DNA from: Vicugna vicugna
Lineage: Eukaryota
NCBI GenBank assembly: GCA_013265495.1
Contig: MU057947.1
Span: 1,449,070 to 1,513,069 of the forward strand
DNA length: 64,000 bases
Reading direction: 5' to 3'
The translations under genes and the position numbers were made by a program. Below the pieces are notes generated by a model. That model was given only the letters and a program-made list of their open reading frames with translations, had not been told where the DNA came from and made no database searches. Positions 1 through 64,000 of this stretch are shown one piece after another; the first letter of the stretch is position 1, and every line of letters begins with the position of its first letter.

Positions 1-87
1 GTGCTCTTAGCATTTTCTCCTCCTCCTTAAAAACCGGTTTTGGTGCTCCTCGGCAGCCCCCGTACGCCTCACCACAGTCGGTAGGCT

Positions 88-1003
88 TCTTTTCTTTCTT
101 TTTTTAAATTGAAGTACAGTCAGTTGACAATGTTGTGTCAATTTCTGGTATACAGCATAAATTTTCAGTCATACATGTGCATGCATGTATTTGTTTTCAT
201 ATTGTTTTTCATTATAGGTTACTATTGGATATTAAATATAGTTCCCTGAGCTATGCAGAAGAAACTTGTTTATTTATTTTATGTATAGTAGTTAATATTT
301 GCAAATCTTGAACTCCCAATTTATTCCTTCCCACCTCCTTTTCTCCCTGGGGTAACCGTAATTTTGTTTACTATGTCTGTGAGTCTGTTTCTGTTTTGTA
401 GAAAAGTTCATTAGTATCTTTTTTTTTTCCAGATTCCATGTATGAGTGACATCCTATGGTATTTTTCTTTCTCTTTCTGGCTTACTTCATTCAGTATGAC
501 AATCTCCAGGTCCATCTATGTTGCTGCAAATGGTATTATTTTATTCTTTTTTATGGCCGAGTAGTATTCCATTGTATAAATATACCAGAACTTCTTTATC
601 TAGTTGTCTGTTAATGGACATTTAGGTTATTTCCTTGCTTGCCTATTGTGTACAGTGCTGCTGTGAACATTGGGGTGCAGGTGTGTTTTCAAATTAGAGT
701 TCCCTCTGGATGTATGCCCAGGAGTGGGACTGCTGGATCATGTGGTAACTCTGTAGTTTTTTGAGGAATCTCCATACTGTCCTCCACATTGGCTGCACCA
801 AACTACATTTTCATCAGCAGTATAGGAGGGCTCCCTTTTCTCCACACCTTCTCCAGCATGTACTGTTTGTGGATGTTTTAATGATGGCCATTCTGGCAGG
901 TGGGAGGTGGTGCCTCACTGTAGTTTTGATCTTCATTTCTCTGGTAACTAGCAATACTGAGCATTTTCCATGTGCCTGTTGGCCGTTTGTATGTCTTCTT
1001 TAG
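88..1003 (-). mobile_element. LINE-1 3' end (5'-truncated; poly(A) tail, 3' UTR and end of ORF2), cetartiodactyl/camelid type
   Basis: Starts with a T-rich tail then ttgaagtacagtcagttgacaatgttgtgtca. Contains typical antisense L1 text (gtccatctatgttgctgcaaatgg, ggacatttaggtt, gctgtgaacattggggtgcagg, gatggccattctg) and is colinear with the copies at 9.35 kb and 58.6 kb. Confidence 0.95.
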
Positions 1004-1179
1004 AATAAGCTTACTTTTCCTTCTTCTCTTTTATTTTTATTTCCCTTTTTAGTCTTTATTATTTCCATTTTGCCAAAATGTGTCTTACTAATATAGTATT
1101 CTTCCACTCTCATCCCTACTCTGTTAGTTTAGTCTTAAATATCCAATTAAGTATATTAAATAATGATTGTATTCTCAAG

Positions 1180-2750
1180 CTTCTTCAGTCATAGCTTGGT
1201 TGGATGGACTTCATCCAACCAAGTAGACTTGAGTAGACTCCTTGAGAAGTGCTCATGAGAACAGCAGTCCTATGATCTTACATGATCAGAGTTGCTATGC
1301 TAGCCTGGACCATAGGCTGCTTTTGGCTGGATGTAATCCTGGGTTCACACATTCTTTCCTCGTATTTATTGAAAAATGTTCCCATTGATGCCTTGAGTTG
1401 TCTGATCCAGGCTAATTTATTTACCTCGTAGGTTATGTTTATATTTTTTTTCCTTGAGGTCCAGAGGGTTTTTTTTTTTTTAAAAGCTTTTAAAGTGTAA
1501 TATCTTTATAAGGCAAAGATCTTAAAGCTGATCATTCTGGCTTAATTTTCTCTGGTCCCTATAGGCTCTGATAAAATGTAGACTTACGTCTTCTTTTATT
1601 TCTGGAAAGCATCCATGAACTATAGGTTTACATATTAGCCACGACCCATTGTTTTGTTTTGGGGTGAACTCCAATTATACATATGTTGGATTTTGTTTTG
1701 TCTGTCATCCATTTCAGCCACTTTTCTTTGAGCTTTTTTATGTCTTTCCTTCCTTTATTTTCATTTGCTTAGTTATTCTGACTTTCTCCTATGACTTTTG
1801 ATAAAGTTCTATTTACATATATTCTTACTCAGGCACTTTATTTACAACTTTGCTTTCATTTCTGATGTGGCAGTATCTTTTTCTTCCATTTTCTCCAGAA
1901 TTCAATAAATTTCCATTTGATTTCTCCTAATTTTATTTGTTTTTTTAAATCTTAATGTCTTCTCTTCTGATACCTTCAACTGCTTGTGTGAGAGTACTTA
2001 ATATACGTTAGAGTGTTGCATTAGTTTTACTCTGCATTTTTTTTTATTGGCAGTGCATTCACCAGCTTAAATGCTTTGATTTAAATTTTCTGTTTATTCC
2101 TGCATTTACTTTGGATAGATGAAGACTGCTTAATGCTATTCATATCGTGATGGTCTGAAGAATATGGTGCATTCTACATCTTAAGAGAAACTTCTGTTGT
2201 ATCAAAATGTAGTTTCTACAGTGGAGTTTTGGGGTGCAGGTGGAAGGGCTGTGTGGCTGTGTTTAACATCTGTTTCATCTCGCAGAATTCCAGTTTTGCT
2301 AACGTGCTTCTTCCTTCCCACCACCCAATATCAACAAGTGTCTTTCCTTCAGTTTACAGCCTCTTCTTCTCTGGAAACAAGGCCTTTCTGAGCCCTACTT
2401 TATGTAACCACCCTACCTGAGGTCAACACATTGATCCAATAAGATCTTTTTTAGAAATTTTGCTTTTAGGGTGGACTTTTATGTTTAGGCCACTTTAGGT
2501 ACATCTTAGGCCTTTTGAATTCCTCTTTCCTTTCTGTATATTTACCCCACACCCTACTGGTTTCCACAAAGACGTGCAGTGCAAGCTTAAGAGGTATCTC
2601 CACCACCCTCTGGGTGTTAATTTTCTGCCGCAGCTAATTTGAAGTTTGTAGTGTTGTTTGACTTTTTGTTGTGCAGAAGGTGTTTTATTTCTTTTTACTT
2701 TTCTGGACACTGTTTTTGAGGCTGTGGGGAGAGATTCAGGTCAGCTGCCC
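1180..2750 (-). mobile_element. Ancient degenerate L1 (L1M-type) ORF1/5' region
   Basis: Very T-rich plus strand with motifs resembling antisense old L1 ORF1 (ttctggaaag, actccaattatacatatgttgga). Boundaries approximate. Confidence 0.55.
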
Positions 2751-2779
2751 CAGAAGTGCTGGAATGCCATCTATAAGGA

Positions 2780-3290
2780 GCTGGGGACATGCTCCAATCC
2801 AGGCACTTACGCCTGGTTAAACTGTTGTTCAAAGACGAAGATGCAAAAGTGGGAAGTGGTGCAGACATCTATGAACTGGTGAACAACAAGATTTGGTGTA
2901 TTTGCAGGATGCGATGCCTTGTGGCAGGACTGATGAGGATCAGCTCATTCAACCATGGCTGACCCGACAGCTGTGTGCTGGGTGCCAGCAGCCAGACACA
3001 CGAGAGTGCAGGCCTTGTGACCTCCACTCAGGTGACAGTCTAGAGCAGATGAAACCAGCCAGGTGACAGAAAGCACACCAGGCATTGCCTGGGGCTGGAT
3101 GTGTGGTGGCCCAGAAGCCACATGCAAGGGGTCATGAGAAACTTTTTGGGGAGGTGGAAATGCTGCTTATCCTGATCATGGGAGTGGCTACACCGATGTT
3201 CTTTTGTCAAAACTCACTCAATTGTTCACTTAACATAAGTGTGTTTTAATACATGCAAATTATACCTTGAAGTAGATTTTTTTTAAAAAG
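2780..3290 (+). mobile_element. Old L1 (L1MC/MD/ME-like) 3' end
   Basis: agccagacacacgagagt...gtgacagaaagc...ttgcctggggctgg...gaaactttttggggaggtggaaatg...tttgtcaaaactcac...aaattatacctt follows the L1M 3' UTR layout. Confidence 0.75.
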
Positions 3291-4099
3291 GAAGAGATGC
3301 TTTCAGAAAAACAAAAGCTCGGAGGATTTACTTCCACGAGACCTATACCCTAAGGTACATTATAAGGAAAGGGGGTTCCTGAGATTCAAGGAGGTCATCT
3401 CAGATAGGGGCCTGGATGTGTGGGGGAGGGAGTGAAGGGCCTCCCTCAAAGGCCTTGGTCCCCTCTGTCTACTGCACACTTCCCTTCGGGGCAGCAGAGG
3501 TGGACCTGGGGTCCCTGCACCGTCCGTCACTAAGGCCAAGTGGACCGAGCTTTTGTGTAATTACATGAGGCTGGTGGGCAGAAGCACCTTGCAAGTGGAC
3601 GCATTTTCAAGTCACTGTAGGAGATTTTAGTTGTCAGTGTAAGAAAACAGTGATACAGGAAGGAGATGCTCTTGGGTTCAACGTGGACACAGTCAGGACG
3701 TGCCGGTGCCTGGCGCTGAGGCACCAGCGGCCTGACCGTCCCGCACGGGCTTCCTCAGGGAGCATCACCTCTGTGCGTCCTCCTGGAATGTCTGCTTGAC
3801 AATAATTCTGACAACTGAGGAGTGAATAAAAATAGAGCTCCCAGGAATGGGAAATCTGTCCTTCGAGGGCTTGTGGTGAGTGCCGATAATAAACCCCTGT
3901 GAGAACTGCAGTCCTGGAACAGGATGTTTCATAAACCGGGACAACAGCAGTCAAGGTAATGACACCAGCGCCACAGAAACGGGAGAGGTGAGAGGTGAGT
4001 GGGTGAAATTCTATGCCTTTTAAATCTCTCCTCCCAGAAAAGTGAGTCAGTCATTACCGAGTCGAATGGAAACTTTATCTAAACCGACTAAAGCCGCAA

Positions 4100-4397
4100 T
4101 ATTTTTCATAATGTTTTCGGTTCTGGGCCTAGAGGTCCGAGATCAGGGTGCCAGCATGGCCGGGGTCTGGTGAGGACCCTCTTCCAGGGTGCGGACGGCT
4201 GGCTTCTCCTGTGTCCTTCCATGGTGGCTGGAGAGGGTGCCAGAGAGCTCTGTGGGTCTCTTATAAGGGCAGGAATCCCACCAGGAGGCTTCACCCTCCT
4301 GACCTAGCACCTTCTAAGGGCTCCCCCAACACCATCACTGGGGGTTAGGATTTCAACCAAAATAGGAATTTGGGGGGATGCGAACATTCAATCCCCA
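4100..4397 (-). mobile_element. MLT1A-like ERVL-MaLR solo LTR fragment
   Basis: gtccgagatcagggtgccagca...tctggtgaggaccctcttcc...tcttataagggcaggaatccc...accatcactgggggttaggatttcaac...gaatttggggggatgcgaacattca matches the MLT1A antisense pattern. Confidence 0.85.
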
Positions 4398-7300
4398 AGT
4401 ACCCACAGCTGTGCACTGGCCTGGCGCCTGGCTCTGGGGGTGGGCAGGCAGTTTGGTTACTGGGAGAGTCACAGTGGTGGCTTGTAATGGGGGTGTCACA
4501 CCGGTACCTCCACTCCGTGACCTGGAGTCCGTCAGACCGTTCTCAGGAAGGGTCCTGAGGGCTACGGGCACCTAGCGCTGCCTGATCCCTGGAGCTACAG
4601 GCTGACAGGTGCTGGGTCTGCGACCAGTGCTGAGGGGCGGGGGGGTGTCAGCCGACTCCACTCCCCGCCGTGGTTCTGGCTGGTGAGCGGGGCTCCCAGA
4701 TGCTGCTCCTCATGTCAGAATGCTGCAACAGAAACACACAGAAAGTGGAGTCAAATCCAGAGGGCTGGGGGAGGAGAAGGGCCAGGGAGCCAGGCCAAGT
4801 GGCCGGCCGGCCCTCTGCACCCTGTGTGTACACGGTTCCCTTCTTCCGGGCTGCCTCTCCTTCATGGGCTCGACCTCCTTTCCAGGCCCAGCCCAGCCAA
4901 TTCCCCAGACCCAGCCCTTGGCTTGGTTCTTGCCTCTTCAACACTTGCTCTGCCCTCTCCCATCTCCAGCACTGAAACCACACTGTTTCATCACACTGTC
5001 TAACATGCCTCCTCCAAGAAGTCTTCCCAGATTGACCCTCTCCCTTTCCCCTCTCTCCCCGCAGAACACGGCCGCGGTGTGCGGCGTTCATGTGCAGTCA
5101 TTCCCGCAGAGCTCTGCCCTGGGCCCTCCTGCTTGTGCTTGCTTTTGTCATGTAGGTGCATTTGCCTGGACTGGGGACTATGAGCTTGGGGGATGCTCAC
5201 ATGACATTTCTTTTCCCCAAATAATGAGGATGCAAATGATGGAGGTGCCGTTTGGGGAAAGCCCCTGTATTAAAGTTGAATGAGTTAACATTTTCCTCAC
5301 CTGCAGACACATTTGAGCTCACAGTCAGCCAGGGGTTGGGGGGCTCTCAGAGGGGCACATGTCTGCGATGCATTACCGGGGCCTCTGGGCAGCCCCAGCC
5401 GTCATCCGTAACACGGAGATCGATGCTACTCCAACCGCTGCTGCTGTAATTGCAGAGAACATCCTGTCAAAGGGCAGAACAAACCCAGCACTTCCTCCTT
5501 TTATTGCAAATGACTGTTTGGGTTTTGAACGCATCCCACTGGCTGGCAGGACTGTGTTTATTTTATAAAGCCAGAAAGAAGGGTTTCTTGACATGCACTA
5601 GTTATCACCGAGGGACGCTCACCACCTGATTCTTCAGTGGCATGAAGGTCCAGGAGGTGCTGCCTGCCTGTCACCACCACTGGCGCTAGGCCCGCAGTGG
5701 TGGGACCCTGGTGCCTCGCCAAGGAGGAAGCTTCCCTTGGTCCTGGATCTGGGATGTGGCCTCCTGAGCAAAGCAGCCAGTTACTCCCAGCAGCGGAGAC
5801 GGGAGCGGCATGTCCTTCCAGGCTCAGGGAGACACACGGGGTCACAGGGGGAACAGCGCCCGTCGCCCTAGGACGCCCAGTGGGGGCCCGACGTTCCATG
5901 GCGGTGCTCTCTGCATGAAGCGCGTGGCTTTATCTGTGGACCTCATCGCTGTCACCCAGAACTGATGGTAGATTAGGACCTCGGTCAGAATGGAATTTGA
6001 GTTTCCCTCATTTCCAGGTGCTGTTATTCTCAAACCCAAGAACCTCAGGCTTTGTGGACCTGAGAAAACAGAGCCTTGGGACAAACATTGTTCCATACAA
6101 ACCCCACTTCCAGTCTCGCAGGCTGTAACCCAGACCCCTGCAGGTGTTCTCAGCGGGGTAACTTGACCCACCAGGTACCAGGGGTCAACACTCTCTACTC
6201 CGATGTTTAGGCCTGTGGGACGTGAGGGACGGCACTGACCTCGTTACCCAGAGCTGAGCTGGCGATGCCGAGCGGCGGGCCGGTGACCCCTGTGCTTGAG
6301 TGAGGGTAGGGGGACAGCAGAATCAAGCCATCGGCCCGGTGATAACGGCCCCAGGAGGCTCTGCTGGTTCTGCCGCCAACAGCGACACCCTGGGTCATGG
6401 AAATGGACAGCGATCAGGCCCAGGCAGGCCTGCTGTCCTTGCTTTTCTCGCTTTCATTTTATAAGGGTTTGGATGAAATGAAATGTACTTACATCTTTAT
6501 TTTTCTCACTGTGAATGGAAATCAGGCAGCAAAACAAAAAGGTTTACACGGAGGAATGAACAGTTGCTACCGAGAGACAAGACGTGGTCACCGCAGTTGC
6601 AGTGACACGAAGGAGGGAGAGGCTTTCCACCAAGCAGGCTGGGGAGGCGTCCGTTCACTTAAGGCCGGAGACTAGGGAGGCTGGGAGCCGAGAACTGCCT
6701 TCTGATTCATCGTAACGAAACAGGCGACGGGAGGCCGGGACCTCTGTCAGGGCCTGTGTGAACGGCCCGGCGTTACCGACGCCGCGGGAGCCAGGGCCGC
6801 CGGCACGCGTCGGGAGGGGAGAGCAGAGAGCTCAAGACACAGAATGAGGTGCCCAAGGAGGGGAGAGGTTGGAAGTGTAAAGGCCCCCAGATAGGCTCTG
6901 GGGACCACGTGGGAAAGGGTGTTTGCTTCAGGCCGTCGGGTCCTGGGAAGGTGGCAGGTAAGCAGGGACCCGGGCTAGGAAAGGGCTCAGGCTGTGGATT
7001 CAGGATGGAGGCCGGTCTCTGGCACTGGGAGCCCAGTTGGGGGCCACTCCAGGAGAACCAGGCAAGGCCAGGGCTGGGCCTGGTCAGGGAGGGACCCGTG
7101 GTCAGGGGGCTGGCCATCAGTTGGGTTCTCCTAGTAGACCCGCCCCACACCGGGGGCAGGTAGCGTGGAGCCCCCAGGCCTCCCGCGGGCTGGAAGGAGG
7201 CTGGGAGCAGGAGCCGCTGGGCTCTTTGCCCACGGAGGGCGGGCCTTCCTCAGCCCCACTCCCCCATCAGCTTCTAGAAGGGCAGGCACTGTGGGGTGGT

Positions 7301-7611
7301 TGACCCGCTGAAGCGTGCATGACGGAGGCCTGACGCAGTGTGGTCACTGCTGGTTATGATCATTCAGTCTTTGTCATGCACGATTCTGGCCCTTGACCAC
7401 AAGCTGAAGCCAAGAGGAGTGGCTGAAGGCACTGGAAACTCCCCGCCAGAACAGACATCAGCTTTCCTCCAGCGTCTTCAGAGGCGGCTCCCTTTCCTCA
7501 TGCGTGGACTCCACGTGAGCAAGTCTCAGCTCAGAAATGTTCACGGGCTGCACACCTTCTGCCCATCCGGCCCCAGCTCACGGCATCTGGTCCAACCCTG
7601 AAAGCAGCTGA

Positions 7612-7700
7612 GCTCGGGGAGCTGGGTTCAAATCCACGCTCCGTCGCTCTCCAGCCGGGCGACTCCAGGCAAGCCACCCCTGCTCCCTGTGCCTCACCCC
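7612..7700 (+). mobile_element. MIR SINE fragment
   Basis: ctgggttcaaatcc...gactccaggcaagcc...ctccctgtgcctca (MIR B-box and core). Confidence 0.55.
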
Positions 7701-9344
7701 GTGGTTAGAGTGGGGCTAAGGGCTTGTCCCCACACCATCCGCCACGGGAGGCCGGCCTCCGAGCTGAGGGGGCTCGGGCCGAGGGCGTGGAGGTTTCATT
7801 TGTATCTTTCATCCCAACTTTCCGTGAAGTAAGGACCCTCTGCGCCACGTGAGCGCTGTCCCAGCTTCTTGCTGTTTTAATTTTGAAGAGGACAGCAGGG
7901 AGAGTGCAGCAATAAGCAGGGGCCCCTTCAAGGAGCCCTTCGGTCACACGAGAGCCAAACCTCTCCTTCCCTCCTGAACGTGAGAGCCGGGCAGTGACGT
8001 CCCCTCTGCCCCTCAGCTTTTCCCACTACAGAAAAATGTGGATCTCGTAGGCACCCCCCCGCTGGAGTGCTTAGACGTCACAGTGAATAATTCATGCTGA
8101 CCCCTAATGCGGAGTGGGTGTCCAACACACTGTTGTTACCGTTCCCAACGGCACCCTGGCCGCCAAAACAGGTTTCCAGGAAGACACGTCCGTGTCTCCA
8201 AAGCAGTGTGGGAACAGCGGGTGCGTAGCCACAGGCTCTGGGCCGGGATCGTCCTCAATGACCACGTGCCCTGACTGATGGCCTGCCGAGCGGTCGCTCC
8301 AGACAGGCCTTCAGATTCCTCGGTTTGGTGGCAGGAACCCACACGTGGCAATAAGCACAGGTCGATTCCTCCAGCCCTGGGGCTTGAGGCTCCAGCAAGA
8401 TGAGTGATCAAAATGCTGCTTCCGAAGTAGCCAGCGGGCGACCTTTCTGCTCTGCTGCGTGCCTGAAGTGTCAGCATGAGCAAAATCAAGGCGGGTAATC
8501 GCGAGGCTCGTGGTCAGGGATGCAAATCCAGGGGGAGCGGACACTTGAGAGGAGCTCCGAGCGTCCTCGGTCGGCTGCACCTGGGCACGCCGCGGTCGCC
8601 GCAGTGCGTGAGCCTCCCATGGAGGACTCCGCCGTGTGAACCGCGCTCTGACCCGGGTCGGGGGTATGAGGGTCCCCTCCGCTCAGGGCAGCCCCTTCCG
8701 CACCGAGGCTCACCGTGAGAGGCTGCGGGGAGACGCCAGCGCGGGGGCCGCACAGAGCAGAACGGAGACGTTCACCCGCGGTCCTGGGACGGAGGGCGTG
8801 ACAGCCCCCCTGAACGTGGCCGCAAACCTCTGTTTGATGACAGTGATCGTAACACGGCATCGCTCTGTTATTCCAAACGCTGTGTTTCACTACTGTGAGC
8901 CGCCTCAATAAACACACAGCCACACTGGGAGCTGGGAAAGAAATGCCGTGCAAAGCCACAGCTTTCCCTCGGTTCAGATCCCGGGTCCTCACCCAGATTT
9001 TCGGTTTCACTGCTCAGAATAAGGATTTAGGAAAGAACTTTTGAACGTGCCACTTTCCTTGTGCTGCTGGGCAGGCAGATAGGACCTTTGTAGGTGTCTG
9101 CAAGTGAGGACCAGGGGTGTGGCTCCCACGGCCTGCGCTGGTCGCAGTCACGGCATCACCAGCCGCTGTGAAGCTAGGACAGCGCGGGGCGCCCGGGCCT
9201 GATGGAGCTGCACTGAGGCACGTCCACGTCCACGTCCAGGGCAAGGAAGGGGACAACGCACACCTTCTAGGGGTATTTCTTTCATTCATTGAACAAATCA
9301 TCAATATGATTTTATACAATGAAATGGGAGATGTCTGTAGACTT

Positions 9345-10310
9345 TTTTTAAGACATTATTTCTTTTTTATTGACATACAGTTTACAGCGTTGTGTTAATT
9401 TCTGCTGTACAGTGTAGTGATTCAGTTATACAAATACATACATTCCTTTCCATATTCTTTTTCATTATAGGTTATTACAAGGCATTGAACATAGGTTCCT
9501 GTGCGCTACAGCAGGACCTTGTTATGTATCTAGCTTATACGTAGTAGTGTGTATCTGCAAATCCCAAACTCCCAGCCTATCCCTCCCCTCCCCCTTCCCC
9601 CCCCCGGCAACCACGAGTCTGTTCTCTATGTCTGTGAGTCTGCTTCCATTTTGTAACTAAGTTCATTTATGTCGCTTTTTTTTTTTGAGGTATAGTCAGT
9701 TTGCAGTGTTGTGTCATTTGGGTCCTTTTTTCTAAGATGCCACATATGAGTGATGTCATATGACGTTTTTCTATGTCTTGCTTCACTTAGAATGACGATT
9801 ACCAGGTCCCTCCATGTTGCTGCAAATGGCATTGTTTTATTCTTTTTTGTGGCTGAGTCATATTCCATTGTATATATACACAGCATCCCCCTTATCCAGT
9901 CATCTGCTGATGGACATTTAGGCTGTTTCCATGTCTTGGCTATTGTAAATAGTGCTGCAGTGAACATTGGGGTGCAGGTGTCTTTTTGAAGTAGGGTTCC
10001 TTCTGGATATATGCCCAGGAGCGGGATTCCTGGGTCATATGGTAAGTCTGTTCCTAGTCTTTTGAGGAATCTCCACACTGTTTTCCACAGTGGCTGCACC
10101 AACCTGCATTCCCACCAGCAGTGTAGGAGGGATCCCCTTTCTCCACAGCCTCTCCAGCATTTGTCATTTGTGGATTTTTGAATGATGGCCATTCTGACTG
10201 GTGTGAGGTGGTACCTTATTGTAGTTTTGATTTGCATTTCTCTGATGATTAGTGATGTTGAGCATTTTTTCATGTGCCTCTTGGCCACTTGCATGTCTTC
10301 ATTGGAGAAC
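9345..10310 (-). mobile_element. LINE-1 3' end with open ORF2 C-terminal segment (5'-truncated, non-autonomous)
   Basis: ORF 9626-10294 translates to [97 protein letters not shown], the canonical L1 ORF2p C-terminus. T-rich tail at the left end. Confidence 0.97.
9676..9716 (-). mobile_element. Ultra-short L1 tail nested inside the L1 above
   Basis: T-run + gaggtatagtcagtttgcagtgttgtgtca matches the L1 terminus at 110-140. Flanked by the imperfect direct repeats tcatttatgtcgcttttt / tcatttgggtccttttt. Confidence 0.75.
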
Positions 10311-11069
10311 TGGTTTTTAAGAGGATTGTGCAGGGCACCACGCCCCTCTGTAAGGCTCCCCCCCAGAAATGTTGGTTAGTCTCTCCTCACCTCTCCACGC
10401 CTCTGGCAGCCCCTGCCGTGGCCACTGTTCCCAGGTGGTCCAGCAGGCTCCCATCCACGCCACTCTTCTGGGGGCAGAGGCCCCTGCTGGCCCTTTAGGA
10501 CTGAATTCCCCAGCAGTGGGGTGGTGGGGCGGCGGTGGCGCACAGCTCGGGGGTCCTTGACATGAGGAGCCACGGCCTTACCAGCGTGCTCGGTCCACAG
10601 TCAGAACGTCTGCGTCAGTGCTGTGCGCTCGGCCGCCCTGGTGCACTGTTTGCCTTTATCTTAAGTAATGGCTTGGACTTTATTTGTAATCGTAAAAGTC
10701 TGAAGCAACAGAAACATCCAGCAAGTGGCAGTTAAGAACATGCTCATGCAGCCGCAGGATGAAGCAAGATGCACCCAGACGAGATGGCGCCGGTGGAGGC
10801 TGGAGGGAACGGACGCGCCCTCCAGATGTCGTGCTGGGTGAACGGGGTGTCCCGGCACAGCCGCTGACGTGAAAGCAGCTCTGTGTGTAACGAAGCACTG
10901 ATGCTGAACAAACTGCAGGAGCGGAACTGCATGTGGGGAAAATGAGAGGCTTATGCCGGAGGGCGGACCGTTTTGGTTGTTTGATGAAACGTTGAGGGGG
11001 CGTGGGTTGCTGTGCACTTTTTAGTTACGGTTAGATGATTTTCTGAAGAATGAGTTATTAATTGAAAAA

Positions 11070-11985
11070 TTAAAAACAAACAAAACCAAAAAATATGATT
11101 AAAAAATGGGCAAAGCATCTAAGTAGACGTTTTACCAAAGACACAGAGATGGCCAACGGGTGCCTGAAAAAGTGTTCAGCGTCACTAATGCTCAGGGAAA
11201 TGCAGATCAAGCCACAGGAGGGGCCGCCTTGCGCCTGCTCGAGTGGCTGCTGTGGCAAGTGCTGGCGAGGGCGCAGAAGGCGGGGAACCGTCGTGCTGCT
11301 GCTGGTGGGAGTGTCGGTTGGTGCAGCCACTCTGGGAAGCAGTACAGAGGTCCCTCAAAAACCTAAGAGTAGAACGGCATATGGTCCAGCAACCCCGCTG
11401 CTGGGTATGTATCTGGAGAAAGTGAGGACTCTGACTGGGAGCGACGCATAGCCCGCTGTGGTCGCGGCAGCAGTGGCCGCAGCAGCCGCGCCGTGGAAGC
11501 AGCCTCGGTGCTCCTCGGTGCGCCGCTGGGTAAGGAGGACGTGGTGCGTGCGCACCGTGGAGCACCACTGAGCCACCAGACACCAGGAAAGCCTGGCGTT
11601 TATGACAACACGAACGGGCCTTGAGGGCATGGCACTAAGTGAAATGAGCCACAGAGAAAGACAAATACCACTTCTACGTGGAATCTGAAAAAGCAAAGGC
11701 AGAAAACTCAACCTTGAAGAGGCAGAGACCAGGCTGGTGGTTGCTGGAGGCAGGGCGTGGAGGGCAGGGAAATGGGTGAAGGGAGTGAAAAGGCACAAAC
11801 TTTCAGCTGTAAACGAGATAAGCCGCTGGGTGTAACGTACAGCGTGACGACTACAGTCAACAATATTGTGCTGCGTATTTGAAAGCTATTAAGATAGTGA
11901 ATCTTTAAAGTTCTCACCATGAGAAAAAAAGTGTGTGGAGAGACCAGTGGTAACTAGACTTATGGTGACCATTCCCCACTGTATA
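11070..11985 (+). mobile_element. Older L1 (L1MA/L1MB-like) 3' end, strongly GC-shifted in its middle
   Basis: Translations IKKWAKHLSRRFTK..EMAN..LKKCSASL..REMQIK and [12 protein letters not shown] are L1 ORF2p. The 3' UTR has aaggcacaaactttcagctgtaa...gtatttgaaagct...taaagttctcacca. Confidence 0.93.
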
Positions 11986-12394
11986 CAAGGAGCAAATGAT
12001 CACTCTGGGCACCTGGAAAGGGCACAACCAATGCCATTTATGCCTCAGGTTTTGAAGAAAGAAAAAAAAATGGTGTTCTGCAGCCAGACGGTGACAAAAA
12101 GCGCTGTATGCCAAGGGTGCCCATGGTCACAGGAGGAATCCCGCCTAACAAACCACAAATCAGTGTCCTTTTATAAAATTTCAAGCTTTAGTAAAACAAT
12201 CCAACAGAAGGCTTGATTCATATCACTACTAAACACACCTAAACTCACTTATGAATACATCTCAGCTTTTTAAGAAAATCGGCATCTAAGGGTGAGGGTG
12301 GAGCTTGCTGTCACCCAGAATGTTCTGTTCCCTCGTCTAAACCCGCTGGTTTCCCCAAGTCATGTTCACGCAGTTAGACACATTCAGAATCTTT

Positions 12395-12715
12395 CTCTTT
12401 ATTTTTTTATTTTTCTTTTGTTTTTTTAATTCTTATTTTTGTATTGAAGTGTAGTCGATCTGCAATGTTAGTTTCAGGTGTACAGCAAAGCGATTCAGTT
12501 ACACGCATAATTATATACATTTTTTTTCAGATACTTTTCCGTTACAGCTCATTACAAGAAGCTGGACACAGTTCCCAGTGCCCTACAGCAGATCCTTGTT
12601 GTTAATCTGCTTTATACATAGTTGTGTGTATCTGTTAATCCCAAGTTCCTAATCTGTTCCCCCCACTTCTTTACCTGCCCCCCCCCGTAACTACAGTTTG
12701 TTTTCTACGTCTGTT
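12395..12715 (-). mobile_element. L1 3' tail fragment
   Basis: T-rich tail, then ttgaagtgtagtcgat...tttcaggtgtacagcaaagcgattcagtt...cagttcccagtgc...gtatctgttaatccca. Confidence 0.9.
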
Positions 12716-13199
12716 ATTTAAGTACAAAGTTTTTTTGTTTTGTTTTCTGGGATTTTTTGCCCATCTTCTGTCCCCCCCCCAAAACCTCTTGTCCAAACCT
12801 CCTTTCAGCTGCCAAAGGAGACACTAAAAGCTAAAAGTTTCTCTCTGATCACTTCCTGTTTTAAAGTCTCTGTGATGGGGTCCTAGGTAGTCAGGCAGTG
12901 GTGGGCTGGGGCTCTCTGCCCATCCACCCTCATTTCTGTTTCTGTTCCCTTTGCTGGATCCTTTTAAATTACTTTCCTGAATTAATGGCAATACCCTCCT
13001 GCAGCTGCTAATGAGAAACCTCTGGCCATCTTTGGTCTTTCTCCCTCTTTTAGTTTTCACATTTGAGCAACAGCCTTTTCTGGCTGATTTCTCCCCTCCT
13101 TGCCCTCCCTGCACCTCAGCTGCACTGTCTCCGGCCTCTCCGCTCCCCGCCTGCTGATGTCACGCCTAAGCCGGCCCACTTGTTCATTGCAAAGACCTC

Positions 13200-13760
13200 T
13201 GATCGGTCTCCCGTCTCCAGCCTCTCCCGGCTCCAATCCATTTTCCGTGCTTCACTCAGTATGTCTTAAAGAAGTATCGGTCTACTCCCCAATTTGCAAG
13301 CTGGCAATTTCTCTCTGTCGTGGGATAAAGATCCGTCTTCTCCAGGAGACGCGGAGGCCCTTTGGCACTGACTCCAGCTTGCTTTTCCGGCCTCACCTCC
13401 TGCTGCCAAGACACACCTGGCTCCCTTTCTGTAGGCACAAGAGTCTCCTGACTCTTCCACGGGGCTGTATCCCTCTGTCCTTCAACACACACACACACAC
13501 ACACGTCCATGGCTCCCCAGTCTGGAATCTTCCACACCTTCCTCGGGCCTGGGAACTGTTGACTCAGCCGAGGGGGCACCTCTTCCAGGAAGCCTTCCCA
13601 GAAACCCCCCAAGGACTTGGTTGGCTTGCCCTCGACTGCACATCTTTCCCACCAGGCTCTGGGCTCCCCTGGGACGGCCTCTCTTTCCTTGTCTTCCTCC
13701 CATTTCCGTGGCACATGGTACTCAGCATTTGGTAACGATTCCCTAAATGAAATATGAACA
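13200..13760 (+). mobile_element. L2 LINE 3' fragment (contains (CA)n at ~13485-13504)
   Basis: ctccaatccatttt..., cacctcttccaggaagccttccc and gtggcacatggtactcagcattt...aaatgaa are typical L2 3' motifs. Confidence 0.55.
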
Positions 13761-13927
13761 GTCTCCATTCGGAGAAAACAGGATTCAATACCAGGAACAC
13801 CTGTTTCTCAACTGACTCTTCACCTTCTTCCCATCTAGAAAGACCCAGGAAGCCAATGTTAGTGAGGGAGTCACTCAAACACCCGTCACTGGGGAGATGA
13901 GACTTACAAGTTCGGGCTGAAAGAAAA

Positions 13928-14157
13928 TTAAGTTGGAGTTTGGGATTAACAGATACAAACTACTATGCACAGAACAGATAAACAGATTTCTACTGAATAG
14001 CACAGGGAACTATATTAAATGGCTTGTAATAACCTGCAATGAAAAAATTATATATATGTGTGTATATATATATATGAATCATTATGCTGTACACCAGAAA
14101 CTAACACAACATTGTAAGTCAACTATACTGCAATTTTTAAAAATGGGAAAAAATAAA
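13928..14157 (+). mobile_element. L1 3' tail fragment
   Basis: ggagtttgggattaacagatacaaactact...tagcacagggaactatatt...gctgtacaccagaaactaacacaacattgtaagtcaactatact followed by an A-rich tail. Confidence 0.92.
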
Positions 14158-16469
14158 TGCTGGTCATATTGTCACAAAAAATTAAATTGGAAGTAAGTAG
14201 CCATACAGGACTTAGCCACTGCTCAAGAATATAAACCGTGAGGTGACTACAAACATATTGGTATTTCCTAAAATAAAAAGCTCTCCCCACGTAAGAGGCG
14301 CGGCCTGCATCAGCGGTTAAGCGGGGCCAGCACAGCGCGACTGCAGGACTTGGCGTTAGTGCTGGCGTTATGGGGGGGGACACGCAGCTGAGGTAACTAC
14401 TTCATGCCATCGTGACATTTCTGAGAATCACGTCTTATCTGAGAAGCAAACTGTGATACAGAAAGGGACGTAGGCCATCCTTGCATTTCCCGAGTTACTT
14501 ACGTGGTCAGGCACTCAGCAGAGAGCAGGCTGTGTTCAGCGTGGGCTGTGCGTGAGGTGTTGGTTTAGAGCCGCAGGCGAGGAGAAAGACAAAGACAAAA
14601 CACACGCATCTCTGTATTTAAGGAGATTGTGTGGAATTTGCAGTAGGTTTTCAGTGCAGGGAAACACACATTTCCGAGTATTTGGATACTGCGTTCATCT
14701 GTGCAAGGATGGTTTCTGCTTACCACCTGGTACTATTCCAGAAGCCACTGTCCATTTCAGTCCCTGTTTTTATTGGCCCTGGAAAGTAAAATTGGTGGAC
14801 ATGCCACAAAAAATGAATGCTGGAGAGGCAGTCAGGACGTTTCCACCCCCAGGGACTTTTGGCAGATCATGGTGCTCCTGGGAACTAAGTGGATAAGCCA
14901 CTCCCTGAAGCGCTGCCTGGTCTGTGTCCACGTCCCAGGAAGGACACCGGGCTGGCGGCCAGGAGCTAAACTGAGTTCACGTGCAGAAATGCACACCTCC
15001 TGGCCCAGTTTCTGGAGCCAAACCAGCTCACAGGCGGGACAGCCTCGTGTAAAGGAAAGGCCGGGTGCACCTGGGAGGGGTCCTGAAGCTCGGCTGCAGC
15101 GCTGCGGGAAGCCGTCCGCGAAGCCTTTCCTGGGTGTGCACCAGGGAGACTGGTTCTTGGGGGAAGATGATGCCCAGTTATTTCAGGAGCTTGTGGGCGA
15201 TGTATAAGAATTTGTACCTTTCGTAGAGTCTCCCCCAACCAAAATAAAAAGGAGAGAGAAAAAAAAAAAAAACAACCCCGTGACCTCACACCCATAGCGT
15301 GGCTGATGGCAGGTGGTAAGGGGGGTTTTGACCCAATTTTGAATCACTGTGGATTTGTACACCCACCCTGAGGCCACGTTCTCAAGTTCTAGAAGCTGTA
15401 ACTGGGACAGACATGTGACAATTCCAGAGTCCCCCACCAGCCCCCGCCCCACAAAGTGGGGGCTGTTGTGACTCACAGATTGAACAGTGGTTTTCACCAG
15501 GATGCAAGGCAGGTGGATCTTGGAGAATAACCCTGGAATTGGTGCCTCTAATCACGCTGCGGTTCCCGTGTGTTCTCTCGACTGGAGTAGGTCAGCACAG
15601 CCCCCGCAGCGTGGTTTTAGCTGCTGATGGCGTGTTATTTTTCCTCTGTACCAGTCTGCAGTTCTATTCCACTGGAAGGTTTGCGTTCGCCTGACAGGGA
15701 CAACCTTTAGACACACCTCTAGAGTCCCGTCTCCGCTACGTTAGCCATCTCTCCTGTTCTCAGCCGGAAAATCGCCCCTGGCCACCTGGGTACCTGAGGT
15801 TCCCGGGACGACCACGTGGGTCTCCCGCGCTGATACCGTCCTGCTAATGGGACCCGGTGAGCAGGACGAGGTACCTACCGTTGGTGCCTCTGAAAGAGAA
15901 CGACAGCCCGAGGGTGAGGGGAGGTCCCAGGGGACGTGGAGGTCATCACATCGTGACGTTTCTGGGGGGCCGGCGCCTGAGGGACGGCGCCGAGGTGAGA
16001 GACAAGTCGCCGGCCTTCCGCTCAGGAGAAAGCACGGTGCTTGGGAGGCTGCTCTGAACTTCAGAGGTGACACTGCCACACGGCGACGGGAGGGTGCCGT
16101 GCTCACTGCACACACGCACACACACACACACACACGTCCGCTTCCTGAACGCCTGTGGGGTCGCCTCGGGGGGAGGCGCTGCATGGGAAGGACCCCCGGC
16201 TACAGTGAGGTGGATGTACTGGAAACAGGAATGTGTGGGGCGCCCGTAACTACAGGGGTGCTCGTGAGAGCCTGTGCCCCACACACACCGCGGGTCAGAG
16301 CCTGGCCTCTCAGGCCGCGATCACCCAGCTCGGCTCACGTCAGAATCAGCCGGAGGCTCGTTCAGACACGGGTTGCTGGGTCCCGCCCCCGGGTTTCTCA
16401 TGCAGAGGATGGCCCTGGACCCGCTTGGGCCGTCAATCGGCCGACCAACTTGCTCTGAGCTGTGGTTGG

Positions 16470-16670
16470 AGTGATGCCAGGAAGGAGCGAGGTGGCTTCT
16501 GCAACATAGAGAAAGCAAGGAAGCAGGCTCTTTCTGGAATCTGGCACAGGAACACAGCCTTGCCTACGGCTTGACTTTAGACTCCTGACCTCCAGAACAA
16601 GAGAAAATGTGTGCTTTTTTAAGCCACAAAGTTGGTGGCAATTTGTCCGAGCAGCCCCAGGAAACACACC
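16470..16670 (+). mobile_element. MLT1C/D-like MaLR LTR 3' fragment
   Basis: aaagcaaggaagcagg...ggaacacagccttgcc...ttgactttagactcctgacctccagaac...ttttaagccacaaagttggtggcaatttgt...gcagccccaggaaac. Confidence 0.8.
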
Positions 16671-17113
16671 GGTGGAGACTGACTGTCTCCCAGGTGCCTC
16701 CTGGGACTCCAGGTCCCCTCCTGTGGGGACCAGAATACAAGCGTGGTCTTTGGTGTAAAGCTGGGCGACAGCTAGCCGGGAGAAGCCGCCCGCCGTCTGG
16801 GCTGCTGTGCGGGGGCGCGATGGGCGTGGACGGGTCAGCGGGGGCCCAGGGCTGGGCTGTGCTGGTTGCTGAGTCCTGAGCTCTCAGCTTCAGACGCACT
16901 TCTGAGCTGAGCTCGGCTGATCGGGGGCTAGGCCTCTGCAGGTCACGTTTCTACTTCACCCGCTGCTCCCGGGAGTCCTGCAAAGGGGTCCCCAAATGAG
17001 CTGCGAGGTGGAAGGAGAGAGACGGGCTCCCTTCCATTGTTTTCCTGCTGCTGCGGGCTTGTCAGGCCACGGCCTTCCTTGCCGGTAGCCACAGCTGGCT
17101 CTACTTTGCTTTT

Positions 17114-17233
17114 GTTTATTTATTTATTTGTTATTTAATTTTTTTTCTTTTTTTTATTGGAGGTACGGGGGATTGGACCTGGGACCTTGTGCATGCTAAG
17201 CACGCACTCTGTCACTGAGCCACACCCTCCCCC
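17114..17233 (-). mobile_element. Vic-1-type camelid tRNA-Ala-derived SINE
   Basis: Reverse complement reads gggggagggtgtggctcagtgacagagtgcgtgcttagcatgcacaaggtcccaggtccaatcccccgtacctcc + A-rich tail (A box, AGC anticodon loop, B box). TSD actttgctttt (17103-17113) / agtttgctttt (17234-17244). Confidence 0.9.
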
Positions 17234-18282
17234 AGTTTGCTTTTATCTCTTGCTCACAGAGACCCACCCCCGGCTGGCTAGCACATCCTCCTTAGCTGCC
17301 TGAGTCTCAGAAACTCGGGGTCCCTTCCCTGAGCTCCTGGGGTGTCAGCACCTGCTGAGCGGTGCCCCTCCTCTGAGGGCCAGCTCTGTGGACATCGTCC
17401 CCCCGCCCCGTTTCTAAATTTGCATAATCCCAGCGACTTCTGTTTATTCCCCCCACCCCACCCCAACTCAGCTGCCTCTCTAACTTGCTGCCTCTGTAAA
17501 TCCTCTGCTTTCGTTTTGCTTTTTCGCTTTTCTAATATTTAGTGTAAAAGTATTAATTAATTTGTCTCTACTAAATAAAAGTGGTCCCTGTTTTATGACT
17601 GGGTCCTGACCGAGGCGCTCTGCTCTCTGCTGAGTCCCTGTAATGATTCTGAGGGACACTGGCAGAGAGGACACTGGGAGGCTGGGTGGGAACACGGTCT
17701 TCTGTCCCGCAGGCCACGGCATCTGACAGCCGTCGACAGCTGACACTAACACCCGTTCTCCAAACATCAGTGGTCGCTCACTGCACGCGAGGGTGCGCGT
17801 CCCCACTCACCGGGTGCTGCTGGGGGGGCACCGACCAGCTGCCCACACGGTGGTTCCGGTCACCCTGACGGTCGTCTGGGACACGCACACACACCGCGGG
17901 TGCTCTGTTAGAGGCGTGAGGAGCCACCCTCTCGAGTTGGGAGAAGAAGTGGAAACCGGTTTTTGTTCAGTCATCACCACAGAGCAGATTTGGAAGGGGA
18001 CAACCACTTAGTTTTGTTTCTGAGCTCGGCTGCATATTTAAAACGTGCTGGTGTCTAACAAAGACTTCACAGCATCCTTTCCCCCCACGGTGGTTGGGTT
18101 TTCATGTTCAGTAACCCCGGGGACAGCCAGACATTGGAAACAAGGGAGAATAAGGCTTCAACTCTCACCATCCAATGAAGTGAAACAGTTTCTGTTTGGT
18201 CTCAGGCTGCTGAGACATCAGCGATATCCTGCCTACTGGATGCACAGATGGCTGATCGCGCTCTGGGAAGACTTGAGTGTAG

Positions 18283-18742
18283 TTTTTTAAATTAATGTAT
18301 TTTTTTTAATTTAATGAAGTACAGTCAGTTACAATGCGTCTATTTCTGGTGTACAGGATAATGTCCCAGTCACATATATATACATACGTATATTCATTCC
18401 CATATTCTTTTCCACTATAGGTTACTGTAAGATATAAATACAATTCCTTATGCTATACAAGAAACTTTTTTTATCTATTTTATATATCGTAGTTAATATT
18501 AGCAATTCGAACTCCCAGTGTATCCCTTCCCACCCCGCTTCCCCCAGATCCACAGGTTTGTTTACTACGTGAGTATGCTCTGTCTTGTAGATGAGTTCAT
18601 TCATTTCTTCTTCTTCTTCCTCTCCTCCTCCTCCTCCCCCCTCTTCCTCTTCCCCTCCCCCTCCTCCTCCGCCCCCTCCTCCTCCACCTCCTCCTTCCTT
18701 TCTCCTTCTCCTTATTTTTTTAAGATTCCACATACGAGTGTG
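18283..18742 (-). mobile_element. L1 3' tail fragment with expanded internal polypyrimidine tract
   Basis: tgaagtacagtcagttacaatg...tttctggtgtacag...ttgtagatgagttcatt [C/T tract 18604-18720] agattccacatacgagtg. Confidence 0.9.
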
Positions 18743-21700
18743 TCTTTGAGAGTATATCCCTCAGAACAAGAGCACACAAGGTCTGGTGACCCAGGCTGTT
18801 CGCAGCGCGCAGGGCCCTCACAGGTGCTCAAGAAGTCTGCAGACTGCAGGGAGAGGAAGGTCGCGTGAGTTTGCAAGGGGTGAACTTGAGAAATCCCACG
18901 TCACATCAAAAACACAAAAAAACCCAAAAAACGACCCACTATGCCTTTGGCCTCCCTCAGTTGGAAGCTATGGCGAAGAATTCGTCCAGTATGTGTTTAC
19001 TCTCAACTCACGGCTACGTTCTTTGTACCGATTGAAGCAGAGGCTAAAAGGTAACACTCTGCAGATGCATTTCTTTAGAAATCGTTGTTTCTGCTTCTGT
19101 GGCCATGATGTGCGGCCCGGCATACATTAGAAGTGTGTTTCATTCTCTTTCTCATTGGATGTCGCACCGCAATAATCCTTGCTGTGCCCTGGGTGCAAAC
19201 AGCCCGATTTATCTGGAGTAGGAGCCTGGGGACGGGCTTCATCACTGGGTCCATCAATGGCAGTTCCGTATCCTCTGAAAATAGGGCAGCAAGGTTTAAT
19301 GTGCCACCAGTTTCCCTGGATAAACACACATCTACTGCAGATAAGCTTCTCTTTCCAGACGGGTCATATTTTGCCTTGATCTAAACAGTCTCTGTTTATG
19401 AATCTCCTTTATTCATTACAGTAAGCCTACAGTGGGACTCCCTTGCAGGGACAGGGGTGCCGAAGCAAAGCCTTAAGTGGAAGGAAGACAGAGATGTCCC
19501 CTGGGACACAAGCCACGTGTTGCCGGGACCCTCTGAAGGAAAGGGAACATTGTACAGAATCAGCAACACCATCAAAAGCATATGAATTAGGAAGTCCAGG
19601 AATGTCTACTTCTAAGTTAGGAAAAAGCCCGAAGTGGTCCTGGACTGAATTCCAATACGCACTTTGGATGTACCAAGTCCAAGAGCCAACATGCCTGCGG
19701 GGTGGACATTAAACTTGCCGTCTGAGTTCAGGGATGCCAAGCAGCTTTCGTTTTTGCATGTCCAGAGACAGCACGCTCCCCTCAGCCCCCTTGCAGCACT
19801 CGCACGTGTGTCCTAGGCTGGGGGTAGGAGCAGAGGGGTTGGCAGCTGACAATACTTACTTACTCATTCATTTTTACAGGTTTTTTTAATGAGCACACTG
19901 TCTTGGTATGCTGTCTTTATGTTTTCCTTGACTGTATTTGAAGCTGTTGTCTTGGGTACGGAAAACACTGAGGCTGATGAATTGCATTTCACATCTAAGA
20001 CAATCTGAGTTTCTGGCACAGTGGACATTTATATAATGTTCTTTGCCACGGGCAAAACTTTTTTTCTGATGGATTTGAAGATTCTTTTCTTCTCCCTGTG
20101 AAGAAGGAAATCTTGATACATCTCAATTTATCCCCAACTGAAATGTTTGATTTCATGATTATTCAAGAAACCTAATGTCCTATGACTTCAGTAGATCGAG
20201 TGTTTTGCTGCTGTCTTCCCACTTTGTCTTGTCCCTTTGGGTCCCAGTGAGCGAATTTGCCATTTTGACGGGAGCCCTGGCTCTCTGATTGAGCAGGGCT
20301 GGGCGGATGACACCCAGCACAGAAGGGGCCCCTGGTTTTGCATCCGGTCTAATTCTGCCCTCTTTCGGCTTGGGTCTTTGCTCAAACCATGCCGCCTGCT
20401 CCCGGATTCCTTAGAGAACACATTCTTAACTGTCACTGACAAGGAGAGAAATGAAATGTTGGGTTTTAGCCCTTCCCTCCCGAACAACCACAACAATACA
20501 GGCCACGAGTCCGCACGCTCCCAGCCAGCGCAGGGGCTCTAGGGCGCGGGGTCGGATGCTCTGGCCTGCAGCGCAGCGTCCTTGCCGGCGGGGGGACACG
20601 CAGGCACGATGCTCTGGTTCCATCGTGAGAGCAGTGACTCCCCGCAGACCCTCCTGCGGGTCTGTGCTCAGCGAGCGGCACCTGTAGGCGGCTTTCCTGG
20701 GACTCAGAGGCTGTGTCAGCGGAGAGAGACCTCGCAGCTGAAAACCCCTTACCGCCGGCTGGGAGGGAACCTCAGCAGACGCAGAGGGACGACTTGCAGG
20801 GCTGCTCTCCTGCTCAGAGGAGGGGAAGGGGCGTGTTCCGTGGGGGGCCGCCAGCCCGTGGCCGCGAGACAGCTCCGGCTCCCGGGGGCCCGCGGGCATC
20901 CCTGGAGGTCCCACCTTACGTCTTCGTTCCGGGGGTGCTGAGGCCAGTCACCTTCTTCCCATTAGGGCTTCTTTCTTTCCTTGATCTCAGCCGTGAGATG
21001 GGAACTTTGGCGGGAAAGAGAGCAAAGAAACGCTGGGCGGCATCCTTAGGATCAAGGCACCAGCTGTGGGAAAGTGTCCAGTGTTTCAGGCCCGGATGGT
21101 GAAGCGCTGTGTTTTTAGTGACCAGCCAGGGCTAGCCAGGCCCGCCTTCCAGCGCTCTCAGCTGGACCCATCAAGGACCACAGCCGGAGTCCGGGGCAGG
21201 GCAGGGCCGGGCAGCAGCCCCTGAAAGGGCGCAGTGCGTCAACCCCCCACCGTGCCCCCGCCACCCAGGCTGCTTTGCCCACCGCGTGCTCTGCGCGCAC
21301 AGCCATCCCACTTCCCATCTGTGTCAGGGACGGCGCATCCACCTCTGCTGGGTTTTACAGTTTTCCTGGTTTGTTTAAAAAATTACACTTAATCACTATT
21401 CAGCGTCTCACTGATGCACTTCGTGGCGCAGATAAATACGCGCATCTTCTTCCTCCCGGATGACTCCTTTCCACATGTCTCTCTGCTGTCGACGTGAGTA
21501 CGTATTTATCCCCTCGAGCCTGTATTTCTTCCTCGGAGTGTAAAAAAAGTGATTTAATTTTATTGTAAAATCTAGTGGGAGGGATAAATAAGCCTCAGAT
21601 TTCACTCATCCAACTTGGAGATGATCATTTTTGACAGATATCTCTGCTCACAAATTGGTATTTTTCTGTGTTTTCCTATAATCAAATAGTAAGCAATGTT

Positions 21701-24135
21701 GCTCCCCCAAACAGGTCATAAGCAGCAGTATTTTGGCACAATGAATGAAGCCTTTCAGAGAATGCAGAGTCACAGCTGGAGAGCCGGGCGGTGCCCGTGC
21801 ACCTGCAGATGTGCACCAGGATGCTAGCTCGTGGTCGAGGGCTTCCTGGGGTCACTGTGGCTGTAACGGGCCCAGGTCCGTGCGCTGTGCCATTGTAGAC
21901 GCTCCTCTGTCTACTGTCTGATGAAGCCATTTCCCTTGTCAGCTCAGAGAAACAGTATCACCACGATGTAATTTTGTCCATGCGAACTAGGTCCTGAGAA
22001 GCACGGACTGGGAATTTAAAGCAGGCAGACGCCCTGGCCTCAGTGGACTCGCAAAGTTGCAGGACGTGAGGGCTGGGAGGGACCTCGGCTCTAATCTGAA
22101 GAGACTAGGCGTTAGAGTGGGAACTGGGGACCAGAGCGAGAGAGGTGGCCTGGCCAGGATGCCACTTCAGGAGATGCGCGGGACCAGGGCCAATTTCTCC
22201 CATGGCCTTTCCCTTCCTGTTGTGGCCCCACGCGTCCCCCAGCCTGGATCGCCCATCCTCCAGGAGAGTGGCTGTCGGGATGAGGGCTGCTACAACTTTC
22301 CAGATTTTCAAGTCAGCGGGGGCCAGCAAGGGTGGGGCAGATGCTGGGGCGTGACCCACAGCCGCGACGTGGGTGCAGTGTCTGCGCACAGCGAGGCTGG
22401 GGCCCCGCTGGCCACCTAACCGTGTGCGGAGACTGGGGTCACCGTGCCCGCCTTTGCCTCCCGGCGGCGGGGTTTCTGGGAGACAATGAACACGGGCAGC
22501 GCGGTGGGACGTGGGGGCACAGCTCTGCCATCTGACCGCAGAGGCCCGGCGGGGCACCTCAGAGCTCAGCCACGGGGGCAGACATTTCCCCTCTCACGGC
22601 TTCAGTTCTCTCTTGTGAGGTGCTCAGTGCCGGGCCTGGGGAATTAGCTCTCAAACTGTGACAACTGGCCTGATTCTGCTTAGACTGGGGTTTTTTTCTG
22701 GTGTACTTAGGCTGTCCGGCTGTTTTGGTTTTAAGAAGCTGTAATTTAGAAGCAGGGGGACCACAGCGCAGAGGTGGGGGCCGCCAGCAGTTCCCCCAGG
22801 CTGGGTGGAGGACACCCAGTTCTACTGACTGGATAACTGGGGACGGACGGACGGACGGGTGTGCACAGCTAACACACCGTCCCTGTCACTGCTCCCGCGG
22901 CCTCGAGTCCCCCCAGTTCCCACAGGTTTGAACCGCAGGCCGAGCCCCAGCGGCTGGTGGGGCCTGTCACTCTGATTCGCCCACACTGATTCCGTTAGTT
23001 GCTTCCTGCTTCTGTTAGTCAGCACCCGCTGACTCCTGTGTGTGAAGGAAACCTGATCAGCACCAGCAGCAGCCCGGGGCCGCTCAGGGCTGAGGCCCGC
23101 GGTAAAGAGGGGCTGACTCGGGTTGAAGCAATGAGCTGCCGACAGGGAGCCCCGTGTACAGAGGCTGCAGGAAGCGGCCATCTCCCGGCGGCCGGGGGGA
23201 CAGAGCGGGGAAGCTGGGACGACGAAAACGTGGGAGCCTGGAGGTGAGGCCTGCAGAGCTGAGACTCGGAGCTCTGGGCTGGGGTCTCCGAGCTTGGGGG
23301 GGGACCCAGCTGGCCCACGTGGGCGTCTGGAGGAGCGTGGCGGGGCTGGCTCTGCGGTGCTGGGAACCTGGCAGGTGGATGCAGGCCTCCTGAGAGGCAC
23401 TGCCAGGTGACAGGCCTGCCTGAGCTGTCCCTCTGAGCCAGAAGCCAGCGGGGGGTCCTTCCTGGGCCTCGTGGGGGCAGCCGGCTGTGGGAGCGGGGCC
23501 TGCAGGGGCCACACCGCAGCAGAGGACAGAGAGTGGGGCTGGGGCTGTGAACTCACCTCCCTGAACCACTGGGTTCCCAACAACAAGGGAGCAGGTAACC
23601 GCGCACGCGTCGCACCCGCCTCCCTCCGCCCGCCGCCAGCACCCCAGCCACTCTGTCCTCCTCCCGCATCTCCTTCGCACCGGTTTCTTGCGTCTCTACC
23701 CAAAGTGCATTTTTAAAATTTGAGTTTTCCATCTTCATAAAAATCAGGTCGAAATGTTGAAACTTCCGGGAATCCCTGTTACCTTCAGTTTGTAGGGAGA
23801 ATGGGAGGAGCTGGGTTTTAAAATTGCTTCTGGTACACAAATGGCCCTGTTGGACCTCTGGAGCCAGGGAGCCAGAGCTTAAGGCACATAATCCTCTCTG
23901 GTTTCAGCAGCCCCATCCATCAGCCCTGAAGTCGCAGGGCAAGAAGCTCCAGCGAGCCTGGAAGGCACGGTGCCTCCTCTTGGGTGGTCTGGGAGAGCCC
24001 GGGTGCAGCACCGCTTCGTCCATCAACCAGAAATGAAGGGCACGGCCCCGGCTTTCCTCCCAGCATCGGGCGGGGTTTCTTAATAGACTGTGAGCCTCTC
24101 GGGAAGTCTCTGCCTCCACAAGTGTGTGTGTTTAA

Positions 24136-24372
24136 GTGAATGGATGGGTGGATGGAGGGAGGGATGTGTGGATGAATAGATGAATAGATGGATGGATGCA
24201 TGATGGATGGAGAGATGGAGGGGGGATGGCTGCACAGATGGGGAGATGGATGGATGAATAGATAAATGGATGGACGGACGTGTGGGTGGATGAATGGATG
24301 GATGAAGGGAAGGGCGGAGGGATGGACGAATGGTTGGATGGATGGAAGTGTGGGAGGGTGGATGGATGCATA
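24136..24372. repeat. Degenerate (TGGA)n microsatellite
   Basis: Run of tgga/tgaa/tggg units (tggatggatgaatagat...). Confidence 0.95.
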
Positions 24373-26665
24373 TATGGACGGGTGGTCCTGGTGAGGTTGA
24401 GGATGAGCACATGGCTGACATGGAGGGACTGCCCTGTCCAGCTGGCCCTCCTCCTAAAGCCAGTGCCCTACGGGCAGCTCTGTACTCCTCCGCCCAGTGA
24501 GGGAACAGGGGAGGGAGGGGACTTGGGCAGTGGAATCACATGCCTCGTGCTTGGATGGATTCTGAGATTTTATAATAAAAATATAAGCCAGCCTTTAACT
24601 TAAACATCTATCTAAATAACAGACTGAAAATCAAGCTAAAGAAGACGTATCTAAACGATGCCGAAGCTGTTACGACTAAAGTGGTGACCGCGCGTCACAC
24701 GCTGAGGGGGGATCACGGCCCCGTGCTCGGCGGCTGGTGCAGCTTTTCATCTTTCAGTGTCATCTGCTTCTGGCATGGATGTCACCTCGTGTCTGCTGTC
24801 TCTGTGTCTGGTCCCTGCGGGAGGCCCAGAAGACGAGCACGCCTGGGCTGGGGGCACGCCTTGGGGTACCTCGACCTGTACGGCACCCCCAGTTGCCCTC
24901 AGTCTGGAATCTCTTTACGAAGCCTGCAAACCTCTATGGAAACAGAAGTGATCGGGGGCCCGCCGTCCGTAGCTGCTGTCTCGCGTCACTCCTCTTGCCC
25001 TTGGCAGGTGGGGGAACGCGAGAAACACCGCAACACACTGGATCAGAGCGCAGCGGGCACGAGGGGAAGCGGAGGAAGCAGGTGGGGCGGGAGCGGAGGG
25101 TGGAGACGGAGGCCCGGCAGGGCACAGGGAGGGAAGGCGCTTTCCCTGGCTGGGCCCCGGGTCCTGTTCTGACAGCCGGTCTCCTTGGCCAGGTGTGGGC
25201 GGCTCAGTCTCTAGAGCAGAAAATGTCCCGTAAAATGTGGGCCCCACTCGGGCTAATTCTGAGTGGAGGGTCCTGGCCACAGTCCCAGATCCCATGTGCC
25301 CGGCAAACACCTGGGGTTACACACCTGATGGGACATACGCCAGTGGGAGACTCACCTGCTAGGGTGCATGCCCAGTGGGGCGCACGCCCGGGGGGGCACG
25401 AATCGGGTCTGTGCTCACGTCCAGCGCGGGCTCGCTGCGCCGTCCTGGCCGGGCCCACGGCCCCACAGGCCCTCCCTCCTGCAGCGTCCTCAGCGGCTGT
25501 CCCCGGTCGTTGGGGTGTGAGCTCCGTGGGCCGAGCCCCCATCGATCCGGTTTTGGTTGTGCTGGTTCTAGAACTCTCCTCGGCGCCGAGCGGGCAGCTC
25601 GGTAACGCTGTTGGGTCAGCGGCTGCGGGCGCAGGTGACTAAGTGAGCACGTGTTCTGGCCCACACGCTACCCAGGGGGCCAAGGACGCACAGAGGTCCT
25701 GGTGGTGAGCTGAAGATGCGGCCAAGCTGGTTCTGGGCGTGGGTGCAGCTACCAGGCTCTCACAGCCTCGCGACCTCTTGGCCGCGCTGAGCCTCCCCAG
25801 CCCAGTCAGGGTAAAGCAGGAGGTGCGAGGCCCTCCGGCTCGCCGGCGCTGCCCCGCACTCCCTTTTCTCAGGCTCGCAGCATCGCTTTCTGGTTTGATA
25901 CCGAAATCGCATCCTCAGGCCTGGGCGTGGAAGCCGAGGTGCCTCCGGCAGGCCTGGCCACTCCAGGATGAGCAGCACTGTTGAGGCTGAGAAGGTTAGT
26001 TTTACCAGCCGGCCCGGTGCTGCTGCAGGTGGGCTGGGGGCTCTGGAGGGCCTGCTCTCTCCTGCTCTGTCTGCCCAGCCGGCTCGCCCTCCCCGGCCGG
26101 GGCACCTGTACGCACGGGCAGGGATGCCCGTGCCCCTGGCTTCCTGAAGGCTTGTACCTGTGTGAGATGCTTGGTGTGAATGGAGAGGTGTCTGCTCCCC
26201 AGCGGGCACTGTGGGCTGGGTGCGGTGACAGGGGTCGGGGGTGACAAGAGGCCAGCCGTCCAAGTGGTGGTGCCAGTTCTGCCACCAACAACGGGTGTGG
26301 GGGCCCAGCTGCTCCTGACCTCTCGCCCGTCTGCCTCAGCATCAGCTGGAAGGAGGCCCGGCTGCCGCCCGCCGTCCGGGGCTCACAGGTGTGCATTCGG
26401 CCGCTCGTCTCCAGGCGAAGGCCGGGGAGCCACGTGCCGCCGTGTACCCACCGCACAAGTACTAGGAATCACCGCAGACGTGCCGTGGGGCCCGGTGCTG
26501 GCTCCTGCAGAAAAGCTGGTGAAATCCAACTCAAATCAGGGCTTCCACAGAGAGTGGCGGGCCGGTCCAGGCTACCCGTCAGTGTCCACAGAGGCGCCAC
26601 CGTTGTGTGAGAAGCTACGGGAAGGACCCGCCGGAGCTATCGGTAGCCCCTCTGCGACGACTGCA

Positions 26666-27137
26666 CCGGGCGACCTCGGGGCACTGCAGGCTTGGTCCAG
26701 ACCATCCCAGTAAAGAGAGGAACATGAAGTTTTCGGTCTCCTAGTGAGTATAAAAGTCATGTTTTTGCTATACTGAAGTCTGTTAAGTGTGCGAGGGCGT
26801 TATGGCTAAAAAATGATGTGCACACCTTCATTAAAGACACTTTATTTTTTAAATATTCTTTATTAAATATACTTTGTTGCTAAAAAAATGCTGTCACCTG
26901 AGCCTTCAGGTAATCATAGTAGTAACATCAGAGATCACCGACCACAGGTCTCCACTGCACATATAATAATAAGGAGAGAGTTTGAAACGTTGTGAGCTTT
27001 ACCTCAACGTGAGACAAAGACCCAGAGTGAGCCAGTGCTGCTACTCAGAGCAGGGTTGTCACAAACCTTCAATTTGTAAAAGGCACAGTATCCGTGAAGG
27101 GCTATAAAGCCACGTGGAATTAAACAAGGTCTACCTG
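26666..27137 (-). mobile_element. Tigger1-derived internally deleted DNA transposon (TcMar-Tigger)
   Basis: Both Tigger1 termini are present and joined: gacctcggggcactgcagg..ccagacca..gtataaaagtcatg..gtctgttaagtgtgc..tgctaaaaaaatgct..ctgagccttcag, then cagggttgtcacaaaccttcaatttgtaaaa..gtatccgtgaag..aaacaaggtctacctg. The TIRs are degenerate CAGGCATACCTC-type. Confidence 0.88.
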
Positions 27138-27198
27138 CCTCCATCTCAAATTCCTCCAAAATAAAAATTCCATCAAAAATAAAAGAACGAGCTGAATC

Positions 27199-27335
27199 TA
27201 GCCAATATTTTATAATAATTATAAATGGAGTATAACCTTTAAATCATTCTCTTGTACACCTGAAACTTACATAATACTTACCTAGTACATCAACTATAGT
27301 AAAAAGTAAAATGAACAAATAATATAAAATAAAAT
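27199..27335 (+). mobile_element. L1 3' tail (artiodactyl type)
   Basis: agccaatattttataataattataaatggagtataacctttaaa..ttgtacacctgaaactta..tacatcaactata followed by an A-rich tail. Confidence 0.85.
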
Positions 27336-30300
27336 TGTGTCTTCCCCTAAAAACTTAAATAGCAGACTGGGTGGATGAGTCCACCCAGAGCGGTTGTGGA
27401 CGGCGAGGCTGGTTTGCAGGGTGGCGGTGTTGTTGTCCTGTTTTTCCGGAGGGAGCACCTCCACATTTTCACACCAGGCACCCTGAGTCCAGTGACAGCT
27501 GCACCTTAGCCCCACGCCATGCATGCAGGTGCACACACACGCACACACTCGCCTTTCCGGCTCGGTTCTCCAGCTGCTGGCTGGTGGTGACGGCCTGGGG
27601 GCACAGCATCTATGACGTGAAGAAGCTGTGTCAGTCGGGTCCGTGACAGATGTCCTCAAGTTCCCCACGACCGCATATGTATACGTACCTCTTGCTAAAG
27701 TCGTCCAGGTCTGGGACCTCCAGGAAACGGCCTGGAGGTACCACTCTCACCTGAAGACCCGAGGGCAGGCTTACCTCGTGACAGTCTGTCAGGAGTACAG
27801 ATTACATCCGCTTAAAATCTCCCCGCGCCGATTTCTGCTAAGCCATCATTACTTCTGCAGAAACCACGGAGCAACTCTGCTCTGTTCAAACCTCGTTTCT
27901 ACTTATGAGTTTTCGAGCTGGGGAATATTACTTCTCACTTCTGCCACTGATTAAATAAGGAATTCTTTTCCTTAGCTTTTCAGAGTTTTCTTTTAAAGCT
28001 GCCTTCTACCTAAAGAATGGCTGTGTTTACATAAAGTGACGCTTCTGTAGGCTGGCTCTTAAACTGGACAGAAATCTGGTAGCTTTGAGAACCGAGTAAA
28101 TATTTGCCTATTCTGGTTTCTGGAGAAACATCATGGACTAAATGAAAACCTGTATCTCATGGATCCCAAAAACAGCCTCGAGCCCACCGAGCTCCCAGCC
28201 CTCCTCTTAATCTGCCTTCCCCACTGCCGTCAGACAACCTGGGCCCTTTCTGGAACAGTTAAGCCACGGAACGGGGCAGGAGTGGCTTCCTGGCCGAGAA
28301 GAGCTCAGGGCTGTGCCTCTTTCCTTCCTCCCTGCCGCTGTCGGTCAGAAGTCCGGGGTCTCCATCACAGACTCGTTTCAGATACTGGAAGACTGTTTTC
28401 TGCTCTAGGTGTCCGGACCGAGGGAGGGCGCCCTCCGGGGGTCGTGGGTGGAATCGCCGTCACCGCAGAGAAATGTGTGTGTTTTCTGCTTGCAGGCTGA
28501 GCTCTCGGGAGCGGGACAGTCATCTCCGTCAAATCAGGGAGGACGGGGGAGGGGAAGGAAGGCAGACGGGGTAAAGGGCCACAGGGCGTCGCCAAGACGG
28601 GCCGGGAAAGCCGCCCTGGGTGGGACCCTTCGGCTTTTTGGTCTAGATCCGGTCTGCGCAGATGCTGACAGCTTCCACCGGGGACGAGAGGACGGAATTC
28701 AAGATGGAACGTTGACGGGGTGATTTTCCTTGCTGGGACCAGGGCCTGCCGGGCCCTCCGCTCCCACACATGCCCGCCTTCCCTCCCTCAGCTCACGGCG
28801 AGCTCTCTGCTCCTCCGCACCCGTCATTCCCGGGGCTTCCGACGGGCCCCGGACCTCAGGCCTCTCTCTGCAGCTCCCGTGGCTGCCAGCCCAGGGCTCA
28901 GGACCCTCGGGCTGGGACCTTCAGGGCTGTGTGTCTGCCGCCATCAGCTCACAGTTCTCTGAGCTGCTGACCCACCAGCCCAGGATCTGTGTCCTGGATG
29001 CCACTACAGGGTCACAAGTCAGACTGGTGGGGGCGCTTGGGGCTCTTTCCCTTTGGCAAGAGCAGCGATGACCAGAGTCCCTACAAGGGCACAGAGGAGG
29101 GAGGAGGGGGCCACACTCTCCTGTCTGCAGTTCCCGAATCCAAAAAGCTAACACCCTCTTTTTGTTCGTCATGAGGGCCCCAGACGCATTTGGCAGGAAA
29201 GCTGACGGGAGCCGAGGCAGGGCCATTCATCATCTTCATTCATCTTCTCAGTGTGAATAGCCGTGCTTTCCTCTGCAGAAATAGTAACGCGTCTAGCTCG
29301 GAGCCACTGCCCAGACTCTGCCGGGGTGTCACGCGGCACTCAGAGACGCGACTTTCCTCTCTTCCCAGCCTCAGATGCGGGTCCTAACACGCTCAAGCGG
29401 GAACCCACCGCGGAGGCCGGGCACGTGACGAACATTCTTGTTAATGTAAGATGTGCATAAGTGATGGGAGACGTGGCTCGCTGTTTCTGGTAAGAGAATG
29501 GTTTTACAAAGTAAACCAAAGACAAAGATTGCACAGTATGCAGCATGGCAGGCCTGAAAATATGACCGCATTTTAGAGGGAGGAAAAAAAGGTCTTTGCA
29601 AGATTGAATTGTTCCTGGATGGGTTTTGAAAACCACCACAGGCCTCTCTCTTGGCTCGGGGATGCCGGTCATTTGCATAGCTCATCCCTCGAGGGCAGAG
29701 CACTGGGGCCTGGGTGACAGAGAGTCAACTGGAGATAGTGAATCGAGGCCTGCTGGAGCAGCAGCAGGAGCAGGAGCAGAGGAAGAGTGTCAAGGGAAGG
29801 TGACTGATACTGTGTTTTCAGAAGCTTAGCAACAAGAACCAATTTGCTAGGGAAAAAATATGGATTATGTGGAAGGAGCCAACCTACAGTCAGAGCCGGT
29901 CACCAGCCTTTCTGCGCAGGAAACACAGCCGACGTTTCCATAGATTCTCAAAGGAACTTGTTTGACTTCCAGCTTTCAATGTGACACAAGTTTTTCATCA
30001 CCTATTTATGGAAGAAGAAAAGAATCCGCAGCCCTGAACACACCAAAGGAGGATGAGAGGGTTCGAGAGAGCCCTCGCTGTTTGATGGAGTTTGACATGC
30101 GCTGTGGTGCCCTGCTTGGAGGTGGGAGGTGAGAGAACACGGCGAATTAAAAACTCCTGGAAGTGAAACTCATCACCTGTGTTTGATGAAAAGATGTATT
30201 TTTTTTTTCCAGAAAATTTCGCTCGCCGCCTGGAGAGGTCCAGCACCTCGGGCAGGCAGTGGACACCTGGCTGGACGGGCAACTCGGAGACGCAGCCCGT

Positions 30301-31214
30301 CCACCAAGAGGAGAGTGTGTTGTGGGAGCATCGCGGTTGAGCCCCCCAGGGGCCGGGCACTCAGAGCAGGGAGGGGGCCGTCACTGTCTCTCACGCTCTT
30401 GCCCTCCTTCTGTCTCCAGCCGGGACAGGCGGACTCTTAGCAACTTCGGGCTTGCCTGGGAGAAGACCACAAACTGCTCAACAAATGGATTCGACAAACG
30501 TTTGCTGAGCACATGGAGGGTAAGACTCCAGGACGCTGACCGTTCAAGGGATACTTTGACTGAAATAGTTCTGAAGATGTACTAAGGCGCCAAGCCCACC
30601 AGACCCCTTCGCTGTGGCTCTGTCCACAAAGGCCGCCAGCCCAGCCTCTTGCTCCGTTCGTTCGGCTGCCTCCTGGAGAACCTTTGAGCACCCAATACGG
30701 CACCTCCTCCGGGACGACAGTGGGTGCGGGATTCTGACCGTGGGCAGCGAGGGAAATTTTGGGGTGAAGCCAGCAGCAAGAGAACATCCCCAGGGATGTG
30801 GGTATGGGGTCCACTCAGCACTCGGTGAAGGATGCCTGCTGGAGCCCGATATGTGACAAGGAGGACCATTCGGAGACGGTGACGGAGCTGTGGTCTGGAG
30901 AGTCGCATGGTGGTACTTTGTTCATGTGGCAGTCGGGAGCCACAGGAGGCTCTGGAGCAGTGGAGTGGGCTGGACCCAGTCCTGCCCTAGCACTCAGCCT
31001 GCTTTCCTGGTACGAGGCCATGCCTGCCACGTGCCTGCGAGGGGCTCGGAGCTGGACCTCCCAGAACCAGGTCGGTCGTCAGAGCCAAGCGTGTGCGTCG
31101 GGCGCTTCTGTGGATGTCAGGGCCGCCTGCGCCCCTGCTGGCCCTGCACAGGGAGGTCCGCACCACTGAGTAAAGCGCCCCTCGACACTCCGGGGAGTAT
31201 GAAGGAGGAGCCCA

Positions 31215-31674
31215 GGCTGGACTCAAGTCGGAAGGTTGTGTCTGCGGGTTCAAGCAGGGCAAAGGGGGACCCCAGGCCGGGAGACAGCACCTCAGAGGGC
31301 TCTGAGGAGCCGCTCCGAAGAGGCAGGGGGTCTCAGTGTTATGTGTGATTTTGGTGAAGGGGGGTCCGTGCCATCAGGCGCACATTTTGGCAGAAGGTTG
31401 CTGCTAGTCACAAGGAGCAGGCGTCACCGTTAGTAACTAGTGTTTTTCTAAATAGGAGGAGACGCAAGAATTTGGGCCAATAAAATCTCCTGAAAATATT
31501 GACCTACGTGGAGGTTTGTTCTGCCAGTTTCCCAGCGCGTGCAGCGGTCTGTGATCAGTGATTCCTGATCTCCGCCCTGAGCCCCTCTTCAGGCGTGTTG
31601 AAAGTCAGCGGCTGCAGCGGCTCCTGGTCTAATCCTTGAAGAGGCAGATGGCAAGTGCCAAGTTTCACGCAGCA
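31215..31674 (-). mobile_element. ERV1-type solo LTR, copy 1 (same family as 33791-34297)
   Basis: Colinear with copy 2: ggagacagca..gctctgagga..gaggcagggg..tagtgtttttcta..taggaggaga..gcaaga..ataaaatct..ctcctgaaaa..gtcagcggctgcagcggc..gtgcca..agca. Left boundary is eroded. Confidence 0.8.
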
Positions 31675-32164
31675 CCAGGGTCTTCCTTAGCCCGGCCAGC
31701 CCAGGGTCTCGCTCACCGCTGCCCCCAGGACCAGGTGGAGCCTGCACAGCGTGCTCCTGAGACCTAGGTGAGGGCACGACAGGAGGGGATGCTTCAGGGC
31801 CCCCCCCGCCCCCGGCTGTATGTGGCTGCAGGTAGCCCTGTCTCTAACCTACCCCTGCTTGAGAGCCTCCACAAACCAATGGATTTTTATTTCCTTCAAA
31901 TAATAAATCCTGGGGTTCCACCACGGGACCAGTAGGGTTTCTTGTTCAGAGTTAAATGTGAACACCTGTGAACAAAGATGTTTCTTGGATTGACTGTTAG
32001 GTCCCTAAAATAATTTTCAGGGTGATGGTAGTCAGAAGTGAGGGTTCTCGAAGGATTTGCAAAGCCCAGGCAGCTCCGGTTCCCATCAAAAGGCACCCCG
32101 CCTAGGAGCCTCGGGGCACAGCGGCTTGCGGGAGGAGAAGGACCTCAGGGTACGACTTAAAGGC

Positions 32165-32332
32165 AGGTTCTCAGCTCCGGCTGCACTTCAAAACCGTCTA
32201 CCAGGCTTTAAAAATATCCCTGCTTGCCCTCCTGCGGGTCAATTAAATCAATCTCTAGGGTGAGGCCAGGGTGTCTGGTGCTTTAACAGGATCTTCAGCT
32301 AATTCTAATGCACAGCCAGGGCTCAGAGCCTC
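32165..32332. mobile_element. MER5-like hAT-Charlie MITE
   Basis: ggttctcagctccggctgcac..gctttaaaaata..caattaaatcaatctctagggtgaggcc..aattctaatgcacagccagggctcaga. Confidence 0.7.
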
Positions 32333-33214
32333 GGCCTCCGGAATAATCTTCCTCCCAGCGGAGCCCGGAGGAAGGGGAGCGGGGAGGCGGGTCTGAAGGG
32401 TCAGGTTCTCAGAGTGGTGGGTGGTGCGGGGGGCGCAGCTGGGAGGCTGGGCCTTCCTTCCCAGCGGGTAGCCTGGGACAGCAGGAGCCCTTCACAGAAG
32501 TCCCTGGACCAACAGGGCACAGCAGAGGCCGTGTGGAAACAGCTGAGGGCCGTCTCCAGGCCGAAGGACTGACTGCGGATTTCCGAGATCCCTGGTGGGA
32601 GGCCCTCAGCCTCCCCGCTTCTTGGCCCTGGCCCAGCAAAGGTGCTGGGAGCTGGCGGCCCCGGGCAGTGGGAGGAGAGGATGCCCCAAACCATGGTGGG
32701 GCAGGGTGCCACCTGCACTGGTGAGAGCACATGGACCAGGCTGGGGGAGGAGGCGCCGCTGAGACCTGCCCATTGTGCCTGGACAGCTGGAAACAGGAGA
32801 GGACCCTGACCCAGGGCGGGGAGCACGCTCTGAATGGGAGGGGAGTGGACACAAACCAGCCCTGCCCTGATGCTCAGGAGAAACACAGTCCTCCACCATG
32901 AGCCTGTGCCGGGAGGTACCCCTCCCCCACCGTGACCCTGTGCCTGGGAACACCCCCCTCCCCCACCTGTGCCTGGGAGCAGCCCTGAAGGCTGAGGAAT
33001 TCGCTCTAAAGAAAAAGAATCAACCTCAGACACATTCTTCAGTATTGGAAGAACCACAGTTCTCTGTGGTGATGATTCTGTTCTCGCTCCTTCCTGCCAT
33101 CAGCCACGGTGGGGCCCAGGGGCGAGCTGAGAACAGGTAAAAGGAGCCAAGAACGACCCGGTGCTGTCGGCTCGGCTTCCCTCACCCGACAGACGGGGTT
33201 TCTCAGAGAGCGTC

Positions 33215-34390
33215 TTTGTTTTTTTAATTGAAGTGTAGTCGATTCACAACGTTAGCCCTACCTTCTGACAGCACAGGGGCAGTCACACGCCTACACTCCT
33301 TTTCAGATTCTTTCTCATTATGGGTTATTACAAGGTATTGAATACAGTTCCCTGTGCTGCACAGGGGGACCTGTTCACCTATTTTATACATAACAGTTCG
33401 TATCCTCAAATCGCGGACTCCCGATTCATCCCTCCACACCACCCCCTGTGACCACGAGTTTGTCTTCTATGTCTGTGAGTCTGTTTCTGTTTTGTATTTA
33501 TGCTCATTTTTTTTTTTTTTAGATTCCACATATAGGTGACATCATATGGTATTTTTCTTTCTCTTCCTGGCTTACTTCACTTAGAATGATGATCTCCATG
33601 TCCATCCATGTTGCTGCAAATGGCATTATTTCATTCTTTTTTATAGCCAACTAGTATTTCATTGTATAAATGTACCACAACTTCTTTATCCAGTCATCCG
33701 TCGATGGACACTGAGGTAGCTTCCATGTCTTGGCGATTGTGAACAGTGCTGCTGTGAACGTTTGGGTGCACGTGTCTTTTCGAATTAGAGTGTTGACTGA
33801 AATAATATCACACAACATGAGAGTTGTGGATTCAGCTTTATTTGGTGAAAAACGAGGACTCTAGCCCAGGAGACAGCATCCCCGAGAGCTCTGAGGACCT
33901 GTTCCGAGGAGGCAGGGGAGAACTCGGCGCCATGCGTAATTTCAGCGAAGGGGGACGTTCGGTCAGGCACACACTTAGGCAGAGGCTCGCTGCTGCTCAC
34001 GAGGAGCAGTTGTCACTGTTGATGAATTTAGTGTTTTTCTAGATAGGAGGAGATGCAAGATTTTGGGCTCATAAAATCTTCTCCTGAAAACATCTCCCTA
34101 TCTGAAGGCCTGTTCAGCCAGTTCTCCCAGAGCACAGAGCGCCGCGTTCCTGACCTCCAGCCTGAGCTCCTTCCAGGGAGCGCTGGGGGTCAGCGGCTGC
34201 AGCGGCCCACAGTTTAATCCCAGCAGAGGTAGACGGCAGGTGCCAGCGTGCTCCAGTCCTCGTAGAGGCAGGGGCAGGCGCCAGCTTGGAGTTAGCAGGA
34301 GTCTCCTCCAGATGCATGCCCAAGAGCGGGGCTGCTGGGTCCAGGGTGGGTCTATTCCCAGGTTTTTAGGGACGCTCCATACTGTTTTCT
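33215..34390 (-). mobile_element. L1 3' end split in two (33215-33790 and 34302-34390) by an LTR insertion
   Basis: L1 text ...gtgtcttttcgaattagag stops at 33790 and resumes as tctcctccagatgcatgcccaagagcggg..ctccatactgttttc, as in the uninterrupted copies. Confidence 0.92.
33791..34297 (-). mobile_element. ERV1-type solo LTR, copy 2, full length (507 bp)
   Basis: TG...CA termini (tgttgactga...gttagca), 4-bp TSD agag/ggag, minus-strand AATAAA (tttatt at ~33837-33842) near its 3' end. Confidence 0.9.
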
Positions 34391-34559
34391 GAGGACCGCC
34401 GACCACCCGCAGCAGCTGAGTGAGCAGGCCAGGTGGAAACGCAGGTCCTCAGTCCCAGCCTAGGTCAGGATCCGAGTCTCTGGGACAGGGTGTGTAAACC
34501 CGCATTTTCACAGGTTTCCAGGTGGGAAATCCAGATGTACGCTCACGTGGGGACCATCC

Positions 34560-35150
34560 AACTTGACAGGGCAGCAGAGCCACCCGGGAGGCTCTGGCGA
34601 CCAGGCACCAGGCTGTGCCATGCCTGTGCAGGCGGAATGTGCGGGTGGGAGCAGGCGGCAGCACTTGCGGGCCTCCCCGGTGGCTCCGGGGTGCGGCTGG
34701 CGCTGGGACTCAGCTCTGCCTCAGCGCCTCGCAGATCGGGACACGGATTGCTGGCAGGTCCCGGTAAAACGCGGCCTCCAGTAAGCGGTCCGGGCGGGGC
34801 GGGGGCGGTGTCCCTCCGGTGCTGCTTCCGGGGTCGGCGGTCGCAGACCAGGCGCTGCCGCGGGGCCCCAGCTGCCGACCCGCACTTCCACAGCCAGCTG
34901 TTGAAAGGCGGCTCCCCGCCGGCGCGGACAGTGATGCTGCAGGTGGGGACAGTCTCTGTCAATAAGCCAGGGCGAGGGGCTGCCAACCCATGAGAAGCTG
35001 GCAGCGTGCAGGCTCCCGGGCTCGGGACACGCCCGCCGGAGGAGTCGGGGAGGAGGGCCAAGAGGAGGCGCCCACGGCCACCCTCGCGCGCAGATGGAGC
35101 ACGGCTAGGCGGGCGGGCCGGCCAAGCAGGAGCCCGGAACACCCGGCTTC
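34560..35150 (+). promoter_or_regulatory. CpG-island promoter candidate
   Basis: Dense CpG, overlapping GC boxes gggcggggcgggggcgg (34792-34808), ETS-type cttccgg (34825-34831) and a downstream donor-like CAG|gtgggg (34942/34943). Strand is inferred from motif order. Confidence 0.6.
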
Positions 35151-35199
35151 TATTTACTCACTTTTTCTTTAAATTTTTTTTTGAGCTGCATTATTGATT

Positions 35200-35361
35200 C
35201 TGAACATTTTTTAAATTATTTTATTCTGTTTGTTTGTTTTTTGGGGGGGTAGTCAGTTTTGTTTGTTTGTTTCTCTATTTTTAAATGAAGGCACTGGGGA
35301 TTGAACCCAGGACCTCCTGCATGCTAAGCATGTGCTCTACCCCTGAGCTGTACCCTCCCCC
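35200..35361 (-). mobile_element. Vic-1-type camelid tRNA-Ala-derived SINE with extended tail
   Basis: Reverse complement gggggagggtacagctcaggggtagagcacatgcttagcatgcaggaggtcctgggttcaatccccagtgccttca + A-rich tail. B box GGTTCAATCC is intact. Confidence 0.92.
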
Positions 35362-37947
35362 GGGGCCATCTCTTTTGTTGTGCTGCCAACTGTACAAACT
35401 TCATGGATGCTTGTTAGCTGCAGCCTTGTGTTCCCATCTTTCTCATGGGTTCGGCTGGAACCCGCTGGTCTGTGGCGGTGGCCTTGTGGGGACGTAGAGC
35501 AGTGTGAAGGGTGTGGCTTTACCTGTTGTCTCTGTGGAACCCCCTTCCCGTTGTAGCCCCCCGTGGCTTGGCTGGTCTCTTATCTGCCCCGAGACCCCAG
35601 GTCGGAAGGGTGCTCACCCCACCCCATGGCATCCAGCAAACCCGGGCAGGGCTCAGCCCAAAGCCGATGAGTTTAAGACAAACACTGTTCCAGCATGTGC
35701 GGAAGTCAAGGTAGTGTCTTGACTGTCTGCAAACACAGGCTCAGGGGAGCAGCCCCGCAAGGAGAAGACTCCCGGGGAGTCTCTTCCTGGAGATGCTCCG
35801 CGTTTGCAGAACGTTGGAACAGACCGTACTGGAAAGAATCATTGATTCCACCTCTTCTGGAAATATGCTTCATTTCAAGGTGACCCCCGCCCCCCACAAA
35901 ACGCCCATCTTCCTGCCCCATGGAATTAATTTGGTGGCGATCTCACCTGCAATGTCATGGTTCTATCAGGTGAAGCTAAGTTAGGTCGCAGTTTGGGTCG
36001 ACAAGCTGTGCCTTGGTCCCTCCACACTTTCTATGAGCCGGATGGGCGCCTGCGGGTCTGCTCACACTCGCCGTGGTGGACGACTTCCATTCAGATCTGT
36101 CACCCCCGTCCTCCCGGGCCCTGATCTCTGAGTGCTGGCAGAGCCATTCGGAGGGGAATCCCGCAGCCACGCGGGATGTGTCTATTTCACAACCAGCGCA
36201 TGAGTGTCTTCTAGGATGTAAGGTTCCTGCCCGTGCGATGCACAGAAAGGGCCTGTCCCCTATCGGGGGTGGGGTGTTGTGATCTCAGGCTGCTGCCCAG
36301 ATGGGCACACAGCTTCCCTCCATGGGGATGTGCAGTAAAGCTGGCAGACGCATGGGCGGCCCCGTCTGAGGACCGTGATCTTTCCTCCTCCCTTCTGCCT
36401 CCTCAGTCTCCGTACCTGCTGTCTTTCAGGGAGAGGCACACAAAAGTGGCCTGAGGGACTCCCTTGGTGCAGAGTGCATAACTGCCGATGGCATGGGAGC
36501 CACACACCTCCTCTGGAACCTCTCTGGTTTCTGGCATCAGCGAGAACTCGGGGAGTGGTGTGTCGTTATGGCCGTGGCTCCCTGCAAGCCTGGGGAGGCC
36601 TTCCAAGCACTGAGACGGCCTCCTGGGTGCTTCCTGGGGAAATTCTCGCAGGGACTGTCACTGTCCTCGGAGCGGATGCCAAGAGAGCTTTGCCAGGGGA
36701 CCCGAGGGGCTGCAGCTGAGCTGGGAGCTCCGGGGGGATGCTGTCCTGAGAACCCTGCTGGCCAGCTGCAGGACCGTGGTGGGAACTCTGTGCCCTCTCT
36801 CAGCCGAGACAGCTCTCTGGGTCTCTTCTCAGCGTTTCCCTAAGTCACCACGAGCTTTGCCTGAAAGGGGGAGACATCAAAGACTTTTAAAAGGGGGCAC
36901 TTTTAGTACTTTGCCATTTCTCCAGCCTGGCACAAAGGATGAAGACTTACCACCACGTGATGGCGTCTGGGGGACAGAGTTTGCAACTGCGGGAGGCGGG
37001 CTGGGGTGGACTCATCACTTCCCATCGCGGAACCACAAACGTGTGACACCTGTGACACTTAAGGCTTTTCACCGACTGAAGACGACCTTGAGCAGAGTCC
37101 CTGGCCCAGAGGGAGGTGTCGGTCAGTGGCCCACGACACGGACGCGCACCTCACCCCCGTCACCCCATTTCCATGACCTCTCTCTCCAGTTACGTCTTTT
37201 GGGGATCTGTCCCTGATGAGGATTTCTGTCCCTCTCCCTGGCCCCACCTGACTCAGAGCAGACAGCAGGGGCCACTTTTTGTAGCTGTTTTCTAATGGGA
37301 TTTTTAAGTCCCATGAGCCCAAGCAGGCCCGTCTGTAACAGAATTTGGGGATTTGTGGACACAAGAGTCAGCTCATGACGCATGACGTCCCGAGGTACCA
37401 CCAGTCGGAAAGCATGAAGCTTGCCGAGTTTCATTTTACAGTTCAAACGGCTGTTTTCCTGACGTTTACGTCAATGGCGTTCTGTTATAAACCGGCCTCA
37501 GCTCACAGCTGGTTAAGGACAGCCCTTCTCTAATCCTTCAGGCACCTATGTGGGGAGGATGCTTGTGTATCGAAGGAACTTTTCTTTTTAAACAGGTAAA
37601 ATTAATTTTGCCTGTATGTTGTTTTTCAACGTATTTTAGATACGTTGGACACAGGTGAAAATTCCTCTGTTAGACTTACAACACGCTCCATCCGCGTCGA
37701 GACCAACATGTGCATTTACGGGGTTCAAGTACCTTGAAACCTGGGTGAACCTCAGGAAACCGAGAGAATTTTAAGTAGAGCAAAATCTGTTTTCGGCCAC
37801 TCTGATTAAAAAAAGATCTTTGAAACAGGGATCAGCTGAGATACAGAACGCAGAACGACACTTTCCTTCCACAAGAGCAGTGAGATTAACGCCTCGCTCG
37901 CTATTAGCAAGAGAAAATACGTTTTGTCTTTTTATTGTCCTACAGTC

Positions 37948-38115
37948 ATTTCGTTTTTAATTGAAGTGTAGCTGGTTTACAGTCTCGTGTTAGTTCCGGG
38001 TGTACAGCACGGTGATTCGTTACACGTGCATACGTCTGTTCTTCCTCAGAGTCCTTTCCATTGTAACTTATCACCAGATACTGACTGCCGCTCCCTGTGC
38101 TGCACGGTAGGTCCT
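37948..38115 (-). mobile_element. L1 3' tail fragment (CpG-enriched)
   Basis: tttttaattgaagtgtagctggtttacagt..gtgtacagcacggtgattc..ccctgtgctgcacggtaggtcct. Confidence 0.88.
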
Positions 38116-38684
38116 TAGCCGTCCAGGGATTTAGGCTCACGGACAATGGTCTTCTCGCTGGAGGGCCCCCAGAGCGCCATCATGGGTACAGAGAGCCCCT
38201 CCGTCAGTCACAGGAGGATGTGGACACGCCGGAGGCAGGGCTGACTCACCGTCCGGTAAACGAAGCTACAGTGTAAGAGGTAACTGTCTCCTCACGCAGA
38301 GACTGAGGGCCGTCGTGGGAGGGACGTCGTGAATCGCTGAGAAAGCTGCAGACATGCAGACCCCTAGGAGTCTGTGGAGAGAGCAGGGAGCACTGAGCAG
38401 AGTCTACAGAGGCCTCTTTTCTGGGCCGAGAGGTGGAGGCAGAGCGTACAGCCTCCTGTGCTGGGCCTTTGAGGCCCAACTTCGAGTCGCGCCTGAGTAC
38501 TTCCTGGCTGAGAACATGGCCCTGCAGCTGAACCTTCTCCCAACAGGTGCTTTCTTTAATCCTGCGATGCAGGAGACGGAGCCTGGCCCTGGGTGGACCC
38601 TGAGCTCATGCAGGACTCGGGCCTCAGACACTCTCTCCGCCTCCTCTTTCTTCAGGGCAGCGGGGGGGGGTTTGAAGAGGAAGG

Positions 38685-39045
38685 AGCACAGATTTCAGGA
38701 CAGACAGACGCAACCCCAGCCACATCCCTTCTCTGTTCAGTCTGTGACTTGGGGCAAGTTATCCCATGTTCCCGGGGGTCAGGTTCCCACCTATTAAAAT
38801 GATGATAACCACGTGACAGTCCTCGCTGCTTGTTTTTGGTTTTTGCAGCACAGTCAGTTACAATGTGTCAGTTCCTGGTGCACAGCGCAGGGTCCTAGCC
38901 ATGCATGTACATACATGTATTCGTTTTCATGTTTTTTCATTAAAGGTTATTACAAGATATTGGTAGTTCCCTGTGCACTACAGAAGAAAGTTTTTTGGCT
39001 GAGTTAATAGGTGCAAAGCTGCTGGCACAGTGCACTCAGTCGGTT
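38685..39045 (+). mobile_element. MIR interrupted by an L1 tail
   Basis: tgtgacttggggcaagtta..tcaggttcccacctattaaaatgatgataa lies before the L1 insert, and gagttaataggtgcaaagc..tggcacagt after it. Confidence 0.6.
38832..38995 (-). mobile_element. L1 3' tail fragment inserted in MIR
   Basis: cagtcagttacaatgtgtcagttcctggtgcacagc..ttttcattaaaggttattacaagatatt..gttccctgtgcactacagaagaaa. Confidence 0.88.
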
Positions 39046-39574
39046 CTGAATGAAAGTCAGCTCCATCCCCCACCCTTGCAAGTAAACCCGTATCCAGGGA
39101 GGCGCTGAGCTCTGAGGACACAGCCCTGCAGGCACCCCTGCGGCCCAGCCTCCAGCCCAGGGCCGTGCCTCGGAGAGTGTGCAGCTGTGCATTTTAAGGA
39201 GGGTGGACTTTTCCGGTTTTATTTTCAGGACAGCGGTGCCCTGGGGTCTGCTTGTGAAGTCCAGGAACCGGCCTGTCATGTCACAGCCTGGGGTCTGCCT
39301 CTGCAGTCTGTCCTTGACTCCTTAATCCTCCCTGGATCCCAGGGGTCTCTGCTCGCTCAGCGCCCACGGAGCTGCTCACTACCTATTATTTCAGGAAAGG
39401 CGTTTTCCTGAAAATCCTAGCCTAAGAAATGCGGCCAGCACCCTGCAATCGCCGTATCAGCTTTTTGTTGTTTTTCTTTAGTGTTAGGTCTTTTAGTTTT
39501 GTTTTTTCCCCCAATCTGATGGATGAAAAGAATGCTATTCTAGCGGGTTTATGTTGCATCTCTTGTCTTATCTC

Positions 39575-40160
39575 TTGTTTGGTTAGGTTTATTGAGGTGC
39601 ACTTTACACACAGTAAAATTCACTCTGGTGCACAGTCCTGTGAGGATTTACAAACGCGTAGTCATAGCCACCTCCACAGTCAGAGCGGATTCGCCTCCCC
39701 CGCCCAGTCCCTCCCGCTTTTCGCCTGCAGTCAGCTGTCTCTCTCCGCCGTGAGCCCGGAAGCTAGCGGTTTCTTTCCTGGGCCTGTATTTCCCCTTGTC
39801 CAGAATGTCACATAAACGGAGCCATACAGTCTGCAACCTTGATTCTGGCTTCTTTCACTCAGCAAATGTGTCTGAGGGTCATCTTTGTTGTTGTATGAAT
39901 CAAAAGTTCTTTCCTTTTTGTCAGTGGGTTGATTTTCATTGCAGGGACGAGTCCCAGCGGGTTTACCCGTTCCTCTGCTGAAGGGCATTTGGGCTGTGTC
40001 CTTTTCTGGTAGCTTGTGAATACAGCCGCTGCAAATATTCGTATACGAAGTTGGCGTGATGGTGTATTTTCATTTCTCTTGGCTAAATCCTCTGCAAGTG
40101 GGATTTCTGGGTCACATGACAAGGGTATGGTTAACTTTATAGGAAGCTGCTGCCAACTTC
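39575..40160 (-). mobile_element. Old L1 (L1MB/MC-like) 3' end
   Basis: tttattgaggtg..acagtaaaattcac..cagaatgtcacataaacgga..ctggcttctttcactcagca..gggcatttgggctgt..gggatttctgggtcacatg..ttaactttataggaagctgc. Confidence 0.85.
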
Positions 40161-40534
40161 ATTTTTAGACCATATTTATGCCAACTTTTAAATTAGACAC
40201 AGATTTCTATGTAAGCAAGAAGCTGATTTATCCCCACAGAATCAACAGACTTTAATAAAGACAGGATTGTCATTCGAGTTCGGCCCCGAAGCTGTGTTTT
40301 GGCTCCTCTCTCTCCCGTCAGCCCTGAGACGCACCCTTGCCTCCCATCCACTCCTTTCTAGTCCCCTGGGTGCCACCCAAGCTCAGTCCCCTCCCCTGTA
40401 CCTGGTGGGCTGTGGTGAGTCCAGGAAGTTCAGACAGCCGAGCTTACAGAGGGTCTGTCTCCTCCACTGATCATCCAGGGTCTAGCTCAGGGTAGACCCT
40501 CAAATGTAATATTGAGTAAGTATCTCTCCTGGTT

Positions 40535-40810
40535 ATTTCTTTTCTAAAAAAAAGTTCATTGAAGTGCAGTTACAATGTGTCAGTTTCTGGTAGACAGCAC
40601 ACTGTCCCAGTCATCCATAGATTTATTCTTTTCATATTCTTTTTCATTAAAGGTTCTCACAAGCCATGGACTGCAGCTCCCTGTGTTACACAGAAGAAAT
40701 CTTTTTTCCTATTTGTATACATAGTGGTTAACATTTGTAAATCTCAGACTCCCAAATTTACCCCATCCCGTCTCCGTCCCCCGCTAACCATCAGATTATT
40801 TACTATGTCT
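40535..40810 (-). mobile_element. L1 3' tail fragment
   Basis: ttgaagtgcagttacaatgtgtcagtttctgg..ttttcattaaagg..tacacagaagaaat..aatctcagactcccaaattta. Confidence 0.88.
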
Positions 40811-41928
40811 GCGTGGTTTACTCTCAACCCCCTAGTTCCCAGGGAGGCACGAGATACGCACTTGTGCTCAAACCATGGCTGCCACATGAATGAATGAGCT
40901 GATTAATTACAAGCTGCATGAACATGGCAGCTGGACGTCGGCAGGGGTGACAGAGGGACTTCAGGTTCCACGCTGAGAATGGCTGGAAATGACCACAACT
41001 TAGACGGATTGGTTAGTGATATCGATACTAGACGTCAGGACCCCCTCGGAAGGAGGCATTTCAGAAACGCTGAGCATCAGGCTGGGCGCTCTGGGTGCCC
41101 TGAGCAGTGGGGACTGCGCTGTGGTCAGGGAGGCGGGGCTTGGAGGCCACACTGACACCTGGGCTGTCGCTCGTCTTTGAACCTTCTTGAACGTTTCTTC
41201 CCTCCCTGAGATGACCGGAGGCCTGTGCAGCCACGGGGTTAAGGAGCTTTCCTAAAACTGAGTCTGTCTTTAGCTCCCAGCCCTGGGGCCTTGGGATGCT
41301 GACCCAAAGAGAAGTCCTGGCAAAATGCGACCACGGTGCTACCTTTCGGTCTGTAAAGGGAGGGGTTCTAGCGGGAAAACATCCAGCCAGCAGCATCAGT
41401 GCTGGAGGGGAGCCCACATGGGCGAGAGGGCAGGGGACGCCACCCGGGCCTGAGCGAGCGGCGAGCTGCCTGCAGGCGAGCGAGGCCGAGGAGCAGCCCC
41501 GCGCCGTCCGCAGGCCGCTGTGGAGCCGGGCCCTGTGCTCCGCAGGGATCCCCCAGCCCAGGGGGCTTCCTCTCACCCCTCCCTTGAGTACCTTGAACCA
41601 GGAGCCTCAGGAGCGGGGCGGTCCCTGCACTGCCACCATCCCCGCGGCTACTTTTAGAGACCTGAAAAAAGGAAGTAAATCCATCAGAAACTTTCTTGAT
41701 CCTCTTCCCCAGTCAGGCCATGAACCGAGGAGACACAGTCGATGTGATTTATGGTCCAGAGCGAACATGGGCCCGAATGCTTGCTCTGTAGAAAGGGCTT
41801 TTTTGATCAATTACAGCATTCCTGCAGCACCATAAAAATACTGTATCTCTCAACCATCGAGACGTTTCATCAAAATGTCATGATTCATTTCATTTTTCTT
41901 ACATGTAAAAGCCCTTCCTTTGCCTTCC

Positions 41929-41931
<3 letters not shown>

Positions 41932-41978
<47 letters not shown>
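41932..41978. repeat. Uninterrupted poly(T), 47 nt
   Basis: Direct count of the T run. It is followed immediately by AG. Confidence 0.97.
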
Positions 41979-41980
<2 letters not shown>

Positions 41981-44475
41981 GCTCAGGCTCAGGGAAACGC
42001 TCTTTGAATCCAGCCTTCGTCTTTCACGTCCCGGTGGAGTGAACCCTCCCCAGGCCTGTGGGGGGCGCCACACTTACTTCATCCCACCTAAAGCACGGAG
42101 AAGGGTTTGTATGTATGTGTCCTTCACCCGGCCCTTTGCCCTGTCTGACCACTCCAGCTCCCCATGTGGCCACCTGGAGGCTCTCAACAAATGACTCCCG
42201 AAAGGATGGAAAGGTCAGCGACCAGATGAGTAAATAAATAAGATGTCCTTGACCAGAGACAGAGGGCCCTCGCTTAAGGAGGACCTGAAAACAACAGGGA
42301 CTTCCCTAAAGAGCGAGAGAGAGGAGGTGAGTCCTCTGGGGATGCAGAGCAGAGCAGGCACTGGGCAGCAAGCCCTTGGAAGGGAGGGTTGAAAACCATC
42401 ACAAGGAACAGGAGAGGCCCCTCCCTGGTCTACTGAATCGAGGGGAGGTTTCTCAACCTGGGTGATCATAACAGAGGCCATCTAAAAGCAGCGTGTTCCA
42501 GTGGGAGAAAGATTCCAGTGGCACAGAAGATTCTTCCGGGTGCCTACTGCCCCCAGCACTCACAAAGAAGTCACCATCCTCCGTAAGGAGATTCTCAGCC
42601 GTCCCCCTGAACAACGTGAAGGGCACAGTAAGTCAACCCCGAGGGCAGCCACCCCCTCCTGCCATTTTCGTAAAGAAGGAAAAAATGCAGTTTAGCTTCT
42701 GGATCACCCTTCATTCTTTGCCTTTTAATTTTAGATAGATGTGTTTCTTAGCCACTAACCTGGTTGTAAAGGATTGGAAACTGGGGGAGTAATATGGATG
42801 CTATCATACCTGAAAGTCGGGACAAAGTCGGCCAAGTTCTTGGGAAAAAATTTCCTCGGCAACTCCATTGTCAGTAAGTGAACTCTGCCTTTGGCAAAGT
42901 TAATATTACAGAGACCTGTTTCCTGGTTCCAGGTAGCAGTTCTCTGAGAAAGTCGACACTCAAGACAGAATGTGGACGCGAGTGAAGCCCGTGGGGGAGT
43001 TGGCCTGTTCTGTGTGGTCCATGTACAGGGGACCATCAAGGGCACATCCCACTGCCCCCCACCCCCTTCGCATTCAGATGGGGAACACAGCAAGGTGCCC
43101 TGAGTTAAGGGTCACCCCATCCTGGATGTGAGCATCAGCCAGAACTCATCTCGTGCCCCAGCAAACAGCACGGTGGCGGCGAAGTGCAGAGGCACCCAGG
43201 CCACTTTGATGAGTGTGACTGTCGCCGTTACTCCGAGTTTGGGCGGGTCCTGCGAGGAAAGGCGGTTACTCCGCGACGCTTGGCTGACCCAAGTTCCTCC
43301 TTTACCTGAGAATGACTCTTCCCACCCAGTGTGCAGGTTTGGAGGAGGTTTATCCAGAGGAGAGAGATGCTTGGGGTGCATTTCCAGCCTGGGAGGGCCG
43401 GGGGGCCAGCGGTGGGACGTGCCCACCACACACTTGGAGGGGCAGTTGGGTGGGGAGACACACAAATGTGGGAAACCTGTCTCGGGTGAACTGTGAGTGC
43501 CCTGAGATGGAGACGCAGGGCGTCGGCGGGGAGAGAGAGGGAGAAAGATGCGGGGAGGGAGGGAGGATCCTCTGAAGGGCTGAGTGAGGAGGGTCTGTAG
43601 GTTCTGCTCCCCAAAACCTCCATCAGGCAGGCGAACGAACCATTCTCTTTCACACGAAGACTTCAAATCGTCACTGTCTCCGTGAATCCTGACCCAGTGG
43701 GTTTTCTCTGATACTTTCGACAAAGTCGCCTGCCTCTGGCGTCCTCACTGTAGCTGCAGGCTCACTGGACCAGCCTGGCAGGGCCTCCTTGGTGCGTCTG
43801 AGGCCGCCCTCCCTGCCTTGCAAATCCAGCACCTGGCAGCTCACCTGTCGGGGATGCAGGAGTCCTCTGAATCACCCTCCTGCCCGCCCAGGTGGACCAC
43901 ACCCCCCCCCCCCGGCTGCGCAGTTCACTCCTGGGTCGGATGTGAGAGCCAGGAACAGGTGACACTTCTTAGATTATTTCTGGCTGTTGGATTATTTGTC
44001 AGCCGTGCGAGGTGGCATGGACTGGAGCGTTTGCAGCTTGCTCAGGCAGAGCTGGTCTCCCGGCACTTGTCGTGAGCAGCTCCGTCCCCCGTACCCAGTC
44101 CTGCCACGGCCGTCTCCCTGGAGACCGTCCTAGGAAGCTGTCCTCAGGAACCAGGCTGGACCCTCCTGCAAAGCCAGCCCTGGGGCTGGATGTCTGACAC
44201 TCGCAGAGGAGCAATGCTCAGCAGTTTATCAGAAGGAAATTACATGCCTCTTAATAAAAACATCAAAGTGGTTTTTTTGCTGCTTCTGGATTGAAAAATG
44301 ATGTTTGTCATCGAGTGTCCTCAGTGGGCCAGCCATGGAAACGTAAGGACGGGTGACTCCAGATGCAGAGGTGGCACAGTGGGGCTGGACAGGAGTTGTC
44401 TAATGCAGCCATAACGTTTTCTCAAGCATGAGGCACAGTGATTCGTTCCTGAAGTTTAATAAATGATACCAGAGG

Positions 44476-44695
44476 TTTTTTAAATTTATTTTTTATTGAA
44501 GGATAGTCAGTTACAGTGTGTCAATCTCTGGTGTACAGCATCATGTCGCAGTCATACATAAAAATACATGTATTTGTTTTCATTTCTTTTTCCTAAAAGG
44601 TCATTACCAGATATTGAATATAGTTCCCTGTGCTATACAGAAGAAATTAGTTTTTTATCTTTTTTTATATATAGTAGTTAATATTTGCCAATCTT
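44476..44695 (-). mobile_element. L1 3' tail fragment
   Basis: tttattgaaggatagtcagttacagtgtgtcaatctctggtgtacagc..atattgaatatagttccctgtgctatacagaagaaa. Confidence 0.9.
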
Positions 44696-47672
44696 GGCAA
44701 AGGAGATGCGGGAGTTCTGAATAATGTTTTGGTAGCTAACCATGAAGTGTCCGCTGCTCTGGCCCCGGTGGTGGGCTGGACTTGGTGGCGTGGGTCGGGG
44801 GCAGTTAGGCAGGCTGGTGGTGGCTGAGTTCACCGACCAGATGACCCGTGCACAAAGCGCAGTTTTAGGGTGAATCGGTTCATGGACCTGGAAGAGGATT
44901 CTTCTGTTTCAAGAGTTGATGGCCACAGAGAGAGGCTGGGAGGTCAGGGAGAAGGCAGGTGGCCCTCACCGCCGGGAGAAGGGCGGAAGTTGGCCTGAGT
45001 GAGCTGCTTACGGTCTGCAAAGCGTGCACCACTTGGAGCTCCTCAGTGGCCCATGAGAGGTAGGAAGGACTCTTGGTACACACTGTACATGGTGGGTATG
45101 AACGCCGAGGCCCTGGGAGGTACCTGACTGACCCGCCAGCACGCAGCTAGTAGACACCGGAGCACAGGGCTCTGTCTTCGAAGCCCAGGGCATCTTCCAC
45201 GCTCTGAAGAGGGGACTGTGGAAAGGAAAGGACCCCGATGGGCCCTCATAGATGGAACAAGATGGAGCAGGGCGGTGGGATCGCACAGGGCTGTGGGCCA
45301 CGGGAGGGAAATGGGGCCGCCGCCCGAGAGCCCTCAGATCCCACCCGAAGCCGCGAGCGTGCAGCCAGCCAGCTCCCTGCTGGAGGCTGGACGGGACACG
45401 GGCACAGCTGACTTGTCGCTTTGCAGTACGACTCTACATACAGAAGAGGTGTATTTTCAGTGGGTGACCCGTAAGGCAGGTCTTCCAGGCATGGAAGTAA
45501 CGCTTCCACCGTCGCTACAATGTAATTTTACTCACGTTGCGTTCACGGCTCCCCGGCATCTCTGTGGCGGTGCTTTTATGCGTTTGCGTCTGTCTTCACA
45601 GCTCTGTGTGCCGAGCTGCTTTGAAGGTGGAAAGTATCCTATCAGATCTGAGTTTTGTTACTTTTTCCCTTTAGGAAAAGAAACCCTAAGGTGCTCCCCG
45701 GACAGCCAGAAGCCGGAGGGGCCCTCAGAGAGGGGGCCCCGTGCAGCGTCGGGGGCCCCACCGGTCAGGAGAGAGGAGGAGGGGCAGCCGTACGCACATC
45801 GGCGTGCTGGGACGGCTCTCGGCCTGAGGTCCGGACGCCCGCCGGGGACCCCCCGTGGCCACCTTGCCCTTCACCCTTTTGCTCTTCGGGTACTTTTGAC
45901 CTCAAGACTCACAGGCCGTCAGCCGTCAGTGTCCTCGCTGTACGACGCGTATTTCTCTAAACACGAACGCTCTGGCGAGGTGCCCCCACAGGGCCGGGAG
46001 CCCAGCCAGGGAAGACCTAGCCCTCAGTTACAACGGTCACAGCGCGGGCCGCCTGCAGTGAAGGTCCGGGGACACCAACGCCAGAGACCGTGACAGTGTG
46101 GACACGTGTGTGACCCCACGGCTCTCGCTGGGCTCTGTGCGGTGGGGAACCAGCTCTCACGTGTGTAGAGGCTGCGGTAGCTGTTGTCTGGCTCCCCAGA
46201 CACCGCCTTGCGATGTCAATTATTTAGGCCGTGAGAACATTCTGGCACAAGCACCGACACACAGCAGGTCTGATAAAGCCCAGAGCGGCCGGGGTGGAAG
46301 TGGTTCTGATTCAGCCATTGGATTTTCTAAAAGCGAAGGCACAGTGGTGCATCTAACACAGTGATGTTAGCTACGTGGGCATTGAATAGCTTTTTAATAA
46401 CTAATAAGCATGTTAACTGTTTGTAGGGACCAGTGATGGGCTGGCTTTGCTGACAGATGCGGAGGAGGGCCCCTTAGACAAGCCCGGGTGGCTGTGCGGT
46501 GGGTGGGCTTGGAGAGGATGAGGCCGGAGACAGGCGGGGCAGCTGGGACGGGGAGGACGCGGGAGAAGGCGGTGGGTTCAGCCCCAGTGCTGACATGCAC
46601 GCCGTGGGATTACGGTGCTGGAGGGAACCTGCTGGGTTTATGGCTGGAACTCCTGCTGGTCCAAGAGGTTTATTGGGGTTTGGAGAGCCTGGCGGGGGTG
46701 GGGGGAGAAGTGAGAGATGCTCCCAGCTACCCTTGGGAGTGCCTGCAGGTTGCAGAGGGGAGAGAGGGGCCAGGAAGGGGCTGGTCAGAGAAGGCGTGGA
46801 CGATGCAGGAGCCGCAGGGGAGAGAACAGGACCCCGAAAGTTGTGTGTGAGGGAGGAGTTGGGTGGCTCCACCCAGATGGCGGCGCACTCACTGGGACAG
46901 ACCCTGCTGACTTGGGACAGGAGGAGACGCTGCCGTCAGGGACCAGGGACCTCTCTGAGCTGACCTGGTCTGTGAGCTGAGCAGTAATTGCTGCATGAGC
47001 CCTTACCCCAGGGGGCTGACCTGGCCATGTGGCTCTAATTTTAAGTACTTCCTTTGTGCTGTGGTGACACCAGCGGAGGCCACAGGGCTGTCACCCACGG
47101 TGCCACCTCTTCTCCCTGAGAACAGAGCACGGCTGGCCCTCTTCCAGCCCCGGTGCCTGCAGGACTGGTCTCACCAGTGGAGGGCGCCTGGAAGGGCGGC
47201 TGTCTGTCTGTGCTGGGTGCTGCAGCCCAGGGACACGCGGTGTACTTCTCTGTCCTCGGCTGCTGGTGGGGCTCACAGGCTGAGGTGGGGGACCCTCGAG
47301 GGGTGGCAAGGCCACTGGAGGGCCCCTGAATGACCACACAGCTCAGAGCCTCGCTGTGACACTGTAGACTGGGATCCGAGCAGGAAATAAAGGCGCCTGG
47401 TGCTGCTAAGCTGCTCGTGCCTGGGAGACGCTTACTGCCGCACTCAGCCCATCTGGCTGGTGCACAGACGCATGGACGTGCACTGCACGCAGCTGCCGGG
47501 TGAAGCCGCAGCTCCTGAACAGAAGTGCCCCCACGCTGGGGACTTCCACTCTTCTTCAGTTCCCAGGTCACCTGCAGACACAGACACTGGGGCTCGCATC
47601 ACGTGCAGCGTCCAGCACGAAGGATGGGGTCTTTGACCTGTCAGAGGTGGGGGTCACAGGCTGAGACGGAGG

Positions 47673-48042
47673 TGAGAGAGAAGGGGGTCAGGCACCAATC
47701 AGAGACAGAGAAGACAGATGTCATTCAGCACTATTGTGACGGGGGGGAGAGCTCAAGGCATGTGCTGCAAAGACAGCCGGGACTGGGGGCCCGGGACTGG
47801 GCGGGGGCAGCATATGGAAAAACACCAAGAGGAGCCATCAAAGGGGGGATTCTTGCTAAACCAACTCACCGGGACTCTTGCTCAAAGCAGGCCCGGGGCT
47901 CAGAGATTCTCACTAAGCTGACATTTCGGGGTCTTGCTAAGACTGGATGATGCAGGCTGAGGACAGCTGGGGTCCAGGGACTAGGATCTGTTGAAAGGGG
48001 GCTCAGAGCAGCCTGTCTAGAGTCTCAAGGAGAGTCTCGCCA
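47673..48042 (-). mobile_element. MER31-like ERV1 solo LTR
   Basis: Reverse complement begins tggcgagactctccttgag..caggctgctctgagccc and has repeated (tt)agcaaga(atcc) units, as recalled for MER31. Confidence 0.7.
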
Positions 48043-48509
48043 TGAGGAGCCCCGGTGGAGGCAGTCCCCACGGGGCAGAATTCTCGGCCGGGTGCCGCCG
48101 GCGGAGGGCTGGCTTCAGCAGTAGTCACAGCCTCTGACGGAGAAGGTCCGGCCCGCGGACAAGTGCGCACAAGCGAGAGGGACCATGTGTGCTCTGCGGA
48201 GCGCGGGGCCTCCGGGGAGCACAGCTGCTCGTGGCCCCACGTCATCTGTGACGCGACTGAAAGACGAAAGTGGTCTTCTCTGTCTACGTAGCTTCAGTGT
48301 GTTGACGTTAACTATAAAAACAAATTCCTTCCACAGGCCACACAAGCAGGTGGGGCGCAAGCATTTAGGAATGTAAAGCAGTCACCTAGCGTGTGATGAC
48401 GCAGACGAGCGCCGCGCCCAGCCTGGCCGCGGGAGGCAGCCACGGACGCCTCCCCGTGCCCCCCGCCTTCCCGTGGAGGCGCAGGACCTGGAACCCGCCT
48501 CGCCTCGCC

Positions 48510-48665
48510 TTGATCTGGTTCCCCGCCCACCCGGGGGGCTTGGTGCGTTGCTGTCCCTCCCCCGAGCGTCTGGGTCAGTCCATCTGGGCCAGGGCCCTAG
48601 AATTTGCTTTTCTGACAAGTTCCCGGGTGAGGCTGCCGAGCCGGGATTACACTTTGAGAACCACC
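48510..48665. mobile_element. MER5A-like hAT-Charlie MITE
   Basis: tctgggccagggccctagaatttgcttttctgacaagttcccgggtgaggctg..cactttgagaaccac. Confidence 0.85.
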
Positions 48666-48893
48666 CACTCAGGCCGTCCAGCTCCCTTCTCCTAATCTGG
48701 CCAAAGGATGCAGAACAAACTAAACATCCTGGGTCGAGTAGCCTGCGGTGGGACGGCTGAGGCCACACACGAGATTCCTCCTTTTCCTGGTCTGCGCAGC
48801 TTTCCTCCTCTGCTTGCATCCAAGGAGACGGCGGCGGGTGAGACTAACAGTGCAAAATAACGCAATCAGGATATTTTAATAGATTATCTAAAG

Positions 48894-49043
48894 CAGTGTT
48901 TCTTTGCCCTTGAATATCTGATGGAAGCTCAGAAGTGCCGCCCCCACCAGCTAGAAATAACACAGACACACACACAGAGACTGAGCTCTGCATTTACTTC
49001 CAGGGGTTCATGAATTTCCTGGACCCCCTGGGCAAAAACACTA
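48894..49043. mobile_element. Possible ~150-bp hAT-type MITE
   Basis: Terminal inverted repeats cagtgtttctttgccc ... gggcaaaaacacta. No convincing 8-bp TSD. Confidence 0.5.
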
Positions 49044-52000
49044 AATATTCTAAAAATAAGCAGAAAGGGAAGATGCAGGCAGGTTTTGGAGATAAAAATG
49101 AAATAATTTGGAAGGGGATTCATCTTGAAGCTTTCTGGGACGTAAGGTCAATCAGAAGCTGAGTGCTGGGTCCGACACGGAGCGGAGCGAGTTCATTGTG
49201 GGTGGCGTCTCCCGGGTCCTGGATGGCGAGGGCTCTGGCTGGGGCCTGAGGACGGAGTGGAGCCGGTGGTGAGGGAGGCGGAGAGTCCAGAGGTGGATCT
49301 GAGTGTCTGTCTTCAGCCATGACCTCCCCGACGGCTTTCTGCAGAGGCTGCTGAACCCCGCCATGCTTCCTGCCCACAGGCACCTGCTGACGTCTCCGGC
49401 CCTGGGACCCGCCCTGGGGGTGAACGAGGGGGTGGGCAAGCCCATTCAGTGCCCTCCGTGGGCAAGGCGTGCATCCAGTGACCTCTGTGGTGCTCAGGGA
49501 AAGCCATGTGAGCGTTCCGCTTTGAGGTGAGGAGGCTGACGCCCAGGGCGGCTGTGTAACTCGTCCAGGGTCATGCGGGGAGCAGTGTTGCCAGCACCAA
49601 GCACAGCGAGCCCCGTCCAACCTACGCGTGCCAGGTGGGGCTGTCCTGTCCAGGAGCCGCGCTTCCTCTCCGGGGCCCCTGCCTTGGACAAGACATACTG
49701 TCTCCCCTCCAGTTCCCTGCTGGAGGCCTCTTCTCAGTTCACTTCTCTTCAGCCATTGTAACGGGCTGCCCCGTAAACGCAGGTGCCATCCCTGAATGGG
49801 CTGTGCGTCCACCTGCCAGGAGCAGCCCTGCTATTTCTGTGCACAAGTAAAATAAACAATGGCTTTATCGTTGGACAGATCTGAGATAAAGTCCCAGGCC
49901 TGCAAATCACAAACTGGGAATTCGGACGAGTTACTCGTCACGTGCGGGACTTGTTGCCCTGTGTGTAGATGGGGACCGCGTCCTCTCGGAGCTCTGTGAG
50001 TGTTTACCAAAACGGGATACAGATCCTGGGACTCGGCGCCCGCATGCAGCACATGCTCAGTGCGTGCACGCTTTGCTGTTCATGCTGGAGTGAAGCCTCG
50101 TCATCACCCACAGCATATGGAGGCTCTGAGACCCGTCATAAAACTGTCAGGCGGGTGCGCACTGTAGCTCAAACGAGAATACGTGTGTGCGCGGGCATTC
50201 TTTGTGCCAGAGGCACACTCAGCTGACATATGTCTGAAATACAACATTTGCAAGTAGAATGACACTTTAAAAAACTTCACAATAAATATTTTGTTTTTTG
50301 TTTACTGCGCAGGACGGACGATTTCCGCTCTCCGCTGTCTGTGCTACATCAGTTCCCATTAGCATGGAACACACTAAGAGGCTCATTATTCTCCAAAAGC
50401 CCTCTGGTGATGATCGATGGGTCTCTGTTCATTTCAAAGCAGGTGAAGAAGATCCCATGGTCTCAGAGTACCTCTGGGGCAAGGAAGGAGAGGTCGAGGC
50501 AGAGAGACTGGGAGCCGACAAGTGGGAATTGAGCAGCCACTGTGTGTTAAGCGCTGCGTGGACACTGTGACGGGAGGGAGGCTGCAGAGACGCAGACCCT
50601 GCCCCCGGGATGCTCACGGTGTCGAGGGACACCCTCAAGGCTGTGAGTGGAGAGCAGTGAGGGGGGATCATTCGGATGGGAGCCCTGCTCGTCAGTGTGT
50701 TTCCAGGGGCCAGTTACCTGCTGACCCCTGCAGCCCTGCCACGGGGCTTCCTGTGGATGCATGAAATGCCAGCCCCTCCCGAGACGCACCTCTGACAGGC
50801 GCAGGTGGACGGCCGGTGTTTGTCCTGGAAACAGAACCACTGGGAGAGGTGAGCGGGTTCGTTGTCAGGGTCAGACTGCCCACAGTGGTGGCTGCAGGTG
50901 GAGGAGGCGGCGCTGGGCTGTTGCTTCTGCGTCCGGCTTGGACCCCGAGTCACGTCAGGTCCCCGGGCCAGCGCTTGGAGAGGAAAGCTGGACTGAGTCG
51001 GGAGAAGGCAAGGGTGAGGGAGAGTCCAGCAGGGCATCCGGCCCCTGTGTCCTCCCCTCGCCTCCTCCGGCCTCCGGGGCACGTGTCCGAGAGGCTTGGG
51101 CCGCAGTCCTGGAGCTGCACACGCGCTGCCCAGGACTCGGGGAGCGGAGGAGAGCATTCACCGGCATCTAAAAGGGTCTGCAGGCCTGGGGACTCCTGTG
51201 CGCCAGGGGCCTCAGTGCCCGGCACCCACGTCAGCCCTGGGAGCGCTGGAGGAGCTGCCGTTTCACCCCGTCTGTGGCCGGCCTGACCCTGCCCTCCCGG
51301 AAGGCTGCCGGAGAAGCTGGCAGAGTGCAGGCCAGCCCAGCAGACAGACGCTGGCCAAGCACCACTCTGAAAAGAGCCTTCAAACTTTCTTTTTACTGCT
51401 TTACCAATTGACAAGTGGAATTCTAAGCTAAGGAAATAATTCTAAATAAAGAGAAACACAACAGTTTCGTCAGGGCCCAGTAACAGAGGAACGGCTAAAT
51501 CAATGAATCACTGATTCAATTCACTGAAGGAAGTATTACGAATCCACTGAAAACATTTTTGCAGAGCGCAGCGATATGGAAAAAAAATGCCTGCTATGAT
51601 GTAAAGTCACACACACAATTTCACACGCAGTATGAACACGGCTCTGCAGAAAAGAAACTTTACATAAACAGAGAAAGGGGTGTTCTGGCTCCTAAGCAAC
51701 GGTAGCGAAGCTTCAACCTGGCCCTCGGCCCACAGTCCAGACCCATCAGAGATCAGCTCAGAGCAACGGCGCGTCTCAGTTCCGCCTGGAGCGGAGCAGG
51801 GGCAGAGCACGAGGGCCGTCACAGGACACGGAGCAGGAAGGTGACCACCCACGTCCTGGAGCCCCGGGGCCGCCCGCTGCCGGGAGACCCTGCACAGGGA
51901 AGAAGAGAGGGCAGCAGGGCTCTGCGGCCGTGGAAATAGGGGCCCCACCCAGAGAGGGAAGCCCTAAAGCGGGTGGGTCTGCAGGGTCGAGCGCGGCCGC

Positions 52001-52419
52001 CGGAGAAGCCCGGGAAAGCAGCTTGGAGTTGTGTGGACCAGAAGAGCCAGGTGTGGGGACCACTGATGCTCCGGGGCAGGGGTGGCTCGGGACGAGGACA
52101 CACGTGGTAGGGGGGATAGTGGGCGGGGTGACAAGGCAACGAGGTTGCTGGGGATGCAAAAACAAGCAAATAACAAAGGTTTTTTCTTTTTCTTTTTAAT
52201 TGGGAGATACATCAAAACCTACCCCTATTTCCCCCCCCCAAAGGAGCATCCCGGATTAGAGCGAATGTACCTCGTTACACGTGGAGAGGCAGGTGCTCTT
52301 GAACTGAGCATCCCGCGAGGCCCCACACCCCCCTCCCTGCCGCTGTCATCCCCAGGCCACCAGGGCCGAGAAATAAGGCTCCCAGCTGAAGAGCAAGGCG
52401 GGGAGCAGGTCCAAATCGG

Positions 52420-54560
52420 AACACGCACAGCAGAATAAAGCCATAGCACCTGTCAGCCTGAGGGAATTGTTCTTAAACAAGCAATTCATAGGGTGAAAAC
52501 ACACACTGAGTCTGAATTTCAAAAACTCAGAGTAGGAATGGACAAAACTCTGAAGATACATGAAAAAAAAAAAAGAGCAGATGTAACCTGGGGATGAAAC
52601 TGGCTCAAAGCCAAACGCCCCCTACGGGCAGAGACGGACTCGCCGGCCGCAGCGGACGCGGGCGGTTGGAAAGGCGGCGCGGGTTGTGAGCAGGCCTTGC
52701 AAGTAGACAGGAGAGTGAATGACGATACAGGAAGAGGGCAAGGACCATGAAAACACAGTGGAAGCCAGAGACGAGCAAAACCCCCGAAGCCCGACAGCCC
52801 GTGTCTGATGGGGGATCTCCCTAAAGATGAACGCGCGCAAGCCGCAGACTCGGCCCTTGAGCTGAGACCCGTGAAGGCCCCCGCCCTCGGGGGAAGAACC
52901 CGGGAAGACCGGCTGGGGGGCCACCCCAGGAGGGTGTCTGAGGCCTTGACAGCAAGACAAGAGCGGAACCTCACCCGAGGAGCCCCGTGCGTTACCCCGT
53001 GTGGGTTACGTCCGGCAGAACCACAGGAGCACGCCTGCCGCCGAAGGGGAGCTGGGTATGGCCGTGACCGACTGAGGAATGACTGGGGGAGTTCAGCCGT
53101 GGGGCTGGTGGTGGGCACTGAATACGTGTCTGCACCCCCAAAACTCAAAGGAGGCTGGGGGCAACGGTACATGGTGGGGTGCGGATGTGACGTGTTCTGG
53201 AAAAATGACACAAGTGAAAAGAGCCAAGGAAGAAAGGAAAGGGGGCGTCAGGCAGGCTCATTGATTCTACATCAGCACGAAGCGGGAGTCAAAGGTAGCA
53301 CATTTCAGGCTGACCCTCCGGAGGGCGGCATCCTGTGAAGGCAGAGGGGACTCGGCGTGAGAGAGGAGACCGGCTGGAGGGCGTCACAGAGCAGACGGGC
53401 CGCCCCACACGCGGAGGAGGTGTGTTTTCAGTGAAAGAGAAAACTGACCACACATGGAAAGAAGCCCAGCAAACACCCCGCCGAACGCCCTTCGTGTGTC
53501 AGCGATACGACCGAGCACGTCCGCCGTCTCAGCAAACGTCACTGGGACTGTTTCACCGGCTGGAAGGTCTTCAAATGGGCCCCAGGGGGGAAGAACCCAG
53601 CTCTGTGTGGTATACAAACACCATGCTCAGTGATTCAGAAAGGCTAAGTAATTAATAATAACAATAATAATAATTATAATAATAATAATGCAATTAGACA
53701 AAAACGTATCAGGCAAAGAGAAAGAGAAGCGCGGGGATTATGCTCCTGGCACTCTGCAAGGCAGGTGGAAGTCAGGTCCCCCTAAATAAATGTCACAGAG
53801 GAAAACATCCCACATGATAGACGCTGCTTTTCAAAACGGAGAAGCAACAGTTGTGGGGGGACGTACCCCAGAACCCAGCAACCACCTTCATCATGAAAAG
53901 CCTGTAGGAGATGTAAAGACAGCAGGAGCAGCCCATCCTAGGAGAATTTATTATCTTGTTCTGAGTCTAAGGCTAGTCAAGCGGATTAAAAAAACAAGTG
54001 AAAATATGAAACTAATGCAACCTGCAAGGCAGAGTGCATGAGCACATACCGGAATTCACAGCTTAGTCACGGAACTTTCACCAAAATTAACCAAACGTTA
54101 GGTCACCAAGCAAGCGCCACGTGGTTCCTTAAAAATAACGTGAGCAGCGTTTGCTGACCACAGAGCAGTAAAACTGGTAATTAATGATGCGCTTGCTAAA
54201 CAGATCCTTCTGGAGATTTAGAAACTCTCCACGAAACAACTCTTTGGGGAAGGGATGTGCAACCCCACACGGCAGGACTTTGAAACAGTAAAGGTAACAA
54301 GAGCACCACACACCAGAGTCCGTGGGACACAGTGGAAACAGTGATCAGATGAAGAGCCACAGCACTAGACGTGACTGAAGAGAAAAAACCCAGATAAAAG
54401 TAACTTGAAATGCTAGAAACAGAGTAACAAAGCCAACCCAGAGGAGGAACACCACGATGGAAGCACAGATCAACTGCAGAAAACGAAGCGAGGACTGTGG
54501 AGATAAACAAAAATGCCGGCTCGTCCACGAACCGACCAGGGAACCCGAGTGTAAGAAGAG
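52420..54560 (+). mobile_element. Ancient L1M-type remnant (ORF1 end, inter-ORF region, ORF2 endonuclease start), heavily GC-shifted
   Basis: Residual anchors: acagtggaagccagaga (ORF1 end); aacccagctctgtgtggtatacaa..agtgattcagaaagg..tatcaggcaaa..aagcgcgggg (ORF2 start); a purine-rich coiled-coil-like stretch at 54350-54520. Confidence 0.6.
53647..53690. repeat. (AAT)n microsatellite
   Basis: taattaataataacaataataataattataataataataatg. Confidence 0.9.
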
Positions 54561-55434
54561 GATGGAAACCTGCAGAGGAGGAGAGGAGGGCGAGCTGAGC
54601 GCCTGAGTGACCGCGAGTGCAGCTGCCCGGCCCGGGTGCCCGGGTGCCCCCTTTCCGCAGGCCCGCGGAGCCCAGCCTGGATCTCTGTCCGCTTCTGTGG
54701 GTCCTTCTGCGGAAGCACAATGAAATGCTTCCGGTCGTTTGCGATAAGATGCTGTTTTGTTCTTCTGGTGCCAAACCACCATGACTAAACCGGGCAGGTG
54801 TGGAACTACACACAGTCTCCCGTCCACCTCTCCCTGGACCACCCCCCACCCCAACCATCCCTCCTCTGACCTGCAGATGCTGGTGCCAGGCTCACTGCCA
54901 TCAGCATTCTAGACTCTTGCCCCCGCACCTTGCCCGCCACTCCACACTCACTCACACATTTGCACAGGCGCCAGGGCACACGAGAGAGGGCAACCCCACA
55001 GGCGCCTTCGCCAGGACTCCCCGCACTCGGGAATAAATGAGACGCAACGTCGGACTTCGGTCCCAGACGGGCTGAGGAGCCCGTTCTGTTCTGCATCACT
55101 CCGCTTTCAAAGCTTGTGCTGTATCTGAGACTCACCTTCATCGAATATGGAAATTAAATACCTACCAAGAGTGGGCGCCCGTGTTGAAAGACTGGTAAAT
55201 CGCCTTTTACTGTGCATTGAATTGTATGGACCCACAGAATAGGCGCTGTGGTTGTAACCAGTTGCCTGGTAACTCACTGAAAACCCTCTCTGCACGAGAC
55301 AGCAATTAACTCACTGTAATGAGATCACGATCTGACTGGGGGAGTTGAGGTGACTTGCATTCTGTCCATGTCTCTGCTCACAAGAAGGCTCAGAGCACCT
55401 GCAGGGAGGTCGGGTTGGGGACACGTGGAGGGGC

Positions 55435-55545
55435 CGCAGACTCGGAATCAGGGGCTGACCTCCAACCCCGTTCCACCTGCTGTTAGCCGAGCGACGCTTG
55501 TAACCGGTCTCACCTCTCCGGACCTCAGTTCTCCAGTGACAGCAG
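55435..55545 (+). mobile_element. MIR fragment
   Basis: ctccaaccccgttccacc..gttagccgagcgac..cacctctccggacctcagttctcc. Confidence 0.5.
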
Positions 55546-57129
55546 CAGTCTAGTTAGACTTCCTCTGTGAGCGTTTGCGGCTCTGATGGCCCACTCTTCC
55601 TCAAACCTCAGCTGGGAAGGCTGAGAGTAAAAGCTGTCGATTGACTTAAATACAGATCCTGTCTTACAGTCCCCAGCTCTGAGCAGGCTGGCTGTCATGG
55701 CGCTGAGCTTCGGGCGAGGGGACGTGGGAGCACAGGGCGTGGGCCCCGGGACTTCCAGCTTCAGAGACGCACAGGGCCCTGGTGTCAGTTCCTCTCTGTC
55801 GCCCAGCACCTGGCTGGCTTTAGCACTGACAGTCCCAGGCCCAGCGGGACGCTGTCAGCAGGAGCGCGCTGTCCAGGAGCGTGGGCGTGGCCGGTCCTCA
55901 CCTGCTCTGTAGACGTTTGTGGAGCCCCTGGTGGGGCAGACGGGCGTGGCCACAGCCCTGGGGGCTTCTACCCCGGGGCACCTTCACACTCCCCAGCCCC
56001 GGGGAAGCCCCGTGGGTGACGCCTCACAGCCTCCTCTGCCCCTGTTCTCCAGTCTTTGGCCACATGGCTCGTGTCTGGGAGTGTGCTGAACCCGCTGTTG
56101 CAGAAGGGCCTCTGTGCTTGCTGTTCCCCGCTGGGGGCGTGGCTCACCTCAAGTGTCCCCGCCCGGAGCGCCCAGCCAGCCCGCCTGGAGCCTTCCCTCC
56201 ACGCGCCTCCAGCCGCCCCTAGCTGAATGAGTTGTGTGTACTGCAAATATATCCTGCTTCTGTTTGCGCTTTGCTCTCCAAACGCTAGAGTGCGAGGCAG
56301 ATCGCAGAGGTGGCTTCTGCCTGTCTCCGCCCCGCGTCCGCGGCAGCCCCCTCCACGCGGGCTGCGGGAGTCCGTCTGTAAAGATTAGTTGAAAGAATGA
56401 GTTTGCTTAGTCTCATCTTCAGTTTGCAGGTTTCTTTACAAAGCCTGTTAATCAATCGCGGTTTCTCTGCCAGGCACACCTGATGCCTAAGATGGACTGG
56501 TGTGGGTCACCTGGTGGCGGTGTCTAATCTAGAGGTCCCTGCTTGTCACCAAAGCCTTGACCCATTTGCTCGACGCACGTGTCTGCAGAGATAAGGACCC
56601 GTAAGTAATGATATTAACTGAGAAGAGCCTGAGGACTGCCGGGGCAATCAGAGCAGCACCGAACACACACGGTGCCTCCCGTGGTGCACACCACGCTTTA
56701 GAAACGCCACATCACGTAACTCACAGACGAAACACACGTGTACAAGTGCTGAACCCTGGGCCACGGCAGCTGGGGCCCAGGGCTGCAGGAGCTCGGAGCA
56801 GAGCGTCCCCGTCCAGGGCGTCGCGCCCTGCACTCAGGGTGAACTGCACTCAGGCTCATTAACGGTTACCATCACTTCGTATGCCCAAGACTGGGACCAT
56901 CGGCGTGACAAGCCCTCCTTGTAAGGAGGAGATGGCTTGGCAGACACTCTGAGTGGCAAGGGAAGGTCCTGCTCGTGGCAGCCCCCTGCTTCCTTCCTGG
57001 GGTCTCAGGCCCGTCCCCGCCAACCCGTCCCCTCTCCCTGCGGGAGTGTGTCTGAAGTCACACAGCAGCTGCAGCGCCCGGGACGCCCCCACGCCCCACC
57101 CTAGCCACCGACACTGAACTCCTCGCCGA

Positions 57130-57480
57130 GATCACCCGTCTTCCCGCCGTGGCCCAGTGTGTCCTAGGCCTGTACGTCGGACCTTCCAAACTGGCGGTCA
57201 GTGTCCTTGTGCCATTTCTTTCATACCTTCATTGTTTCATCCTTCTTCTTTGAGCTGTGGCTGAATATCCCTGGAGCGTCTCGTACAACTTGATCTACCT
57301 CTGGTCTGCTGTGCACGGCTTCTGTTCCAGTTTTCAGTCGCACAGTCATGAGTTCTAACTGCTGTGCATTTTTTTCTTGGTTTCCTCTCCGTGTTTGCTT
57401 GCGCCGTGTCTGGAGATGGCACCACTCTGCTTCAGAAATATGGTGACCTAGTTTGTCTCTCGCAGTAAATGCTCTTTCGA
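57130..57480 (-). mobile_element. Possible ancient L1 ORF1-region remnant
   Basis: Pyrimidine-rich plus strand resembling antisense L1M ORF1. Highly degenerate. Confidence 0.35.
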
Positions 57481-58572
57481 GAAAGGGTTTCCTGGTTTTT
57501 CAGACAGTTCCCTTCCCCGTGAACTGCAGTGCCATGGGCTTGCTCTGGTGGGTTTTTAGATTCTTCTCCATGGTGCACCCACACATAGAGAAGTGAGCCA
57601 CACACGTGGGTCTGTCGTGGCTGTGGCTGCCCGCCCCAGGATCCCCTAGAATGTGTAAGAGTCCCTGCCGTTGACACCACAGGCTCTCACAGTCCTTCTT
57701 GCTCCTCCGCCTCTGGCCGAGCCCCTGGGGGCTTCCTACGGAGGATGCCACCCGGCACACGGCTGCCCTGGCACAGCAGCTCCGCAGATGTGTTCAGGGT
57801 GTTGGTGATTCATGTGAGGACCAGATCCCCCTTGGGCTGCTGTTTGCCCAGGAGTTTAACGCTCTTTCTTCAGTCCTCGAATGAGCCTTCTGAGACAGCT
57901 CCTACCCACTGGCCGCCCGTGCACAAGCTTCCCCCTCAGTGGGCGTTGTGTCCGCAAGCCCCTGCTGTGTGCTCAGGGCTGAAGACCCAAAGCTGGGTCA
58001 AGTGCAGTCTCCTGGCCTTGAGAGGAAGAGCCATCTTCTGGTTGCTCTTCCTGCCAACAGTGAACAATCCCATTTGCTAACGGTGACGGATGAAGGTTGG
58101 AAAAGTCACCTCCCGGGTGTTGCCTGAAGTAAGCTTGGAGATAAGTCACGGCGTCCTGCCTCCCGCCCCGCCCTGAGCCTGGCTGCGCTGTGCGCCGGTC
58201 ACAGCGCCTCCCCAGCCTGTCCCGACCCGCCTGCCCTCGCAGAGACCTCTCTCACAGATGCTCACGAGCCTGCTGCTGGGGAAATGGAGTTCCCTTATGG
58301 CAAATGACTTTTTGTCATATTTTCTCTCTCTTTTTTAACAGTGAAAGTCAGGTTCTTTTTTTTTGTTTTCTCAATAGAGTAAAATCTGGAACATGAGGCC
58401 ATGAAAGTTCATGTAACTAGGGAAGGTGAGAGGCCCTCGGCCTCCTCCTCTCCACCCGTATTTCCTACTGAAGGGAGATTTTGCATCAGAATTTTGAGCC
58501 ACTGACAACTCTGACCCGACTCCTTTCACATGGGGAGAACGTGAACTTTACTGTGTGGGATTCGACTGAGAT

Positions 58573-59293
58573 TCTTTTTTTAATTTTATTTTTGTTGAAG
58601 TGTGTTTGTTAGATTTATAGTATTACTTTCAGGTACACAGCAGAGTGATGATACATATTCAGTTGTACGTATATATACACATATATTTTCTTCTCTGATT
58701 CTTTTCCATTATATGTTATTACAAGAAATGGAATATAGTTCCCTGTGCTGTATGGTAGGTCCTTGCTGTTTATCTATTTTGTATACAGTAACATGTATCT
58801 GTTAATCCCAAACTCCTAATTTTTCCCTCCCCCGCTCTTTTCCCTTTGATGACCATAAGTTTGTTTTCTATGTCTGTCTGTTTTTCATTTATAAATAGAA
58901 TTTGTATCTTTTTTTTAGATTCCACGTGTAAGTGATATCATAGAATATTTGTCTTTCTTTGTCTGATTTACTTCACTTAAAATGATCATCTCTAGGTCCA
59001 TCCATGTTGCTGCAAATGGCATTATTTCATTCTTTTTTATGGCTGAGTAGTATTCCATTGTATAAATATACCACAGCTTCTTTTTATCCAGTCATCTTTT
59101 GCTGGACACTTAGGTTGCTTCCACGTCTTGGCTCTTGTAAATAGTGCTGCTGTGAACATTGGGGTGCATGTGTCTTTTCTAGTTAGAGTTTCCCCCAGAT
59201 ATACGCCCAGGAGCAGGATTGCTGGATCACATGCTGAGTCTATTTTAGTTTTTTAAGGAACCTCCACACTGTCCTCCATAGTGGCTGCACCAG
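58573..59293 (-). mobile_element. LINE-1 3' end (5'-truncated)
   Basis: T-tail, then ttgaagtgtg..tttcaggtacacagc..ggtccatccatgttgctgcaaatggcattatttcattc..gctgctgtgaacattggggtgcatg..agtggctgcacca. Colinear with the 88-1003 copy. Confidence 0.95.
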
Positions 59294-59487
59294 AGCCTTT
59301 TTAAAAAAATGGGAGAATATTCTTGGTAATAACTTACTTCACCCAGATATTTGGACCTTAGAAACCTACATCAGAGACATGGTGTCATGTTCTTAGAAGG
59401 TGCCCAGTGAACAGTAGATGTTCTCAGCCCAGTACTTCGTTTCAGCAGAACGGACACCGAGTGGGAACTGGGCAAAGTGAGTCTCTG

Positions 59488-59531
59488 CTAGGAGGGGGCG
59501 CTGTAAGCCCAGGTCCCAGGAGGGGGCAGTC
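59488..59531 (+). promoter_or_regulatory. Tandem CTCF-like motifs
   Basis: CTAGGAGGGGGCGCTG (59488-59503) and CCAGGAGGGGGCAGTC (59516-59531), each 14/16 to CCASYAGRKGGCRSYR. Confidence 0.45.
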
Positions 59532-60534
59532 ACGCCTCTCATCCACTCCTGGGCAGTTGGGAGGGGCCCTGATAGGTCTGCTTGGCATAGAAGGTTGGCT
59601 CCCTGTTTCGGAGGAAGCAGGTTCCCCCCAGATTGAGGGCTGGTGAGCGTGGAGAAGAGCACAGCGTGGACCTGGGGGAGGAACTGGCGCCAGATAGCTG
59701 TGCTGTGTTTTTGGATTTGATCCTGATTGAGTTTCCTCCTGCAGGTCCTCTCTGGTTTATATTCTGGCCTTTTCAGGATATTTGGACAAAGATATTTTCT
59801 TGCTGCTGACTCTTTCCATCAAAAGGGGTTTATAAACTCCTTCCAACACCAAAATTCTGAGAAATGCCAGAACTGATACATGCAAGCAGGCATACGCCAA
59901 TTACCTTCTCCATGTGAGAATACAAGAGACAGAAGGTAAGCCCCTCTCCCACGCCTTGTTCTGGTGATGAGTGATGATGATGTATTTAGTTCGTGCCTCT
60001 AACCGTGCGTGGACTTGTCTCTACACAGTGGCTTGTTTTTAATAACTCCATCTGACTTTGTACTTGTGGGGCAGGGATGGTATGAATTATTGCTACAATT
60101 CACCCTTAATAAAAGCAATTAACAGATGGCTATGAAGACCCACCCACGCGTCACTTTGGGGTGGGAGGAGTTTGCACAGCCAGTGACCAAGCGGCCATCA
60201 CTCTAGGGGTGACGTTGGACCTGCACGTTTGGCCTCTCTGTTCTCCCCCCTCAGCCTGTGTCTCCTTCTGTGCCCCGGGAACTGGGGCGGGTGCTGGTGG
60301 AGCTGGGGAGGAAAGGGGGCCCTTGTCCTTTGCTCCGGTGAGGGATGTAACAAAGCAGAAGCCGGAAAGCTGAGCTGTGCCAGGACCTTGCTTGATACTC
60401 TGAGGTGCCAGAAGACGGTCCTCTCCTGAAGGAGGGGGGACACTGTCTGCAAGTGGACTTCGAGCTGATGCCAAGACAGTCTGCAGGGTTGCCCCGTACG
60501 AAGCCCACCAGGCACCGTGGGCAGACCTCACCAC

Positions 60535-60655
60535 GTCCACCACGCACAGGGAGGGACTGAGGCTCGGAGAGGTTTGGAGAAAGCACCGGACTCATGTAGT
60601 TAGCGCTGGGATTTGGAACCTGGGCTCCCTGACGTGAAAACCCACGCCCTTCCCC
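60535..60655 (-). mobile_element. MIR fragment
   Basis: gagggactgaggctcggagaggtt..agttagcgctgggatttggaacctgg..ctgac. Confidence 0.65.
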
Positions 60656-60849
60656 TCCACCCGCTGCGGTGCATGAGAAGGTGGGAAGTGACTTGGTCAA
60701 GGGGAACTGGAGCCCGGATGAGCCGCTGCGATGCCTGGGGGACACCGCTCCACCCAGGCAGCCCGTCCCCCTGGCCTGGCAGAATCACATCTGCAGAGAG
60801 AGGAACGTTTGAGGACATGTGCCTAACGTAGAAGGCCCCAGAACACCCA

Positions 60850-61400
60850 GAATGGCGCGTGCTGTAATCTCGAAAAAGGGGCGACTGGCCCTGCCAGACA
60901 CAACAGCTGAGCGAGGCCCTTAGGGGTTCTGGGACGATGCTACAGTGAATTCTTTAAGAGTGTGCATTGTAACACCTTATCGAAAAGGAATAAAATGAGC
61001 TCACTAAGTGCAGGGCAAGCCAGATGTAACTTTAATCTTTGAGGAAGGAGTCACGGAAACCTCGGAGCCCAGCTGGGACACAGGGATCCACCTCCTCAGG
61101 CATCAGTCCCTGGAAGGACCAGAAGCTTCCCCTGAAGGACAGAAGAAAGGACCAAGGATGTGTAGAAAGAGACAAGCGAGGAAGCTCAAAGGCCTGATCT
61201 CAAAAACCCAAAGGGCTGCCGTTGATTTATTCCCCAGAGCCCATCGACCAATGGGCGGAAATGACAGGGAAACAGATCACTTAATTCAGAAATCAGTTTT
61301 CTAGCGCACAGATGTCTCTTGCTGGCAAAGATGCCTGTCATCACAGAGGATCAAGCAAAGGATCGAAGACCGTTGCCCGTCAGGGATGCTTCCCAGGGAG
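60850..61400 (+). mobile_element. Possible ancient L1 ORF2 fragments
   Basis: Weak anchors gactggccctgccagaca and ccaatgggcggaaatgac..aaagatgcc. Confidence 0.35.
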
Positions 61401-62599
61401 CCTACTGTTTGATGGGATTTTGGCTTCATTTTGAAAGGTCCTTCTAAAATGAGATTTTAGACCGAGAGAAACTAGTTTTTTTAAGGTACATAATTTCACA
61501 AGCCAGTATCCAAAGAAATACCAAATGTGATGGAAGCGTGAGAATTATCTTGGGTTTTGAGGGGAAAGGGATCCAGGATTTCCCAGCAGAGAGAGAGTGT
61601 CGGCGGGGCTTTAGGGGGCTAGGACCTGGCAGGGCAGGTGGCCCAGGGGCTCCAGGAACAACCTGACCCAGACCGTTGCCCACACCCGGGCTGGGCAGCT
61701 CCCAGCCAGTCTCCCGGTGCGGGTCTGCCGTTGCGTCTGTGTGACAGGACGCTGGGAATGAGGCGCTCCTTCTCGTGGCCGTAAAGAACAGCAGCGGGTC
61801 GGGCACCCAGAAGCCCTTAGCTCGGATGCCCCTTCAGTGCAGACACGAAGGGCACCAAGGGTTTAGAGGACGACACAACCTGGTTAAACACGAGAAGGAG
61901 CAGGGGTGATGCCAGCTCTCAGGATCGCAGAGAAGCCACCGGAAGTGCCAAAGGCGCCTGGGAAGTGGGTGGGGTCCTGCTGTTGCTCATGGGAAGGGGG
62001 GCCTGTGGCCTAAGGCCGAGGGCCTGTCTCTGAATCCACTGACCTTCTCCTGGCATCACAGACCGAGACTGCCCAGCTGCAAGACAGAGCTCAGAGCAGT
62101 TGTCCGAAGAGAGCAGCCACGACAGTGGCCCCTTGTCCCTGTGCTGCTGGGGTTTGGACCCATTTCCTTCCTCTTGAAGCCTAAGGTCCCTCCGTGGACT
62201 TGCTCCTCCAGCCCCAGGCTGTGCTCTCAGACCCGCCTGTCCACTTGGCTCTGTCCAGCTGCTCCCAGAACCTGTGAGACCCACCGTGCCCTGGCCTCAC
62301 CCCTGCCTCATGCGGGATAACCTTTCCCCACCTGCTCCCTGGGCTGCTCAGGCCATGGCCAGTGCTAGCTGAAGTTGACCTTGGACGCCCTTGGGAAAGA
62401 CAAGACTTTGCCATTGCCCATCTGAGGATGAGACGAGATTCCCACACAAGTGACAGTGGAGCGAGGTCCCTCGTTCCCCCAGTCCATCTTCCTCGGACAT
62501 TAGGGAGGAGTCTGTCCCTCTGTTCTTGACTCCCAAACCAGTCTCAGGTCCCTTTGGCTGGATTCTGCATCTGTGAAGGATGGCCAAGTCCTGTGCTGT

Positions 62600-62808
62600 C
62601 TGGAATTCTGGCCCTCCTTGTGCAGCTCCATTTTTCCATTTGCTGCACTTCATGTGTCGCCCGCTGGTCCTCACCCTTTCCTGTCGGTCGCGGGTGAGCT
62701 TCCCGAGGCGGAATGGCTGTTGCTATGTCAGTTGTGGTCTTTCCAGGGCTGAGAGCAGGGGCTGGAACACAGCAGGTGCTCAATAAACAAACAGATGAAT
62801 AATGAATA
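62600..62808 (+). mobile_element. L2 3' end
   Basis: ccagggctgagagcagggggctggaacacagcaggtgctcaataaacaaacagatgaataatgaa is the characteristic L2 terminus. Confidence 0.75.
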
Positions 62809-62899
62809 AACTGAAACGCGAAGCATGTAGACGTGGGTATGATGTCTACCAGCTGCCTAAGAAGAGGATGGTATTTTAATATTTTCTCGTATCTGCAAA

Positions 62900-63078
62900 G
62901 CGTATCTGCAAATACCCTGGACTATCAGCAGCAGTGGGTGTCTGGGGAGAGAGGCGAGTGGGAGGCCCTGTGATCAGAGACGGGGCTGGGGAGGAGATTC
63001 CTGCCTGCAGATCCTTCTGAGTTTTGATTTTTGGACCATATGAGTCAATTACCTAATCATAAAAATAGATATATTTTA
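62900..63078 (+). mobile_element. L1ME-like 3' terminus
   Basis: cagtgggtgtctgggga..ttttgatttttggaccatatgagt..attaccta..aaaaata. Confidence 0.55.
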
Positions 63079-64000
63079 ACAGAAACAAACTAAAGTTGAC
63101 TTTGGGGGAAAACAAGGGGTCCCTGACGAATGGACACGCAGTTGCTTGAGTCCAGAGCATCCGCGACGATCCCGACATTGGCCATTGTCCTGAATGGCCC
63201 TGCTTCTACCAACAGACAGCCCGTTCATGTTTGGAGGACAGAGGTCTGTACCCCACAAGGCCACCATCAAGCCCAGACTGCTGGAACATCGGCGCTGCTG
63301 CGGTGATGACGGAACAAAGCTGGTTTGTGTGAGAAAGCGTATGGCGTCTTCTGAGAATGACACTCTGGGGTTCTGAGCCGCCGAATGGTGCTTTGGGCAG
63401 CAGGACAGCGCTCCAGCAAAAGCCACGCAAGGGGCCCGTGGTGCTTCAGCACAGCCCAGGGGCGTCACGCCGCCTCCCCGGGCAAGGATGCAACTGGCTA
63501 TAAGCCGAGGGACCCACGGACCCTCTGGCAACATCGTTCCACGCGCTTAAAGGCACTGCCAGCTGCAACCCCCCGAATAAACCAAGCCCAGGTCAAAAGT
63601 TACTTCACGTCAAAATTTTTATCGTAGTAATAAACCCTGTCAGGGCTTGAAGGCCCTGTGACAGTACGTTTATCCGCTCTGCAGACAGAACACCGGGGAG
63701 GGGAGACGTTGCATTTGTTGGTTTTGTTTTATTACCAGTTCGCTGAGACGTGGAACAGCCGCCATTTCCTAAACACGCCAGAATACGTAGCTAATTCTGT
63801 CCTCCCGCCTGGGCCCACTAGTGCCGTGAACTAAAATATTTTTTTCTGGAGCATTTTGAGTCATCAGTCAATGGTCTAAACTTTTCTTGATTCGGGTAGT
63901 GTGTCTTCCCCTGAGTCAGAGTTAGAGGGGGTCCTGGTAAGCTGTTCTGACCCGACAGTTCTCACCCCTGGTGACACGTGGGACTTTCAGCACTCTGATG

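What the first reader, a model, noticed from the sequence alone, without database searches (positions are those of the whole stretch)
11200..11620. An L1 remnant rewritten from AT to GC: fossil GC-biased gene conversion tract that created a CpG island out of a LINE
Seen: 11467-11576 aligns without gaps to the reverse complement of the younger L1 at 9849-9958 (110 nt). By my hand count about 36 differences are A/T there versus G/C here, and only about 4 go the other way (e.g. tatatatacaatgga -> cgtgcgcaccgtgga; ctatttacaatagccaagaca -> gtggccgcagcagccgcgccg). The flanks of the same element (11070-11190, 11860-11930) remain AT-rich, so the shift is a localised ~400-bp peak. Known: this part of L1 ORF2 is AT-rich across mammalian subfamilies, old repeats normally lose CpG, and clustered weak-to-strong substitution is the signature of gBGC at recombination hotspots. 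Inference: a long-lived or very intense hotspot acted here and produced a de novo CpG-dense patch that might now be regulatory. Caveat: the comparator is a different L1 subfamily, not the true ancestor.
Basis: partly seen in the sequence, partly recalled or inferred. Interest (0 to 1): 0.7.

Follow-up and report, generated by a model that had tools for sequence, protein, structure and literature searches.

The report
Old L1 fragment rewritten GC-rich
In a dead LINE-1 fragment, over 40% of the scorable A/T bases have been replaced by G/C since it inserted, which is the known footprint of recombination-driven GC-biased gene conversion, and it sits in a region with many similar CpG-rich patches, so it is a clear example of a known process.

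Summary
Against eight other L1 copies (four outside this genome), 77 of 176 ancestral A/T sites in 11200-11620 became G/C, 16 of 135 G/C sites became A/T, and 1 of 176 changed A<>T. The homologous segment is 41-45% GC in all eight comparators and 64% here. The bias includes transversions and non-CpG sites, is not significantly strand-skewed, and affects all three codon positions of a frameshifted frame. [quoted passage not shown]

Three claims weaken. The 3' flank is shifted too (48:18). The window is CpG-rich throughout (o/e 0.53; 37 of 152 windows pass island thresholds), and 2 of 11 other L1 tails reach a similar bias. Rough simulations disfavour a long-dead hotspot on fully methylated DNA and, weakly, an unmethylated island. 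Nothing supports a regulatory role.

Islands made by gBGC are published. This scan has noted the same pattern on other DNA, in this genome and another (unchecked notes).

The parts
11050..12071 (+). Old 5'-truncated L1: end of ORF2, 3' UTR and short A-rich tail. The UTR differs from that of the younger L1 family in the window; I recall it as L1MA9-like (no call names it). 5' edge approximate.
   Evidence: ORF2p match E=1e-15; UTR aligns to L001 over 253 columns at 11810-12067; A-run at about 12056-12071
11190..11620 (+). Core of the A/T-to-G/C shift, within ORF2. W>S per site is 0.42-0.57 in 11190-11309 and 11430-11609, with a dip to 0.20-0.26 in 11310-11429 (the dip is not statistically established).
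11467..11576 (+).
11810..12067 (+). 3' UTR flank: AT-rich but also GC-shifted (42% vs 30% GC; 48:18)
9356..10312 (-).
10441..11040 (.). Neighbouring CpG-rich block outside this L1 that passes the same island thresholds; origin not determined

Best explanation
A dead L1 fragment inserted as ordinary ~42% GC sequence and was then exposed, for a long time or repeatedly and into fairly recent times, to meiotic recombination. Heteroduplex repair favoured G/C over A/T alleles (gBGC), so A/T-to-G/C mutations fixed several times faster than neutral and new CpGs were made faster than deamination removed them. The patch is one of the stronger local peaks in a region where the same process has acted unevenly. 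It is most likely a passive by-product (a 'BGC island'), probably at least partly methylated, with no function shown. SHOWN: L1 origin, direction and size of the bias relative to paralogues, independence from codon position and CpG context, regional CpG richness. INFERRED: gBGC as cause, time-averaged strength B about 2-5, recency, methylation state, camelid host, position near a chromosome end.
For: W>S 77/176 vs S>W 16/135, p=5e-10, GC*=0.79, against 0.38-0.62 for 8 of 8 comparators treated the same way. W>S transversions 20 vs A<>T 1, p=2e-5; 53 of 77 changes lie outside CpG; A>G 40/110 vs T>C 17/66, p=0.18. GC-conservative changes 9 of 311 columns, within the comparators' own range of 1-9, so total mutation rate is not obviously raised. 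All codon positions are affected and the frame carries indels of -2, -16, +1 and -1. Simulations with sustained B 4-5 or a late burst reproduce GC 0.64 and about 31 CpG even with 13-fold CpG decay, while B=0 gives GC 0.39-0.42. Clustered W>S tracts, their subtelomeric clustering and gBGC-made islands are published (PMC3744432; PMC4350167; PMC4121359 on Cohen 2011).
Against: No orthologous outgroup, allele frequencies, recombination map or methylation data were obtained; polarity rests on paralogues of other subfamilies. A fixation bias cannot be told from a local, strand-symmetric mutation bias by substitutions alone. The implied time-averaged B (about 2 from GC*=0.79 and lambda=2.08; 4-5 from simulation) is far above the human mean of 0.38-0.52, where hotspots last about 1 Myr or less (10.1101/010173), so an unshown extra premise is needed (stable or reused hotspots, or larger populations). 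No simulated history fitted every statistic closely: the two best reached the observed o/e in 16 and 25 of 100 runs. The simulations use a recalled human-like mutation spectrum.
Confidence: 0.85

Rival explanations
1. The patch is a germline-unmethylated CpG island that attracts PRDM9-independent recombination, as in dogs. gBGC then feeds the island that attracts it, giving a stable hotspot born inside an L1. This is a sub-case of the gBGC explanation with a stronger claim.
For: It would supply the long duration that B about 2-5 requires. 39 of 52 mammals show recombination enrichment at such sites, many with intact PRDM9 (PMC11161765 section 8). The patch passes sequence thresholds for an island.
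Against: W>S transitions are rarer where they would create a CpG (18/76) than elsewhere (39/100), p=0.035, post hoc. In all 9 simulated histories without CpG decay, at most 6 of 100 runs were that depleted. The homologous segment holds only 1-6 CpG in the comparators, so there was no island to seed it.
Confidence: 0.2
2. A local mutation bias (for example error-prone repair favouring G/C), not a fixation bias, drove the change.
For: Substitution counts against paralogues cannot separate mutation from fixation. C<>G changes (8/135) outnumber A<>T changes (1/176). An aberrant-repair mechanism for CpG islands has been proposed (PMC4041421, search listing only).
Against: All four W>S types are raised on both strands while A<>T is nearly absent. 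Mammalian mutation is AT-biased (lambda 2.08). A low A<>T count is expected under strong gBGC because such sites convert onward (0.005-0.017 per site).
Confidence: 0.07
3. The element was already GC-rich when it inserted (a GC-rich L1 subfamily), or was hyper-edited as RNA by ADAR before reverse transcription.
For: No same-subfamily copy of the ORF2 segment was found; L001 covers only the UTR. A>G is the commonest change, 40 of 77.
Against: 8 of 8 comparators are 41-45% GC. An active master gene would not carry the shift about equally at all three codon positions. The same-type UTR in L001 is 30% GC. ADAR gives only A>G on the sense strand and cannot explain 17 T>C and 20 transversions.
Confidence: 0.03
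4. Selection built or keeps a GC/CpG-rich regulatory or coding element out of the L1.
For: The patch meets island thresholds. Five RNA-type runs hold 5-7% of the words of 10320-18270, position unknown (unlaid, so not evidence for the patch).
Against: 44% of scorable A/T sites changed, spread evenly and regardless of context, which is not how binding sites are gained. The frame is broken. 0 of 148 ORFs of >=110 aa in the window match Pfam. Many equal patches lie nearby.
Confidence: 0.05

Closest known systems
gBGC tracts predicted by phastBias in human and chimpanzee (Capra et al. 2013, PMC3744432; abstract and passages seen)
   Same: Short clusters of W>S substitutions; tracts occur in clusters, especially near chromosome ends.
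   Different: Those are lineage-specific and polarised with orthologues over a few million years. Here the count is cumulative over the element's life and polarised with paralogues; chromosome position is unknown.
'BGC' class of CpG islands (Cohen, Kenigsberg and Tanay 2011; not read, seen as described in passages of PMC4121359, and PMC5333175)
   Same: CpG-rich sequence maintained by biased conversion without needing hypomethylation; matches the weak sign of continuing CpG decay here.
   Different: Defined in primates from substitution and deamination rates on a tree; here the starting sequence is an AT-rich L1 and methylation is unmeasured.
New CpG islands generated by gBGC in the dog genome (Berglund et al., PMC4350167; abstract and passages seen)
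   Same: gBGC generates many new computationally detected islands, mostly away from genes.
   Different: Dogs lack PRDM9 and their hotspots sit in unmethylated islands. PRDM9 status and methylation are unknown here, and the CpG-context test leans towards methylation.
PRDM9-independent hotspots with GC* peaks in placental mammals (PMC11161765; passages and section 8 seen, supplements searched)
   Same: Local peaks of equilibrium GC in species with an intact PRDM9.
   Different: Those are orthologues of conserved promoter-like sites. This is a repeat-derived site with no pre-existing island. No camelid term was found in the text or in 4 supplementary files; species names inside figures could not be seen.
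Subtelomeric, gene-poor CpG-island clusters in dog, cat, horse and cattle (PMC5333175; passages seen)
   Same: A long stretch dense in islands and sparse in genes, like this window (o/e 0.53; no Pfam hit in 148 ORFs).
   Different: That paper links the clusters to tandem expansion; here the islands are not tandem arrays and the telomere distance is not known.

Membership tests
LINE-1 remnant | Homology to ORF2p | tested here: met
   E=1e-15 to human ORF2p 1084-1255
LINE-1 remnant | L1-type 3' UTR ending in an A-rich tail | tested here: met
   253 aligned columns with L001 ending in an A-run in both
LINE-1 remnant | Subfamily assignment (L1MA9-like) and target-site duplication | not testable with these tools
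   No repeat library is held; the subfamily name is recalled; target-site duplication was not looked for
gBGC tract | W>S rate per site exceeds S>W rate | tested here: met
   77/176 vs 16/135, p=5e-10
gBGC tract | Bias covers transversions and non-CpG sites; GC-conservative changes not raised | tested here: met
   20 W>S transversions vs 1 A<>T; 53 of 77 outside CpG; 9 conservative changes in 311 columns
gBGC tract | Strand symmetry | tested here: inconclusive
   Both strands affected; A>G 40/110 vs T>C 17/66, p=0.18, low power
gBGC tract | Indifferent to function (all codon positions) | tested here: met
   33/67, 22/63, 22/46
gBGC tract | Sharp local peak above the background | tested here: inconclusive
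   Core exceeds UTR, p=2e-4, but bins within ORF2 are not heterogeneous, p=0.11; 2 of 11 other L1 tails reach GC* 0.75
gBGC tract | Branch-polarised with orthologues; derived-allele-frequency skew | not tested
   No orthologous or population alleles were obtained for the patch
gBGC tract | Overlap with a present or past recombination hotspot | not testable with these tools
   No recombination map or DSB data available
CpG island | Sequence thresholds (200 bp, GC>0.5, o/e>0.6; 500 bp, GC>=0.55, o/e>=0.65; thresholds recalled) | tested here: met
   Passing windows cover 11076-11890 and 11051-11900; they also cover 54% and 34.5% of the whole window
CpG island | Unmethylated in the germline | tested here: inconclusive
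   Indirect only: CpG-creating transitions under-represented, p=0.035; <=6 of 100 no-decay simulations match; leans against
CpG island | Promoter or enhancer activity | not testable with these tools
   No expression or chromatin data for the patch; no Pfam-recognised gene among 148 long ORFs, short exons not excluded

The most novel reading that the evidence does not exclude
The host lineage (probably camelids) has a dog-like landscape of long-lived recombination hotspots. Unlike the conserved promoter sites known so far, such hotspots can arise in CpG-free repeat DNA and then stabilise themselves, because the CpG-rich patch made by gBGC recruits further recombination. This L1 would be one such self-made hotspot, with a time-averaged B of 2-5, roughly 4 to 13 times the human mean. 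The idea is prompted by the strength of this tract and by the scan's unchecked notes of similar peaks in this genome (22 notes fit the look-up, 8 shown). This locus alone cannot show it, and the CpG-context test leans against an unmethylated state.
Probability: 0.15. Interest if true: 0.65.

Novelty: new member of a known kind. Interest (0 to 1): 0.22.

Why it matters
For the locus alone, little: it is a clean example, because the AT-rich starting sequence is recoverable from L1 paralogues, so the amount of conversion can be read directly. It is also a caution that sequence-defined CpG islands in such regions need not be regulatory. The wider value would come from a genome-wide count. If repeats in this lineage often show time-averaged B of several units, L1 copies become dated neutral reporters for asking whether hotspots in camelids are stable and whether gBGC can seed new unmethylated islands. 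My searches found no paper on camelid hotspots, PRDM9 status or gBGC (open-access library only).

Tried and rejected
No whole genome is held for the window, so no genome-wide subfamily copies or chromosome position. No reads were laid, so polymorphism, expression and base-level confirmation of the patch remain open; the five RNA-type runs with 5-7% of words are no evidence. L1 relatives: 1 locus from metagenome contigs, 6 confirmed of 32 candidate stretches from genome contigs, 0 of 10 from viral contigs, none in plasmids or phages. L006 and L007 were left out of the counts because they are short (263 and 242 bases); L002-L005 were used. Pfam: 0 of 148 long ORFs and 0 of 13 read-through frames (the known ORF2 C-terminal frame also scored nothing, so this scan is insensitive here). 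Rfam: only a tRNA-like SINE head. Three 600-codon frames at 52900-54700 found nothing in the PDB; a shorter one matched ORF2p weakly, E=0.04-0.09. Alignments at 1580-2368, 19852-20134 and 51404-51809 were about 60% identical in A-rich DNA and were not trusted as homologous; the first leaned S>W, not W>S. The paired repeat at 31231-31661 / ~33820-34245 is symmetric, 44:44, and cannot be polarised. ADAR editing, a GC-rich master element and coding exaptation were rejected. A tandem-repeat origin was rejected: no array at the locus. Two papers opened for camelid PRDM9 status gave nothing (PMC12100477, PMC7265531; passages). No earlier scan note lies near this place.

Full report
Observation. 11467-11576 aligns without gaps to the reverse complement of 9849-9958, with 65 of 110 positions identical, 36 differences A/T there and G/C here, and 4 the other way. 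The stretch 11200-11620 is 63.7% GC with 31 CpG and o/e 0.74. It is the end of L1 ORF2: the + frame at 11131-11640, stops read as X, matches human ORF2p 1084-1255 at E=1e-15. A 3' UTR and an A-rich tail follow to about 12070. I recall this UTR as L1MA9-like; no call names it.

Host and setting. Two short elements at 17131-17233 and 35259-35361 share a tRNA-Ala-like head and a simple tail. A simple SINE, vic-1, is described from camels (PMC3531059, passages), so a camelid is likely; I could not compare with the vic-1 sequence, and a camelid TE survey reports nearly all SINEs as MIRs (PMC8605555, passages). Earlier scan notes also call this genome camelid (unchecked). No genome is held. The window is 54% GC with CpG o/e 0.53, has no Pfam match in 148 ORFs of 110 aa or more, and resembles the gene-poor island clusters described near chromosome ends in dog, cat, horse and cattle (PMC5333175, passages). 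A subtelomeric position is inference.

Is the comparator to blame? I used eight homologous segments: four younger copies in the window, and four mammalian L1 fragments found as contigs in bacterial assemblies (L002-L005, two groups at 96% and 90% internal identity). All eight are 41-45% GC with 1-6 CpG. Columns were scored only where at least 75% of at least three comparators from two groups agreed, which left 311 of 421 positions. In the target, 77 of 176 A/T columns are now G/C, 16 of 135 G/C columns are A/T, 1 is A<>T and 8 are C<>G (p=5e-10; GC*=0.79). Scored the same way, the eight comparators give GC* 0.38-0.62, none significant in this interval. Seven single-comparator counts all agree, and eight control pairings are not significantly asymmetric. 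The remaining gap is that none of the eight belongs to the target's own subfamily.

What kind of bias. It includes 20 transversions against 1 A<>T change (p=2e-5), and 53 of 77 new G/C bases are not in a CpG. Both strands are affected: A>G 40/110, T>C 17/66, p=0.18. That excludes ADAR editing as the main cause. Rates at codon positions 1, 2 and 3 are 33/67, 22/63 and 22/46, and the frame carries indels of -2, -16, +1 and -1, so the change happened in dead DNA and was not inherited from an active element. GC-conservative changes, 9 in 311, lie within the comparators' range, so the excess is directional and not a general rise in mutation. This is the pattern expected of gBGC.

How local. The 3' UTR at 11810-12067 is 42% GC against 30% in L001, a copy with the same UTR type, with 48 W>S to 18 S>W over 253 columns. 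The core is more shifted than the UTR (93/203 vs 48/178, p=2e-4) and than the ORF2 edges (77/176 vs 15/63, p=0.006, boundaries chosen after seeing the data), but a permutation test on 60-bp bins within ORF2 gives p=0.11. Eleven 3' UTR fragments of the younger family in the window range from GC* 0.24 to 0.75 and are heterogeneous (p=4e-5); some of that spread may be subfamily differences. Two reach 0.75: 37953-38116 (32/100 vs 4/38, p=0.01) and 38841-38996 (15/92 vs 2/36, p=0.15). Two have GC* below 0.3. Small ORF2 remnants at 34285-34389 and 39763-40150 also lean W>S. So the bias is patchy and recurrent, and the target has the highest GC* of the L1 pieces I could score.

How special as an island. 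Of 152 non-overlapping 421-bp windows, 20 are at least as GC-rich, 5 have at least 31 CpG, 11 have o/e of 0.74 or more, and 37 pass GC>0.5 with o/e>0.6. Sliding windows passing a 500-bp rule form 24 blocks covering 34.5% of the window, one of them directly upstream at 10441-11040 (union coverage overstates island length; thresholds recalled). The patch is in the upper tail but not alone.

Strength and timing. From GC*=0.79 and a mutational bias of 2.08 (10.1101/010173, section 9), B is about 2 by hand calculation, a low estimate because subfamily differences inflate S>W. Simulations from comparator segments with a recalled human-like spectrum and divergence 0.17-0.25 need sustained B of 4-5 or an equivalent burst. 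The human mean is 0.38-0.52, about 2% of the genome exceeds 5, and hotspots are under 0.7-1.3 Myr old (same paper, section 13). In 27 scenarios of 100 runs each, with 13-fold CpG decay, histories that ended early or mid-life reached o/e 0.74 in 0 of 100 runs, which argues against a long-dead hotspot on methylated DNA. Without CpG decay, o/e is easy to reach, but the observed shortage of CpG-creating transitions (18/76 vs 39/100, p=0.035, post hoc) was matched in at most 6 of 100 runs; sustained or late gBGC with decay also matched it in only 1-6 of 100. The best joint fits were repeated bursts with 5-fold decay (16 and 35 of 100) and steady B=6 ending in the last tenth with 13-fold decay (25 and 21 of 100). 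These are rough and only suggest long or repeated gBGC until fairly recently, on DNA with some methylation.

Mechanism and rivals. Best: passive gBGC at a long-used or repeatedly used recombination site (0.85). A self-stabilising unmethylated hotspot is a stronger sub-case (0.2). Local mutation bias (0.07), selection for a regulatory element (0.05) and a GC-rich or edited ancestor (0.03) are less likely.

Comparison with what is known. Clustered W>S tracts, enriched near chromosome ends, are described (PMC3744432, abstract and passages). Islands kept by biased conversion are a recognised class (Cohen 2011 as described in PMC4121359, passages). gBGC has generated many new islands away from genes in dogs (PMC4350167, abstract and passages), and PRDM9-independent GC* peaks occur in 39 of 52 mammals (PMC11161765, section 8). 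Searches found no paper on camelid gBGC, hotspots or PRDM9 and none devoted to islands made from L1 by gBGC; the library is open-access only, figure text could not be seen, and bioRxiv supplements were closed. The scan itself has noted L1-to-island conversions at least twice elsewhere in this genome and once in another, and 22 notes in this genome fit a gBGC look-up (8 shown). These are unchecked and were used only as leads.

Verdict. A real, statistically strong and clean example of a known process, in a region where it is common. New member of a known kind; interest 0.22. The lineage-wide reading (self-made stable hotspots in camelids) has probability about 0.15 and would merit about 0.65.

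Noticed in passing
window 52400-54560 (+): A-rich stretch that looks like a second, older L1 (ORF1/ORF2 5' part). Weak match to ORF2p 275-354 at about 54284-54511 (E=0.04-0.09). 52600-53599 is 57-67% GC with 70 CpG in 1 kb, next to 38-47% GC at 53600-54399: possibly a longer GC-rewritten L1 than the finding. No DNA comparator.
   Followed up: partly
window 37953-38116 (-): Short L1 3' tail with 32 of 100 A/T sites changed to G/C and 4 of 38 the other way, p=0.01; a second strong peak.
   Followed up: yes
window 9626-10375 (-): The younger L1's ORF2 end is stop-free for 249 codons and matches ORF2p 1076-1267, although it is only about 73-81% identical to other copies; it is mildly GC-shifted itself (46:11).
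   Followed up: partly
window 35286-35357 (-) and 17131-17233: ARAGORN and Rfam call a tRNA-Ala at 35286-35357, but with its simple tail and second copy it is most likely a tRNA-derived SINE.
   Followed up: partly
window 31231-31661 and about 33820-34245: Two direct copies of a 430-bp repeat, about 75% alike, LTR-like by my recall; differences are symmetric (44:44) and both are 55% GC with 17-18 CpG.
   Followed up: partly
L002-L007: Six short contigs in bacterial reference assemblies hold mammalian L1 ORF2 DNA, evidently contamination.
   Followed up: no
window 1000-2500: AT-rich block (GC 0.32-0.38), strongly T-skewed like a minus-strand old L1, with no GC shift; the adjacent L1 at 92-1004 also has low GC* (0.24-0.42). 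The left end of the window seems to have escaped the bias.
   Followed up: partly
window 8400-8900, 15600-16400, 25200-25800, 34400-35200: Other CpG-dense patches with o/e about 0.6-0.9, some stronger than the finding; origin not examined.
   Followed up: no
window 10320-18270: Five RNA-type runs, two labelled reproductive-system metagenome, hold 5-7% of the sampled words; which part is unknown.
   Followed up: no
window 4090-4400 and 16440-16680: Degraded stretches that I recall as MaLR (MLT1-type) LTRs; seen by eye, not tested.
   Followed up: no
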